Notes: a model not told the origin generated them from the letters alone. A stretch of 57,020 nucleotides of DNA from Candidatus Hydrothermarchaeota archaeon (GCA_046760505.1 JBHIEG010000013.1:1-57020); one strand, 5' to 3'. Positions 1 through 57,020 are shown, numbered from the stretch's first letter. Translations and numbers: made by a program.

Positions 1-1
1 C

Positions 2-136
2 GGATTGGCAAGTAATGACTATGAGCTTGTCAGCAACAATAAGTTAGCAGAACCCCTTTTTCTATATGCTGATTATATTTTAACTAAAATTTACCTGAAT
101 AAGGTTAAAGACTCAGGGGAAGAAAAATTAGTTTAA
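2..136 (+). CDS. Possible 3' end of a gene truncated by the window edge (GLASNDYELVSNNKLAEPLFLYADYILTKIYLNKVKDSGEEKLV*)
   Basis: Open frame of 44 codons from position 2 to TAA at 134-136, read manually; no recognisable motif. Confidence 0.35.
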   Translation, partial: GLASNDYELVSNNKLAEPLFLYADYILTKIYLNKVKDSGEEKLV

Positions 137-205
137 TTTAAGAATACTTATGAAACGAGCACGTTGCATTAAATATATGCAATACTTCAATCATACAGGG
201 ATACC

Positions 206-1402
206 ATGAAAGTCGAGGACGTTAGGAATGATATACCCATTCTAAGTAAGGTTATTTACTTGGATAACGCAGCAACAACCCCAACTCCCGAGCCCGTGAT
301 TCATTCAATGCTAGAATTCTTTAGAGAATATTCTGCAAACGTGGGTAGAGGAGCACATCATCTTACAGAAGAGGCAACGATGAAATACGAAGAGGCTAGG
401 GAAAAAATTGCGAGATTTATAAATGCAGAGAAGGGAGAAATAGTTTTCACCAAGAACACCACAGAGGCCATAAATTTGGTGGCAAACGGTCTAGAGTGGA
501 AAGAGAAAGATGAGGTTATTACTACCGTAATAGAGCATCACTCAAACCTCTTACCGTGGCAGAGGTTGAACAAGAAAAATAAAATTAAACTGAATGTAGT
601 AAACTCGAGAAAGGATGGCATGGTAGATGTAGGCGAAATAGAAAGGGAAATCAATGATAACACGAAATTAATAGCGATTACTCACATATCAAATGTGTTC
701 GGCTCAATTCAAGAAGTAAAAGAGATAGGCAAACTCTGCAAGAATGAGGGCATACTTTTTTTGATCGATGGGGCGCAATCTGTCGGTCATATTGATGTAG
801 ATGTCAAGGAGATAGGGTGTGATTTTTATGCAATCTCAGGACACAAAGGACTCTTAGGTCCCCAAGGAACTGGAGCCTTGTACTGCAGGAAATCAATACT
901 CGAGGAACTCGAGCCTTTAAACCTTGGTGGCGGAACGGTCCATTCAGTTTCATTATACGACTACAAGTTAATAGAAGTACCCCAAAGATTTGAGTCAGGA
1001 ACCCCAAACATACCAGGAATAATCGGATTGGGAAGAGCGATTGATTATGTATCAGAAATAGGTGTGAATAAAATAGAGAAGAGAGAGAAAAAACTCACAA
1101 AACAATTAACAGAAGAATTAGAAAGTACAGATAAAATAGAATTGTATTGTCCAGTCAAAGAAGAAAACAGAAGTGGAGTGATTTCTTTTAATGTGGGAAA
1201 TCTAAGCCCCCATGATGTTGCAATTATGCTCGATGAGGTTGAGAATATAATAGTTAGATCAGGACATCACTGTGCAATGCCCAGTATGGAGTTGCTTGGA
1301 GTAGACGGAACTGTTAGAGTCTCAGTTCACTACTACAACACCGAAGAAGAAATAAATGTTTTTTTGGATATAGTGAAGAAGATAGCAAAATCTTTCTCAT
1401 GA
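206..1402 (+). CDS. sufS: Cysteine desulfurase, SufS/CsdA-like (class V PLP aminotransferase)
   Basis: YLDNAATT, EHHSN, DGAQS, SGHKGLLGPQG (PLP lysine), GTPN, RSGHHCA catalytic Cys loop. Confidence 0.85.
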   Translation: MKVEDVRNDIPILSKVIYLDNAATTPTPEPVIHSMLEFFREYSANVGRGAHHLTEEATMKYEEAREKIARFINAEKGEIVFTKNTTEAINLVANGLEWKEKDEVITTVIEHHSNLLPWQRLNKKNKIKLNVVNSRKDGMVDVGEIEREINDNTKLIAITHISNVFGSIQEVKEIGKLCKNEGILFLIDGAQSVGHIDVDVKEIGCDFYAISGHKGLLGPQGTGALYCRKSILEELEPLNLGGGTVHSVSLYDYKLIEVPQRFESGTPNIPGIIGLGRAIDYVSEIGVNKIEKREKKLTKQLTEELESTDKIELYCPVKEENRSGVISFNVGNLSPHDVAIMLDEVENIIVRSGHHCAMPSMELLGVDGTVRVSVHYYNTEEEINVFLDIVKKIAKSFS

Positions 1403-1411
1403 GGAATCCCC

Positions 1412-2683
1412 ATGCACAAAATGCACGAAATATACAAACTGATGCCAAACAAAGATTGTGGTCTCTGCGGAAATCCAACGTGTCGAACTACTTCTAGGAA
1501 GATTGCAACTGGAGATTTAAATATAGATGTTTGTGTTAATTTAAATCTACCTGAATATAAAGAAAATAAAGAAAAAATATTGAAAATTCTTGAAGAGGGA
1601 GTAGAAATAGGCGCTAGCAGCACCGTTGTAATAGGAGAAGAAGGAATAGCCTACATTCATCCTTGTGTTACCGAGGGAAAGGTCATGGTGGATGGCAGGT
1701 TAACAAGCGGACCAGAAGGGCAAGTGGATCTAAAGTATGGTTTTCTAGATCCAATGATGCTCTGTTACGTACTCAGAATATATGAAATATTTAAGGATGT
1801 AAAATGCTCGCCTGAATTGGGCATAGCCCAGATAAAATACGATGGAAAAAGCATCCTGATTTTCCAGAACGGAAAAATAAAGATAAGGGAGGCTTTAGAC
1901 AAAGATGATGTTATGAAAACCCTGAGACTGGTTTCAAGGGTTATATGGGGCTCTATAATATGCTCGTGCTGCGGTAACGCAAGCGTGGACTGCGCATCTG
2001 GCGGATGTAGTGACTGTACCACTCAGATATGCCCTGTTTTAGCAGGAGGGCCCCCAGAACCTTTAGAAGAAGCAGAAAAAGAAAAAATAGAGGAGACCAC
2101 TGGATCTACCACCTTTGTTAGAATAGAAAAATTAGATACAGGAAGCATTTTTTTAGACGGAATCAAATTCTTGGATGAAATTTATGAAATAGCTATAAAA
2201 AACATGGATACATTGATAGAGAAATTTAATGGAAGAGAAGGAAACATAATGTATTCCGAGCAAATGATAAGGGATTTGTTTGATAAAGCTAACAAGAAGG
2301 CAATCGAGTTTATCGTGAAGACTCCTAGGAAACAAGATGCCACCATAGGTTTATTACTCTCCGGGATAGCATCTGACCTGACGAGAATAGCGGAAAGCAC
2401 CTTTAACCTATGGAAATATAAAGACATAAATTTACCCCCAGAATTTCTGAGTTTTTTAAAAATGGCAAGAGATATGACATATTATTCATACATATCTTTT
2501 AAGAGAGCGGATTTAAGTAAGGGAGAGGAGGTAAGAGGGGAGTATTCTAAAATTAGGAAAATTTATAGGATGCTGAAAAAATACGAGGGAAGGGATCTGG
2601 ATAGAATTAGGATAGAAATAGATAGAATTGCCACGAATGCGTTTTATATCGCAAGATTATTACCAAAACCATTGCCTGCATGA
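1412..2683 (+). CDS. Multi-domain (Fe-S)-binding protein with Cys-rich centre and helical C-terminal region
   Basis: N-terminal DCGLCGNPTC...C Fe-S motif; central CSCCGNASVDCASGGCSDCTTQICP; 9 bp after desulfurase. Confidence 0.7.
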   Translation: MHKMHEIYKLMPNKDCGLCGNPTCRTTSRKIATGDLNIDVCVNLNLPEYKENKEKILKILEEGVEIGASSTVVIGEEGIAYIHPCVTEGKVMVDGRLTSGPEGQVDLKYGFLDPMMLCYVLRIYEIFKDVKCSPELGIAQIKYDGKSILIFQNGKIKIREALDKDDVMKTLRLVSRVIWGSIICSCCGNASVDCASGGCSDCTTQICPVLAGGPPEPLEEAEKEKIEETTGSTTFVRIEKLDTGSIFLDGIKFLDEIYEIAIKNMDTLIEKFNGREGNIMYSEQMIRDLFDKANKKAIEFIVKTPRKQDATIGLLLSGIASDLTRIAESTFNLWKYKDINLPPEFLSFLKMARDMTYYSYISFKRADLSKGEEVRGEYSKIRKIYRMLKKYEGRDLDRIRIEIDRIATNAFYIARLLPKPLPA

Positions 2684-4386
2684 TGATTTCTTCAATCGTA
2701 AAAAAAGAACTAGTTGAACTGTCAAGCCAGAAAAGGTATCTGGTAATGTTCTTATTGCAATCCTTCGTTGCCTTATTTATCGTCGTAATCTCTAGTTCAA
2801 CTCATGGAGTGACCCAAGATTTTATGCCCCCAGGAATGATTGAGTTTGCTCCATTGGGAGTTGTGGGAGATAGTGAGCTTGTAAAAAGGCTTGAGCTAAT
2901 TAAGGAATTGGAAATAATAAGATTAGACTTTGAAAAAGCCCTCGATCTTTTTGAAAGAGACTACATACCCGCTTTCGTTGTTTTTCCAAAGGATTTTCAT
3001 GATGAATTGGAAAAGGGTCATACTTCTAAAATAATCCTCTTTTTAGACGGGGGGGACCCAAAGTCAGTGTTCATTAAAAGCGAAATAGAAAATTTGATCG
3101 ACGAGTATTCAAGAGAAATCACAGAAGAGAGGATTGGGGAAAGCAAAATTCAAAAGGATTATATCTTCAATCCTGTAGTATTAAAAAGGATAGAATTGGG
3201 AAGATTAGAGAAAGGAGGAGAAGAGAAGAATACTTTTGGGGAATACATTCTCCTTCTCGTTTTACTTCTACCATTGTTCACGTCTGCAAATCTCATTTCG
3301 GATAGCATAGTAGGAGAAAAGGAGAGAGGAACCTTGGAAATCTTGCTGAGTTCTCCTGCATCCAGATCTAAAATATTGTCCGGAAAAGTAATTTCTATAC
3401 TGATATTGATGTCCATACACATAGCAACATGGATACTTTTCCTTGAATTGCTTGGTGTAAAGATATACAACCACATAACTTTGTTCGTGTATTTGTTGCT
3501 CACCGGGACATGGCTTATAGGTATAGGAGTAGTTATATCTGCATATGCGAACAGTATAAAGGAAGCCAGTCTTGTTTTCTCCTTTGTATACATGTTCCTC
3601 TTTTTCCTGCTTTTTGTCCCCCTTCCATTAGAATCGGCTGGTATAATTAGCGGAGTGATGAAATTCTCTCCTCTTGCTTCTATATTAACGATAGCCGGAC
3701 AAAAAGAATTTTTATGGAAAAATTTGAGCGTAAGCGTGTTTGTTCTATTTTCTCTGATATTTTTAACTTTCATTGTTGGAAAGAAGATGATAGACAGTGA
3801 ATCTTTATTATTAGGTTTTAATACCCAAGAATTCGTTTTGGAAAATATCGTATCACTCGAGAGGAGTTTCGATAGTTTCGTTTCTGATAAAATATCAAGA
3901 GCTTTACTGGCGTGTTTTCTTGTATCAAGCCTGATAGTCATTCCCACCATACTGATAGAACTTTTTCCGGTTGTTTTACTGGTTGTTTTGTTCAAATGGC
4001 GCGGCATAGTCCTTGCTATCCTATCTTTAACTTTCATAGAGGAGTTCCTAAAACCGGTAGGCTTATATTCTCTCAGTTATAGGGAAAAATTAACAATTAA
4101 AAAAAGTTTTTTGCTGGGAGCAATCTCTGGATTCGGTTTCGCATCAATGGAGACCTTTTTATTGACCATTACATCTTATCTGAGGGGTTGGTCTGTATCT
4201 GATGTGTTCCTTTATCATCTCCAAGTTATGCCAATCCACGTAATTACAACGCTTATTCTTGGAGGGTTCATTGCTGTTTCTGGAAGATTTCCTGAAAATT
4301 TTTACTCAAGAAAATTCTGGATAGGTTTAATACTCGCTACGGTAATGCATTCATTTTACAATGCTAAGGTGGTGGGATTGATTTGA
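2680..4386 (+). CDS. ABC-2/NatB-type permease fused to a C-terminal PrsW-like intramembrane glutamic protease domain
   Basis: DSIVGEKERGTLEILLSSP permease motif; C-terminal IEEFLKP, GFGFASME, HVITT, MHSFYN. Confidence 0.75.
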   Translation: MMISSIVKKELVELSSQKRYLVMFLLQSFVALFIVVISSSTHGVTQDFMPPGMIEFAPLGVVGDSELVKRLELIKELEIIRLDFEKALDLFERDYIPAFVVFPKDFHDELEKGHTSKIILFLDGGDPKSVFIKSEIENLIDEYSREITEERIGESKIQKDYIFNPVVLKRIELGRLEKGGEEKNTFGEYILLLVLLLPLFTSANLISDSIVGEKERGTLEILLSSPASRSKILSGKVISILILMSIHIATWILFLELLGVKIYNHITLFVYLLLTGTWLIGIGVVISAYANSIKEASLVFSFVYMFLFFLLFVPLPLESAGIISGVMKFSPLASILTIAGQKEFLWKNLSVSVFVLFSLIFLTFIVGKKMIDSESLLLGFNTQEFVLENIVSLERSFDSFVSDKISRALLACFLVSSLIVIPTILIELFPVVLLVVLFKWRGIVLAILSLTFIEEFLKPVGLYSLSYREKLTIKKSFLLGAISGFGFASMETFLLTITSYLRGWSVSDVFLYHLQVMPIHVITTLILGGFIAVSGRFPENFYSRKFWIGLILATVMHSFYNAKVVGLI

Positions 4387-5537
4387 AAATACTGATTATC
4401 GCAAAGAAAGAGATAAGAGAAATAATGGATGACCGAAGATATTTAATTGCATTTCTCTTACAATGCTTGGTTGCAGTAGCGGTTACATCAATGGCTCAAG
4501 TATATAGTTTTGTCGCCACACCTATAGTGGAAGAAACACCTTCGCTTCCAAGGGAATTTATCCCGATAGGGTTAGTAGAGGAATACAAGTTAAATACTTT
4601 AGAAGAACAATTGAGAAAATTGAAGGAAATCGAAATTTACTTATTCTCAAACAGAGAGGATGCGTTAAATTCTTTAAAATCAAAGAAGGTAAGTTCAGTC
4701 ATTGTTGTTCCAGCCAGCTATGAGGACGATCTTAAAAGGGGAAAGACTGGTGAAATTATAGTCTATACCGATGGTACGAATTTCAGGTCAACAATCGCCT
4801 ACAACATCATTCAACGTGTGTATCAAAACATTCTGAGGGAAGAGCAGGAAAAGAGAGCAGAATTATCTAATATGGATTTAGAATTTTTATTTTCACCAAT
4901 AGAGATAGAAATGGTAACTAAATTATCTCAAAAGAAAAATTTAGAGTCTAAGGCATATATAGTCATGTTGGCTGGCTTCTTGATACCATTCGTTCTCTTT
5001 TTCCCTTTGTTCATTTCTGCAAGTCTGATTTCAGATACCATTGCTGGCGAAAAAGAGAGAGGAACGTTTGAATTATTGTTGTCAGCTCCCTTGAAACCCA
5101 GAGACATATTGATTGGAAAGACGATAAGCATTCTCTCACTTATGCTCTTTCAAAGCTTGATCTGGCTATTTTTGTTGGAAATACAGGGAGTGTCTATTCA
5201 TCATAAGATACTTGTTTTGATTGTAATAATGCTCACGGGGCTCTCACTGGTTGGTATAGGTGTAATCATATCTGGAATATCAAAAACAAATAAAGAAGCA
5301 AATCTTTTGCTTTCATTTGTATTCATGGTATTATTTTTCGTATTTTTCTTCCCAATACCCCTAGAATCTACATGGTCTAAGTACGCATTGAGCATGAGCC
5401 CTGTCGCGACGATCGTAAAGATTGGAACCAGCGAAAAAATATTTTATTCCGAAATCTTTCCCAATATATTCTTACTCTCTTTAATTTCTTTCTTGGTGAT
5501 ATATCTTGGAAACAGGGTTTTTTCCAAGATATATTAA
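4383..5537 (+). CDS. ABC-2/NatB-type permease
   Basis: IAKKEIRE N-terminus, DTIAGEKERGTFELLLSAP, multiple TM segments; TTG start overlapping upstream stop. Confidence 0.8.
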   Translation: MKILIIAKKEIREIMDDRRYLIAFLLQCLVAVAVTSMAQVYSFVATPIVEETPSLPREFIPIGLVEEYKLNTLEEQLRKLKEIEIYLFSNREDALNSLKSKKVSSVIVVPASYEDDLKRGKTGEIIVYTDGTNFRSTIAYNIIQRVYQNILREEQEKRAELSNMDLEFLFSPIEIEMVTKLSQKKNLESKAYIVMLAGFLIPFVLFFPLFISASLISDTIAGEKERGTFELLLSAPLKPRDILIGKTISILSLMLFQSLIWLFLLEIQGVSIHHKILVLIVIMLTGLSLVGIGVIISGISKTNKEANLLLSFVFMVLFFVFFFPIPLESTWSKYALSMSPVATIVKIGTSEKIFYSEIFPNIFLLSLISFLVIYLGNRVFSKIY

Positions 5538-5547
5538 TTTTTTATAC

Positions 5548-5883
5548 TCATATCTGAACATCGCCTGAATTTATCGCGATTGCAAGGACATTTTCAAGTT
5601 CAAGTTGTGCAAACTCTTCTATATCTAAATCAGGAATTATTCTTCCGTGCAAATCTTCGAAAAGTTTTAAAACGATTTCGCCATCGTAGTTTATTCCAAG
5701 TATCCAAGTTCTTGAATCAGGTCCCTTTCTCATAGGGCTAGACTTATGGGTTAGTACTTTAGTGAGGGTAGCATTTAAGGCGGAGTAATTTTCTACGATA
5801 ACCATATTATTTGGGTCATCGAAAAATACTTTGCATTCCACGTTGTCTATCATCATCTTTCCTATCTCTCTCATCAAAATCAC
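5548..5883 (-). CDS. Hypothetical protein (true start probably downstream of 5883)
   Basis: 111-aa ORF filling the gap between permease and JAMM gene; no motif. Confidence 0.5.
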   Translation of the reverse strand: MILMREIGKMMIDNVECKVFFDDPNNMVIVENYSALNATLTKVLTHKSSPMRKGPDSRTWILGINYDGEIVLKLFEDLHGRIIPDLDIEEFAQLELENVLAIAINSGDVQI

Positions 5884-5897
5884 CTTGGGGGTATCAG

Positions 5898-6374
5898 ATG
5901 ATTGCCTTTACATTAGATAATCTAAAACTGTTGTGCGAAGTTATAGATAAGAGTTATCCCATAGAGGCATGCGGAGTTATCATCGGGATCAAGAATGATG
6001 CTTGGATCGCGAAGGAAATAGTCCCCACACGCAATGAACTAAAATCCAGTATAAGATTTAAAATACCTGCTGAAGACTTTTATAACGCGGATAAAAAAGC
6101 TGAGAAGCTAGGATTCGAAATAATAGGAATTTTTCATTCCCATATTGATCAAAAGCCATATCTATCAAAGTATGATGTTGAATACGCCAAATGGACACCG
6201 GAACAAGTTTGGGTAGTGATAGGCTACTATAAAAAAGAGAAGAAAGCTGAGATGAAGGCTTTTCTCAAAGAAAAGGAAATAAAAATAAAAATAGGAGAAA
6301 AGATCTTTAATGAAGTCGTTTTTGAGTGCTCTAAATGGAATCTTGATGCTCATCGAGCGAAGATTTTGCCGTAG
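5898..6374 (+). CDS. JAMM/MPN+ (M67) metalloprotease, desampylase-like
   Basis: YPIEACG and HSHIDQKPYLSKYD (E...HSH-x7-S-x2-D); start moved to ATG 5898 after GGGGGT. Confidence 0.85.
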   Translation: MIAFTLDNLKLLCEVIDKSYPIEACGVIIGIKNDAWIAKEIVPTRNELKSSIRFKIPAEDFYNADKKAEKLGFEIIGIFHSHIDQKPYLSKYDVEYAKWTPEQVWVVIGYYKKEKKAEMKAFLKEKEIKIKIGEKIFNEVVFECSKWNLDAHRAKILP

Positions 6375-7354
6375 ATATCTTCGGCGACAAAATCGTAGGG
6401 ATATCCGTATGTAGCTTTCTCTTGCTCAGTAAGGGGCCTTATCTTTGCCCAAGGAGATCCGATTTTTCCACTCCATATGGTAAGGGCTCTTGCGCTTATC
6501 TCGGTTCCATCTCTATCTGATCCTGCAATTACGATTACATCTGTTCCTGTCCCGAATGGATTATTTACTCTGTTTATTATTCCTCTTCCCCAGCCAGGAT
6601 TCATGTTAGAAACCTGTATGTCCATTTTGCTCAGAATTTCCTTTGTTATCTTGTTTGCTACTGGTCCCCCAACCAAGATTAGGTTGTAGTTTTCCTTGTC
6701 TTCTTGGGTAACCTCTTCATCGGTTATGATAGATACGCTTGTTTTAGCCATTCCCTCTATGTAATTCTTGAGTAACCTTGCACTCTCTAAATCCTTGGAT
6801 GGCGCTGACTTCCCGTAAACTATCTTTGTTTTACCGTAATCGAAGAATCTTATGGAAGGTACGACTTTTATCTTTACGGTTTTGGATTCGGTAAAGACTT
6901 TTTCGTAAGTACCTTCAGGCTCCTGTGCTGAGGCCTCCACCGTTATGGTGTAGGTCCCTCCCCTCTTTGGAATCAATGTCCAGGATACGTGCTTAGTCTC
7001 TTGAGCCTGCAATTCTCCTGGAATCGTTTGTGTCTTAGGCTCGATCGTTTTAATCCAGACAGGTACTTTTATTTTTCCCCTCATATTTGTTAAGTATGGA
7101 GCGAGTTTTGGGGTGTTGTAGAATATAACATCTATCTTGTTGTATCCTCTGGCCTGTTCTATTACGGCAGGATATTCCTCTTCAATAAGTTCTATTATAT
7201 CAGGACTCTTTACATTAATGCTGAATTCTGGTTTTGCTCCTCCTCCGTACTTATGACAACTGTAACAGGTCTGAGTGCCCTTTACGAACTCAGGTTTCGA
7301 AAGTGCTGGTGCCATCAAAAGCAATACCGCAAAAAGTATTGCGAAGCGTTTCAT
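6350..7354 (-). CDS. Secreted monoheme c-type cytochrome with Ig-like middle and S-layer-type C-terminal domain
   Basis: Signal peptide MKRFAILFAVLLLMAPALS; CYSCH; KIVYGKSAPSKDLESA, NLILVGGPVANKIT, VIVIAGSDRDGT typical of Methanococcales/Thermococcales-type S-layer domains; start at 7354 after GAAGGTGG. Confidence 0.7.
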   Translation of the reverse strand: MKRFAILFAVLLLMAPALSKPEFVKGTQTCYSCHKYGGGAKPEFSINVKSPDIIELIEEEYPAVIEQARGYNKIDVIFYNTPKLAPYLTNMRGKIKVPVWIKTIEPKTQTIPGELQAQETKHVSWTLIPKRGGTYTITVEASAQEPEGTYEKVFTESKTVKIKVVPSIRFFDYGKTKIVYGKSAPSKDLESARLLKNYIEGMAKTSVSIITDEEVTQEDKENYNLILVGGPVANKITKEILSKMDIQVSNMNPGWGRGIINRVNNPFGTGTDVIVIAGSDRDGTEISARALTIWSGKIGSPWAKIRPLTEQEKATYGYPYDFVAEDIYGKIFAR

Positions 7355-7467
7355 TAAACCACCTTCTGTGAGGTTAAAATGCATCATATTTAACTTTATC
7401 TATGCTCCATGAAAATGAGAAACAAATAAATTTTATCTTATGAAATGAGTAAATTAAATGATGGATC

Positions 7468-8022
7468 ATGGAAGCCTTGGATATTAAAGAGATAAAAAGG
7501 ATGAGACTAAGCGTTGGCATGACTCAAGCAGAATTAGCAAGGCTTGCTGGTGTAAGTCAGTCTTTAATTGCCAGAATAGAAGCAGGAAACGTAGATCCAA
7601 GGGTTTCAACTCTCAATAAAATTTTGAAGGTCCTTAGAGAAGCAAAGGCTCCAAAAATCGTTGCAAAAGACATAATGGCAAGTCCTGTAATATATGTAAC
7701 TCCCAACGATACGGTAGAGAAAGCAGCGAGATTGATGGAAGAAAACGATATATCTCAACTTCCTGTTATAGAGAACGATGTGCCCGTAGGAAGCATATCT
7801 GAGAGTTGCGTCGTAAGAGAAATGGCTAACCTAGGTGATTCAAGTTTTCCAAAGAAAAATGTGAGGGAAATAATGGAAGAGCAATTTCCTATAGTTGGAG
7901 CGTCAACGAGTATTGATACACTGCTGAATTTAACCAGAAAATATCCTGCGGTTCTGATCTCAGAGAAAGGAAAGATATCTGGAATCGTAACCAAGATGGA
8001 TATTGTTAGACTGATAAGATAG
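7468..8022 (+). CDS. XRE-family HTH transcriptional regulator with tandem CBS domains
   Basis: GMTQAELARLAGVSQSLIARIEAGNVDPRVSTL; AKDIM, ISQLPVI, GIVTKMDI. Confidence 0.9.
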   Translation: MEALDIKEIKRMRLSVGMTQAELARLAGVSQSLIARIEAGNVDPRVSTLNKILKVLREAKAPKIVAKDIMASPVIYVTPNDTVEKAARLMEENDISQLPVIENDVPVGSISESCVVREMANLGDSSFPKKNVREIMEEQFPIVGASTSIDTLLNLTRKYPAVLISEKGKISGIVTKMDIVRLIR

Positions 8023-8072
8023 AGTGATAAAACAATGTGATAAAATAATGAAAACATAGTTCTGGCGATATA

Positions 8073-9095
8073 ATGAATACAAGGATTCGAGACTTTATCT
8101 ATACGAAAGAAGACATGTTTTTCGCTGTTAATTCTTATTTTAGTCCAGATGATAGAATATTTTCATCTCTCAGGTACATACCGTGTGAAAGAGGGGGTAG
8201 AATTAGAGAAAATAGAAGGTATTGCAAGGTAGGGGACACTGAGATGTCTTATGAATACCTAAGAAAGAATTTCAGAGATTATATTTATGATTGCAGGGTG
8301 ACAAACATAGAACAACAGGCGGTACCAAAAAAATCAATAGTTGGAATTTTTAAACCTGAGGAGAGATTGAAGGAGATAGTAGAGGACCCAAAAGATGAAT
8401 TGGAAAATAAATTAGCAATTCTTGCATCAGAATTTGAAAATCATGGTATTCCGTTTGATAAGATGGGAATATCAGGCTCTCTATTGGTTAAGTTACACGA
8501 CAAGGACTCAGATATAGATTTTGTAGTTTATGGACGGGATAACTTTGAAGAATCTAGGAAGATACTCAAAGATGCCTTAATGGAAGAAAATAAGATCAAA
8601 GATCTAACGGATAAACTCTGGATGGATGCATATAGAAAAAGAATCAAGGACGATACACTTTCTTTTCAGGAATTCTTATTTTATGAGAGGAGAAAGTACA
8701 ACAGAGGGATGATAAATGGTACTTATTTTGATATACTCTACACCAGAGACTGGAATGAGATCAAAGAAAAGTATGGGGATCTTTTATTTTATCCGAGAGA
8801 GAAAATATTGATAGAAGCTTCTGTACTAGATTCTAAACTTGCTTTTGATTATCCTGCTGTTTATGAAGTAGAGGGAGTGAAGGTATTAGAATCCGATGAA
8901 AAAAATCTTGAAAATGAACTAAATATCAAGCAAGTCGTGAGCTATACTCATACTTATGCAGGACAGGCCTTTAATGGAGAAAAAATATTGGTTAAAGGAA
9001 GATTAGAGCGAGTTTCAGGATTAAAAGAATTTCATAGGGTAGTTGTCGGAACAACTAGGGAAGCAATTGGTGAATACATAAAAGTAAAAGGTTAA
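8073..9095 (+). CDS. Archaeal nucleotidyltransferase (pol-beta superfamily, COG1665-like)
   Basis: GISGSLLVKLHDKDSDIDFVVYG; SYTHTYAGQA; VVVGTTREA. Confidence 0.8.
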   Translation: MNTRIRDFIYTKEDMFFAVNSYFSPDDRIFSSLRYIPCERGGRIRENRRYCKVGDTEMSYEYLRKNFRDYIYDCRVTNIEQQAVPKKSIVGIFKPEERLKEIVEDPKDELENKLAILASEFENHGIPFDKMGISGSLLVKLHDKDSDIDFVVYGRDNFEESRKILKDALMEENKIKDLTDKLWMDAYRKRIKDDTLSFQEFLFYERRKYNRGMINGTYFDILYTRDWNEIKEKYGDLLFYPREKILIEASVLDSKLAFDYPAVYEVEGVKVLESDEKNLENELNIKQVVSYTHTYAGQAFNGEKILVKGRLERVSGLKEFHRVVVGTTREAIGEYIKVKG

Positions 9096-9114
9096 GTACA
9101 TACCTCACTCTGAT

Positions 9115-9690
9115 ATGATTATGGAGCATTTTGAAGATGGCTCTAATAATGTAAATCTTTTTGAATCTCTTAAAAAAGTTGAGAGAGATCTTGGAAGAAA
9201 ATTAACTCCAGTAGAGAGGATAATACTGACTACAGACGGCTCAATAACAACTATTTTAGAATCTTTAAGCGGAGAAAAGGTAAATGTGAGGACCGTACTC
9301 CAGAGAGTAATTAAAAGCGATAAGGAAATATCAAATTCATTGAGTATAAGAGAAGGCAGCGATGTGAATGAAAGGATAGTTATTCTGGAGAGCAAGTATC
9401 CCCTTGTTTACGCAAAATCCTACACGCCTTTATCTATTTTGGAACCTTGGTTTATGGATAACATAATGAAAGAAGACATTCCCATAGGAAGAATAATAAG
9501 AAAACTGAAGATGGAGATCAGAAGAGATCTTGAAAGAATTTTCATGACGAATGCAAACAGAAACATATCAAAACTCCTGGAAACGCAAGAAAATGAGAGA
9601 TTAATTTCTCGATCATACTTGATATTCTACAAAAAAAAGAAACTTCTACACATAACAGAAGTTTTTTCACCCAAGATAAACTCTTTTTGA
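9115..9690 (+). CDS. Chorismate pyruvate-lyase (UbiC)/DUF98-like protein
   Basis: RIILTTDGSITTILE, LVYAKSYTP, DIPIGRII, ITEVF. Confidence 0.75.
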   Translation: MIMEHFEDGSNNVNLFESLKKVERDLGRKLTPVERIILTTDGSITTILESLSGEKVNVRTVLQRVIKSDKEISNSLSIREGSDVNERIVILESKYPLVYAKSYTPLSILEPWFMDNIMKEDIPIGRIIRKLKMEIRRDLERIFMTNANRNISKLLETQENERLISRSYLIFYKKKKLLHITEVFSPKINSF

Positions 9691-9698
9691 GGTCTAAA

Positions 9699-10010
9699 AT
9701 GGAGGATATTTGTAAAATACTAAAAATACTATCGAACAAGGATGCATTAAGAATTTGCATCTCTCTCCTAGAGAAAGAGATGACAAACTGGGATATTTCC
9801 ATTAAAACAGGAATCTCTAAGAGTATAGTTGATTACCATCTTTTTAAATTAGGTAAAACAAGTATTTTAAAAAGAAGAGTTGAAAGAGAAAAAATACAAA
9901 AAAACGCGGCAACTACGCAGGAATCTGGCTATAAAGTTTACTTTAGCATAAATCCAAGATTCAGAGATTTTTTACTATCAATAAGCGACCTTGTGGAGAC
10001 AGATAACTGA
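9699..10010 (+). CDS. ArsR-like winged-HTH regulator
   Basis: LKILSNKDALRI...ISKSIVDYHLFKL; ATG 9699 after GAGGT. Confidence 0.65.
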   Translation: MEDICKILKILSNKDALRICISLLEKEMTNWDISIKTGISKSIVDYHLFKLGKTSILKRRVEREKIQKNAATTQESGYKVYFSINPRFRDFLLSISDLVETDN

Positions 10011-10103
10011 TATATAAAGTTTACGCCAAGCCCCGTTGATACAGATGGCAAAAAGCTTAAATAACATTTTCCAAGGTAGCCTCAGGAACTTGGAGGTAAT
10101 GGA

Positions 10104-11096
10104 ATGAAGAGGAGGGATTTTCTTAAGTTAGGAATAGGAATGGGAACAACCGCCTTGTTAGGTGGATTTGCAGCATGCCTAGGACCTAAGACCGTGGAAC
10201 TCCCGGCAATAAGATATGGAGGACAGTACTATCCGGGCGAGTTTCTGCTCTACGGAAAGCCAGATTTCTGGTCAAAGTATGGGATAAAGGTGGATCACAA
10301 AATATTCAGCTCAGGCGGAGAAAACAACGAGGCGCTAATAGCAGGAATCGTTGATATAAACTGTGGCGCTGATACAAGAACAATATCCCTTTTTAATGCA
10401 ATACCAGAGCAAGCATTAATCATTGGGACGGTGCAGAGAGGCAACAGGTATACAACTATAGTAAGAGCGGACTCTGATTATGAATCCTGGGAAGATCTTA
10501 AGGGAAAAAAAGTGGCTACCAGATTCGGAACCGGAGCAGAGGGAGTGTTAAGAAAATACTATAAAAGAGAAGGATACAACTGGGAAGATTTTGAATATGT
10601 TAATTTAAAGGTTGAAGAAATGATATCATCACTAGAGAAGGGCTTAATAGAAGCATTCACAGCTTGGGAACCCACTCCGGCGATTGCAGAGGCAAGAGGT
10701 ATAGGAAAGGTCCTGCGAACCTATGGAGACGTAGCCTTGGTTCCAGCAAGTATTCATACCAAAAAAGAGTTTGCCTATAAAAACGAGGATTCTCTGATAA
10801 GATTTCTTGCAGCTCATTTAGATAAGGCAGATTTAATTAAAAACAACCCAAAAGAAGCATCTAAGATTGCCTCTTCTGCAGCGCGCAAGAAGGGAATAGA
10901 GGTACCACCAGAAGCATTTGAGAAGGTATTCAATCGAATAAACTTCCAAATAGAATTCGGAAATGAAGTTATAGAAGCTATATATGATACAGCAGAATTC
11001 ATGGTAGAAGCAGGGAAAATAACAAAGATTCCTAAACTTGCGTGGGACACATCTTTTGTAGAAAAAGCAAAAGAATTACGAAAAGAGCTACTATAA
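10104..11096 (+). CDS. NitT/TauT/SsuA-family ABC substrate-binding lipoprotein (Tat-exported)
   Basis: KRRDFLK twin-arginine motif, FAAC lipobox, DLKGKKVA, AWEPTP; RBS GGAGGT. Confidence 0.85.
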   Translation: MKRRDFLKLGIGMGTTALLGGFAACLGPKTVELPAIRYGGQYYPGEFLLYGKPDFWSKYGIKVDHKIFSSGGENNEALIAGIVDINCGADTRTISLFNAIPEQALIIGTVQRGNRYTTIVRADSDYESWEDLKGKKVATRFGTGAEGVLRKYYKREGYNWEDFEYVNLKVEEMISSLEKGLIEAFTAWEPTPAIAEARGIGKVLRTYGDVALVPASIHTKKEFAYKNEDSLIRFLAAHLDKADLIKNNPKEASKIASSAARKKGIEVPPEAFEKVFNRINFQIEFGNEVIEAIYDTAEFMVEAGKITKIPKLAWDTSFVEKAKELRKELL

Positions 11097-11097
11097 A

Positions 11098-11898
11098 ATG
11101 AAGTTTCAGAGATATTTTCAGTCGGCAATTCCAGTTTTTGCCCTGCTTTTAGGTTGGGAGATTTTTTCAAGGTTAGGTATATTGAATCCCGTCCTTCTCT
11201 CCCGACCATCTGAAATATTTTTGACCATGTGGTTTTTGTTAAATACTAAATCACTCACTGGACATTCTGTTTTATTAACTCATATCTATGTAAGTCTTTA
11301 CAGGCTTTTCTGTGCCATTTCCATTGCTACCGCCTTTGGTATCTCTTTGGGGATATTGATGGGAATAAATAAATATATCAATGCTTATTTTGATCCGTTA
11401 ATCAGCATTACGATGCCCATTCCCGGTATTGCTTGGGCACCAATATTCATGCTTTGGCTTGGTTATGGAAGCCTCACCATTGTTACAGTTGGAACCCTAG
11501 CGGCTTTCTTTCCAATTGTCTACAATACTGCTGCCGGAGTAAGAAGCATAGAAAAACAGCTCATATGGGCTACTGAAACGATGGGTGCGGATAAAAAGAC
11601 CGTCTTTTTAAAGGTACTCCTTCCATGGGCGGCCCCCTATATCTTAACAGGATTCAGGCTGGGTTTAGCCAGGGGATGGAGGACTGTAATTGCGGTAGAG
11701 ATGATTGCAGCAAGCATATGGGGCTTGGGTTTCATGATATTTGATGCAAGGGAGTTTATACAGACCTCTGTAATTTATGGAGGAATCATGATTCTCGCCC
11801 TGATCTTCTTTTTAATCGAAAATACATTTGTTAGACTGGTAGAAAAGAATACAGTAGAAAAATGGGGAATGATTAAAAGCACGGAGGTCTTTAGATGA
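11098..11898 (+). CDS. NitT/TauT-family ABC permease
   Basis: PIPGIAWAPIFMLWLG, FFPIVYNT, MGAD, GWRTVIAVEM. Confidence 0.9.
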   Translation: MKFQRYFQSAIPVFALLLGWEIFSRLGILNPVLLSRPSEIFLTMWFLLNTKSLTGHSVLLTHIYVSLYRLFCAISIATAFGISLGILMGINKYINAYFDPLISITMPIPGIAWAPIFMLWLGYGSLTIVTVGTLAAFFPIVYNTAAGVRSIEKQLIWATETMGADKKTVFLKVLLPWAAPYILTGFRLGLARGWRTVIAVEMIAASIWGLGFMIFDAREFIQTSVIYGGIMILALIFFLIENTFVRLVEKNTVEKWGMIKSTEVFR

Positions 11899-12701
11899 TC
11901 AAAAGAGCAACTTGGACAGTTATTTTCGCTAATTTTTTAAAATTCACTTCTTTTCTACTTCCATTGTTATCTGTCATTTTGCTCTGGGAAATCATAGTTG
12001 ACCTTAAATTTGTAAATCCAAGCTTGCTTCCTGCTCCGTCTACCATAATACTTACATTTCTTAAACTATCGATTCCTGATCCAATAATATTCATTCACAT
12101 TTACAAGAGTTTTTATCGTCTCATCATAGGATATTCCCTTGCTATGTGTGCTGGCATTGCTTTAGGTCTTCTCATGGGGACCAACAGGTTTATCAACCAG
12201 GCTCTTTTTCCAATAATCAGTCTCTTGATACCTCTCCCAACATTGGCGTGGGTTCCCCTGCTTTTGATCACCCTAGGAATAGGAGATAAAACAATTGTAC
12301 TGGCAATATTTTTGGGAGGCTTTTTCCCGATGGTCTACAATACCATGAGCGGCGTTAAAAGTATTAAAAAAGAGATGATCTGGGCTTCTCAGATAATGGG
12401 CGCTGATAAAATGACCATTTTTTTCAAAGTTCTACTGCCCGGGTCCTTGGTATATATAATAGCAGGATCTAGACTAGCAATAGGATATTCTTGGAGAGCA
12501 TTGGTCGGTGCCGAAATGCTCGCTGCTACAGAGTGGGGAGTGGGTTATTTGATTTATGCATCCAAGATCCTTTACGCAGTAGAGGTTATGTTTGTAGGTT
12601 TAGCCATCATTGCCTTAGGAGGTTTTTTGATGGATCAATTGATTATGGGCCCTTTAGAGAAAAAGACAATAGAGAAATGGGGCATGATTATTGAAAGGTG
12701 A
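11895..12701 (+). CDS. NitT/TauT-family ABC permease (second paralog)
   Basis: PLPTLAWVPL, FFPMVYNT, SWRALVGAEM. Confidence 0.9.
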   Translation: MIKRATWTVIFANFLKFTSFLLPLLSVILLWEIIVDLKFVNPSLLPAPSTIILTFLKLSIPDPIIFIHIYKSFYRLIIGYSLAMCAGIALGLLMGTNRFINQALFPIISLLIPLPTLAWVPLLLITLGIGDKTIVLAIFLGGFFPMVYNTMSGVKSIKKEMIWASQIMGADKMTIFFKVLLPGSLVYIIAGSRLAIGYSWRALVGAEMLAATEWGVGYLIYASKILYAVEVMFVGLAIIALGGFLMDQLIMGPLEKKTIEKWGMIIER

Positions 12702-13480
12702 TGTATTTGGGAAGTAAAACTAAGATAAGGGCTATAGATCTTAGAAAAGAGTTCGGTGATGTTGTCGCGATAGATTGTCTCAACTTAGAAATTAAAGAGA
12801 ATGAATTTGCGGTTGTAGTAGGGCCATCTGGATGTGGTAAATCAACGCTTCTCTATCTTATAGCAGGATTTGAAAAGCCTACAAGTGGTAAAATTCTCCT
12901 AAATGATGAGGTAATCCGAGGACCGGGTCCTGATCGAGGATTTGTTTTCCAAGAATTTATGCTTTATCCTTGGAAAAATGTTCTGAGCAATATTATGTTC
13001 GGTCTTGAAATACAAGGAATTCCAAAAAAAGAAGCAAGAGAAAAGGCGATGTTTTATGTAAGAATGATAGGACTCGAGGGATTTGAGGACAAATATCCTC
13101 ACGAGTTATCAGGGGGGATGAAACAGAGGGTAGGCATTGCCCGAGCACTTGCATATGACCCAGAGGTTCTATTAATGGATGAGCCTTTTGGAGCTTTAGA
13201 TGCGCAAACAAAGAAGATCATGCAGGGAGAACTGCTAAGAATCTGGAACGAAACGAAAAAAACCGTGGTTTACGTAACTCATAGTGTAATCGAGGCTGCA
13301 TACTTAGCAGATAGAGTTTTTGTTCTTACATCTAGACCTAGTAGGTTGAAAGGAATAATCGAGATAGACATTCCAAGACCTAGAGATTACACGAGCGATG
13401 AGTTCTTGGATGCTAGAAAGAAAATTTTGGATCTACTTGAAGAGGAGGTAGTAAGAACTTTCAGGGAAGATATGCGTTGA
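12698..13480 (+). CDS. NitT/TauT-family ABC ATP-binding protein
   Basis: GPSGCGKST, LSGGMKQR, LLMDEPFGALD, VTH. Confidence 0.92.
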   Translation: MMYLGSKTKIRAIDLRKEFGDVVAIDCLNLEIKENEFAVVVGPSGCGKSTLLYLIAGFEKPTSGKILLNDEVIRGPGPDRGFVFQEFMLYPWKNVLSNIMFGLEIQGIPKKEAREKAMFYVRMIGLEGFEDKYPHELSGGMKQRVGIARALAYDPEVLLMDEPFGALDAQTKKIMQGELLRIWNETKKTVVYVTHSVIEAAYLADRVFVLTSRPSRLKGIIEIDIPRPRDYTSDEFLDARKKILDLLEEEVVRTFREDMR

Positions 13481-13506
13481 TTTTTAGGCAATGATCATCT
13501 TTCTAT

Positions 13507-13863
13507 TCAAAGTTTCATCAGGGCTAGTCCGTACTCATATTCCATTTCCATCTCCTTGATGAATTTTTTGTAATCATCCAAGTTATCTTCAAGCAAACTA
13601 CTAAAAGCCCTCTTAAAAAGTCTAGTTGCTCTTAAAAAATGAGAATGTGCATTTTCATATTTCTTTGGCACGTTTACATTTTCCAACTTTATTATCGATT
13701 TATTTACCAATTCAATATATCTTTCAATTCCTTTGAGAAATTCTTCCCTTTTCATAAATCCTTCTTGGTAATCCCTAATCATATCATCTACGATTAACCT
13801 AATTCTAGAATAACTCTCCTTTTGTAATTCTATTTCCTGCCTGTACGTAAACTTCGATATCAT
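13507..13863 (-). CDS. Hypothetical helical protein
   Basis: 118-aa ORF, AAGGT upstream of ATG. Confidence 0.6.
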   Translation of the reverse strand: MISKFTYRQEIELQKESYSRIRLIVDDMIRDYQEGFMKREEFLKGIERYIELVNKSIIKLENVNVPKKYENAHSHFLRATRLFKRAFSSLLEDNLDDYKKFIKEMEMEYEYGLALMKL

Positions 13864-13890
13864 GGCTACCTTTTTAGGAGGGGATTTTCA

Positions 13891-13920
13891 CTCTGTATAA
13901 GATAGGCTCTGTATAAGATA
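13891..13920. repeat. Perfect 14-bp direct repeat CTCTGTATAAGATA x2 (period 16)
   Basis: Copies at 13891-13904 and 13907-13920 separated by GG. Confidence 0.9.
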
Positions 13921-14075
13921 ATAGAACTCTATTTTTCTTAAATTTTTGCACTATTAAATAACTTTTTTAAATTATGCGCCTAACAAAAAATCATGGAAAT
14001 TCGATAAGATAAAAAGGGGATTAGCAATACTAAAGTAATTACCGAAAAATTGAACACTATTAAATCATTCGCCTT

Positions 14076-14483
14076 TTACTTACTTTTTTCTATTTCATTT
14101 AATCTCAATTCTATTTCCTCTATTTTTTTCAGTAGGAGGTCTAATTTTTCATCAATCTTATCATATCTCTTGAATGTGTATTTTGTTACCGGATTCATCC
14201 ATGCAAGGCTTTCCATCTCTCTTTGAAAAAATTTTCCCTTTATATCGATGTGTCCAAGCAGGATTATCCCACCAAAAGCCAAAACAATAATTATAATGGT
14301 TAACTTTGTGGTCCCGTGTTTACCCAAACCCAAAATTAAATTGCTGGTAATTCCGTATCCTTTTAATCTGTCTACAACCAAAAAGGTGATAGTAATAAAC
14401 GTGTATAGAGCCAGATAACTTCTTCCCCTATCAAATCTTATCTTCAATTTTGCAAGGAGATCTAAAAGATGCATTTCCACCAC
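14076..14483 (-). CDS. Hypothetical membrane protein (2 TM + C-terminal coiled coil)
   Basis: Hydrophobic segments YLALYTFITITFLVV and LTIIIIVLAFGGIILLG. Confidence 0.6.
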   Translation of the reverse strand: MVEMHLLDLLAKLKIRFDRGRSYLALYTFITITFLVVDRLKGYGITSNLILGLGKHGTTKLTIIIIVLAFGGIILLGHIDIKGKFFQREMESLAWMNPVTKYTFKRYDKIDEKLDLLLKKIEEIELRLNEIEKSK

Positions 14484-14546
14484 AAATATTATTTTATTCT
14501 CTTTATTATTTCATTCTCTTTCTTAAATTTTTGCTCGGCAATGGAT

Positions 14547-15710
14547 CTAACCTTGATATTTTTCAATTGCTTCCTTAATTCTTGAAATCCCTCTTTTAAT
14601 TTCCTCCCTATTAACAGTAAATGCAAATCTTATGTATCCTTCTCCCTCACTTCCAAATCCAAGGCCGGGAACCGTGGAAACTCCATTTTCAATCAGGTAT
14701 TTGCTTATTTCAACACAGCTTCCTAGTTCTCTCACGTCTGCAAAAGCAAAAAAGGTGCCTTTAGGGTACTCGCATTTAAATCCTTCAACCCTATTTAAAC
14801 CTTTTACAAGTAATTCTCTTCTTGCATCGTATTCTTTTACCATATCCTCCACACATCTTTGATCTCCCGTTAGAGCCTCCACACCAGCTTTTTGTACGAA
14901 CACCGGAACTCCTGAGTTTGCGAGTTTTTCGATTTCTAGTGCTTTGTTAAGCAGATCTTCATTTCCAACCATGTATCCCACTCTCCAACCGGTCATTGCA
15001 TAGGTTTTTGAGAGGCTTCCTATTAAGATCATGTAATCTTTTAGATCTTCATTCATTAGGGGAAAACATGCCTTGTAATTATCATACACTATTTTTTCGT
15101 AGGCATTATCGTATATTATCAGAAGATCTCTCTTCTTTGTTATTTCTGCGATGTCATCGAGTAATTCGTGCTCTAAAACTCCTCCTGTAGGGTTGTTTGG
15201 AAAATTTAATACTGCAACATTTGCTTTTTTCGTTATCTCATCGAATTTCTCTATATCCAGTGTAAAATTTTCGCTGAGGGGCATAGAAACTGGTTTTCCC
15301 CCTGCTAGACAAACTGTATTATAAAAAACTGGATAAGCAGGACTTCCAATTGCCACAACATCGTTTTCATCTACAAAAGCCATTATTGCATCGAAAATTG
15401 CATGTTTGGAGCCAGGAGTAGCAATTATCTCCTTATCAGGGTTTAAATCTACACCATAGTCTTCCTCTATTCTGTATGCAATGGCTTCTCTGAACTCTTG
15501 GATGCCCCTGTACGGTGGATAATGGGTTAATCCCTGATCCAAAGCTTTTTTTCCTGCCTCTCTTATGTTTTCAGGGGTATTAAAATCAGGATCTCCAACA
15601 TCAAAATGGACTATATCTTTACCTTTTCCTTCCAGTTCCTGTACTAGTTCTTCTATCTCTGCAATCATGTATGGAGGAATTCTTTTGATTCTATCTGCAA
15701 CTTTACCCAT
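14547..15710 (-). CDS. PLP-dependent aminotransferase class I/II
   Basis: VGDPDF, NFPNNPTG, DNAY, SLSKTYAMTGWRVGY, GYIRFAF. Confidence 0.9.
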   Translation of the reverse strand: MGKVADRIKRIPPYMIAEIEELVQELEGKGKDIVHFDVGDPDFNTPENIREAGKKALDQGLTHYPPYRGIQEFREAIAYRIEEDYGVDLNPDKEIIATPGSKHAIFDAIMAFVDENDVVAIGSPAYPVFYNTVCLAGGKPVSMPLSENFTLDIEKFDEITKKANVAVLNFPNNPTGGVLEHELLDDIAEITKKRDLLIIYDNAYEKIVYDNYKACFPLMNEDLKDYMILIGSLSKTYAMTGWRVGYMVGNEDLLNKALEIEKLANSGVPVFVQKAGVEALTGDQRCVEDMVKEYDARRELLVKGLNRVEGFKCEYPKGTFFAFADVRELGSCVEISKYLIENGVSTVPGLGFGSEGEGYIRFAFTVNREEIKRGISRIKEAIEKYQG

Positions 15711-15885
15711 ATAACCACCTTATAGAATTTGATATCTTTTTTAAAAGGTTTACGTTACCATAATCTATTTAATATATGTTTACTCTCTCACATTCTTGAG
15801 GATGGGTATGGTAGGTAAGGCAGTGACCATTACAAATGAACTCGTTCAGGAAGCAGGAAAATTTTCTGAGAATGAGGGGATATAA

Positions 15886-16152
15886 ATGAATGAAATAGCT
15901 GAAATGACCATTAACGAAGATTTGTGTATTGGATGTGGAAACTGCGTTGTTACATGTCCGGTTAACACAAAGGAATCAGACGATGCAAAGTACGGCAAGG
16001 GTCCTACGGAAGAGTTAACCATTACCATGGTGATAAACGGAAAGGCGAGTATTATAAATCCAGAGAAATGTACCCTTTGCGGCATGTGCGTTGATGCATG
16101 CCCTACTGAAGCAATATTCGTGCCAGAAAAGAAAAAGAAGAAAGAAGCGTGA
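15886..16152 (+). CDS. fwdG: Formylmethanofuran dehydrogenase subunit G (2x[4Fe-4S])
   Basis: CIGCGNCVVTCPVN...GKGP...CTLCGMCVDACP; first gene of fwd cluster. Confidence 0.85.
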   Translation: MNEIAEMTINEDLCIGCGNCVVTCPVNTKESDDAKYGKGPTEELTITMVINGKASIINPEKCTLCGMCVDACPTEAIFVPEKKKKKEA

Positions 16153-16156
16153 TATA

Positions 16157-16537
16157 ATGGCTATAGAAGTATATCTTATTACTGGAAGAAGCGTTAAGCA
16201 GGGAGAATCGATGGAAAAGGGGAAAATTTTCAGTAATTATACCGAATCAGCAGCTATTTGCGAATTAGATTCATCAGATATGGAAAAATTGAAAATTAAG
16301 GATGGAGATACAGTTAAAGTTAAAACTGAATATGGAGAAGTAGTTGTTAAGGCAGTCGCATCGAAGAAGAGACATCCAAGCGTTGCATTTATCCCTATGG
16401 GCCCCTGGGCAAATGCAGTTGTAGATCCTGCCACAGACTATACAGGAATGCCTTCCTTTAAAGGAGTCAAGGCTAAAATAGAAAGTACAGGAGAAAAGGT
16501 ACTGAATGGAGTTGAATTGATAAAATCGTTTAGGTGA
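16157..16537 (+). CDS. fwdD: Formylmethanofuran dehydrogenase subunit D
   Basis: LITGRS.KQG, FIPMGPWAN, TGMPSFKG; start moved to ATG 16157. Confidence 0.92.
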   Translation: MAIEVYLITGRSVKQGESMEKGKIFSNYTESAAICELDSSDMEKLKIKDGDTVKVKTEYGEVVVKAVASKKRHPSVAFIPMGPWANAVVDPATDYTGMPSFKGVKAKIESTGEKVLNGVELIKSFR

Positions 16538-17835
16538 AAAAAATGATGATTAGCGATGTCGTTTGCACGTTCTGTGGTTGCCTATGCGATGATATACAGG
16601 TTAAGGTAGAAAATAATGAGATAGTAGAAACGAGACACGCATGCATCATAGGTCACACCAAGTTAGTTTCTCACAAAGAGCATAGAATTAAAGCTCCTTT
16701 GGTAAGAAAGAACGGCGAATTAAAAGAAACAAGTATGGATGAGGCGATAAATAGAGCTGCTGAAATATTGAAAAACTCTCATTATCCCCTGCTATATGGA
16801 TGGTCATCTACCTCATGCGAGGCAATTTCAAAAGGAGTGGAACTTGCAGAGTATTTAGGTGGAGCTATAGATCCAACCACTTCTGTTTGTCATGGGCCCA
16901 CCGTCTTAGCGGTACAGGCGGTAGGAGCATCCGGAGCCACTCTGGGAGAGATTAGACACAGAGCCGATTTGGTAATATTCTGGGGGTGCAATCCTACACA
17001 AGCACATCTGAGACACATGTCGAGGTATTCTGTTTTTCCCAGAGGAATTTTTGTGAAAAGAAGAAAACAGAGAAAAATAGTGGTTGTAGACATAAGAGAA
17101 ACTACCACTTCTAAGCTGGCTGATGACTTCATCAAGATAAATCCAGGCGAGGACTATGAACTCATAGATGCGTTGAGAGTAGCGGTTAACAAAGGGGAAA
17201 TACCTTATCCAGAGGTAGGAGGAGTAGCAAGGGAAAAAATATACGAACTAGCTGAAACGATGAAATCAGCAAGATTTGGAGTGATATACTTCGGAATGGG
17301 CCTTACCATGAGTAGAGGCAAACATAGAAACATTGACAATGCCGTATCTTTAGTAAGAGACCTCAACAACTACACGAAGTTTACCATAACCCCGATGAGA
17401 GGTCATTACAATGTAACAGGATCCGGCACTACAATGGCGTGGCTTACTGGTTTTCCATTCGCCATAGACTTCAGCATGGGATATGCGAGGTTTAATCCTG
17501 GGGAAACTGCTTCTAACGACATTCTTCAAAGGGAAGAATGTGATTCAGCGCTTATAGTTGCATCAGATCCTGCTGCCCACTTTCCAAAGCAAGCGGTAAA
17601 ACATCTAGCCAATATTCCTGTGATAACCATAACTCCTCATAGAAATTTGACAACTGAGATTTCTGAAGTTATTTTTCCATGCGCAATAGCCGGAATAGAG
17701 TGCGAGGGAACTGCTTACAGGATGGACGCAGTGCCACTAAGATTGAGAAAAATTGTGAATCCACCAGAGAATTGTCTTCCAGACGAAGAAATACTAGACA
17801 TGGTTCTCCGAAGGATTAAGGAGGGACAACAATGA
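16534..17835 (+). CDS. fwdB: Formylmethanofuran dehydrogenase subunit B (Cys-ligand form)
   Basis: CTFCGCLCDD, SVCHGP, WGCNP..AH.RHMSRYS, PMRGHYNV, GTAYRMD. Confidence 0.95.
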   Translation: MKKMMISDVVCTFCGCLCDDIQVKVENNEIVETRHACIIGHTKLVSHKEHRIKAPLVRKNGELKETSMDEAINRAAEILKNSHYPLLYGWSSTSCEAISKGVELAEYLGGAIDPTTSVCHGPTVLAVQAVGASGATLGEIRHRADLVIFWGCNPTQAHLRHMSRYSVFPRGIFVKRRKQRKIVVVDIRETTTSKLADDFIKINPGEDYELIDALRVAVNKGEIPYPEVGGVAREKIYELAETMKSARFGVIYFGMGLTMSRGKHRNIDNAVSLVRDLNNYTKFTITPMRGHYNVTGSGTTMAWLTGFPFAIDFSMGYARFNPGETASNDILQREECDSALIVASDPAAHFPKQAVKHLANIPVITITPHRNLTTEISEVIFPCAIAGIECEGTAYRMDAVPLRLRKIVNPPENCLPDEEILDMVLRRIKEGQQ

Positions 17836-19550
17836 AAAACGAATTGTTGATCAAGAATGGTATAGTGATCGATCCTTTAAACAATATAATGGGCGAAAAG
17901 ATGGATATTGCCATAAAAGATGGCAAGATAGTAGAAGAAGTAAGCAAAAATGCAAAGGTGATAGATGCCAGCGGCAAGTTAGTTGTTCCAGGAGGTGTAG
18001 ATTCTCACAGCCATGTAGCAGGGAGCAAGGTTAATGTGGGAAGAATAATGAGACCAGAAGACGGAAGAAAGATGCGTGAATCTAAAACAGATGTCTTGAG
18101 GTCTCAGGGAGGTTTTTCTGTTCCAACAACAATTACAACAGGGTATAGATACGCTAAAATGGGCTATACCACTGTAATGGAAGCTGCTATGCCTCCATTG
18201 AAGGCAAGACATACGCAAGAAGAAATAAGGGACACTCCAATTTTGGATGAGGCTGCTTTCACAGTAATGGGAAACAACTGGTTTGTAATGGAGTATCTCA
18301 AGGAGAAAGATTATGATAAATGCGCTGCTTATGCCGCTTGGCTCTTAAAGGTAACTCGGGGTTACGCAATTAAACTAGTAAATCCCGGTGGTGTAGAAGC
18401 CTGGGGCTTTGGAAAAAATGTTAATTCATTGGACGATCCCGTACCAAATTTTGAAATAACCCCCAGAGAAATAATTGAAGGGCTTACGAAAGTAAACGAA
18501 GTGTTGAGGCTTCCTCATTCAGTGCATGTCCATTGCAATAGACTTGGTCAGCCAGGGTGTGCCACCATAACTCTGGAGACATTTAAGGTGCCGAAAGATG
18601 TTAAATTGAATACTGTAAGCGATAGAGAGCATATCTTTTATGTTACTCATGTACAATTCAATGCCTTTGGAGGAACAGGCTGGAGAGACTTTGAATCCGG
18701 CGCAAAAGAACTGGCTGATTATGTAAATCAGAACAAGTATATGGTTATCGATACAGGATGTGTAACATATGATAACACTACCACGATGACTGGAGATGGA
18801 CCTGCTGAATTTAACATTCAAAGACTTGCAGGTTATAAATGGGTAAATGGAGACGTCGAGGTGGAATGTGGTTCAGGAATAGTTCCATTCGTTTTCATGC
18901 CAAAAAATCCTGTTCACTCAGTTCAATGGGCAATAGGACTTGAACTGGCGCTTTTAGTAGATGATCCCTGGCGGGTTATAATAACTACAGATCATCCGAA
19001 CGGAGGACCTTTCATTAGGTATCCCAGAGTTTACGCCTGGCTAATGAGCAAGAAATACAGGGAAGAATGGCTGAAAAAAAGTCATCCATGGGCTACCGAA
19101 AGATCTTCTCTCGCAACCATAGAAAGAGAATATACTTTAGAAGAAATCATAATAAACACCAGAGCCGCGACAGCCAAGATTTTGGGATTAAATAGGATCA
19201 AGGGTCACCTTGGAATTGGTGCTGACGCAGATGTGGCCATATACGATGTAAATCCAGAAGAATTTGACTTTTCAAACAGCCCAAGAGAAGTTGAAAATAT
19301 ATTCTCCAATGCACTTTACACGATAAAGGGTGGAGAAATCATTGTTAAGGAAAAACAAATAGTCAACGTAATCCAGGGAAGCACATTCTGGTTAAATCCA
19401 AAAGTTGACAAAGAACTTGAAGAAGAGGTGTTGAAAGAAGTTAAAGAGAAATTCAAGGCCTATTATACGATAAACTTTAATAACTACGCGGTTGATCTTG
19501 CATATCTTAAAAATCACAGAGAAATTCCAATTGTGACCGGAGTTGCGTGA
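17832..19550 (+). CDS. fwdA: Formylmethanofuran dehydrogenase subunit A
   Basis: DSHSHVAGSKVNVGR, KLVNPGG, QWAIGLEL, TTDHPNGGPF. Confidence 0.95.
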   Translation: MKNELLIKNGIVIDPLNNIMGEKMDIAIKDGKIVEEVSKNAKVIDASGKLVVPGGVDSHSHVAGSKVNVGRIMRPEDGRKMRESKTDVLRSQGGFSVPTTITTGYRYAKMGYTTVMEAAMPPLKARHTQEEIRDTPILDEAAFTVMGNNWFVMEYLKEKDYDKCAAYAAWLLKVTRGYAIKLVNPGGVEAWGFGKNVNSLDDPVPNFEITPREIIEGLTKVNEVLRLPHSVHVHCNRLGQPGCATITLETFKVPKDVKLNTVSDREHIFYVTHVQFNAFGGTGWRDFESGAKELADYVNQNKYMVIDTGCVTYDNTTTMTGDGPAEFNIQRLAGYKWVNGDVEVECGSGIVPFVFMPKNPVHSVQWAIGLELALLVDDPWRVIITTDHPNGGPFIRYPRVYAWLMSKKYREEWLKKSHPWATERSSLATIEREYTLEEIIINTRAATAKILGLNRIKGHLGIGADADVAIYDVNPEEFDFSNSPREVENIFSNALYTIKGGEIIVKEKQIVNVIQGSTFWLNPKVDKELEEEVLKEVKEKFKAYYTINFNNYAVDLAYLKNHREIPIVTGVA

Positions 19551-19559
19551 GGTGTCGAT

Positions 19560-20375
19560 ATGAAAGAGATTGTACTTACGCCTAAAGAACTCCCAAAACT
19601 TCCCATACATGCAGAAATCATAAAACCTGACGCATTCGCTGGTAAAACAATAAAAGAGATAGGAGAATTGAAGGTTCAAATAGGCAATAAACAGACTGAT
19701 CTCTCAGAAATCTTTTCTGTTAATGGAGAAACCTCTGAAGATCCCTCAGATTTAAGAATAGTTATTGATGGAGACGTATCAAGAGTAAAAAGAATCGGAG
19801 AGGAGATGAAGACCGGAGAGATTTTGATCAAGGGAAATGCAGGCATGTTCACCGGAGCAAGAATGTCAGGAGGTACTTTGATTGTGGAGGGAAACGCGGA
19901 TGCATGGTTTTGTCAGGAGATGAAAGGTGGAGAAGCGATAGTAAAAGGAAATGCAGCTAACTACGTTGGGTCTTCATATAGGGGTGAATGGACAGGCATG
20001 AAAGGTGGAAAAATTACCATAGAAGGTAATGCAAAGAGCGACGTCGGAGAGTACATGTCAAGCGGAACAATAATAGTAAAAGGAGACGTCGAATATTTCG
20101 CTGGAATCCACATGCGTGGTGGAACCATCATTATAGAGGGAAATGCGCTAGGAAGAGTTGGAAGCGAGATGGACAAGGGAACTATCTTGGTTAAGGGAGA
20201 AATTAAGAATCCTTTGCCAGGATACAAATACGAAGGCGCCGTCAAAGATCCTGAAGTTGGTGGAATCGTCCATAAGGGAGAGTATCATAAGTTTATCGCA
20301 GATATCTCGAATCCCAAGGCAAAGGGAGAGATATACGCACTCGCAGATAAAAACAATCACCTTTTACCGAAATAA
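19560..20375 (+). CDS. fwdC: Formylmethanofuran dehydrogenase subunit C
   Basis: GDVSRVKRIG, repeated GxxMxGGxIxVxGNA beta-helix, SYRGEWTGMKGG. Confidence 0.95.
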   Translation: MKEIVLTPKELPKLPIHAEIIKPDAFAGKTIKEIGELKVQIGNKQTDLSEIFSVNGETSEDPSDLRIVIDGDVSRVKRIGEEMKTGEILIKGNAGMFTGARMSGGTLIVEGNADAWFCQEMKGGEAIVKGNAANYVGSSYRGEWTGMKGGKITIEGNAKSDVGEYMSSGTIIVKGDVEYFAGIHMRGGTIIIEGNALGRVGSEMDKGTILVKGEIKNPLPGYKYEGAVKDPEVGGIVHKGEYHKFIADISNPKAKGEIYALADKNNHLLPK

Positions 20376-20389
20376 AAGTAGGGTTTACC

Positions 20390-21346
20390 CTACTCCTTTC
20401 TTTTGTAAATTATTCCACCGATAACTGCGATAATCACCATCAGGGCGATTACAACTCCTATAACTGCGTAATTCGGCTTCTCCTTTTGCACTACAACTTT
20501 CTGTTTTATTCCAATTGCTCCTTCGGCTTTGCTTAACGCATCAAAGGCAGAATCAAGATTTTCTGCAAATTTCGCTAGGATGAATTTATGCCACAAAGGT
20601 GGTAGGGAGTCCTTAATCTGTTTTGCCTGCGATAAATACTGTTTTGCAGCAATAACATCTTTGCCCTGTACCTCAGCTTTTTTTATCTCTTCTTCCACCT
20701 TAATTATTTCCTTTTTTAATTCCTCACTTCGATTTAATATTTCCTTGGCTTTTTCCGGAATGTCTGTTGGAGCCACCCCTACCTCTTTGCTATGGCAGTT
20801 ACCGCAAGTGGATGGAATCTCTTCTTTTCTTAATATTCTCGCTGAATGTACCTGATGACAGGTAACACAACTAGGAGCCAACTTACCTTTAACAAGGGCA
20901 GAGTAATGCTCGCTTTGAACCATCTGATTGTATTCTTCAGAATGACATTCTCTACATTTTTTAGGCACATTTTTATAGTAAACCTCGCTTGTTATAACAT
21001 CCGAGGTTTGAAGTCCGATATGGGCATCTTCTTTCTTTGTTTTAGTTGGATCTCCACCATGGCATTTATCGCAAGTAACATCATTTATGCCGTGTACAGA
21101 GAATTTCCACTCTTCGTAATTCTCCATAGCCTGTCTTTGAATGAAGTCGATGTGACATTCAACCGAGCAAGATACCCCGCGAGCAAGGTGATCAAGTCTT
21201 ATCTTGTCGTAGTACTTCTCTCTCTCGGAAATTTGAGTAGTTAAATCTTTGTGGCAGTCAATACACGTATTTGAATAAACTACGGTTGGAGAGAGGATTA
21301 TTATCAAAAGTAAAGCGCTTTTCAGGTAAATTGACCTCGAAGCCAT
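20390..21346 (-). CDS. Secreted, C-terminally anchored multiheme cytochrome c (5 CxxCH + 1 CxxxCH)
   Basis: Signal peptide; CIDCH, CSVECH, CDKCH, CRECH, CVTCH, CGNCH; helical stalk; C-terminal TM followed by KRKE. Confidence 0.9.
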   Translation of the reverse strand: MASRSIYLKSALLLIIILSPTVVYSNTCIDCHKDLTTQISEREKYYDKIRLDHLARGVSCSVECHIDFIQRQAMENYEEWKFSVHGINDVTCDKCHGGDPTKTKKEDAHIGLQTSDVITSEVYYKNVPKKCRECHSEEYNQMVQSEHYSALVKGKLAPSCVTCHQVHSARILRKEEIPSTCGNCHSKEVGVAPTDIPEKAKEILNRSEELKKEIIKVEEEIKKAEVQGKDVIAAKQYLSQAKQIKDSLPPLWHKFILAKFAENLDSAFDALSKAEGAIGIKQKVVVQKEKPNYAVIGVVIALMVIIAVIGGIIYKRKE

Positions 21347-21409
21347 GGCACCACCGTGAAGTTTTGACTAAAATCTTATTGAGAATTATTTAAGGTTTTT
21401 CCTCGAGAA

Positions 21410-22288
21410 TTATTTTTGATCATGACACTTGGTGCAATCACTTATTGATGAATGGTGATCCTTTTTATCCGGATGGCATGCAAGACAAACATCTCTGGCC
21501 TCTTTTCTTATGTGAACAACATGGCAGCTTGTGCAGTCTCCATGCGCGCCTATCATGTGGAGCGTTGTATTCGGAGTCACATGACATTCCTTGCAAGATA
21601 GAGGTTTATCTCTTTCATGGGGTCTGTGACATAGCTTGCAGTCTGATTCTCTATGTGCTTGAGGAGTTATGCTCAGTATTGGGGCTTCTTTTTCTTCGTG
21701 GCACAGCAAGCATTCTTTTCTTCTTGGGAGTAGCGTTGTGGTTTCTTCTTCAGATGCCAAAAATTCATGACATGTTAAGCAGTGGAACTGCATCTTGCTT
21801 ACTTGAAATTCTATCTTATGACATCCGTTACAGGATGCTTCAGTGGGGATAAACCTGTGAATTCTTTCTCCATGGCAGTCCAAACATTCTTTCTCTAATT
21901 CTTCCACATGTTTCTTGTGACCCACCGTTTCTTTAACGAAAGGCCACCTAGGATCGTTTGCATAATGGCACTCCTCACAGTATTTACTTTCAACTTCTGC
22001 ATGTTTCGTTATCTCTTTAGGTCTCAGCACTATGAATCTGTACAGTTGAATCATATTCTGAGTCATACTCTGTTTGTGACACTCATGACAGTTAACTTCG
22101 CTGTGCTTGGTATTATCCCATCTATTCCAAGCCTTTTCCATTAAGTGACAAGTTCTGCAAAAACTTGGATCGTTTTCTACATAATCCATGGTGGTGTATG
22201 CGGTAACACTGATTATTGCTAGTATAAAGAGGAGCGCTACTATTAAAATCGAGAAGGGCTTTTTTGATGCCCTTACTACCGGATTCAT
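21410..22288 (-). CDS. Dodecaheme cytochrome c with N-terminal NapC/NrfH-like membrane-anchored domain (paralog 1)
   Basis: N-terminal TM, FCRTCHLM (CxxCHxM), 12 CxxCH counted in 292 aa. Confidence 0.9.
   Translation of the reverse strand: MNPVVRASKKPFSILIVALLFILAIISVTAYTTMDYVENDPSFCRTCHLMEKAWNRWDNTKHSEVNCHECHKQSMTQNMIQLYRFIVLRPKEITKHAEVESKYCEECHYANDPRWPFVKETVGHKKHVEELEKECLDCHGERIHRFIPTEASCNGCHKIEFQVSKMQFHCLTCHEFLASEEETTTLLPRRKECLLCHEEKEAPILSITPQAHRESDCKLCHRPHERDKPLSCKECHVTPNTTLHMIGAHGDCTSCHVVHIRKEARDVCLACHPDKKDHHSSISDCTKCHDQK
21447..21976. repeat. 530-bp direct repeat, copy 1 (inside cytochrome paralog 1)
   Basis: Matches 22576-23105 at offset 1129; sense and antisense translations identical. 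Confidence 0.9.
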
Positions 22289-22544
22289 TCATTCCACCCT
22301 TAATCCTAAACGAATTGATTTCTCCATCGATATAATCCTGTTATATGATTTTTTGCTCTCTTTCAATTAAAAATCAGTAAATTAGACTATAAAAATCTTT
22401 AGGTTCAATTCAAATTATTTTTAAATTAATTTTAGACTTATTTTAGATTAATTTGAGGAAAAAGGAAAGATTTCATGCTTCTAGGAACAAATAATTGAGT
22501 TATATTTTGATTTACCCATATTTTAATGTTCGGTAAAAGTTACG

Positions 22545-23426
22545 TCAAGAATGACAAGGTGAGCATCCTTTCATAGATGAATGGTGATCCTTTTTATCCG
22601 GATGGCATGCAAGACAAACATCTCTGGCCTCTTTTCTTATGTGAACAACATGGCAGCTTGTGCAGTCTCCATGCGCGCCTATCATGTGGAGCGTTGTATT
22701 CGGAGTCACATGACATTCCTTGCAAGATAGAGGTTTATCTCTTTCATGGGGTCTGTGACATAGCTTGCAGTCTGATTCTCTATGTGCTTGAGGAGTTATG
22801 CTCAGTATTGGGGCTTCTTTTTCTTCGTGGCACAGCAAGCATTCTTTTCTTCTTGGGAGTAGCGTTGTGGTTTCTTCTTCAGATGCCAAAAATTCATGAC
22901 ATGTTAAGCAGTGGAACTGCATCTTGCTTACTTGAAATTCTATCTTATGACATCCGTTACAGGATGCTTCAGTGGGGATAAACCTGTGAATTCTTTCTCC
23001 ATGGCAGTCCAAACATTCTTTCTCTAATTCTTCCACATGTTTCTTGTGACCCACCGTTTCTTTAACGAAAGGCCACCTAGGATCGTTTGCATAATGGCAC
23101 TCCTCGCAAACCTCATTATCGATTTCGGTATGCTTTTTTATCTCCTTCGGTCTGAGCACGATGAAGTTGTAAAGTTGGACCATATTCTGGGTCATGCTTG
23201 GTATATGGCACGTGTGGCAAGTTAATTCACTATGCTTTGATCGATCCCATTTTACCCAAGCCTCTTCCATGAGGTGGCACATCTTACAAAAATTTGGATC
23301 ATTTTCTATGTAGTCGTATGTCTTATAGGCACTAACGCCAATTGTCGATAGCAATATTGCTACTATTACCGAGAATATGATCAATTTCTTCCTCCATCTT
23401 TGTGTAAGAGGCACTAACGGACACAT
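22545..23426 (-). CDS. Dodecaheme cytochrome c with N-terminal NapC/NrfH-like domain (paralog 2)
   Basis: N-terminal TM, FCKMCHLM, 12 CxxCH counted in 293 aa. Confidence 0.9.
   Translation of the reverse strand: MCPLVPLTQRWRKKLIIFSVIVAILLSTIGVSAYKTYDYIENDPNFCKMCHLMEEAWVKWDRSKHSELTCHTCHIPSMTQNMVQLYNFIVLRPKEIKKHTEIDNEVCEECHYANDPRWPFVKETVGHKKHVEELEKECLDCHGERIHRFIPTEASCNGCHKIEFQVSKMQFHCLTCHEFLASEEETTTLLPRRKECLLCHEEKEAPILSITPQAHRESDCKLCHRPHERDKPLSCKECHVTPNTTLHMIGAHGDCTSCHVVHIRKEARDVCLACHPDKKDHHSSMKGCSPCHS
22576..23105. repeat. 530-bp direct repeat, copy 2 (inside cytochrome paralog 2)
   Basis: Matches 21447-21976. Confidence 0.9.
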
Positions 23427-23648
23427 TTTTCATCACTTTAGATTTTAAGAATCGCAAACAAATTATAATCCTGTTATATCTTTTTATATCCTATTTTATC
23501 GCATTTAAACGAAGATCGAGAGTAATGTATATAAAAGTTTTTAGGTTTATTTTGGATCAGTTTCATATCAATTTGAGATTTCAAAAAAGAGAAATTTAAC
23601 TGAAAGGACCATGTAAGCAAGAATACGCTATAAGAAAAGTATATTAAT

Positions 23649-24917
23649 TTATTCTGAAACAAGATCTCTGGCAAATTCTTCTGCTCTCTCTATAACTTCT
23701 TCCTCGTCTAACGTTAGAACTTCTCCGCCTCGCATCACAACTTTTCCGTCTACTATAACATCCTCAACATCATCTCCATGAGTTGCGTATACGATGTGAG
23801 ACTTTATACTGTGCATTGGTGTTAATCTGGGTATTTTTGGATCTATTACAATCAAATCTGCTTTTTTTCCGATTTCAATACTTCCTGAATTCGTTTTTAA
23901 TGCTTTGCCACCGTAAGATGTCGCCATCTTGATAACTGTATCTACTGGCATTGTAGTTGGATCTAAGGAATCTGCTTTCTGCAAGAGGGCACACACTTTC
24001 ATTTCCTCAAATAAGTCTAAAGTATTGTTGCTTGCTACCCCATCTGTGCCTAATGATACGGTAATACCCTTTTTAATCAATTTCTCTACCGGAGAGATTC
24101 CTGATCCTAATTTCATATTGCTTATTGGATTGTGAGATATCTTCACATCTTTTTCCTTCAGAATGTTTACCTCCTCATTGTTAAGCCACACACAATGAGC
24201 TGCTAGAACATCTGGACCCAAAAAACCAATATCATTTAGATATTCTATGGGATATTTTCCTTTTTCTTTCTTAATTTTTTCTACTTCCTCTTTTGTCTCA
24301 TTGAGATGGATATGTATCCCTACCTTTTCTTTGCTTGCTGCTTTCCTGACTCTCACAAGCATTTCTTCGGAGCAAGTATAGGGTGTGTGAGGGCCAAACA
24401 TCGGAATAATTCTCTCGCTCTTCTTCCATTTTTTCACAAATTTTTTGGCTGAATTGAACATTTTTTTTCCAGTTTCCTCATCTATTTCGAGTATTCCATA
24501 GGATAAAGCTGCTCTTATTCCAGATTCTTTTACCGCCTTTGCAACATCATCCATGAAAAAATACATATCTGCGAAGCATGTGGTTCCTGATTTCAACATC
24601 TCCAGACATCCGAGTAAAGCGCCATGATAGCAGTGTTTACCGGTCAGTTTTGCCTCTCTTGGCCAGATCTCTCTCTGAAGCCAATCCATTAGAGGCATAT
24701 CATCCGCTATTCCTCTAAGTAAAGTCATTGATAAATGAGTATGGGTATTTATCAGTCCGGGCATTACAATTTTATTTTCCCCGCCTATTTTTTCCTCTCC
24801 CTTAATTTCTCCGATCTTACCTATCTCCACGATTCGATCTCCCGATATTCCTATCGCTCCATCTTTTATTATTTCATAGGGTGTTAGGACATTTCCCATT
24901 ACCACCAAATCATTCAT
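23649..24917 (-). CDS. mtaD: MTA/SAH/5'-deoxyadenosine deaminase (MtaD/DadD-like amidohydrolase)
   Basis: PGLINTHTH, HIHLNET, AAHCVWL, SHNPISNMKLGSG, LGTDGVASNN; divergent from ahcY. Confidence 0.8.
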   Translation of the reverse strand: MNDLVVMGNVLTPYEIIKDGAIGISGDRIVEIGKIGEIKGEEKIGGENKIVMPGLINTHTHLSMTLLRGIADDMPLMDWLQREIWPREAKLTGKHCYHGALLGCLEMLKSGTTCFADMYFFMDDVAKAVKESGIRAALSYGILEIDEETGKKMFNSAKKFVKKWKKSERIIPMFGPHTPYTCSEEMLVRVRKAASKEKVGIHIHLNETKEEVEKIKKEKGKYPIEYLNDIGFLGPDVLAAHCVWLNNEEVNILKEKDVKISHNPISNMKLGSGISPVEKLIKKGITVSLGTDGVASNNTLDLFEEMKVCALLQKADSLDPTTMPVDTVIKMATSYGGKALKTNSGSIEIGKKADLIVIDPKIPRLTPMHSIKSHIVYATHGDDVEDVIVDGKVVMRGGEVLTLDEEEVIERAEEFARDLVSE

Positions 24918-24940
24918 ACAAAATCACCAAAGTTTTATGA

Positions 24941-26302
<1,362 letters not shown>

Positions 26303-26350
26303 AAATTAAAGATTTATATATGAATTACTAAGTCATATTTCTGTGATATT

Positions 26351-27301
26351 ATGGACAGAAACGCCTTGCTGAAGAGTACCTGTGAAATATTGCACAAAGC
26401 CAAGTTCATGGTTTCTGACACCTGCAAAATAAGACCTAGTTGTTTTGATCTCGTTGCGAGAAAGGGATTTACCACTTTGCTCCTCAAAATCCTGCACAAC
26501 ATAGACAGTTTTCAGGAAGAGCAAGGGTATAACCTCATAAAGATGGCAAAGATTATGAATGCCACTCCACTAATAATAGGTCACAGGACAAGAAATTGTT
26601 CGATCGAAGAAGGGGTGGTTTATCAGAGGCATGGAGTTCTCTCCATAAACATCGATACCTTTGAAGACTTAATTCTTAGAAACATCCCACCTCTAATATA
26701 TGCAGATAGAGGTGGTTACTACGTTCAATTGGACGGAGAAACATTGAGAAGGGAGAGGCATAAATCTAAGATATCTCTCGGAATGCTGGGAGAGATGATA
26801 GGCGTTTCAAGGAGAACCATATACAAGTACGAGAAGGGAATGACCAGTGCTACATACGAAACCGCATTAAAAATTGAAGAAATATTCGACACTCCTTTGG
26901 TTAAGCCTGTAGATATACTTGCGGTTCCGAAAGCGTTGGATGTTGAGAGGGATATCCCTCAGATCAACGATAGACTAGAAAAAATTGCAATAAAGAAACT
27001 GCTCGATCTGGGTTTTGATGTTGTAAAAACAGAAAAAACTCCATTCAACGCTCTCACAAGCAAAAAAGAAGTGATTGTGCTTACTGGAATCTCGAAGTAT
27101 GACGTACAGAACCTAAAGAAAAGGATAAAAATAGTTGGAAGTATATCCTCTGTTTTAGATTCTGAGGCTCTATTCATAATAGATACTAAAAAGAAAATTA
27201 AACCATCAATTTTAGACATACCACTACTCATTCTTGAGGACTTATTTAGATTGGATGAAGCAGATGAACTGTTAGAGTTTGTGTATAGGAGGAAAGGTTA
27301 G
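26351..27301 (+). CDS. Archaeal HTH transcriptional regulator (COG1395 type)
   Basis: SCFDLVARK, LLKILHNIDS, ADRGGYYV, GVSRRTIYKYE. Confidence 0.85.
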   Translation: MDRNALLKSTCEILHKAKFMVSDTCKIRPSCFDLVARKGFTTLLLKILHNIDSFQEEQGYNLIKMAKIMNATPLIIGHRTRNCSIEEGVVYQRHGVLSINIDTFEDLILRNIPPLIYADRGGYYVQLDGETLRRERHKSKISLGMLGEMIGVSRRTIYKYEKGMTSATYETALKIEEIFDTPLVKPVDILAVPKALDVERDIPQINDRLEKIAIKKLLDLGFDVVKTEKTPFNALTSKKEVIVLTGISKYDVQNLKKRIKIVGSISSVLDSEALFIIDTKKKIKPSILDIPLLILEDLFRLDEADELLEFVYRRKG

Positions 27302-27340
27302 GCTAATTTATAAATACAATTTCCTTTTTCCATTGGAAAC

Positions 27341-27820
27341 ATGATAACCTTTGAAGACATAGGAATTGCATGCTGGTTCATACTTCCAGCGTATGGTGCA
27401 AACCTCTTCCCAGTCGTTGCGAAAGGTAAAAGACCTATAGATATGAGGAAGAATTGGATTGACAATAGGAGATTGCTCGGAGATGGAAAAACTATTGAAG
27501 GTACTTTATCTGGAATCCTTGCTGCTTTTTTAATAGGTTTTCTTCAGGATGATGTTTTCTTAGGTCTTATTTTAGGCCTTGGGGCAATAACCGGAGATTT
27601 GTTTGGTAGTTTTATAAAGAGGAGACTTGATCTTCCTCAGGGTTCTCCCTTTCCCATAATGGATCAATTAGACTTTATAGCTGGTGCTCTATTGTTTGCA
27701 GCCTTTTTTGTAGAACTTAATATTGAGACTGTCGCAATCATATTGATTATTACACCATTTCTTCACCTCATAACAAATAACTTCGCCTACAAGTTCGGTT
27801 TTAAGGATGTGAGATGGTGA
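27341..27820 (+). CDS. carS: CDP-archaeol synthase
   Basis: LPAYGAN, PID, LLGDGKTIEG, GDLFGSFIKRRL, DQLDF, KDVRW. Confidence 0.92.
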   Translation: MITFEDIGIACWFILPAYGANLFPVVAKGKRPIDMRKNWIDNRRLLGDGKTIEGTLSGILAAFLIGFLQDDVFLGLILGLGAITGDLFGSFIKRRLDLPQGSPFPIMDQLDFIAGALLFAAFFVELNIETVAIILIITPFLHLITNNFAYKFGFKDVRW

Positions 27821-28194
27821 ACAGAGACGTGTTAAAAAAAACCAGCATAATAATTTTAATTGGATTAATAGCCTTTCCACCAGCATATTATACAGGAGAA
27901 AAGTTCTCTGACCCTCCATTTAACGATGGAGAGTCAATACTGGTAAAGGGCAAGATAATAGGAGAGGGAAAAATGAGTTTGGGCCATGATGGAATTTTTG
28001 AGATTGAAAACATACAAGATTATCCTAGTAACATTGTGGTTAGAGGGAAGTACTTAAACGGACGCATTTACGTTGAAGAATTCCACAAACTTACAACACT
28101 GGAAAAATTAGGTCTCTCATTTGATTTTTTTGGAAGATTAACCATTATATTCTCCTTTTTAATATTTGTTTCATCTTTGATAAAGAGAAGATAA
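27814..28194 (+). CDS. Hypothetical membrane protein
   Basis: N- and C-terminal hydrophobic segments; overlaps carS stop. Confidence 0.6.
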   Translation: MVNRDVLKKTSIIILIGLIAFPPAYYTGEKFSDPPFNDGESILVKGKIIGEGKMSLGHDGIFEIENIQDYPSNIVVRGKYLNGRIYVEEFHKLTTLEKLGLSFDFFGRLTIIFSFLIFVSSLIKRR

Positions 28195-28210
28195 TAACTC
28201 TTAATAATTT

Positions 28211-28885
28211 TTAAATTCTCCATCGCAACTCTATCTTTCCATTGTGTAAAGCACTTCCAACCAAAACAGCGTGGATACCAATATTCTTCAATTTAAAAAG
28301 ATCTGTTTTGTCTCTTATACCACCACCAACAATGATTTCTTTCTCAGTTTTGGTTATGTATTTGGTGAAATCATCCCATATACCTGAGAATCTACCAACG
28401 TGATAAAGATCAAGAAGTATGAAACCTTCAACAAATTTTTCGAATCTTTCCAGTATTTCAAATGGATCTTTAAAGTAATTTTTAGAGGAAATGATTTTTC
28501 CTTTGTACATGTCAATGCTCATCAGAATATCTTTACACTCATGTTTCTCGAGATTTCCATAGTCTTGAAAGGTTTCTGTTGCGATTATTACTTTCGATGC
28601 AATTTCGGAGATATCTTTCATCTCATCTACTTTTTTTATTCCTGCATCTATCCATGTTTTTACATGACTGCTTATCTCTTCCAATAATTGTATTTGGACT
28701 TCGCCCCCTGTTATTGCATCGAGATCAGCAACATATACAATTGGAGCTCCCAAGTTTTTAATGAACTTCAGTGGGTCTCCTTCTGGACATAGTCTAGAGT
28801 TTATTACCTTATATTCATCTCTCTTTCCGCCAATCGCCCTTACTACCTTTCCATTCAGTAGATCTATTACAGGTACTATCTTCAT
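28211..28885 (-). CDS. HisA/HisF-related TIM-barrel protein (type found near C1-cofactor genes)
   Basis: MKIVPVIDLLNGKVVRAIGGKRDEY, YVADLDAI, VGGGIR, LVGSALHNG; start moved to 28885. Confidence 0.8.
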   Translation of the reverse strand: MKIVPVIDLLNGKVVRAIGGKRDEYKVINSRLCPEGDPLKFIKNLGAPIVYVADLDAITGGEVQIQLLEEISSHVKTWIDAGIKKVDEMKDISEIASKVIIATETFQDYGNLEKHECKDILMSIDMYKGKIISSKNYFKDPFEILERFEKFVEGFILLDLYHVGRFSGIWDDFTKYITKTEKEIIVGGGIRDKTDLFKLKNIGIHAVLVGSALHNGKIELRWRI

Positions 28886-28943
28886 GTTTTTTTGAAGATA
28901 AAAGGTTATATAACCCTTTATCGAGTTAGGTAATGGGGAACTC

Positions 28944-29654
28944 ATGCTGTTGCTCGTAAGCCCGAAGGATAAAAAAGAGGCAATTGAGGCTTACTCAGGT
29001 GGAGCAGATATTATTGACATAAAAAATCCAAAGGAGGGCTCATTGGGCGCTAGTTTTCCATGGTTGATCAGGGATATAATAAGTTCAATCCCTGCTCATG
29101 TGAAAACGAGTGCCACGGTTGGTGACGTGCCGTATAAACCTGGAACTGTATCGTTTGCGGCGCTAGGCGTCGCTGTTACCGGAGTGAATTTCGTAAAAGT
29201 AGGGTTGTATGGCACAAAAAACAAAGATCAATCATTGGAAGTCATGAAAAGTGTAGTGAGATCAGTAAAGGATTTCAATGAAGAAATAAATGTTGTAACC
29301 GCTGGATATGGAGACGCATTTAGGGTAGGAGCAGTTGATCCTCTAGAAATACCATCAATAGCCATAGAATCAGGGTCTGATGTTGCAATGGTAGATACTG
29401 CGATCAAAGACGGAAAATCCCTTTTTGACTTTATGAGCGTTAAAGAACTATACGATTTTGTGGATGAAGCAAAATCAGGTGGATTAATGGTTGCTCTCGC
29501 TGGCTCTTTAGGAAAAGGGGACATACCGCTTCTTAAGAAGTTGAAACCGGATATTATAGGAATAAGAGGGGCTGTATGTACAGGGGGGGACAGGGACAAC
29601 GGCAGGATAACGAGAGATGAGGTCAAAAAGTTCTTAGAATTAATTCGTGATTAA
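28944..29654 (+). CDS. mfnB: (5-formylfuran-3-yl)methyl phosphate synthase (methanofuran biosynthesis)
   Basis: MLLLVSP, GGADIIDIKNPKEGSLGA, SATVGD, MVDTAIKDGK, ALAGSL, GIRGAVC. Confidence 0.93.
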   Translation: MLLLVSPKDKKEAIEAYSGGADIIDIKNPKEGSLGASFPWLIRDIISSIPAHVKTSATVGDVPYKPGTVSFAALGVAVTGVNFVKVGLYGTKNKDQSLEVMKSVVRSVKDFNEEINVVTAGYGDAFRVGAVDPLEIPSIAIESGSDVAMVDTAIKDGKSLFDFMSVKELYDFVDEAKSGGLMVALAGSLGKGDIPLLKKLKPDIIGIRGAVCTGGDRDNGRITRDEVKKFLELIRD

Positions 29655-29656
29655 TT

Positions 29657-30466
29657 TCATCCGAGCAAATATTCTCTTATTCTTTCAGGATCTATTTTTT
29701 CAATTTTTTCTTGGATTTTCTGATTTATTTTTTCTATCTCTTCCCATAGTTCTCTTACCTCAGGATAAAGTACCCATTCATCTGGTTTTGTTGAATAATC
29801 TTCTCCCTGACCTATAAAGGAGTATACATAAACGACGCATCCCCTGTATTCCCTTTGATTGCCCTGCCAGCGGGTAAATCTACCCGGAAAGATTCCTGCT
29901 ATTTTCATTCCTCCCCTTAGAGCCATCATCTGGGTTATATCGTGCCAAGTCTCTAGAAAGGCAGTGATATATTCGGCTCCGGATTCTTCTATCTTTTCAC
30001 GTATTGCCCAGCCTAATCCATAGGTAATCCTTTTCTCTCTGTAATCTGGATGCGTTCCTAACATAGAGTATTCTATCTCAAGATTCTTATCTTCCTTCGT
30101 AAGCATCGCTACCGTAACAAGCTTGCGAGTCTCTATTTCTTCAACAACCGGCATGCAATGTTTTTTATTTATTCTGTCTCGCTCCCATGTTTCCTTTAGC
30201 GCTACTTTTTCCTCGTATTCCTCTGGAAACAAGATGAATTCATATGGAGATCCATATATCTCTGGATATGATTGCCTCCATAATTCAGCTACTTCTTCAA
30301 CATCATCTCTTCCGATCATCCTAACTCTGTATTTCCCCTTGAAAAAAGGCTTTGATGAAAAATCAGGCCAAATAACTCTTTTGTCTCTTATTTTTCTCGT
30401 TTTGCACGTTTTACCCATCTCTTTAAAGGGTCTGTACTTTGACATGTCCAACTTCATACAAAACAC
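29657..30466 (-). CDS. GNAT-like acetyltransferase-fold protein
   Basis: GTHPDYREKRI (motif-A-like), GMKIAGIFPG. Confidence 0.55.
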   Translation of the reverse strand: MFCMKLDMSKYRPFKEMGKTCKTRKIRDKRVIWPDFSSKPFFKGKYRVRMIGRDDVEEVAELWRQSYPEIYGSPYEFILFPEEYEEKVALKETWERDRINKKHCMPVVEEIETRKLVTVAMLTKEDKNLEIEYSMLGTHPDYREKRITYGLGWAIREKIEESGAEYITAFLETWHDITQMMALRGGMKIAGIFPGRFTRWQGNQREYRGCVVYVYSFIGQGEDYSTKPDEWVLYPEVRELWEEIEKINQKIQEKIEKIDPERIREYLLG

Positions 30467-30685
30467 CTGAGTTATATCTCAATGCTCTTTATATTATTTA
30501 TTTCTCATAAATTTTTTATCTTCTATTTACAATGGAAGAAAAAATGAAGGAAAGTTATTTGAGGGTTGTAAACATCTTTTTGGCAATTTGAGATGAAAAT
30601 TTCCAGCATAGACCACGAATGAAGGGATAACTTAATATACTCATTAGTCACCTTAGGATTGGAGGAAAATTCCAGGGGTCTATAA

Positions 30686-31225
30686 ATGAATAAGACTTTA
30701 GTCGATAAAATGATTAGAGCAGCCAGATTGGACATATCACTGTACGAGGAAGTTGAAAAAGATCCAAATGCCACTAAAGAAGCTTTTCTTGTTGTCGTAA
30801 TAGCATCTGTCTGCGGAGGAATCGGATCTATCACCGCTGGCGGTATTGCGGGTTTAATACTGGGAATAATCATGAGCGTCATTGGATGGGCTATGTGGGC
30901 AGGGATAATCTATCTAATAGGAGTAGTGATACTGAAACACACATCTGATATGGGAGAACTTCTAAGGTGTCTAGGGTTTGCTGATTCCCCGGGTGTTCTG
31001 AATATTTTCGGGATAATACCATTCTTAGGTGGATTGATTAGATTTGTAGTGAGCATATGGTTACTGGTTGCCTTCGTAATAGCGGTTAGACAAGCATTAG
31101 ATGTTGACACAGTCAGGGCCATAGTTATTTCCATTATAGGGTTCTTTGTATATTTAATCCTGCTTACCGTGGTATTCGGAGCCATTTTTGGAGCACTTGG
31201 CCCAATGGCCGCTGCCACACATTAA
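30686..31225 (+). CDS. YIP1-family membrane protein
   Basis: YEEVEKDPNAT.EA, LLRCLGFADSPG, AVRQALD; several TMs. Confidence 0.8.
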   Translation: MNKTLVDKMIRAARLDISLYEEVEKDPNATKEAFLVVVIASVCGGIGSITAGGIAGLILGIIMSVIGWAMWAGIIYLIGVVILKHTSDMGELLRCLGFADSPGVLNIFGIIPFLGGLIRFVVSIWLLVAFVIAVRQALDVDTVRAIVISIIGFFVYLILLTVVFGAIFGALGPMAAATH

Positions 31226-31241
31226 TTCTTTCCTCTCTTTT

Positions 31242-32144
31242 TTATTTTCCAGTTACGAGAAAAAATTCAGCATAATCAGATTCGATTGAATAATTTTTTG
31301 TTGAAGCCGGTATTAATGCCGAGTTGCCTTTTTTTACTGAAACTTTTTCTCTTTTTCTTAAAGTTAAATCGCCATCCATGCAAAAAATTATGTGAAAGGC
31401 TTCATAATCCATATTCATACTGCCCGTGATTTCAAAGAAGTCAACGGTAAAGTATGGAGTATCCAAAAATCTTTTGAATCCTCCAAGAATTCTTGGCTTT
31501 TGAATCAGTTCTTCGACTTCTACTTGCCTTAAAACCTTCAATGCCTTATCTAAATGCAATTCTCTTCCCCTTCCAAAGTCATAAATCCTGTAAGTTATAT
31601 CAGAATTTGTTGATAATTCTATAACCCTAGTTCCTCTTCCAAGGGCGTGGATCACGCCTGATGGAATGAAGAAAGAATCAAATTTGTTAACATTTATTTT
31701 ATTCAATTTTTTCTCAATATTTTCATCGAATATCAATTCTCTTTTAAATCCCAGATATAAAAAGCCATCTTCGGAATCTAAAACAATCCACCCTTCTTCT
31801 TTTCCATGATCATTCTCACCTAAATCTTGAACATCTTTTTCTGAGGGATGCACTTGAATGCTTAGGTTTTCATTCGCATCTATTATTTTTAAAAGAATCG
31901 GAAAGTAATCGTATTTTTGGCTTAGAACTCCAAGAATTTTTTCTCTATACTCATTAAAAACATCAATAAAACTGTAAATCTTATCGTTAAGTATTACATA
32001 AGAAGGATTTGATGGATGGGCCGAAAATTCCCAAGATTCTCCAATTTTGTTACATTCTACTCCCTTAAGATCACATATGTACCTACCGCCCCATGGTTTT
32101 TTTACGAGATTATGTGTTGCCTGTAGTAAAAACTCTGGAAACAT
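31242..32144 (-). CDS. manA: Type I phosphomannose isomerase
   Basis: KPWGG, GESWEFSAHP, LSIQVHP, GKEEGW, HALG, SDITYRIYDFGRGRELH; start moved to 32144. Confidence 0.88.
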   Translation of the reverse strand: MFPEFLLQATHNLVKKPWGGRYICDLKGVECNKIGESWEFSAHPSNPSYVILNDKIYSFIDVFNEYREKILGVLSQKYDYFPILLKIIDANENLSIQVHPSEKDVQDLGENDHGKEEGWIVLDSEDGFLYLGFKRELIFDENIEKKLNKINVNKFDSFFIPSGVIHALGRGTRVIELSTNSDITYRIYDFGRGRELHLDKALKVLRQVEVEELIQKPRILGGFKRFLDTPYFTVDFFEITGSMNMDYEAFHIIFCMDGDLTLRKREKVSVKKGNSALIPASTKNYSIESDYAEFFLVTGK

Positions 32145-32233
32145 CAAATAATGCTTTATGAAAAAAATACATATAGTTTTTATCATCTCAGGAAGAGTAA
32201 ATATTTTATAAGTCTATGATTTTTTCTATCTAT

Positions 32234-33277
32234 ATGTTCAAGCCCCTTCATAAGAAAAGCAAAAAGCTCTCTGCTCATAGGAAAAATGAAACAAATGATA
32301 TCGTAAAGAGAAAAGGAATCATCACCGCTAACAGAGTACATCTCACCAAGTACCCTATTGATAATCCAGTCGCCATATTCAATCCCTCTATAATCACTGA
32401 AAACGATAAAATCACGATTTACGGGCGAATTGTTTTGGGGTACTTCACCTATGCGAGTGCAATAGCGGAGATATCAGTGGGAATAGAAGATATCTATAAC
32501 AGACTTCCCACCCACTATACTGCCGAAATTACCGTATATCCAGACAGTAAATTCGATGTCTGGGGAGTGGAAGACCCAAGAGTCTATGAAATAGATGGAA
32601 TGAGGCTTCTTACCTATTGTGGCAGAACAGTCAACTACTTTGATCCATCCGTAAGAGTTGAAAGAACACTGCCTGTTACAGCAATATTCGATGGAGAGAA
32701 ATGGAGAAAGCTTTGCGTTTTCAGAATGCCGGTAGAACTAAGGGGATTCACAATAAGTGATAAAGATGCATTCATTGTCAAGATAAAGGACAGGCTTAAG
32801 CTTTTCCACAGGCCCCACATGAAGGATGAGAAATTCTACTTGGTGATTAGCAATATCCCAAAAGATGTACTTGAGTTCAAGGAATGTAAAGAGGTAAGCA
32901 TCAAATCGCCTGCACTAGCCTTTGATCAGGCGAAATTTGAGGAAAAGATTGGATGGGGGACACCCCCAGTCAAAATCGACGGGGAATATTTGTTACTTCT
33001 TCATGGAGTAGATGCAGTAACAAAATGCTACAGGGTATTTGCAATTCTAATGAACGAAGAAGGCGAGGTAACCGCAGTCACTCCCTATTATATAATGGAG
33101 CCAAAAGAAAATTATGAAATTTATGGCGACAGACCCTTCACCGTTTATCCTTGCGGAGCGGTGATCATTGATGAGAAGTTAATAATCTCTTACGGCGCAG
33201 CAGATTGTGCGATAGGGATGGGTGAGATAGATATAACTGAGATTATGTCTATTCTTGATTCAAACAGAATTATTTGA
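32234..33277 (+). CDS. GH130-like glycosidase / mannoside phosphorylase
   Basis: IFNPS, GVEDPRV, DKDAF, HRP, KIGWGTPP, HGVD, VYPCGA, YGAAD; alternative start 32216. Confidence 0.82.
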   Translation: MFKPLHKKSKKLSAHRKNETNDIVKRKGIITANRVHLTKYPIDNPVAIFNPSIITENDKITIYGRIVLGYFTYASAIAEISVGIEDIYNRLPTHYTAEITVYPDSKFDVWGVEDPRVYEIDGMRLLTYCGRTVNYFDPSVRVERTLPVTAIFDGEKWRKLCVFRMPVELRGFTISDKDAFIVKIKDRLKLFHRPHMKDEKFYLVISNIPKDVLEFKECKEVSIKSPALAFDQAKFEEKIGWGTPPVKIDGEYLLLLHGVDAVTKCYRVFAILMNEEGEVTAVTPYYIMEPKENYEIYGDRPFTVYPCGAVIIDEKLIISYGAADCAIGMGEIDITEIMSILDSNRII

Positions 33278-34313
33278 GTTCCTCGTACAACATTATAAAT
33301 TTTTGAGCAATTTTGTCACTTCTGTTTTCTTCAACAAATTTTTTAGCAGCATCTGCAATCTTTTTCCTGTAATTTTCATCATCTACAAGTTTTTCTATTT
33401 TTCTCCTCAAATCTTTCACGTTTTGGTATGGGATCACAGGTCTAACGCCATTTATGGATGGTAAAAGCTCAAAATGCTTTGTGTTTGGTACGACAGTTGG
33501 GGTTAAAGATCCAAGGCACTGTGAAAGAGTGGATGAAACAACAATGCAATTTGTTCTCCCTTTCGGTAACAGATGAATGTCGGAGGAATGCAAATATTTG
33601 TAAATTTCATCGTTTTCGAGTTTTTTCTGCTTTTGTTTTAACCAAGGAAAATCAAAGGGTAAGGGACCGTTAGATCTAATAACTTCATACACTAAATCGT
33701 ACTTTGAGTTTAAGATTTTTAGGACTTCGATGTAATCCTTATATTCATTTGGAGGCTGCCTCCCAAAGCTGAAGAACACAAGTTTCTCCTCGCCAAATCT
33801 CCTATTACCTTTAGAAACCGGATAGCAAGGATAAGGTATAATTCTGACCTGCTCATTTTTGATCATGTTGTTTTTATATCTGTGATCAAAGGCTACGACT
33901 GCATCGAATATTCGCAAATTAGAGTACTTGATGTCTTCCTTTTTCCCTTCATGTATCACAGCCACTACCTTTGTTTTCTCTTTGATCTTTTTTACCAAAT
34001 GCTCAAGTTCAGAGTATGGCAAGCTAGAGTAAGATTCTACTATCAAATAATCCAAATCTTCTGAGATTATCTTATCTTCATCAATTCCTCCACCAATCAT
34101 GGTTTCAGGATCTAATTCTTGGTAACATCGGATTATATAGTCCTCATCGTTTCTTATTATTTTGTGATGCCACCACTTATTTGCAGAACTCACGTAGGGA
34201 GCAAAAATCTTAACGTCATAGCCCATCTCGATGAACTCTTTGGCGATAATTTCGGCATGCATCGAAACTCCGCAAGTAGCATTCCATCTTGTGAAGATCC
34301 CTATGGTGTACAT
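33270..34313 (-). CDS. Glycosyltransferase (GT-B, family 4-like)
   Basis: WNATCGVSMHAE N-terminus, FSFGRQ, C-terminal LRRKIEKLVDDENYRKKI..AAKKFVE. Confidence 0.75.
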   Translation of the reverse strand: MYTIGIFTRWNATCGVSMHAEIIAKEFIEMGYDVKIFAPYVSSANKWWHHKIIRNDEDYIIRCYQELDPETMIGGGIDEDKIISEDLDYLIVESYSSLPYSELEHLVKKIKEKTKVVAVIHEGKKEDIKYSNLRIFDAVVAFDHRYKNNMIKNEQVRIIPYPCYPVSKGNRRFGEEKLVFFSFGRQPPNEYKDYIEVLKILNSKYDLVYEVIRSNGPLPFDFPWLKQKQKKLENDEIYKYLHSSDIHLLPKGRTNCIVVSSTLSQCLGSLTPTVVPNTKHFELLPSINGVRPVIPYQNVKDLRRKIEKLVDDENYRKKIADAAKKFVEENRSDKIAQKFIMLYEELK

Positions 34314-34522
34314 AGGAACCCTCCTTGAGAGCAGTAAAATTAATCTTGGGAATATTATTTGTTAAAGTTATAGATAAATCTAACCCGTTCGATATATTTA
34401 TCAATTTATGAGAACAATGCAATTTTCCAATAACCATGTTATCAAGTATCATAATTAATTAGGATAAATGAGAAAGCTTCGAATGGGGAATAAGAGAAAT
34501 AAGCACTGAAATGGGGGGTACT

Positions 34523-34687
34523 ATGATAATAGTGGACGATGTAATTAAAATTTCAGCTCAATTAAACACGATCAACAACATGCTGATTTCCTTGGTTGAG
34601 TTACTAGAGGAGAAGGAAATACTTAGCCGAGAAGAATGGGAAAAGAAAATAAAAGAAAAAGAAGGAAGAGAATCTAGCAATCTCTGA
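34523..34687 (+). CDS. Small 54-aa protein not in the ORF track (MIIVDDVIKISAQLNTINNMLISLVELLEEKEILSREEWEKKIKEKEGRESSNL)
   Basis: Manual translation; GGGGGT upstream; amphipathic LVELLEEKEILSREEWEKKIKE; stop 10 bp before the convergent gene. Confidence 0.65.
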   Translation: MIIVDDVIKISAQLNTINNMLISLVELLEEKEILSREEWEKKIKEKEGRESSNL

Positions 34688-34697
34688 AATTCTTTTA

Positions 34698-35423
34698 CTA
34701 TCTATAAATATCTCCAACAATTAAACCATCCTTCAATCGAACTATCCTATCTGCCTTTTCAGCCATCTCAGAATCGTGGGTTACCATTATTATGGTTTGA
34801 CCTTTTTCCTTATTCAATTTGAGTAAAAGATCGATTATTTCATGGGAAGTTTTTGTGTCCACATTGCCAGTAGGCTCGTCTGCCAATATAAGCGAAGGAT
34901 GATTGGCAAGTGCTCTTGCTATTCCCACCCTCTGTTGCTCCCCTCCTGATAAAAGTCTTGCCTTTGTATTCAGCCTCTCTCCTAGACCTACTTCTTCTAA
35001 CAATTTTTTAGATTTTTCTCGGGCTTCTTCATCCGAAATACCTGCCATCATCATCGGAAGCATGACATTCTCCAGTGCACTTAGATCATTCAGCAAATTA
35101 TATGCTTGGAAAACGAATCCAATTTCTTTCAGTCTTAAATCAGATCTTTGTTTTTCATCCAATTCAGAAATATCATCGCCCCTCAAGTATATCTCACCTG
35201 ACGTGGGAGAATCAAGCATTCCGATAAGGTTTAAAAGCGTTGATTTTCCAGATCCCGAAGGACCCATGATGGCTACAAACTCTCCCTTTCTAACCCTAAG
35301 ATTAACTCCTCTTAAAACTTTTATCAACAATTCTCCAACTTGGTAATCTTTCACCAGATCTTTGGTGATTACGATATATTCATCACGGCTGAAGTTACTC
35401 CCGTCATTACCTCCATTATTCAT
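34698..35423 (-). CDS. LolD/MacB-type ABC ATP-binding protein
   Basis: GPSGSGKST, IGFVFQAYNL, LSGGEQQRV, ADEPTGNVD; start moved to 35423 (ATGA overlap with permease stop). Confidence 0.92.
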   Translation of the reverse strand: MNNGGNDGSNFSRDEYIVITKDLVKDYQVGELLIKVLRGVNLRVRKGEFVAIMGPSGSGKSTLLNLIGMLDSPTSGEIYLRGDDISELDEKQRSDLRLKEIGFVFQAYNLLNDLSALENVMLPMMMAGISDEEAREKSKKLLEEVGLGERLNTKARLLSGGEQQRVGIARALANHPSLILADEPTGNVDTKTSHEIIDLLLKLNKEKGQTIIMVTHDSEMAEKADRIVRLKDGLIVGDIYR

Positions 35424-36589
35424 CTTTCCAACCCTCTTATGGCGTCGATTATGTTTATCCTGCTCGCTTTTATGGCAGGATAGGTTCCTGCTATGATGCA
35501 AGTAAGAAATGTTACAAGAGAAGATGTTAAAGCTACATTTACGCTATAAACAGCGCTGAAATAACCGTACACAGGATCATACATAGGATGGAAAATTAAA
35601 TATTGGATTACGGAAAAACCAAATATGTTGCCGAATATTACGCCAAGAATTCCAATTAAGATTGCTTCTCCCAAGAAAACATATAAAATAAACGAGTTTC
35701 TTCCCCCTATAGCCTTCAATATTCCTATCTCATGGGTTCTGTTGATCACCGTTATGTACATCATGACCACTACCGCTATTGATGCCGCGAAAAGAGTTAT
35801 TCCTCCCACGATGAGAGAAACTAAGTAATACTGCTCCATCAAAGCCCTGACAAATTCTACCTTGTCTATCCAGGTCTTCACCTTTCCATGAACGTTTTGC
35901 TGCATAACAAGGTATTTCATTTTATCTACTTCTTCTGGATCCGTTACCCTGATGGCAATTTCAGTCGCATCATCTCCAAGACCAAGAACATCCCTTAACT
36001 CATCCAGATTTAATATTAACATTCCGCTATCGATGAAATCTAAATCGGTATGAACCAAACCTTTAATCTTGTAGTCTCTTTCGACGCCGTTTTTGAAAAT
36101 AACTTGAACTTTATCTCCTACCTTAGCGTTTAACTTTTCTGCTAAATTATCTCCCAAAATGATACTTTTCCTATCGTTATCCGTTATGAAACTGCCTTCT
36201 TTAATTTTTGCAGAGATTATAGTGACCCTGTTTTCCTTTGATGGAATGATTCCAAGTATGCTACATCTCTCATCCTCAGTTTTTCTTATCACAATTCCCT
36301 CTGAATTAATCCTAGGAGACTCTCCCAGTGCTCCGGGCATCAAGTTTAGCTTTTTTTCTACACTTTTTACGTTTGTAATATAGTCTTCGTCCTCTCCGGG
36401 CTCGACGATCAAGTGACCTGAGACTATGTTTACCGTTCTGTCTATCATTGTCCTTTCCCACCACTTCATCGTCCCCATGTAGACCATGAAGGTGGTTGAT
36501 CCTACGGATATAGCTAAAACAAGCAAGGCAAACATTTTCCAGTTCGTTTTCAGATCTTTAGTGATTAAGAAAAACTCAGTCCTCATCAC
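35420..36589 (-). CDS. FtsX/LolC-E/MacB-type ABC permease (paralog A)
   Basis: TVINRTHEIGILKAIG, GTYPAIKASR. Confidence 0.9.
   Translation of the reverse strand: MMRTEFFLITKDLKTNWKMFALLVLAISVGSTTFMVYMGTMKWWERTMIDRTVNIVSGHLIVEPGEDEDYITNVKSVEKKLNLMPGALGESPRINSEGIVIRKTEDERCSILGIIPSKENRVTIISAKIKEGSFITDNDRKSIILGDNLAEKLNAKVGDKVQVIFKNGVERDYKIKGLVHTDLDFIDSGMLILNLDELRDVLGLGDDATEIAIRVTDPEEVDKMKYLVMQQNVHGKVKTWIDKVEFVRALMEQYYLVSLIVGGITLFAASIAVVVMMYITVINRTHEIGILKAIGGRNSFILYVFLGEAILIGILGVIFGNIFGFSVIQYLIFHPMYDPVYGYFSAVYSVNVALTSSLVTFLTCIIAGTYPAIKASRINIIDAIRGLER
35664..35770. repeat. 107-bp identical tract, copy 1
   Basis: Identical to 36824-36930 (offset 1160). Confidence 0.9.
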
Positions 36590-37770
36590 ATACCCCTAAT
36601 AGCTTCAATTACGTTCAGTCTGCTAGCCTTAATCGCTGGATATATCCCTGCGAGTATGCATGTAACCATAGTTACCACGGATGACGTGATACCAACGTTT
36701 AAATCGTAGACCGCTGATATGTATCCGTAGATAGGATCATAGATTGGATTTAACTCAAAATATTTAATGATAAAAAATCCTAGGATGTTTCCAAAAATTG
36801 TCCCAAGCAACCCTATGACTATGGCTTCTCCCAAGAAAACATATAAAATAAACGAGTTTCTTCCCCCTATAGCCTTCAATATTCCTATCTCATGGGTTCT
36901 GTTGATCACCGTTATGTACATCATGACCACAATTGCTACAGCAGCTGCGAACAATGTTATACCGCCAAACAGAGCCATTTGATCTTTTGAAAGTTCTATC
37001 ACGGCTAAAATAAAGGCTAATTTATCTTTCCAAGTCTTCACCTTTCCATGAACATTTTGCTGCATGATGAGATATTTCATATTGTCTACATTATCTAAGT
37101 TGGTTGTTCTAATGACTATTTCAGTTGCCTGATCTCCTAGATTCAAGACATCCTTTATTTCATCCAGACCGACTATGACCATGTTGCTATCGATTTCGTC
37201 GAGATCTGTGTGGATTATGCCCTTGATGATGTAGTCTCTTCTTTCTCCATTTCTGTAGGTAATTCTGACTTTGTCTCCTAATTTAGCTTTAATTTTATCA
37301 GCAAGCTTATTTCCAATAACAATGTTCTCTCTATCTTTGTCTGATATGAAAGAACCCTCTTTTATTTTTTTGGAAAGTATGGTTACGGTATCTTCTTTTG
37401 ATGGAGTAATACCCTGTAAAGTGCAGGTTTCTAACTCATTTTTCCTGCCAATAATAGCGTCTGTATCTATTCTAGGTGATATGCCGGTTACTCCGGGAAT
37501 CAAGAGGATTTTTTTCTCTACCGTTTTTATTCCAGATATGTACTTCTTATCTTCCAGCGGTTCTACTATAATGTGTCCAACATGGGTGTTTACTGTTCTG
37601 TCTATCATTTTATCGACGAAATCTGTCATGAAACCCATCATCACCGCGTAATTCGCAGCGCCAATGCTTATCGCTAAAACTAAAAGGGCAACCATTTTTC
37701 TGTATGTTTTTACATCTCTGAATATCAAGAAAAGAACTGTTTTAAAAGAACTCACTTCTTTCTTCTCCAT
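36586..37770 (-). CDS. FtsX/LolC-E/MacB-type ABC permease (paralog B)
   Basis: TVINRTHEIGILKAIG, GIYPAIKASR. Confidence 0.9.
   Translation of the reverse strand: MEKKEVSSFKTVLFLIFRDVKTYRKMVALLVLAISIGAANYAVMMGFMTDFVDKMIDRTVNTHVGHIIVEPLEDKKYISGIKTVEKKILLIPGVTGISPRIDTDAIIGRKNELETCTLQGITPSKEDTVTILSKKIKEGSFISDKDRENIVIGNKLADKIKAKLGDKVRITYRNGERRDYIIKGIIHTDLDEIDSNMVIVGLDEIKDVLNLGDQATEIVIRTTNLDNVDNMKYLIMQQNVHGKVKTWKDKLAFILAVIELSKDQMALFGGITLFAAAVAIVVMMYITVINRTHEIGILKAIGGRNSFILYVFLGEAIVIGLLGTIFGNILGFFIIKYFELNPIYDPIYGYISAVYDLNVGITSSVVTMVTCILAGIYPAIKASRLNVIEAIRGM
36824..36930. repeat. 107-bp identical tract, copy 2
   Basis: Identical to 35664-35770. Confidence 0.9.
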
Positions 37771-38993
37771 AGGAGTATTCCTATAATTAAGAGCAAAATG
37801 ACCAATCCAGCTAAGATTAAAGAAACAGCACCTTCATCTTTATAAACAGTTAAGTTGAGAGGCTCTGATAGGATGTGCTCCCCGAAATCGTCGCTGTACT
37901 TCACGATTAGGGTGTAGGGGATAGTCCCTCTTTCAGAGGGAGTAAAGGTGAATACCGCTGGGGCATCTTCATCAGGCTCTATTTTACCAAGAAAAGCCTT
38001 CCTTGTACCTTGGAAGGGCAGGTCTACCTCTGCGTATACGCTTTTTGCATCATCCTTTCCCACGTTCTCCAGTCTTACAATGAGGTTACAGTGTTCCCCC
38101 TCTATCACCTTAGAAGGATCGGTGGTTATGCTTGCTATATTCAACTCTGCCTTTCCCCTTATCTGCAAGCCTACCATTTCTATCTGATTCATGGTTAAGT
38201 CGTCTTCGTTGGTAAAATTCAAAATCACAGGGACGGATTGAAGGCCCAGTTCTGCTTTATCGTTGGAGATGAGATTAAATGAAATATTTTTGCTCTGGTA
38301 TACATCTAGTTCTTTTATAAATATGTTATCAGGCCCGGTAGATGAAAATTCTGTCCCTTCCAGTTTTATTTGAACATTGATATCCTTTACCTTGGCCTCG
38401 CCTGTATTCTTCAGTGTCATTTTAATGCTAAAAGCCTTACCAGGTTCTACATATTCTGGAATTTCTTTATCAACGGTTAACGCAGGTGTTTTAGCGTAGA
38501 CTCTTACAGGGATAGCCCAGTTGTTCTTGTATGTAATCTTATCCCAGTTCTTCCATGATGGTCCAAGAGTACTGGGGGCTTCGTAAGACAAGAAATAACC
38601 TGTGTATTCGGTATGCAAATTTAAACTGTAAGTTTCTGCCTTTGCAAACGACATCACGGAAACAACGAACGAAACAGCGTACGTATCTTCTGGATTCATA
38701 GTTCCTAACCTCATTCTACCGTTTTCTACCTTTATAAAATTGTTTCCCTCGAGATCGATCAGAATGTCTTTAGCAGGAGCTCCACCATTGTTTTTTATCA
38801 CTATTTTTAAAATTCCTGAGTCTCCTGGTTTCAATTTCTCTGTAGTGCCTGTCAATTCATAATCAACCACGAGTGCTGTGGCAGAAGGTTGGTAAATAGA
38901 GGTTGGTATCTGGGCTAAAGCTAAAAAAGGTAGGATTATTGTTGCTAAGAATAAAAATATAGATAACATTGATTTTTTTTCACATTCAGACAT
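37752..38993 (-). CDS. COG1361 S-layer-domain (Ig-like repeat) cell-surface protein
   Basis: Signal peptide, repeated PG..(L/F).I.(I/L)KN.G...AK units, C-terminal TM + WRRKK; heads the ABC exporter operon. Confidence 0.8.
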   Translation of the reverse strand: MSECEKKSMLSIFLFLATIILPFLALAQIPTSIYQPSATALVVDYELTGTTEKLKPGDSGILKIVIKNNGGAPAKDILIDLEGNNFIKVENGRMRLGTMNPEDTYAVSFVVSVMSFAKAETYSLNLHTEYTGYFLSYEAPSTLGPSWKNWDKITYKNNWAIPVRVYAKTPALTVDKEIPEYVEPGKAFSIKMTLKNTGEAKVKDINVQIKLEGTEFSSTGPDNIFIKELDVYQSKNISFNLISNDKAELGLQSVPVILNFTNEDDLTMNQIEMVGLQIRGKAELNIASITTDPSKVIEGEHCNLIVRLENVGKDDAKSVYAEVDLPFQGTRKAFLGKIEPDEDAPAVFTFTPSERGTIPYTLIVKYSDDFGEHILSEPLNLTVYKDEGAVSLILAGLVILLLIIGILLWRRKK

Positions 38994-39166
38994 CTTATCA
39001 CCTGCTTTTTTGAATTTGTAAACTTTTGAAGGCTATCATTCTTCTCACAGGCTTAACTTGTAGGTCTGTTTTGTTTTCAGAGCCTTTTTTCATAGCCTCA
39101 GCAAAACTTAATTTTTTTGCTATTTAAGCGTTTTGCATTGTTTTTTCTTGAAAATATGTTGAGATA

Positions 39167-39547
39167 CCACCTTTAATAAAGGTGGGCCAAAGGTACTACC
39201 TCCTTCGGAGGTAGAACATCTCCCATACATTATATTTTTGTTTTTCTTAATGAGATGTTGAATTGCGAAGCAATTCTACCTAATGATCTCTCTCCACCTT
39301 TTATAAAGGTGGGCCAAAGGCACTATCTCTTCGAGATAGATCATCATGCTTTGGTTTTAATATCTTTGTTTTTCCTAATGAGATGTTGAATTCGCGTTAG
39401 CGAATTCGACCTAATGATCCCCCTCGACCTTCAAAAAGTCGATCATTTGGTAGCACTTCACAGTGCAACATCTCAAATAGAAAATGGCCCCCAGCACCTT
39501 TCATAAAGGTGGGACAAAAGTACCTCCTCAACCTTTCAGAAGGTGGA
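39167..39547. repeat. Array of imperfect palindromes (REP/MITE-like), ~127-bp period
   Basis: CCACCTTT-n3-AAAGGTGGGCCAAAGG at 39167 and 39294, variants at 39424, 39495, 39528; further hairpins at 39196, 39260, 39323, 39388, 39453. Confidence 0.85.
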
Positions 39548-41150
39548 TGGGGTATCTCTCCCTAATAAATTCGATGGTATATTTCTCATCTTTTAGATCT
39601 TTTAAAATTTTTTCTCTATCTCTTTCCCCTAGATTGCCGTATCCGCCCCCTCCAGGGGTCCTGATGCTAATTATTGTATCCGGTTCTACGTCAATGATTT
39701 CTTTGCCCGAGAGAATTATTTCTTTACCGTCTTTTATCATTATATCTAAACCTTTTGAGCCATCTTCTCCCATTTCTATTCCCCTTGGAGGTATTTTTCT
39801 CCTTTCGCTTAGTAGTGATAATCTTGCTTTGGTAAGGACTCTTATATCTCTTCTAATTCCAAGACCCCCCCTGTACTTCCCATAGCCTCCAGAATTCTCT
39901 ATGAGTTCATATCTTTCGATTCTTAATGGATACCTCATTTCCAAAGCCTCTACAGGAGTGTTCTGGGTATTCGTCATATGTACATGGATGCCATCCACTC
40001 CATCGGCTCTATCAGAGGCTCCATAACCGCCTCCTATCGTCTCATAATAAGTAAATTCAGAAGTACCAATTGCTACATTGTTCATCGTGCCTTGAGATTG
40101 GGCAATTTTCATTCCAGTAATCTCTCTGAATGCAATCAGTAAAGCCTCAACTATTCTCTGAGATGTCTCAACGTTTCCTCCAACCACTCCTTTGGGGTAG
40201 GAAGCATTTAAAAGGGAATTTTTTGGGATGTTTACATCTATAGGTCTATAACAACCAGCATTGGGTGGTATTGACGGATCAGTGACGCATCTAATTACAT
40301 AATAAACACACGAAAGGGTAACAGCATATGGACAGTTGAGATTTCCATCTACCATATCGCTTGTTCCATCGAAATCTACCACTATTTTATCCTCTTCTAC
40401 TTTTACCGAGACCTCTATCTTTGAGCCATCATCTAAAAAATCTACTCCTTTTCCTTCCTTTCCTCTATACTTGGATATCTGAGAGAGCATCATCCTCTCG
40501 GAATAATTTTTTATCTCCTCGAAGGAATAGAGTAATTTTTCTCTGAATTTCTCGTACAATTCTTTCATTCTTTCCTTCCCCAAAAAATTTGCTGCTACTT
40601 GAGCATATAAATCTCCAAGGCGTTCTTTAGGATCTCTTACGTTAGCAAGGAATAGAGAGAGAATCTCTTCATCCATTGTTCCTCCCTTATAAAGCTTTAC
40701 TGGCGGTATTCTCAAGCCTTCCTGGAATATTTCAAAAGTATTTCCTGCCATGCTTCCAGCTGTAATACCACCTATATCTGCGTGATGTGCCCTGTTAACC
40801 AAAAAACCAATTAATTCTTTAAAATAAACGGGAGTTATCACCGTAACGTCAGGAAGATGGGTTCCCCCTTTAAAGGGATCATTTGTTATTATAACATCGT
40901 TTTCTTTTATTTCAACCTCTTCTAAAACGTTTTTCAAGCAGTAGGGCATTGATCCTAAGTGCACAGGTATATGTTCCGCCTGTGCTACCAGTTCACCGCC
41001 AAAATCGAATATTGCGGTAGAAAAATCCCTCCTTTCTTTGATGTTTGAAGACTGGGCTGCTCTTTGAAGAACTAAACCCATTTCCTCTGCGATTGCAGTC
41101 ACTCTATTTTTAAAAACCTCCAGTTCTATGGGAGTGAGCACCTTGATCAC
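39528..41150 (-). CDS. Hydantoinase B/oxoprolinase family protein
   Basis: NIKERRDFSTA, HIPVHLGSM, NDPFKGGTHLPD, HHADIGG, SQGTMNN, TPGGGGYG. Confidence 0.92.
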   Translation of the reverse strand: MIKVLTPIELEVFKNRVTAIAEEMGLVLQRAAQSSNIKERRDFSTAIFDFGGELVAQAEHIPVHLGSMPYCLKNVLEEVEIKENDVIITNDPFKGGTHLPDVTVITPVYFKELIGFLVNRAHHADIGGITAGSMAGNTFEIFQEGLRIPPVKLYKGGTMDEEILSLFLANVRDPKERLGDLYAQVAANFLGKERMKELYEKFREKLLYSFEEIKNYSERMMLSQISKYRGKEGKGVDFLDDGSKIEVSVKVEEDKIVVDFDGTSDMVDGNLNCPYAVTLSCVYYVIRCVTDPSIPPNAGCYRPIDVNIPKNSLLNASYPKGVVGGNVETSQRIVEALLIAFREITGMKIAQSQGTMNNVAIGTSEFTYYETIGGGYGASDRADGVDGIHVHMTNTQNTPVEALEMRYPLRIERYELIENSGGYGKYRGGLGIRRDIRVLTKARLSLLSERRKIPPRGIEMGEDGSKGLDIMIKDGKEIILSGKEIIDVEPDTIISIRTPGGGGYGNLGERDREKILKDLKDEKYTIEFIRERYPIHLLKG

Positions 41151-43120
41151 CCTGTATTTATGAATAAAGTTCCATATCTATCCATCTCAATCTTTCCCTC
41201 GGGAACCAGTATATTTGTGTCCTTACACTCTATTAGGAGAGGGGCTCTTTCTCTCCATCCTGGTTCAATATTTTCTTTTCTGAAAACTGGAATTTCCTGC
41301 CATTGATCTATCCAAACCTTTCTCTCGCCAATAAAAGGATCTTCTTTGCCCCATTGATAGAGTAGAGAAATTTCTCGCGGAAGAGTTATTCCCTTTACCC
41401 TGAAGTTAACGATTTCAATGGGATTTTCCAGTATAAATCCATAGCTCTTCATGTGTTCTTTTTCAAAATCATTCTTTAGATGGGTTGAATAAGGTATCGT
41501 TAGTTCATAACTCTGTCCCTGATATCTCATGTCAAGGTTTCGGACCAATAGGATCTCATCTTTAGCAACGCCTTCTTTAACTAGCTTATCGACAACATTA
41601 TGTTCCAGACTCTGAAATATACTCTCTGAAGTTCCAAGTTCAAATTTCTCGAGAGGAATTAAATAGGTTTGCATGCTTTCAAAGGAAAACTCAGCAAACA
41701 AACACCCTAAGGCAGATAGAACGCTTGCCATATCTGGAACTATTATTCTTTCTATTTCCAATTCTTTTGCTAAATAAAAAGCGTGTAAAGGTCCGGCTCC
41801 ACCAAAAGATATTAATGAGAAGTCTCTTGGATCTAATCCCCTTTCAACGGTTACCAATCTTAAAGCTCTTAACATGTTGGAGTTTACAACTTCTAATATA
41901 CCTGATGAAACCTCATATTTATTTAATTTAAGTTTTTCCTGGATTTTTTTCATGGAACTCTCTGCTAAATTCAAGAAAACCTTCATTTCTCCACCCAAGA
42001 AATAATCTGGATCTATGTGTCTTAAAACAAGATGAGAATCTGTTACAGTGGGTTCATTCCCTCCTCTTCCATAGCAAGCAGGGCCAGGTATTGATCCAGC
42101 GCTCTTAGGACCTACCCTCAATGATCCTCCCTCATCCACCCATGCTATGCTTCCTCCTCCAGCACCCACGGTTACGATGTCTATCATAGGTATTGTCATC
42201 GGATAACCCGCTACCTCACCTTCTGTTCTTATTTTAGGCATATTGTCCTGAATTACGCTCACATCACAGCTAGTTCCACCCATGTCGAAGGTTATCAGGT
42301 TAGAATGCCCAGATATCTTTCCTATAAAATTGGATCCAATTACCCCACCAGCAGGGCCTGAAAGTAATGCATAGACTCCAAATTCTCTCGACAATTTTGA
42401 ACTCATCAGTCCCCCATCTGATTTTATTACGTTTAATCTAGCCTTGATCTTTCTTTTTTGGAGTAGATTCTCCAACTTAAACAGGTAACTTCCAAGAGCA
42501 GGAGAAACATAGGCATTTAAAACAGTTGTAGAAGTCCTCTCATATTCTCTGTAAATAGGGTTTATATCTGAAGATATTGAGACTGGAACATTCATCTTTT
42601 CTTTGATGTAATGCTTAATCTCTCTCTCGTGTTTAGGATTTAAAAACGAGAACAGAAGAGAAACTGCTATAGACTCTACATTATTCTCTATTAGCTTATT
42701 GACCGCTTCTTCTAAAGATTTCATATCCATCGGCTTTATTATCCCATCTCTCGATATTCTCTCCTCCACTTCCACTCTACATGCTCTTTCTACAAGAGGC
42801 TGTTCTCTCCTAACCTTTAAGTCGTAAAGACTCGTTCTGGTTTGTCTACCTATCTCCAGTACATCTCGGAATCCTTTTGTGGTTATCAAACCAACTTTAG
42901 CTCCTTTTCTCTCAATAACTGCATTTGTAGCTACAGTAGATCCATGATTGATTGCTTTAATCTCAAATTTTTGTTTAATATCATCTAAAATTTGATTGAT
43001 TCCTTTAATGATACCTTCTTCCTGATTATATGTAGTAGGAATCTTTTTTCTGTAAAGTCTTCCATCATGGTAAGCTATTATATCTGTGAATGTTCCCCCA
43101 ACGTCTATTCCTATGAGCAA
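41147..43120 (-). CDS. Hydantoinase A/oxoprolinase family protein
   Basis: GIDVGGTFTD, HGSTVATNA, REYERTSTT, SGPAGG, DMGGTS, GAGGGSIA, FGGAGPLHA. Confidence 0.93.
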   Translation of the reverse strand: MLIGIDVGGTFTDIIAYHDGRLYRKKIPTTYNQEEGIIKGINQILDDIKQKFEIKAINHGSTVATNAVIERKGAKVGLITTKGFRDVLEIGRQTRTSLYDLKVRREQPLVERACRVEVEERISRDGIIKPMDMKSLEEAVNKLIENNVESIAVSLLFSFLNPKHEREIKHYIKEKMNVPVSISSDINPIYREYERTSTTVLNAYVSPALGSYLFKLENLLQKRKIKARLNVIKSDGGLMSSKLSREFGVYALLSGPAGGVIGSNFIGKISGHSNLITFDMGGTSCDVSVIQDNMPKIRTEGEVAGYPMTIPMIDIVTVGAGGGSIAWVDEGGSLRVGPKSAGSIPGPACYGRGGNEPTVTDSHLVLRHIDPDYFLGGEMKVFLNLAESSMKKIQEKLKLNKYEVSSGILEVVNSNMLRALRLVTVERGLDPRDFSLISFGGAGPLHAFYLAKELEIERIIVPDMASVLSALGCLFAEFSFESMQTYLIPLEKFELGTSESIFQSLEHNVVDKLVKEGVAKDEILLVRNLDMRYQGQSYELTIPYSTHLKNDFEKEHMKSYGFILENPIEIVNFRVKGITLPREISLLYQWGKEDPFIGERKVWIDQWQEIPVFRKENIEPGWRERAPLLIECKDTNILVPEGKIEMDRYGTLFINTG

Positions 43121-43124
43121 AAAC

Positions 43125-43766
43125 CTACCTCTCTAAATTTATCTTCTCAAATGTGCTGAACATCATCTCTCTATAATTAGGCACCAAATCGCATATTTTA
43201 TTCAATAATTCCCTCTCACCTGTATTTTTTATTATCTCAATACCTTCATCTAGATTCGTTTCCCTATAAAACCTCATTATCCAATCTCTTGGGACTTTGA
43301 TTAGGGGATAGATCTTTCTATCTTCTATTACCTTCATAGGCTTTATATCTTCTCCATTAAACATCTGTGCTAGTATATTTTCGCAGTAATCATCTATGGT
43401 TAAGGGATATGCTATCTTTCCAACGAGTGAATTCGTATTTTCCAAGTCAAAGCAGCTCGTAAAATTATCCCTATCTCCAAATATCACTAACTTTATTCCA
43501 TATTTCCGTGTGTAAGGCTCTAATACATTTATAAGACACGTAGATTCTTTGCTTCCATCGTATATTGCTGTTACTGTGTCCTTAGGTTGTATGAAATTGT
43601 ACTTTGCCTGAGTTCTCGCAACTCTCAAACATATTTTCTCGTAGAGTTTTGACCTTATAACCGGTTTCTCCATGTATATTTCTCTTTTTCTTGGAATTTT
43701 TGCTAGTCTGCTATGCTGAATTATCATGCAGTCTTTTCTAATCGTTATGTAGCGAGTGTCCATCAT
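43125..43766 (-). CDS. Degenerate PP-loop (adenine nucleotide alpha-hydrolase-like) protein
   Basis: AIYDGSKES where SGGKDS is expected; PLTIDD, IYPLIKVP. Confidence 0.55.
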   Translation of the reverse strand: MMDTRYITIRKDCMIIQHSRLAKIPRKREIYMEKPVIRSKLYEKICLRVARTQAKYNFIQPKDTVTAIYDGSKESTCLINVLEPYTRKYGIKLVIFGDRDNFTSCFDLENTNSLVGKIAYPLTIDDYCENILAQMFNGEDIKPMKVIEDRKIYPLIKVPRDWIMRFYRETNLDEGIEIIKNTGERELLNKICDLVPNYREMMFSTFEKINLER

Positions 43767-43789
43767 TTTCTCTATGTTGTTCTGAATAA

Positions 43790-45055
43790 TTAACTAAACT
43801 CTTTGATCAATTCTTCTGCTCTATCTATCCTTATTTTATTTTCTTTTACCATTATCTCAGCTATCTTATCTATGAGATCGCCCTTTGCTCCAGCCATGAT
43901 CGCTATGTTTTTTGCGTGTAGAGACATGTGTCCTTTCTGAATGCCCTCGGTTGCCAGAGCCCTTAAGGCTGCGAGATTCTGTGCAAGTCCTACCGATGCC
44001 ATTATTTCAGCCAATTCGTTTGAAGTTTTGACTCCCAGGATTTTTAATGCAACTCTCGCTACTGGATGGGCCTTTGTTGCTCCACCAATGATTCCCACTG
44101 CTAGGGGTAACTCAATGGTCCCAACCAAATCTCCATCCTCGTTACGCTCCCATGTGGTCAAAGGAATGTATCTGCCAGTTATACACGCATAAGAATGAGC
44201 TCCTGCCTCTATCGCGCGGGTATCATTCCCTGTGGCTAACGCCACCGCTGTTATACCGTTCATTATACCTTTGTTATGCGTTGCCGCGCGATATGGGTCC
44301 TCCAATGCGAAGGCATAGGCCTGAAGTATACCCTCCACTACGTCATCTCCTCCCAAGGCATCCTTGGAAAATATTGCTCTTGCTCTGGCGATTCTTTTTG
44401 TAGCGAGGTTGGATACTATCCTCAAATAAACTTTCCCTCCTGTTATGCTTTCTATCAGAGGTGCTATCGTCTCAGCCATGGTGTTCACCGCATTCGCACC
44501 CATTGCATCTCTACAATCAACTAAGAGATGGATGATAACCATTTTTCCCATGAAGGTGTCTATAACCCTAACCTCAATATCCTTCGCTCCTCCTCCAAGC
44601 TTAACCAACGTGGGATCCTTTTCATTCGCCACCTCTAAAAGTTTCTCTTTTTGAGATAAGATTTTCATCCTAGCGTTGTAGGGATCTTTTACCCGCGTTA
44701 ACTGAATCTGACCGATCATTACTGGATCTGTGCTCTGAGTAAAAAATCCTCCCTTAACCCTTGCTATCTTAGCCGCATTGCTTGCTGCGGCAACTACGGA
44801 AGTTTCTTCTATAGCCATTGGAATTAAAACGTCTCTTCCATTTATCAGAAAATTGACTGCTATGCCCAAAGGAATTTCCATAGTGCCAACCACATTTTCT
44901 ATAAGCCTATCTGCGTCCTCTAAAGTAATACCGGTTCCTTTTACTAAATCTATTTCCTCTTCTTCAAGGCCGCAAAAATTTTTTAGGTACTCTAGCCTGC
45001 TATCTATGTCTAATTTATAAAATCCTTCTATCCTAGACGTTCTCAACTCAACCAC
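43790..45055 (-). CDS. mvaA: Class II HMG-CoA reductase
   Basis: [51 protein letters not shown]. Confidence 0.93.
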
Positions 45056-45110
45056 CTCTACCTAAGTGGGACATATAAGTATATCAATAAGAAATATTAC
45101 CTTAATGAAC

Positions 45111-45380
45111 ATGGGGGTAAAGGTAAAGTTCTTTGGAATTTTAAGAGATAGGGTTGGAAAGAAAGAGATAGATCTAGAAGATTTTGATAAAATAAAAGAT
45201 CTGATAGAATCGCTAGACGAAAAATATGGATTAAAGGAAATGTTAATCGAAAACGAAAAACTGAGGCCTTACGTCAATATTTTGGTTAACGGAGAAAATA
45301 TAAGATTTAAAGATGGATTAGATACAAAGGTAAAATCTGGGGATCAGATAGCACTATTTCCAGCAGCTGCTGGAGGCTAA
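45111..45380 (+). CDS. Ubiquitin-like SAMP1/MoaD-family sulfur carrier
   Basis: VKVKFFG, VNILVNGENIRF..GLDT, C-terminal GG (FPAAAGG); start at 45105 or 45111. Confidence 0.88.
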   Translation: MGVKVKFFGILRDRVGKKEIDLEDFDKIKDLIESLDEKYGLKEMLIENEKLRPYVNILVNGENIRFKDGLDTKVKSGDQIALFPAAAGG

Positions 45381-45395
45381 AAGCTATACCAAAAA

Positions 45396-45587
45396 TTAAA
45401 GCGTACCTATTTCTTCTTTAGCCTCTATTATCTCCATAGCGTTCTTCCATAACTTTGGTCTTTTCTTGTATATCAACTCCAAAAGTACTCTAACTTCATT
45501 ATCAATTAAAAAAAGTTCTTTTTTGTTGAGAATTATTTTGGTTACGTTATGGGGTCCGTACTGCTCTGTTTCAACGTTTACCATCAT
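45396..45587 (-). CDS. Small hypothetical protein
   Basis: 63 aa, ATGA overlap with thioredoxin stop. Confidence 0.55.
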   Translation of the reverse strand: MMVNVETEQYGPHNVTKIILNKKELFLIDNEVRVLLELIYKKRPKLWKNAMEIIEAKEEIGTL

Positions 45588-45835
45588 ATCGCTTCCTTGA
45601 TCTCTCTCTCCAATTCGCTTCTGGAGGGTCTTCCTATGAACTTCAACTTTCCATTTATTGCAATAGCAGGGACCGCATATATCTTGTACTTGCTTGCGTG
45701 CTCAGGTCTCTCTTCTATGTCTATAATTTCTACCTCAACATCATCGAATTTTGAGACCACTTCTTTTACCAACTCTATCGTAGCAGGACAGTGAGGGCAG
45801 ATAGGCGCCTTGAAAACCTCTAACTTTATACCCAT
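45584..45835 (-). CDS. Archaeal thioredoxin/glutaredoxin-like protein
   Basis: CPHCP, YAVPAIAING. Confidence 0.9.
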   Translation of the reverse strand: MGIKLEVFKAPICPHCPATIELVKEVVSKFDDVEVEIIDIEERPEHASKYKIYAVPAIAINGKLKFIGRPSRSELEREIKEAI

Positions 45836-45908
45836 ACGACAACCCTTTAACAGATAGATAACTTACAGTATTTAACTCTTAGTGATCGACTATCGAAGGG
45901 TTAAAAAG

Positions 45909-47069
45909 ATGATGCAACCAAGAATTACCTGCAAACTATTCGGAGCTTTGAGAGTAGTTCTCGGAATCAAAGATGCAGTGCCTTTAATCCATGCACCCCT
46001 AGGGTGCGGATATCATCTAAGATACATATTCGGCATGCGAGGAAATGTACCGATAAGGATTTACGTCACTCAGATGGACCAAAACGATGTTATTTTTGGG
46101 GGAGAAAAAAAATTACTTGATTCTTTAGAAAGTTTGGACAAGAAATTAAATCCAGATCTCATAGTTGTCTTTTCTTCTTGCGCGAGTAGCATAATAGGAG
46201 AAGATCTCGAAGCAATATCTAGCCAAGCAGATGTAGGATGTGAGATTCTTACAGTATCCAGCGGTGGATTTGAAGGCACGCAAGTCGATGGTTACAGAGA
46301 GGCGTTAGAGAGAATAATCACAAAACTTATAACCGATTCAGATGAAAAAATAGATGCCTTCAATATCATTGGAGAATTTAGAGGAGGAGAAGATCTTAAA
46401 TACTTGAAAAATATTTTCAATAAACTTGATTTAAAATTAAATTCAGTTTTGACTGCAAGTTCAAGCCTGAAAGAGATTAAAAATGCCTCAAAGGCAAGTT
46501 TAAACATACCTGGATGTGAATCCGCAGGAATAGACGCATGTAAATTAATGGAAAAGAGATTTGGAATTGAATACCTGAGATTACCCATGCCCATCGGAGT
46601 AGAACAGACAGTAGAATTTTTTGAGGGAATAGCAAATGCTTTCGATAAAAGAATAGACTTGGAAAGAGAGAAAAGGAGTACCTTAGAAGAATTGGAAAAA
46701 TATAGGAAAAAACTTGCAGGTAAAAAGGTTTTTATCGCAAGCGGTCCCACAAGAGCCTTGGCATATACGAGATTTTTATCAGAACTACATATGGATCCGG
46801 TTCTTGTCTCTGTGGACCATTCTACGGAAACTGTAGAGAAAGAACTGAAAAAACTCAATGTAGATATGCTCAAAGAGCCGGATTTTGAAGAGTTCATAAA
46901 TATTATAAACGAATTAGATTTTGATATAATGATCGGAGGAATGGGAGAAATCGGGGCAAGTACATTTATAAAAAAGCCACTTCTAGATGTTATGCATGGA
47001 AAAAAATTGACATACGGCTTTGAAGGAACATTAAATATTGCAAGAGAGATGGCTGAAGTCTTAAAATAA
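45909..47069 (+). CDS. Stand-alone nitrogenase component-1 (NifD/E-like) oxidoreductase
   Basis: TCKLFGA, IHAPLGCG, DVIFGGEKKL, SSCASSIIGEDL: three conserved cluster cysteines; start moved to ATG 45909. Confidence 0.85.
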   Translation: MMQPRITCKLFGALRVVLGIKDAVPLIHAPLGCGYHLRYIFGMRGNVPIRIYVTQMDQNDVIFGGEKKLLDSLESLDKKLNPDLIVVFSSCASSIIGEDLEAISSQADVGCEILTVSSGGFEGTQVDGYREALERIITKLITDSDEKIDAFNIIGEFRGGEDLKYLKNIFNKLDLKLNSVLTASSSLKEIKNASKASLNIPGCESAGIDACKLMEKRFGIEYLRLPMPIGVEQTVEFFEGIANAFDKRIDLEREKRSTLEELEKYRKKLAGKKVFIASGPTRALAYTRFLSELHMDPVLVSVDHSTETVEKELKKLNVDMLKEPDFEEFINIINELDFDIMIGGMGEIGASTFIKKPLLDVMHGKKLTYGFEGTLNIAREMAEVLK

Positions 47070-47118
47070 CGCTCTTTTTCTAATTATTCTCTGTTAAAAG
47101 AAACTTAGGAGGGTCTTA

Positions 47119-48090
47119 ATGTCTGTAATGAAAGGGATTCATAGAATAGAAGTTCCAACCCCATTTAAGGTTGGATCGGTAAACACTTACCTGATCCAGG
47201 GAGAAACCATATCTCTCATAGACACTGGTCCACAAACTCAAAATGCTATCGATACGCTTAGGAGAAAACTGGAAGAAATAGGCTATCAGATAAAGGATAT
47301 AGATGAAGTAATCATTACGCATGGACATTTGGATCATTATGGAATGTCAAATTTAATAGAGGAAGAATCTGGCGCAAGTGTATATATGCATAAGGAAGAT
47401 GCCTCAATAGTTTCTGCATTGCATAGTAAGAACATAGAGGTATTTAGCAGTTTAAAGAGATCAATGTCACTTTCAGGTGTTCCAGAGGGTATCATCTCAA
47501 GAATAATGGCTCTTTTCAAATCTCATGAAAACTTTGGAAAACTTGCTAAGAAAATTAATTATGTAAACGAAGGAGAAGTACTAGACTTTGGAGAATACAT
47601 GCTTAAAGTCATTCATTCCCCGGGTCATTCACCTGGTTCCATTTGTCTTCTTGAAGAGGGAAGAAGAATACTTTTCTCTGGTGATACGCTCATTGAAGAC
47701 ATAAGTCCAAACCCCATCTACAACTTTTTAGATAAAGAAAAGCAGCTTGGTTCCAGAGGATTGATAAAATACTTACAATCTATTGATAAAATCAAGAAAT
47801 ATGACGTAAAACTAGTTTTACCGGGTCATAGAAACATCATTAAAGATTATAAGAAAAGAATCAACGATATCATTAAACATCATGAAGAAAAGAAGTTGAG
47901 TATTTTAAGTAAATTATCTAGAGAGCCGAAAACAGCCTTCGAGATTTCAAGAATCGTTTATGAGGATCTCTCATTGTCAGAGTTATTTCTGGGCATAGCA
48001 GAGGTAGTTGGTCACCTTGAGATTCTTGAGCAAGAAGGAAAGGTTGAATCATTTAAGGTTAATGAGGTCATTTACTATAAAAAACTCTAG
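47119..48090 (+). CDS. MBL-fold metallo-hydrolase with C-terminal winged helix
   Basis: LIDTG, THGHLDHYG, PGHSPG, SGD, LPGH. Confidence 0.9.
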   Translation: MSVMKGIHRIEVPTPFKVGSVNTYLIQGETISLIDTGPQTQNAIDTLRRKLEEIGYQIKDIDEVIITHGHLDHYGMSNLIEEESGASVYMHKEDASIVSALHSKNIEVFSSLKRSMSLSGVPEGIISRIMALFKSHENFGKLAKKINYVNEGEVLDFGEYMLKVIHSPGHSPGSICLLEEGRRILFSGDTLIEDISPNPIYNFLDKEKQLGSRGLIKYLQSIDKIKKYDVKLVLPGHRNIIKDYKKRINDIIKHHEEKKLSILSKLSREPKTAFEISRIVYEDLSLSELFLGIAEVVGHLEILEQEGKVESFKVNEVIYYKKL

Positions 48091-48096
48091 TTTTAT

Positions 48097-49182
48097 TCAG
48101 GTCATTCTTAATTTTATTTTTGCTACTAATCTTTCCTCCAAAATAAGAATGGATGGTAATACCCCTAAAGCAGCCACCATACAGTAAAAGATACCGAGAG
48201 CAATCAGGTAACCCATCTGGTGCATGGTAGGTAATTCTCCGGCTAACAAAGATAAAAAGCCTGATATGGTCATTAATGCGGTAAAGAATATACCTCTCCC
48301 TGTTCCAAAAAGAACTCTTTCCAAGGCTTCCTCTATTGATTTTGTTTCTCTCTCCTTTCTGTATCTATGAATAACATGTATACCAAAGTCTACTCCTAAA
48401 CCAATGAGCATTGACCAAACTCCGATTGTAACCATAGATAGCTTTATTTTCATCCATCCAACAGTTCCCATCGTCCAAAATGTGCCAAGTAAAACCGGAG
48501 TCAATGTCAATAAGCCCCTGGTAAGAGAAAAGAAAGTCAGCATTACCACAACTAAGACGCCAAAGAAGGCATAGTATGTAGTCTTGCTCATGTCTTTCTG
48601 CATGAATCCATGTATCTCGTAACGTATTGGAGCAGTACCTGTGATTCCCACCTTCATATCGTAAGGCATTGGAGTGGTCTCAACGATTCTTTGAAGAGAA
48701 TCTACCAGACGTTTGATCTCCTTCTCATCATTCTTTATATCGCCACTAAGGGTTATGTAGGTTAATGTGTAATCGTCGTTTATCAATGGGCTCTGCGAAA
48801 CCAGTTTGTCTATTTTATCTTTACTGCTGGGTACACTCTTATATTCTTCCCAAACCTTATCGGCAATGCTCTGAGCACTTGTTATTCCTTCCTCTTGCAG
48901 GCATTTTCGCTCTATAAGAAGCATGGTTTCTATCACCTTTGGATCGCGAACATCTGGAGCTTCTACAACAAGATAAGTTCTGTCTACACCTCCGAATTCG
49001 TATCTCACATTTTTCATTGCTCTGATCTCCTCTATGTCTGGCATCATCTTCTCCTGATCTGTTTCCATCTGCATGTACCTCATACCGGCTAAGCAGAAAA
49101 GCGTGAAAAGAATTGCAAAGACAACGATTGGTTTGGGATGTCTTTCATGGACTCCTGCGAATCTTTGCAAGAAGGTTTCCAT
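48097..49182 (-). CDS. RND/MMPL-family transporter, half-size subunit
   Basis: GLGVDFGIH..HRY, TG.GIFFTALMTISGF. Confidence 0.85.
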   Translation of the reverse strand: METFLQRFAGVHERHPKPIVVFAILFTLFCLAGMRYMQMETDQEKMMPDIEEIRAMKNVRYEFGGVDRTYLVVEAPDVRDPKVIETMLLIERKCLQEEGITSAQSIADKVWEEYKSVPSSKDKIDKLVSQSPLINDDYTLTYITLSGDIKNDEKEIKRLVDSLQRIVETTPMPYDMKVGITGTAPIRYEIHGFMQKDMSKTTYYAFFGVLVVVMLTFFSLTRGLLTLTPVLLGTFWTMGTVGWMKIKLSMVTIGVWSMLIGLGVDFGIHVIHRYRKERETKSIEEALERVLFGTGRGIFFTALMTISGFLSLLAGELPTMHQMGYLIALGIFYCMVAALGVLPSILILEERLVAKIKLRMT

Positions 49183-50296
49183 CCTTTATACTCTCCATCA
49201 GTTTCTCCTCTAGACAAATGAATGAGGGAAGGACGCATATGGCTCCAATTAAACATGCCAGAATTCCCATTGCTAGGGTAAAACCAAGCCTCTGTATTCC
49301 AGGCATGGTGGCAAGCATTAACGAGCCAAAGCCAACCATCGTAGTGACAGCGGTAGATATAATTGCTATTCCTGTATCGGATACAGCTATCTCAATGGCT
49401 TCTTCCAATGTTTTCCCGCGTTTTCTTTCTTCCATAACTCGGTTCATGAGATGGACACCATAGGCTATACCTACACCGATGATCATTGCACCCATTCCCG
49501 CTGTTATAGTCGTTATAGGTATATTAAGGAGTCCAAGAATGCCTAAGGTCCAGATAACACCCATTACAACAGGTATTAAGGTTAATAAGCCTCTCGAAAT
49601 AGAATGAAATGCTATGACCATCAGAATAAAGATAATGAATAATCCAACGGTAGTTATAAGACTCATATCATGGACCATTAGCTGTAGCATCTTTACTATC
49701 AATATAGGCTGTCCTGTGATGCTTATAGATACTCCTGGAGGAATCAAAGATGTCTGGATGTCTTCATTAATTGCCTCTGCAAGCTTGGCAAGTTCATAAG
49801 GATTTGCTCCAATGTATGTTTTTACAAAAATTAGGGTCATTGTGTAATCAGAGTTTACAAAATTTTTTGCACTCGGATTCTTATCGATGACCTGTTTTAT
49901 GAGTTCCCTGGGCAACAAAGGCTGCTCGAAGAAATCAGCCAAACTGTTAATCTCCGTGACTTCGGGCTCTTTTTTAGCCAGATCCGTAATCTGCTTGAGG
50001 AAGTATATTAACCATGGATTTCTGATGTCTGTTTCTGTATAATCCGTAGTTTTCTCAGGATCTAGACTCACCAGAACCATTATAATGTTTCCCCCTGCAA
50101 GTTCATCCCTGATAAGGTTTTGAAGCTTGATTACATCTATGTCCTGAGGGATTTCCTTTGATATATCAGATTCAAGGCGAAGATTCGATATTCCTATAAT
50201 AGCTATTAGAGTTATGATCAAAGCAAGAACAGCTACAGAATAAGGTCTCTCGAATTGAAATCTTGCTAATCTTTTAAGAGATCTCTCGATCATCAT
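49145..50296 (-). CDS. RND/MMPL-family transporter, half-size subunit
   Basis: GVGIAYGVH, TG.AIISTAVTT.VGFGSL. Confidence 0.85.
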   Translation of the reverse strand: MMIERSLKRLARFQFERPYSVAVLALIITLIAIIGISNLRLESDISKEIPQDIDVIKLQNLIRDELAGGNIIMVLVSLDPEKTTDYTETDIRNPWLIYFLKQITDLAKKEPEVTEINSLADFFEQPLLPRELIKQVIDKNPSAKNFVNSDYTMTLIFVKTYIGANPYELAKLAEAINEDIQTSLIPPGVSISITGQPILIVKMLQLMVHDMSLITTVGLFIIFILMVIAFHSISRGLLTLIPVVMGVIWTLGILGLLNIPITTITAGMGAMIIGVGIAYGVHLMNRVMEERKRGKTLEEAIEIAVSDTGIAIISTAVTTMVGFGSLMLATMPGIQRLGFTLAMGILACLIGAICVLPSFICLEEKLMESIKDGNLLAKIRRSP

Positions 50297-51105
50297 ATTT
50301 TATCCGACCCTATGGGTCTGGCTTCGTTCCAGAAAAAATCATACATATTCTCCAGAGTGGATATTATATTCTGATCATTCGTCCAGATACCAAGAATTTC
50401 ACTGAGGTCCATTTTCTCTACATATGGAGAGGAAGAATGCAAGATCTCATTTCCGTCAACTATTACCATCCAAGAGTGAAAACCCTCATGTAACCTAATT
50501 TGAATGTGTTCCGGAATTAAATCAGCATCGTATTCACTTTCAGTTATCATTCTTGCTATGATCTGGGTACGAACCCTGTAAGATAGGAGCTTTTGACGAA
50601 TGCTTTCAAATTTTGAATCCTCTTGCTTACCTACTTGTATGAAAGGTGTAGCAATTTTAACTGTTTCTCTTGCGTTATCCAGCATTTCGAGGATCTTTTT
50701 TATCACATTTATCTTTCCTTTTACTACCCAAACCTGTCTGCCGACAGGAAGCGTTTTTGAATAGATGTTCTCTAGGTTTTGAGTAACTATTTCTTCCGCT
50801 TTTTGAAGTTCCTTCAAAATTTCCTGTATCGCGTTTCTGACTGCATACTTCGGTCTAACAGCCTTATAAACAATCGGTCTCCCTGGCTGTGACTCGACCC
50901 ACCCCTTTCGTTCCAAATCCTTCAAAACACTATAAAGCCTCGTATAAGGGATATCTGTTACGTCGCTAATTTCTCTGGGCGACATCAATCCTTTGATCAC
51001 GAGTGTTGCATAGGCATTGGACTCGTGTTCCGATAAACCAAATTGCCTAAGTGCTTTAGTAGTTTTTTCCAATTCTATGTTTTTTTCAACTTCCATTTCT
51101 ATCAT
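50293..51105 (-). CDS. TrmB-family transcriptional regulator
   Basis: FGLSEHESNAY, IPYTRLYSVL..LE.KGWV, GRP..Y. Confidence 0.88.
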   Translation of the reverse strand: MIEMEVEKNIELEKTTKALRQFGLSEHESNAYATLVIKGLMSPREISDVTDIPYTRLYSVLKDLERKGWVESQPGRPIVYKAVRPKYAVRNAIQEILKELQKAEEIVTQNLENIYSKTLPVGRQVWVVKGKINVIKKILEMLDNARETVKIATPFIQVGKQEDSKFESIRQKLLSYRVRTQIIARMITESEYDADLIPEHIQIRLHEGFHSWMVIVDGNEILHSSSPYVEKMDLSEILGIWTNDQNIISTLENMYDFFWNEARPIGSDKI

Positions 51106-51218
51106 ATTTCTATTTTTAAATTAAATTAGTTATTAAATTTTTTTAGTAAGATTTATATAAACTTTGTATTAAAAAATTTATCGATGATATAAGATGGTAT
51201 GAATGGAGGCGTGGAGAC

Positions 51219-53039
51219 TTGAGAAAAGTACTGAGCTTGCTGCTTATCTTCTCTCTTTTAACAGCACTTGGATCTGCGCAAAAAGAGGAAAAAGAAAAAA
51301 TACCCGGGATAAAAATAGGCTCCACCTTGCTGGATCCCACACATATAGATCCGGGGGACACGGTAAACCTGAACGTGCAAATAGAGAGCATTGGTGATGG
51401 TGCAGCATACGACTTAATTGTTTGGATCGAGCCTAAAGATGCCGAAACCGCTAAACATGCTAAGATTCTCAAATCAAGAGAGGTAATAGGCTTCGCTGGA
51501 GTTGGATCCGTTTATTTTCCGATGTTCAGGATTCAGTTCGATTATGAAACAAGAACAGGAGTATATGAATTTGATGTTTTTGCGTCATATGCAGACTTCA
51601 ATGGTAAGATCTATACGGTAAAGAAGACAGTTTGGCTTCCAGTATTCGGACAGGCAAGATTTGAGATAAAAGATGTGAAAACCATACCAAATGATTGTGA
51701 GCCAGGTTCTACCGCCACTTTGTACTTGACCATAAAGAACACGGGTTCATCTACAGCGAGAGATCTTCGAGTAGAATTTAATTCCCCTGCTCCATCTCCA
51801 CAATCAACCTCAGGATTTGAGATCACAAACATGGCAAATCTACTGAGTGGAATATCTTTAATGCCAGAGAAGACATGTCCCCCATGTCCAAAGGCGAGTT
51901 TACCTCTCACTTCGTCTGCTTCTCAACAAATTTCAGTTTCCACCTCAGAAATTATCAAGCCCATAGGATCTGCTTCTAGATTCATTGGTTCTCTGAGGGC
52001 AGGAGAAGAAAAAACTATTACATTTAGATTTTTTGTTGATAACAGTGCGCAAGATAATTCTTACGTGGTGCCAATACTGCTTAGATACGAAGAAGAGAGC
52101 GAGGCAGCGGTACATCAGCAGGAAATTGTTCAGGAAAGTAAATCGAGAACAATAACTCGTACGCGACAGATAGAGAATCAGGAACAAATAGAAATAATGA
52201 GAGTAGGTGTTCGAGTGAAAGGCATACCCGATCTTGCGATAGCCAATGTGATGACCGATCCAAAGCAGATTCGAATAGGATATGACTACGCAACCATTGA
52301 ATTAGATATAGAAAACAACGGAAAGGGTCCTGCTGAATCAGTTAGGGCTGAGCTTATCCCTGTCTATCCTTTCAAACCATCATGGTCAATGACAAATATC
52401 GCAAACATAGGGCTTTTAGAGCCTGGAGCAACAAAATCAGCAAAGTTCACGGTTGATGTAGCAGAGGATGCAAGGGCAGGCACATATGAGGTACCTTTAA
52501 TTCTCACATTCAAGGAAAGAGATGGAACCGAACATGAGGTTAATCACACCATAAACATAATGCTAAAAGGAAAACCAAGATTTGAATTATTTGATATAAA
52601 AACCGACCCGGCAAAGGTTAAGGCTGGAGAGAAGGTAAGACTTTCTTTCAAAATAAAGAATACAGGAAGCGAACAAGCAGAATCTGTTGATGTTAGAGTG
52701 ATAAAAAAGGCTGATCAGCCCTTTGACTTTGAGGAACGAAGCGATTTTATTGGCACTTTAGATCCCAATGATGTAGGAGAAGGTTCGCTAACATTTACGG
52801 TTAAAGATAATGCAGATATCAAGAAATATCTGCTTAAGATAAAGATAAATTGCGCTGGAGATAAGGAGGAGGGAGACATAAATGTATACACATATGAAAA
52901 ATCGATTCCAGTCGAAGTAGTTGGCAAGAAATTAAGAATAAGTGGAATTCTACTATTATTTTTGGTAATTCTTTTGGCAGGTGGCTATGGATATTACTAC
53001 GTTAGAAAAAGAAAGGAAAAAGAATCAGAGGCTGAATAA
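51219..53039 (+). CDS. COG1361 S-layer-domain cell-surface protein
   Basis: TTG start after GGAGGCGTGGAG, signal peptide, four Ig-like repeats, C-terminal TM + RKRK. Confidence 0.82.
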   Translation: MRKVLSLLLIFSLLTALGSAQKEEKEKIPGIKIGSTLLDPTHIDPGDTVNLNVQIESIGDGAAYDLIVWIEPKDAETAKHAKILKSREVIGFAGVGSVYFPMFRIQFDYETRTGVYEFDVFASYADFNGKIYTVKKTVWLPVFGQARFEIKDVKTIPNDCEPGSTATLYLTIKNTGSSTARDLRVEFNSPAPSPQSTSGFEITNMANLLSGISLMPEKTCPPCPKASLPLTSSASQQISVSTSEIIKPIGSASRFIGSLRAGEEKTITFRFFVDNSAQDNSYVVPILLRYEEESEAAVHQQEIVQESKSRTITRTRQIENQEQIEIMRVGVRVKGIPDLAIANVMTDPKQIRIGYDYATIELDIENNGKGPAESVRAELIPVYPFKPSWSMTNIANIGLLEPGATKSAKFTVDVAEDARAGTYEVPLILTFKERDGTEHEVNHTINIMLKGKPRFELFDIKTDPAKVKAGEKVRLSFKIKNTGSEQAESVDVRVIKKADQPFDFEERSDFIGTLDPNDVGEGSLTFTVKDNADIKKYLLKIKINCAGDKEEGDINVYTYEKSIPVEVVGKKLRISGILLLFLVILLAGGYGYYYVRKRKEKESEAE

Positions 53040-53065
53040 TATACTTTTATTTTTTCTAAATAATC

Positions 53066-53869
53066 TCATTTGATTGGAGTTGAGATGTTCCACTCCATCT
53101 CTGCGAAATATTTGAATATTGATACTATTCCTTCTCCGCTTGACCAAATCGCAGTCATATCTTTTAGACCGTTAAATGACTGGTCACCGAAAACAACAAT
53201 GAGAATTTCTCTGCCATCAACCAACAATAAGCCGCCCTTCATTACAATTGATTCATCATGAGTATTTCGAATTCTTATGTCGGCTTGGGGGATATCTTTT
53301 GATATTCTTTTGATTTCGCCCTCATTTGAGGCAACTATTCTTATTTTAACTCCTTTTTTTACTTTTTCAAGCAGAATAGGCCTTATGTTCTTAAAAATGG
53401 GGTATGCACTCGCAACATCCACAAAAAATGGATATGCAGCGATGAGTGTAATTTCTTCTTGAGAATTTTCGATCATCTCGACTGCTCTACCAATAACATT
53501 CTTTATTCCCTTAACAGACCATACTGCTTCTTCCTTAGGCTCAACCTCATCTGTTTTGTATATCTGCTCTAGATGCTCAAGAACTCTTTCAGATTTTGTT
53601 TTAAAATCATTCTTGAGTCTTTCAAGTGCTATTTTTGGAGATACAACCCTGTATTTCATAGGTTTGCCGTGCTGAATCTCGACAATCCCTTTCTCTATCA
53701 ACTTGTTCAAGGCTCCATAAACAGCTGATCTCGGAATGCCTGAAATTATATGAACATCTGAGGCAAGTCCAGACTTGATTTTGGTAAGCGCAGTATATGC
53801 CTTCGCTTCATATTCTGTAAGACCTAATTCTTTCAAAGATCTTATAACTCCTTCCTCGCTCATTTTCAT
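53066..53869 (-). CDS. TrmB-family transcriptional regulator
   Basis: LGLTEYEAKAY, SGIPRSAVY..L..L..KG.V, KPMKY. Confidence 0.9.
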   Translation of the reverse strand: MKMSEEGVIRSLKELGLTEYEAKAYTALTKIKSGLASDVHIISGIPRSAVYGALNKLIEKGIVEIQHGKPMKYRVVSPKIALERLKNDFKTKSERVLEHLEQIYKTDEVEPKEEAVWSVKGIKNVIGRAVEMIENSQEEITLIAAYPFFVDVASAYPIFKNIRPILLEKVKKGVKIRIVASNEGEIKRISKDIPQADIRIRNTHDESIVMKGGLLLVDGREILIVVFGDQSFNGLKDMTAIWSSGEGIVSIFKYFAEMEWNISTPIK

Positions 53870-53931
53870 TTCCCTCTATTCTCGTTTAATCTACAGAAAC
53901 ACTTATATATAGATTTTCATAAAATTAACAT

Positions 53932-53955
53932 TTCTGTATTTATTAAAATACTGAA
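53932..53955. promoter_or_regulatory. Imperfect inverted repeat TTCTGTATTT-atta-AAATACTGAA in divergent promoter region
   Basis: 10-4-10 with one mismatch between TrmB gene and radical SAM operon. Confidence 0.3.
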
Positions 53956-53977
53956 TAAAATTAAGAAGGGTTTCCTC

Positions 53978-55438
53978 ATGGATTTCATCAAACCTTCATT
54001 AATTTTAAAATCAGCTCTAGGAAATCCAGCAACAAGAAAACTGTTAAATTCGATCTCTTGCTGGTGCAAAGAGTGTCAGAAAAATAGACTAGAAGTTGCA
54101 ATTGATCTCTGGATTGATAGAAGGAGAGAAGCATGTATAAAATGCAGATCTGCAGAAAAAATTCTATCAAAATTACTGGAAATAGGCTCAATATCATTTG
54201 GAGTTTCTGAAAAAGAAATAAGAAATACATTCTCAGATCCATACTATGGAAAAGGTCTAGCCTGCGTGCTTAAGGGTATTGCAAAATTCGGCATAACAAA
54301 GCCATTTACTCCCGGATCTCCATTCATGGTTGTTTGGGATATTACCCACGCATGTAATCTAAAGTGCAAGCATTGCTATGCAACTGCTGATAAAAATTCT
54401 AAGAACGAATTAAATACAGAAAAAGCCAAACTTGTAATAGATAAGCTAGATAGAGCAGGAGTTCCAATAATCGCATTTTCAGGGGGAGAACCTTTAGTTA
54501 GAAAAGATTTTTTTGAAATATCAAGTTATGCGTCCGGAAAAGGAATGTACGTTGCGATTGCGACAAATGCTACCTTAATAGATAAAGAAACGGCAAGGAA
54601 AATGAAAGATGCAGGTATAAGATACGTACAAATTTCATTGGATGGATCAAATCCAGAAACGCATGACGATTTTAGGGGCAAAGAAGGGGTTTTTGAAAGA
54701 ACAATTGAGGGAATAAAGAATTGCGTAGATCAAAATTTTTTCGTAAATATCTCGACTGTTGCGACTCATTGTAATTACGAGGAAATTCCTGAGATCATAG
54801 ATCTTTCTGAAAAACTAGGTGCTGACTGGTTTATGGTTTATAATTTTATACCGGTTGGAAGAGGAAAAGAAATTAAAGAACAAGATTTAACTCCTAAAGA
54901 AAGAGAAAAGCTTTTAAAAATTCTTTGGAGAGAATTGAAAGCAAGAAAAAAAATAAACGTTCTAACAACCGCTCCACAGTACGCGAGAATTGCCTTGCAG
55001 GCGGAGATAGGTGATAGAAAAATAGTACCAACTCACTTCTACAATTTAGAGTTTCAAGGAAAATTGGTAAACTTGGCTGAATTCATTGGAGGTTGCGGAG
55101 CAGGTCGCTTCTATTGCGCGATAAGACCACAAGGCAATATTGAACCATGCGTTTTCTTCCATTTAAAGGTTGGCAACATTATAGATGAAGATTTAGAGAA
55201 GATCTGGGAAAATAACAATATTTTTAGGGAGTTGAGAAATAAGGATTTGTTGAAACCAATGTGTGGAACCTGTGAGTACAGATACAATTGCGGCGGTTGC
55301 AGGGCAAGGGCCCTTAGTTATTTTGGAGATTACCTGGCACCAGATCCAGGATGTATAAAAAATGAATCTTACATGGGTTTAAGTAACGAAATGATTTTTA
55401 CCAATGAAAAAATACTTAGTGGGGAGGGTTACGATTGA
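53978..55438 (+). CDS. Radical SAM/SPASM enzyme with Cys-containing N-terminal extension; candidate GMGT (H-shaped tetraether) synthase
   Basis: VVWDITHACNLKCKHCYA, FSGGEP, GGCGAGRFYC, CGTCEYRYNCGGCRARA, DPGC; the specific function is my recollection of the family and is unverified. Confidence 0.65.
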   Translation: MDFIKPSLILKSALGNPATRKLLNSISCWCKECQKNRLEVAIDLWIDRRREACIKCRSAEKILSKLLEIGSISFGVSEKEIRNTFSDPYYGKGLACVLKGIAKFGITKPFTPGSPFMVVWDITHACNLKCKHCYATADKNSKNELNTEKAKLVIDKLDRAGVPIIAFSGGEPLVRKDFFEISSYASGKGMYVAIATNATLIDKETARKMKDAGIRYVQISLDGSNPETHDDFRGKEGVFERTIEGIKNCVDQNFFVNISTVATHCNYEEIPEIIDLSEKLGADWFMVYNFIPVGRGKEIKEQDLTPKEREKLLKILWRELKARKKINVLTTAPQYARIALQAEIGDRKIVPTHFYNLEFQGKLVNLAEFIGGCGAGRFYCAIRPQGNIEPCVFFHLKVGNIIDEDLEKIWENNNIFRELRNKDLLKPMCGTCEYRYNCGGCRARALSYFGDYLAPDPGCIKNESYMGLSNEMIFTNEKILSGEGYD

Positions 55439-56769
55439 GAGTCCTTTTTATAAATCCACCTTATCCGGGATTGTATCAGAAATTGGGTTTCAAGATACCT
55501 CCTCTAGGTCTAGCATATATTGCGGCTATTTTAGAGAAAAAAGGATTCAAATCTCATATAATGGACTTAAACTTAGTAAAAGAAAAAATTGACGTGAAAA
55601 ACTACGACGCAATAGGAATTTCAACATTAACTCCAACAATAAAGAGGGCAATAGAAATAGCCAAACAAATAAAATCAATTGATGATGAGATTCCAATTGT
55701 CATGGGAGGGCCCCATGCTACAATCATGGATAAGCAAGTTTTGGAAACCGGTTTTGTTGATTTTGTGGTAAGAGGAGAAGGAGAATACACGTTTCTATAT
55801 CTTTTAGAAGCATTAGAGGGTATAAGAGACTTTAAATCAGTGGATGGAATTTCATACATGGAAGGAGAAAGATACATCAGAAACAATGATAGTGAATTCA
55901 TTGAAGACTTAGATAATTTGCCTTTTCCTGCACGTCATCTGCTTAAATTAAAGAAATATACCAAACATACGACAACAATGATATCAAGTAGAGGCTGTCC
56001 TTTCTCCTGCTCTTTCTGCACAACTCCAAAGATTTCAGGGAGAAAATGGAGAGCTAGATCTCCTAAGAATGTTGTAGATGAGATGCTAGAAATAAAAGAA
56101 AGATTTGGATTTGAAAACATAAGTTTCGTGGATGATAATTTTACCCTTGATCCTTCAAGGGTCATCGAGATCTGTGAGGAAATTGAGCGAAGAAAAATCG
56201 ATATATCTTGGGGATGTGAATCCAGAGTTGATACCATCGTTAATAATCCATCAATGGTTAAAAAAATGGCAAATGCAGGATGTAACATAGTTTTTTTAGG
56301 AGTTGAAAGCGCCAACCAAAAGGTACTGGACGATTACGATAAAAAAATAGATGTTAATCAGATTCAAAATGCCTTCAGAATACTTAGAGAAAGCGATATA
56401 GAAATATGGGCAAGTTTTATAATTGGAAATCCAGATGAAGACAAGGAAATGATTGAAAATACGATTGAATTCGCAAAGAATCTTGATCCAGATGTTGCCC
56501 AGTTCTCAATACTAACTCCATACCCTGGAACCCTTCTCTATGAGAAGGTTAAGGAAATGATAACAAGAAAGGACTTCGATTTTTACGATGGTTTGCATGC
56601 AGTTATGAGAACGAAGTTTTTGAAACCTAAAGAAATTGAAGAAATGTTAAGAAAAGCATACAAAAAATTCTATCTTCGTCCAAAAAAGATATTGAGAGGT
56701 GCAATAGAAATATACGGAGATTTCATAAGGACTTTGGATTTTAAAATCAGTGATTTATCCCAAACTTAA
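55435..56769 (+). CDS. B12-binding radical SAM enzyme (class B methyltransferase-like); candidate tetraether lipid methylase
   Basis: PPLGLAYIAA, GGPHAT, GEGE, SRGCPFSCSFC, FVDDNF, GVES, TPYPGT. Confidence 0.75.
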   Translation: MRVLFINPPYPGLYQKLGFKIPPLGLAYIAAILEKKGFKSHIMDLNLVKEKIDVKNYDAIGISTLTPTIKRAIEIAKQIKSIDDEIPIVMGGPHATIMDKQVLETGFVDFVVRGEGEYTFLYLLEALEGIRDFKSVDGISYMEGERYIRNNDSEFIEDLDNLPFPARHLLKLKKYTKHTTTMISSRGCPFSCSFCTTPKISGRKWRARSPKNVVDEMLEIKERFGFENISFVDDNFTLDPSRVIEICEEIERRKIDISWGCESRVDTIVNNPSMVKKMANAGCNIVFLGVESANQKVLDDYDKKIDVNQIQNAFRILRESDIEIWASFIIGNPDEDKEMIENTIEFAKNLDPDVAQFSILTPYPGTLLYEKVKEMITRKDFDFYDGLHAVMRTKFLKPKEIEEMLRKAYKKFYLRPKKILRGAIEIYGDFIRTLDFKISDLSQT

Positions 56770-56792
56770 ATAAGTCAAATTTTATTGAGGAT

Positions 56793-56978
56793 TTACTCCC
56801 TATCGATTATTAGTTTACCTCCAATACCTACGTTTTCAGGAGGATTCTCCTTTATTAAAACTAAGAAGACTTCCTTTTGCATTTTATAAACTTTTGCAGC
56901 AACTTCTGTAAATTCTTCCACCAATTTTCTCTTTGATTCAACATCTAACGGAGGTCCTTCTACAATTATATTGGGCAT
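56793..56978 (-). CDS. 4-oxalocrotonate tautomerase-family protein (DmpI-like)
   Basis: MPNIIVEG (catalytic Pro1), KRKLVEEFT, ENVGIGGKL; start moved to 56978. Confidence 0.88.
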   Translation of the reverse strand: MPNIIVEGPPLDVESKRKLVEEFTEVAAKVYKMQKEVFLVLIKENPPENVGIGGKLIIDRE

Positions 56979-57020
56979 ATTCATCACCTCTAAATTTAAC
57001 TTTAATTTATTTATCTATAA

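Follow-up and report, generated by a model that had tools for sequence, protein, structure and literature searches.

The window analysed here (the whole stretch of 57,020 nucleotides from Candidatus Hydrothermarchaeota archaeon) contains three multihaem cytochrome genes, cytC, cytB and cytA, co-oriented on the minus strand and converging on a formylmethanofuran dehydrogenase (fwd) operon (Table 1). The ORF listing and the motif counts bear out the 12 + 12 + 6 haem motifs announced in a preliminary description of this DNA: cytC and cytB encode 12 CxxCH motifs each, and cytA five CxxCH and one CxxxCH, 30 in all. Every cysteine of cytB (24/24) and cytA (12/12) lies within a haem motif, and cytC has 25 cysteines in total. 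In 10,000 composition-preserving shuffles of each cytochrome protein, the mean number of CxxCH motifs was 0.016-0.18 and the maximum 2-3; the 30 motifs are far above chance and the genes are true multihaem cytochromes. No other six-frame ORF of at least 60 aa in the window carries two or more CxxCH.

Table 1 Positions of the cytochrome genes, the neighbouring fwd operon and associated features, counted from the first nucleotide of the window.
Feature	Position	Strand	Description
S-layer-domain protein	ORF 6350-7387		PF05124 S-layer C-terminal domain, E 2.1e-17
fwd operon	15886..20375	+	Identified with Pfam and NCBIfam; neighbour, not counted in the cytochrome module
Small 2x[4Fe-4S] ferredoxin	15886-16152	+	fwd operon
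fwdD	16172-16537	+	138.9 bits against a tungsten-specific model, under its cut-off of 175 bits; molybdopterin-binding domain (Pfam)
fwdB	16534-17835	+	NCBIfam equivalog, 595 bits (cut-off 327.8)
fwdA	17832-19550	+	NCBIfam equivalog, 849.5 bits (cut-off 392.75)
fwdC	19560-20375	+	NCBIfam equivalog, 289.1 bits (cut-off 130.65)
Inverted repeat	20377..20394	.	7 bp, 4-nt loop; between the fwdC and cytA stops, overlapping the cytA stop; found by eye
cytA	20390..21346	-	318-aa hexahaem protein; signal-like N-terminus, three-helix C-terminal domain, C-terminal membrane anchor
cytB	21410..22288	-	292-aa dodecahaem protein; paralog of cytC with identical architecture
Gene-conversion tract in cytB	21447..21976	-	530 nt, 100% identical to the cytC tract
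Near-palindrome upstream of cytB	22331..22346	-	16 nt; candidate promoter/operator element
cytC	22545..23426	-	293-aa dodecahaem c-type cytochrome; N-terminal membrane helix and NapC/NirT (NrfH-like) head
Gene-conversion tract in cytC	22576..23105	-	530 nt, 100% identical to the cytB tract
Near-palindrome upstream of cytC	23464..23479	-	Same 16 nt; candidate promoter/operator element

The N-terminally anchored, NapC-like heads with a CxxCHxM motif that had been ascribed to the two 12-haem proteins were recovered at the level of domain, helix, motif and homology. Both proteins match the NapC/NirT N-terminal domain PF03264 above its gathering score of 24.1 (cytC, 34.3 bits; cytB, 32.9 bits). A hydrophobic N-terminal stretch was detected in 19-residue windows (residues 11-36 of cytC and 4-37 of cytB), the AlphaFold2 (AF2) model of cytB (mean pLDDT 72.9, moderate) has a helix at residues 9-39, and the single N-terminal transmembrane helix of the NapC/NirT/NrfH family is thus present in both. 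Their first haem motif is CxxCHxM (NrfH type), with a methionine which, in NrfH, we take to be the mark of the quinol-site haem; this residue (Met50 of cytB) is kept in 16/18 aligned family members, and there are ten conserved non-motif histidines besides. The solved NrfH 2j7a_C was matched by cytB (phmmer, E 4.6e-6) over residues 19-73, aligning two haem motifs, and by the profile of the 12-haem family (E 5.7e-11) in a region spanning the helix and haems one and two. The NrfH equivalog TIGR03153 reached 43.4 bits in cytB and 46.9 in cytC, below its cut-off of 134.2, and was matched only at model positions 2-63 of 138. The two proteins thus share with the tetrahaem quinol dehydrogenases NrfH, NapC and CymA the single helix, the CxxCHxM first motif and a second motif ~20 residues past it; they differ in having 12 haems instead of four, of which only the first two motifs align, and in the absence of an NrfA-type partner beside them.

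Beyond the head, residues ~100-290 of the family profile matched large multihaem cytochromes: HmcA (1z1n, 16 haems; E 2.3e-14), MtrA (6r2q_A, 10 haems; E 1e-11) and GSU1996 (3ov0, 12 haems; E 2.9e-8). The likeness lies in the dense packing (~21-24 residues per haem); these proteins are, however, soluble or located inside a porin and without an NrfH head, and the cytB model has no significant match among the solved structures. No protein of the 12-haem family has been characterised, the named relatives being all 'hypothetical' or generically named.

The hexahaem protein cytA has 12 histidines, six belonging to the motifs and six outside them (residues 53, 85, 109, 147, 167 and 253), and the latter are conserved across the archaeal set. 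Because there are six conserved non-motif histidines for six haems, all the haems of cytA appear to be bis-His coordinated and therefore without a catalytic site, which suggests that cytA is a pure electron carrier. Its AF2 model (mean pLDDT 87.7) places helices at residues 196-226, 232-246, 257-277 and 293-317, and hydrophobic stretches are found at residues 5-30 and 289-317. The C-terminus consists of the hydrophobic helix and a basic tail, with the tripeptide PNY (found also in L001, a related locus described below) in place of PGF, which occurs within the last 32 residues in 21 of the 31 rows of cytA's half of the family tree. The NCBIfam PGF-CTERM model matched no protein of the window, L001, L004 or L006; judging by its sequence, the cytA tail is a PNY variant of the PGF-type tail and a predicted C-terminal membrane anchor.

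The longest identical run in the cytB/cytC alignment is the 530-nt gene-conversion tract. In L001, identity between the corresponding paralogs is 95.7% across the 3' 276 nt and only 69% in the middle; conversion there was therefore an independent event. The cytB and cytC proteins keep different heads on one homogenised wire, which suggests that electrons enter a single output path at two points.

Between the end of the fwdC stop (20375) and the first base of the cytA stop codon (20390) there are 14 bp, confirming the reported distance; the inverted repeat lying there is a possible two-way terminator. A chimeric join at ~20380, a possibility that had been raised earlier, is ruled out: GC content is continuous across the junction, and L001, a separate contig, keeps the fwd/cytochrome junction and the whole gene order. 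Of the methanogen-like genes mentioned previously, mfnB was confirmed at 28944-29654 (PF04476, E 1.3e-86; NF002573, 358.7 versus 341 bits); other methanofuran- or methanopterin-related genes in the window are one related to HisA/F and one resembling chorismate lyase, and the other flank of the cytochrome cluster is occupied by a housekeeping deaminase / SAH-hydrolase pair. In a 25-row tree, FwdA does not fall among the rows of Methanococci, Methanobacteria and Methanopyri, and among the matches listed its identity to relatives beyond its own lineage does not exceed 61%; judging by FwdA, the host is predicted to lie outside the known ANME or Methanosarcinales groups. Searches of the window with Pfam and NCBIfam found no genes for quinone or methanophenazine synthesis, ccm, archaeosortase or terminal reductases; because the window is without carrier synthesis or ccm genes, what follows takes a carrier pool and haem attachment as assumptions.

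The comparison set comprised eight loci (L001-L008) with a full-length relative of the 12-haem gene. L001 comes from a close relative (FwdA 90% identical, cytochromes 80%, cytC ortholog 79.5% aa identity) and is therefore not an independent observation of the fwd linkage. It is the only one of the eight with fwd near the 12-haem gene; no fwd genes were found in L002-L008 within the 6.7-21 kb of sequence per locus, and synteny between fwd and the cytochromes is thus not conserved. A cytA-type gene adjoins the 12-haem gene in 5/8 loci (L001, L004, L006, L007 and L008), in both archaea and Nitrospirota. In L002 and L004, Pfam showed the 12-haem gene to be immediately preceded by tetrahaem, FeS and NrfD genes (the L002 FeS subunit scoring 206.8 bits versus a DsrO cut-off of 200), and the upstream ORFs of L005 and L006 match these genes in size and order only. 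There is no NrfD gene beside the module in the window, L001, L003 and the two Nitrospirota loci, and no recognisable terminal reductase adjoins it in any of the eight loci. The NrfD-type membrane protein of the Archaeoglobi loci could handle quinol chemistry in place of the 12-haem protein; none was found in the window.

Among described systems, a close likeness is with the Geoglobus/Archaeoglobus loci (L002, L004, L005 and L006), whose 12-haem protein shows 38-44% identity in a full-length match; L004 and L006 have, in addition, two cytA-type genes each, with CxxxCH and a PGF-type tail. These loci differ from the window in the added tetrahaem, FeS and NrfD genes and, for L004 and L006, in a NapC-headed paralog with 10 haems and a class I cytochrome with two; the window differs from them in its tandem pair of 12-haem genes. 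Their probable counterparts are GAH_00283-00286 in G. ahangari and gace_1341-1344 in G. acetivorans, L002 and L005 being equated with GAH_00283-00286 by gene order and haem counts. In one part of the G. ahangari report (PMC4600277), a list includes the 4-haem GAH_00283 and the 12-haem GAH_00286, the latter proposed as outer-surface carrier to Fe(III) oxide, and a 12-haem protein annotated as a nitrate/TMAO-reductase tetrahaem subunit is discussed there; passages of two articles propose Geoglobus/Archaeoglobus cytochrome clusters for Fe(III) reduction (PMC4600277, PMC4683180). The homologous modules in Geoglobus/Archaeoglobus and Nitrospirota, and the discussion that the G. ahangari 12-haem protein receives in that part of PMC4600277, leave the 'undescribed system' of the preliminary description unsupported. 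In a section of PMC4683180, Methanoperedens is described as expressing two neighbouring cytochromes, with 5 and 12 CxxCH motifs and membrane helices, of which the 12-haem member has homologues in Ferroglobus and Geoglobus; an excerpt of PMC9012536 names small multihaem cytochromes with a C-terminal anchor or PGF-CTERM as CymA-like candidates in ANME. By these descriptions, likeness to the present module lies in the C-terminal anchor or PGF-CTERM tail and 5-6 haems of the small cytochromes (PMC4683180, PMC9012536), and in the small cytochrome adjoining its 12-haem partner in MPEBLZ_04299/04300 (PMC4683180); the host differs, being placed by FwdA outside known ANME or Methanosarcinales groups.

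We consider it somewhat likely (probability about 0.55) that cytC, cytB and cytA form a conduit from a membrane carrier pool to an acceptor outside the membrane, as a self-contained module independent of fwd; by analogy, the best reading is a conduit of the kind proposed for Fe(III)-reducing Archaeoglobales. The module would lie on the outer side of the cytoplasmic membrane, with a single N-terminal helix anchoring each of the 12-haem proteins. The NrfH-type first haem, at the membrane surface, could exchange electrons with a lipid-soluble carrier, and the remaining ~250 residues would form a haem chain (~1 haem per 21 residues) extending away from the membrane. Electrons would pass from this chain to cytA, a hexahaem carrier on its own C-terminal anchor, and from cytA to a mineral, a humic substance, a partner cell or a further carrier; the flow could also be reversed. 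The fwd operon would be an independent, convergently transcribed unit, and if C1 metabolism and the cytochromes are linked at all, the connection would be an indirect, genome-wide one, running via ferredoxin or F420 together with a membrane-bound complex not seen in the window.

The 12-haem proteins might instead be membrane-tethered wires only, receiving electrons from a separate NrfCD/DsrOP-like complex encoded elsewhere, which we regard as unlikely. This agrees with the NrfD-type and FeS subunits that immediately precede the 12-haem gene in L002, L004 and probably also L005 and L006, with the restriction of the NrfH match to the helix and two haems, and with the missed equivalog cut-off; but the methionine taken as a quinol-site mark is kept in nearly the whole family, an NrfD gene adjoining the module is lacking in the window and several of the loci, and paralogs with distinct heads on a homogenised wire fit a head with its own specificity. 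NrfH and NrfA are the textbook pairing for an NrfH-type head, and the module could feed a soluble-substrate reductase, or cytA could itself be one (for nitrite, hydroxylamine, sulfite or the like), in which case the module would have no part in extracellular electron transfer. The partial Pfam match of cytA to cytochrome c552 (E 3e-6) and its best Foldseek matches (HAO, NrfA, octahaem nitrite reductase and MccA) point in that direction; these fold matches are, however, weak (E 0.035-0.3, TM 0.14-0.31, none reaching E 0.001), cytA is ~130 residues shorter than the matched NrfA chains, and the NrfA catalytic motif CxxCK is absent from the cytochromes. NrfA models scored far below their cut-offs against cytA (TIGR03152, 28.8 versus 692.5 bits; PRK11125, 25.3 versus 595 bits), its haems would leave no open coordination site, and the lack of an adjoining reductase extends to all eight loci, making this reading very unlikely.

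Fwd is a cytoplasmic enzyme that works with ferredoxin. It is highly improbable that the cytochromes serve specifically as electron outlet or inlet for Fwd and the C1 pathway, adjacency marking one system, even with the 14-bp tail-to-tail arrangement kept in L001, the mfnB, HisA/F and chorismate-lyase-like genes of the window, and the ANME models in which, according to an excerpt of PMC9012536, Fwd-derived electrons are thought ultimately to exit via multihaem cytochromes. The functional tie to Fwd put forward earlier is unsupported in view of the convergence of the two units, the inverted repeat seen by eye between their stops, and a linkage not conserved outside the close relative, which repeats the same observation; moreover, the cytochromes face outward, the membrane complex needed to reach them is absent from the window, and their other flank is housekeeping. 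The adjacency looks like neighbourhood and not like a shared system.

A wider reading, quite unlikely in our judgement, is that of a deep archaeal lineage with a cytochrome-dependent energy metabolism, in which electrons drawn from or supplied to methanofuran/H4MPT C1 metabolism would cross the membrane via the 30-haem conduit. The two 12-haem paralogs, with diverged heads facing the carrier and a shared gene-converted wire, would be two redox entry points, much as Geobacter reportedly uses different inner-membrane cytochromes at different potentials. If true, a group not known for it would exchange electrons with minerals or with other species, or would take up electrons to fix CO2.

The S-layer protein near the start of the window had been presented as a cytochrome and as a possible end point of the wire. 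Its S-layer domain stands, but the protein has a single CxxCH, formed by its only two cysteines, and is therefore at most monohaem; with one haem motif and no wire, the end point is not supported. An ANME-type conduit of S-layer-fused multihaem cytochromes was likewise rejected, since Pfam found no S-layer domain in cytA, cytB or cytC and the S-layer protein has one CxxCH.

Finally, the 16-nt near-palindrome upstream of cytB and cytC has two exact matches in the window versus 0.09 expected. A relative with three mismatches lies upstream of L001_C, at a stringency not above chance (4 found, 1.6 expected), and a related palindrome is found 60-74 nt upstream of L001_B.

The three cytochrome genes form a minus-strand unit with 12, 12 and six haem motifs, as the preliminary description had read them; the ORF list and the motif count agree on this. 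A gap of 14 bp separates the cytA stop codon (20390-20392) from the end of fwdC, in the neighbouring plus-strand operon for formylmethanofuran dehydrogenase (Fwd). The haem motifs account for all the cysteines of cytB (24/24) and cytA (12/12), and the motif count found no further ORF of at least 60 aa in the window with two or more CxxCH. Chance ORFs were ruled out by the existence of homologues and by shuffling (10,000 versions per protein, never more than three motifs). Chimerism of the contig at around 20380, a concern raised earlier, was excluded: L001, a separate public contig from a close relative, itself an uncultured archaeon, keeps gene content and order unchanged from ~11.1 kb (ABC transporter) to ~29.6 kb (mfnB) of the window, with 67-90% amino-acid identity between syntenic genes (fwdC, cytA, cytB and cytC included), and GC is even across the fwdC/cytA junction (0.40-0.41).

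Coordinates of the features discussed (window positions unless a locus is named)
Feature	Coordinates	Strand	Description
cytC	22545-23426	minus	293 aa, 12 CxxCH (ORF list, motif count)
cytB	21410-22288	minus	292 aa, 12 CxxCH (ORF list, motif count)
cytA	20390-21346	minus	318 aa, 5 CxxCH + 1 CxxxCH (ORF list, motif count)
fwd operon	fwdC end 20375	plus	order: small two-cluster ferredoxin gene, fwdD, fwdB, fwdA, fwdC
Inverted repeat			7 bp, 4-nt loop, found by eye; fills the fwdC-cytA gap, overlaps the cytA stop
Near-palindrome	22331-22346 and 23464-23479		16 nt, one ahead of each 12-haem gene, ~45-60 nt from its start codon; candidate promoter or operator
Identical tract	cytB 21447-21976, cytC 22576-23105		530 nt
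S-layer-domain protein	6350-7387	minus	345 aa
Chorismate-lyase-like gene	9115-9690	plus
HisA/HisF-family relative and mfnB	28211-29654
CARDB protein with MacB-type ABC system	34698-38993
Nitrogenase-component-1-like protein	45882-47069	plus	PF00148
Transporter pair, regulators and surface protein	48097-53869
Radical SAM/SPASM protein	53978-55438	plus
B12-binding radical SAM protein	55435-56769	plus
Eight-gene cluster, L004	532-7442		tetrahaem, FeS, NrfD, 10-haem NapC-headed, 12-haem, two hexahaem PGF-tailed, dihaem class I cytochrome
Eight-gene cluster, L006	1286-8133		as L004

The 12-haem proteins, cytB and cytC, have a single N-terminal hydrophobic helix each and match the Pfam NapC/NirT N-terminal region (32.9 and 34.3 bits, gathering score 24.1). 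They share with NrfH this helix, the CxxCHxM first motif (whose Met is present in 16 of the 18 family members aligned) and the first two haem motifs, the stretch covered by the matches to solved NrfH (cytB in phmmer, E 4.6e-6; 12-haem family profile, E 5.7e-11), but fall far short of the NrfH equivalog cut-off (43-47 bits against 134.2). The remainder of the protein resembles haem-chain cytochromes: HmcA (2.3e-14), MtrA (1e-11) and GSU1996 (2.9e-8). The AlphaFold model of cytB is moderate (pLDDT 72.9), and a fold search with it against solved structures gave no match at E ≤0.001. A word-indexed search for the 12-haem protein returned only 18 relatives, including the window's own paralog. The 12-haem NapC-headed architecture is probably not rare, because the nearest neighbours in a language-model atlas, a lead, include several large bacterial clusters (mainly Nitrospirota and Myxococcota) of 267-307-aa multihaem proteins named NapC/NirT.

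The hexahaem protein, cytA, starts with a signal-like N-terminus and ends in a hydrophobic C-terminal helix that bears a basic tail; it also has six haem motifs and three long helices, and its model is confident (pLDDT 87.7). Of its 12 histidines, six belong to the haem motifs. Those at residues 53, 85, 109, 147, 167 and 253 lie outside the motifs and are conserved in an 8-row archaeal/Nitrospirota alignment; for four of these, conservation in a 60-row alignment is 97% or higher. From six conserved non-motif histidines for six haems we infer bis-His ligation throughout, which would fit a carrier rather than an enzyme. CxxCK was absent from cytA in the motif count, the NrfA models scored far below cut-off, and the best fold matches (HAO, NrfA, octahaem nitrite reductase, MccA, OcwA) were not significant (best E 0.035, TM 0.14-0.31). 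cytA belongs to a broad family, with 845 representatives at E ≤0.001, 31 of them at ≤1e-30. A quick, midpoint-rooted tree of 60 aligned members splits it into two halves with weak support (58). The 31-row half, which contains the window protein, has the extra CxxxCH in all rows except P0176, P0155, P0152 and P0157, and a hydrophobic tail in all but P0176, with PGF inside the last 32 residues in 21; the 29-row half has mostly five haems, and 23 of its rows are without the hydrophobic tail. In the window protein PNY replaces PGF, and neither this protein nor its Archaeoglobi relatives had a reported match to a PGF-CTERM model. A complex prediction of cytB (36-292) with cytA (24-285) gave a score of 0.00 and a mark of 0.32, which speaks neither for nor against binding.

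A single genome-collection scan with a 4-row alignment as query returned 13 loci, eight of which (L001-L008) have a full-length 12-haem relative at 35-80% identity and were counted; the other five (L009-L013) are weak matches (23-25% identity) to other, mostly giant cytochromes (27 haems in L010, 45-51 in L011; L009 is poorly called). A cytA-type gene adjoins the 12-haem gene in five of the eight (L001, L004, L006, L007, L008) and was not found in L002, L003 and L005; in L003 the 12-haem gene stands on its own. Directly upstream in L002 (Geoglobus) and L004 are genes for a tetrahaem protein, a 4Fe-4S subunit (above the DsrO cut-off in L002) and an NrfD-type membrane protein; the upstream ORFs of L005 (Geoglobus) and L006 (Archaeoglobus sp.), compared by size and order, match these. 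Further genes in L004 and L006 encode a dihaem class I cytochrome, two proteins of cytA type and a NapC-headed paralog with 10 haems; of all versions of the module seen, these eight-gene clusters on Archaeoglobi-type contigs are the most complete. In the two Nitrospirota loci the 12-haem gene is accompanied by a monohaem gene (scan in L007 only) and a cytA relative with five haems. No recognisable terminal reductase lies beside the module in any of L001-L008. The cytochromes are haem-dense, membrane-tethered and outward-facing, and their genes travel together across archaea and bacteria.

Related clusters have been given similar roles in print: G. ahangari GAH_00286, with 12 haems, was proposed to be an outer-surface carrier (PMC4600277; reviewed in PMC8280799); G. 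acetivorans gace_1341-1344 and the expressed Methanoperedens pair MPEBLZ_04299/04300 are related clusters (PMC4683180); NrfD/FeS/multihaem operons were proposed to encode menaquinol:cytochrome c oxidoreductases (PMC7082337); and small anchored cytochromes were proposed as CymA-like candidates (PMC9012536). We equated these named genes with those of the window by haem counts and gene order; for Ferp_1267-1270 the literature search turned up passing mentions only. These proposals, themselves still proposals, point the same way as a cytochrome conduit, in which electrons would be traded between a lipid-soluble carrier and the NrfH-type head, run along the 12-haem chain to cytA and leave cytA for an acceptor outside the membrane; alternatively, cytA would take electrons up.

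Such a conduit is plausible, and this much of the preliminary description stands. It had also tied the 30 haems functionally to Fwd, as a candidate undescribed system; here the only observation found in favour is adjacency, and L001, which keeps it, is a close relative and therefore adds no independent support. Against a dedicated link, the fwd and cytochrome units are convergent, housekeeping genes, for an adenosine-type deaminase and for SAH hydrolase, make up the other flank of the cytochromes, the window has no coupling membrane complex, and synteny is restricted to one lineage, with no fwd gene in L002-L008. We regard a dedicated Fwd-cytochrome link as improbable, and the module at present says nothing on electron supply to Fwd; with its relatives in other archaea and bacteria, it belongs to a known, still uncharacterised kind of cytochrome module. 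If the conduit reading is true, cytochrome wiring of the membrane-to-outside type, which is known in Fe(III)-reducing Archaeoglobales and has been put forward for ANME, would extend to an archaeal lineage that is poorly sampled and has a C1 toolkit like that of methanogens. The window would then also offer a three-gene version, compact and lacking NrfCD-type subunits, that is more tractable for heterologous tests than the large clusters. The main interest lies in the host lineage and in the head/wire pattern of the two 12-haem paralogs.

The paralogs cytB and cytC are perfectly identical over 530 nt, whereas their 5' thirds are just 60.6% identical, and each 5' third groups with its own L001 ortholog (85.6% and 77.3%); in L001, identity between the two paralogs is 95.7% in the final 276 nt and 69% in the middle. 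Orthologous 5' thirds with separate homogenised 3' tracts argue that the duplication predates the split of the window and L001 organisms, and that the haem-chain (wire) part, and this part alone, has since been homogenised by repeated gene conversion, independently in each organism. There is a small residual chance that the 530-nt repeat is an assembly artefact; the matching pattern in L001 speaks for a biological origin. A pair with diverged heads and homogenised wires would be a natural experiment on the input specificity of NapC-type cytochromes. Upstream of cytB and of cytC lies a separate AT-rich region that contains the near-palindrome (two matches in the window, 0.09 expected), a one-mismatch relative of which precedes L001_B (L001 8630-8644); that upstream of L001_C is weaker and not above chance. 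In a quick 26-row tree (four window/L001 copies, one sequence each from L002-L008, an outgroup of three distant paralogs, and 12 of the 18 database hits, leaving out P0001, P0002, P0006, P0007, P0009 and P0018) the window/L001 copies stand apart, and the remaining 19 family members fall into a single group, itself well supported, as is the Archaeoglobi clade within it; the tree gives no transfer direction.

The window has archaeal genes (CDP-archaeol synthase, mfnB, HMG-CoA reductase, an MJ-type S-layer domain); tRNA and Rfam scans of it found nothing. The FwdA search returned one relative at 90% and all other listed hits at ≤61%, including Methanothermus, Methanothermobacter, Methanocaldococcus, Methanopyrus and Hydrothermarchaeaceae. 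A quick tree of 25 rows (the window and 24 of the 120 listed hits: 18 that carry an organism name or are the 90% relative, plus six more of the top hits; 96 left out) gives the window a long branch to itself, which falls outside the sampled class I methanogen clades and is weakly joined to another protein, Hydrothermarchaeaceae and Bathyarchaeia. The chorismate-lyase-like gene, the HisA/HisF-family relative and mfnB are consistent with methanofuran cofactor synthesis in the host, and likewise with methanopterin synthesis.

The secreted protein with the MJ-type S-layer C-terminal domain has a single CxxCH near its N-terminus, which takes up the only two cysteines present; one haem on an S-layer-domain protein would be unusual. 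The radical SAM/SPASM protein is nearest to AhbD (haem b synthase) and NirJ (311 bits, under the cut-off of 500) and has an N-terminal extension of ~110 aa; with the B12-binding protein that follows, it may be linked to haem or another tetrapyrrole, the sole haem-related hint in the window. The lone nitrogenase-component-1-like protein (NifE model, 209 bits, below cut-off) neighbours thioredoxin-like and MoaD/SAMP-like genes, with no nifH or nifK nearby. A split MMPL-type transporter pair lies between two TrmB-family regulators; the same stretch holds a 606-aa CARDB/NPCBM surface protein, and a similar CARDB protein accompanies the MacB-type ABC system.
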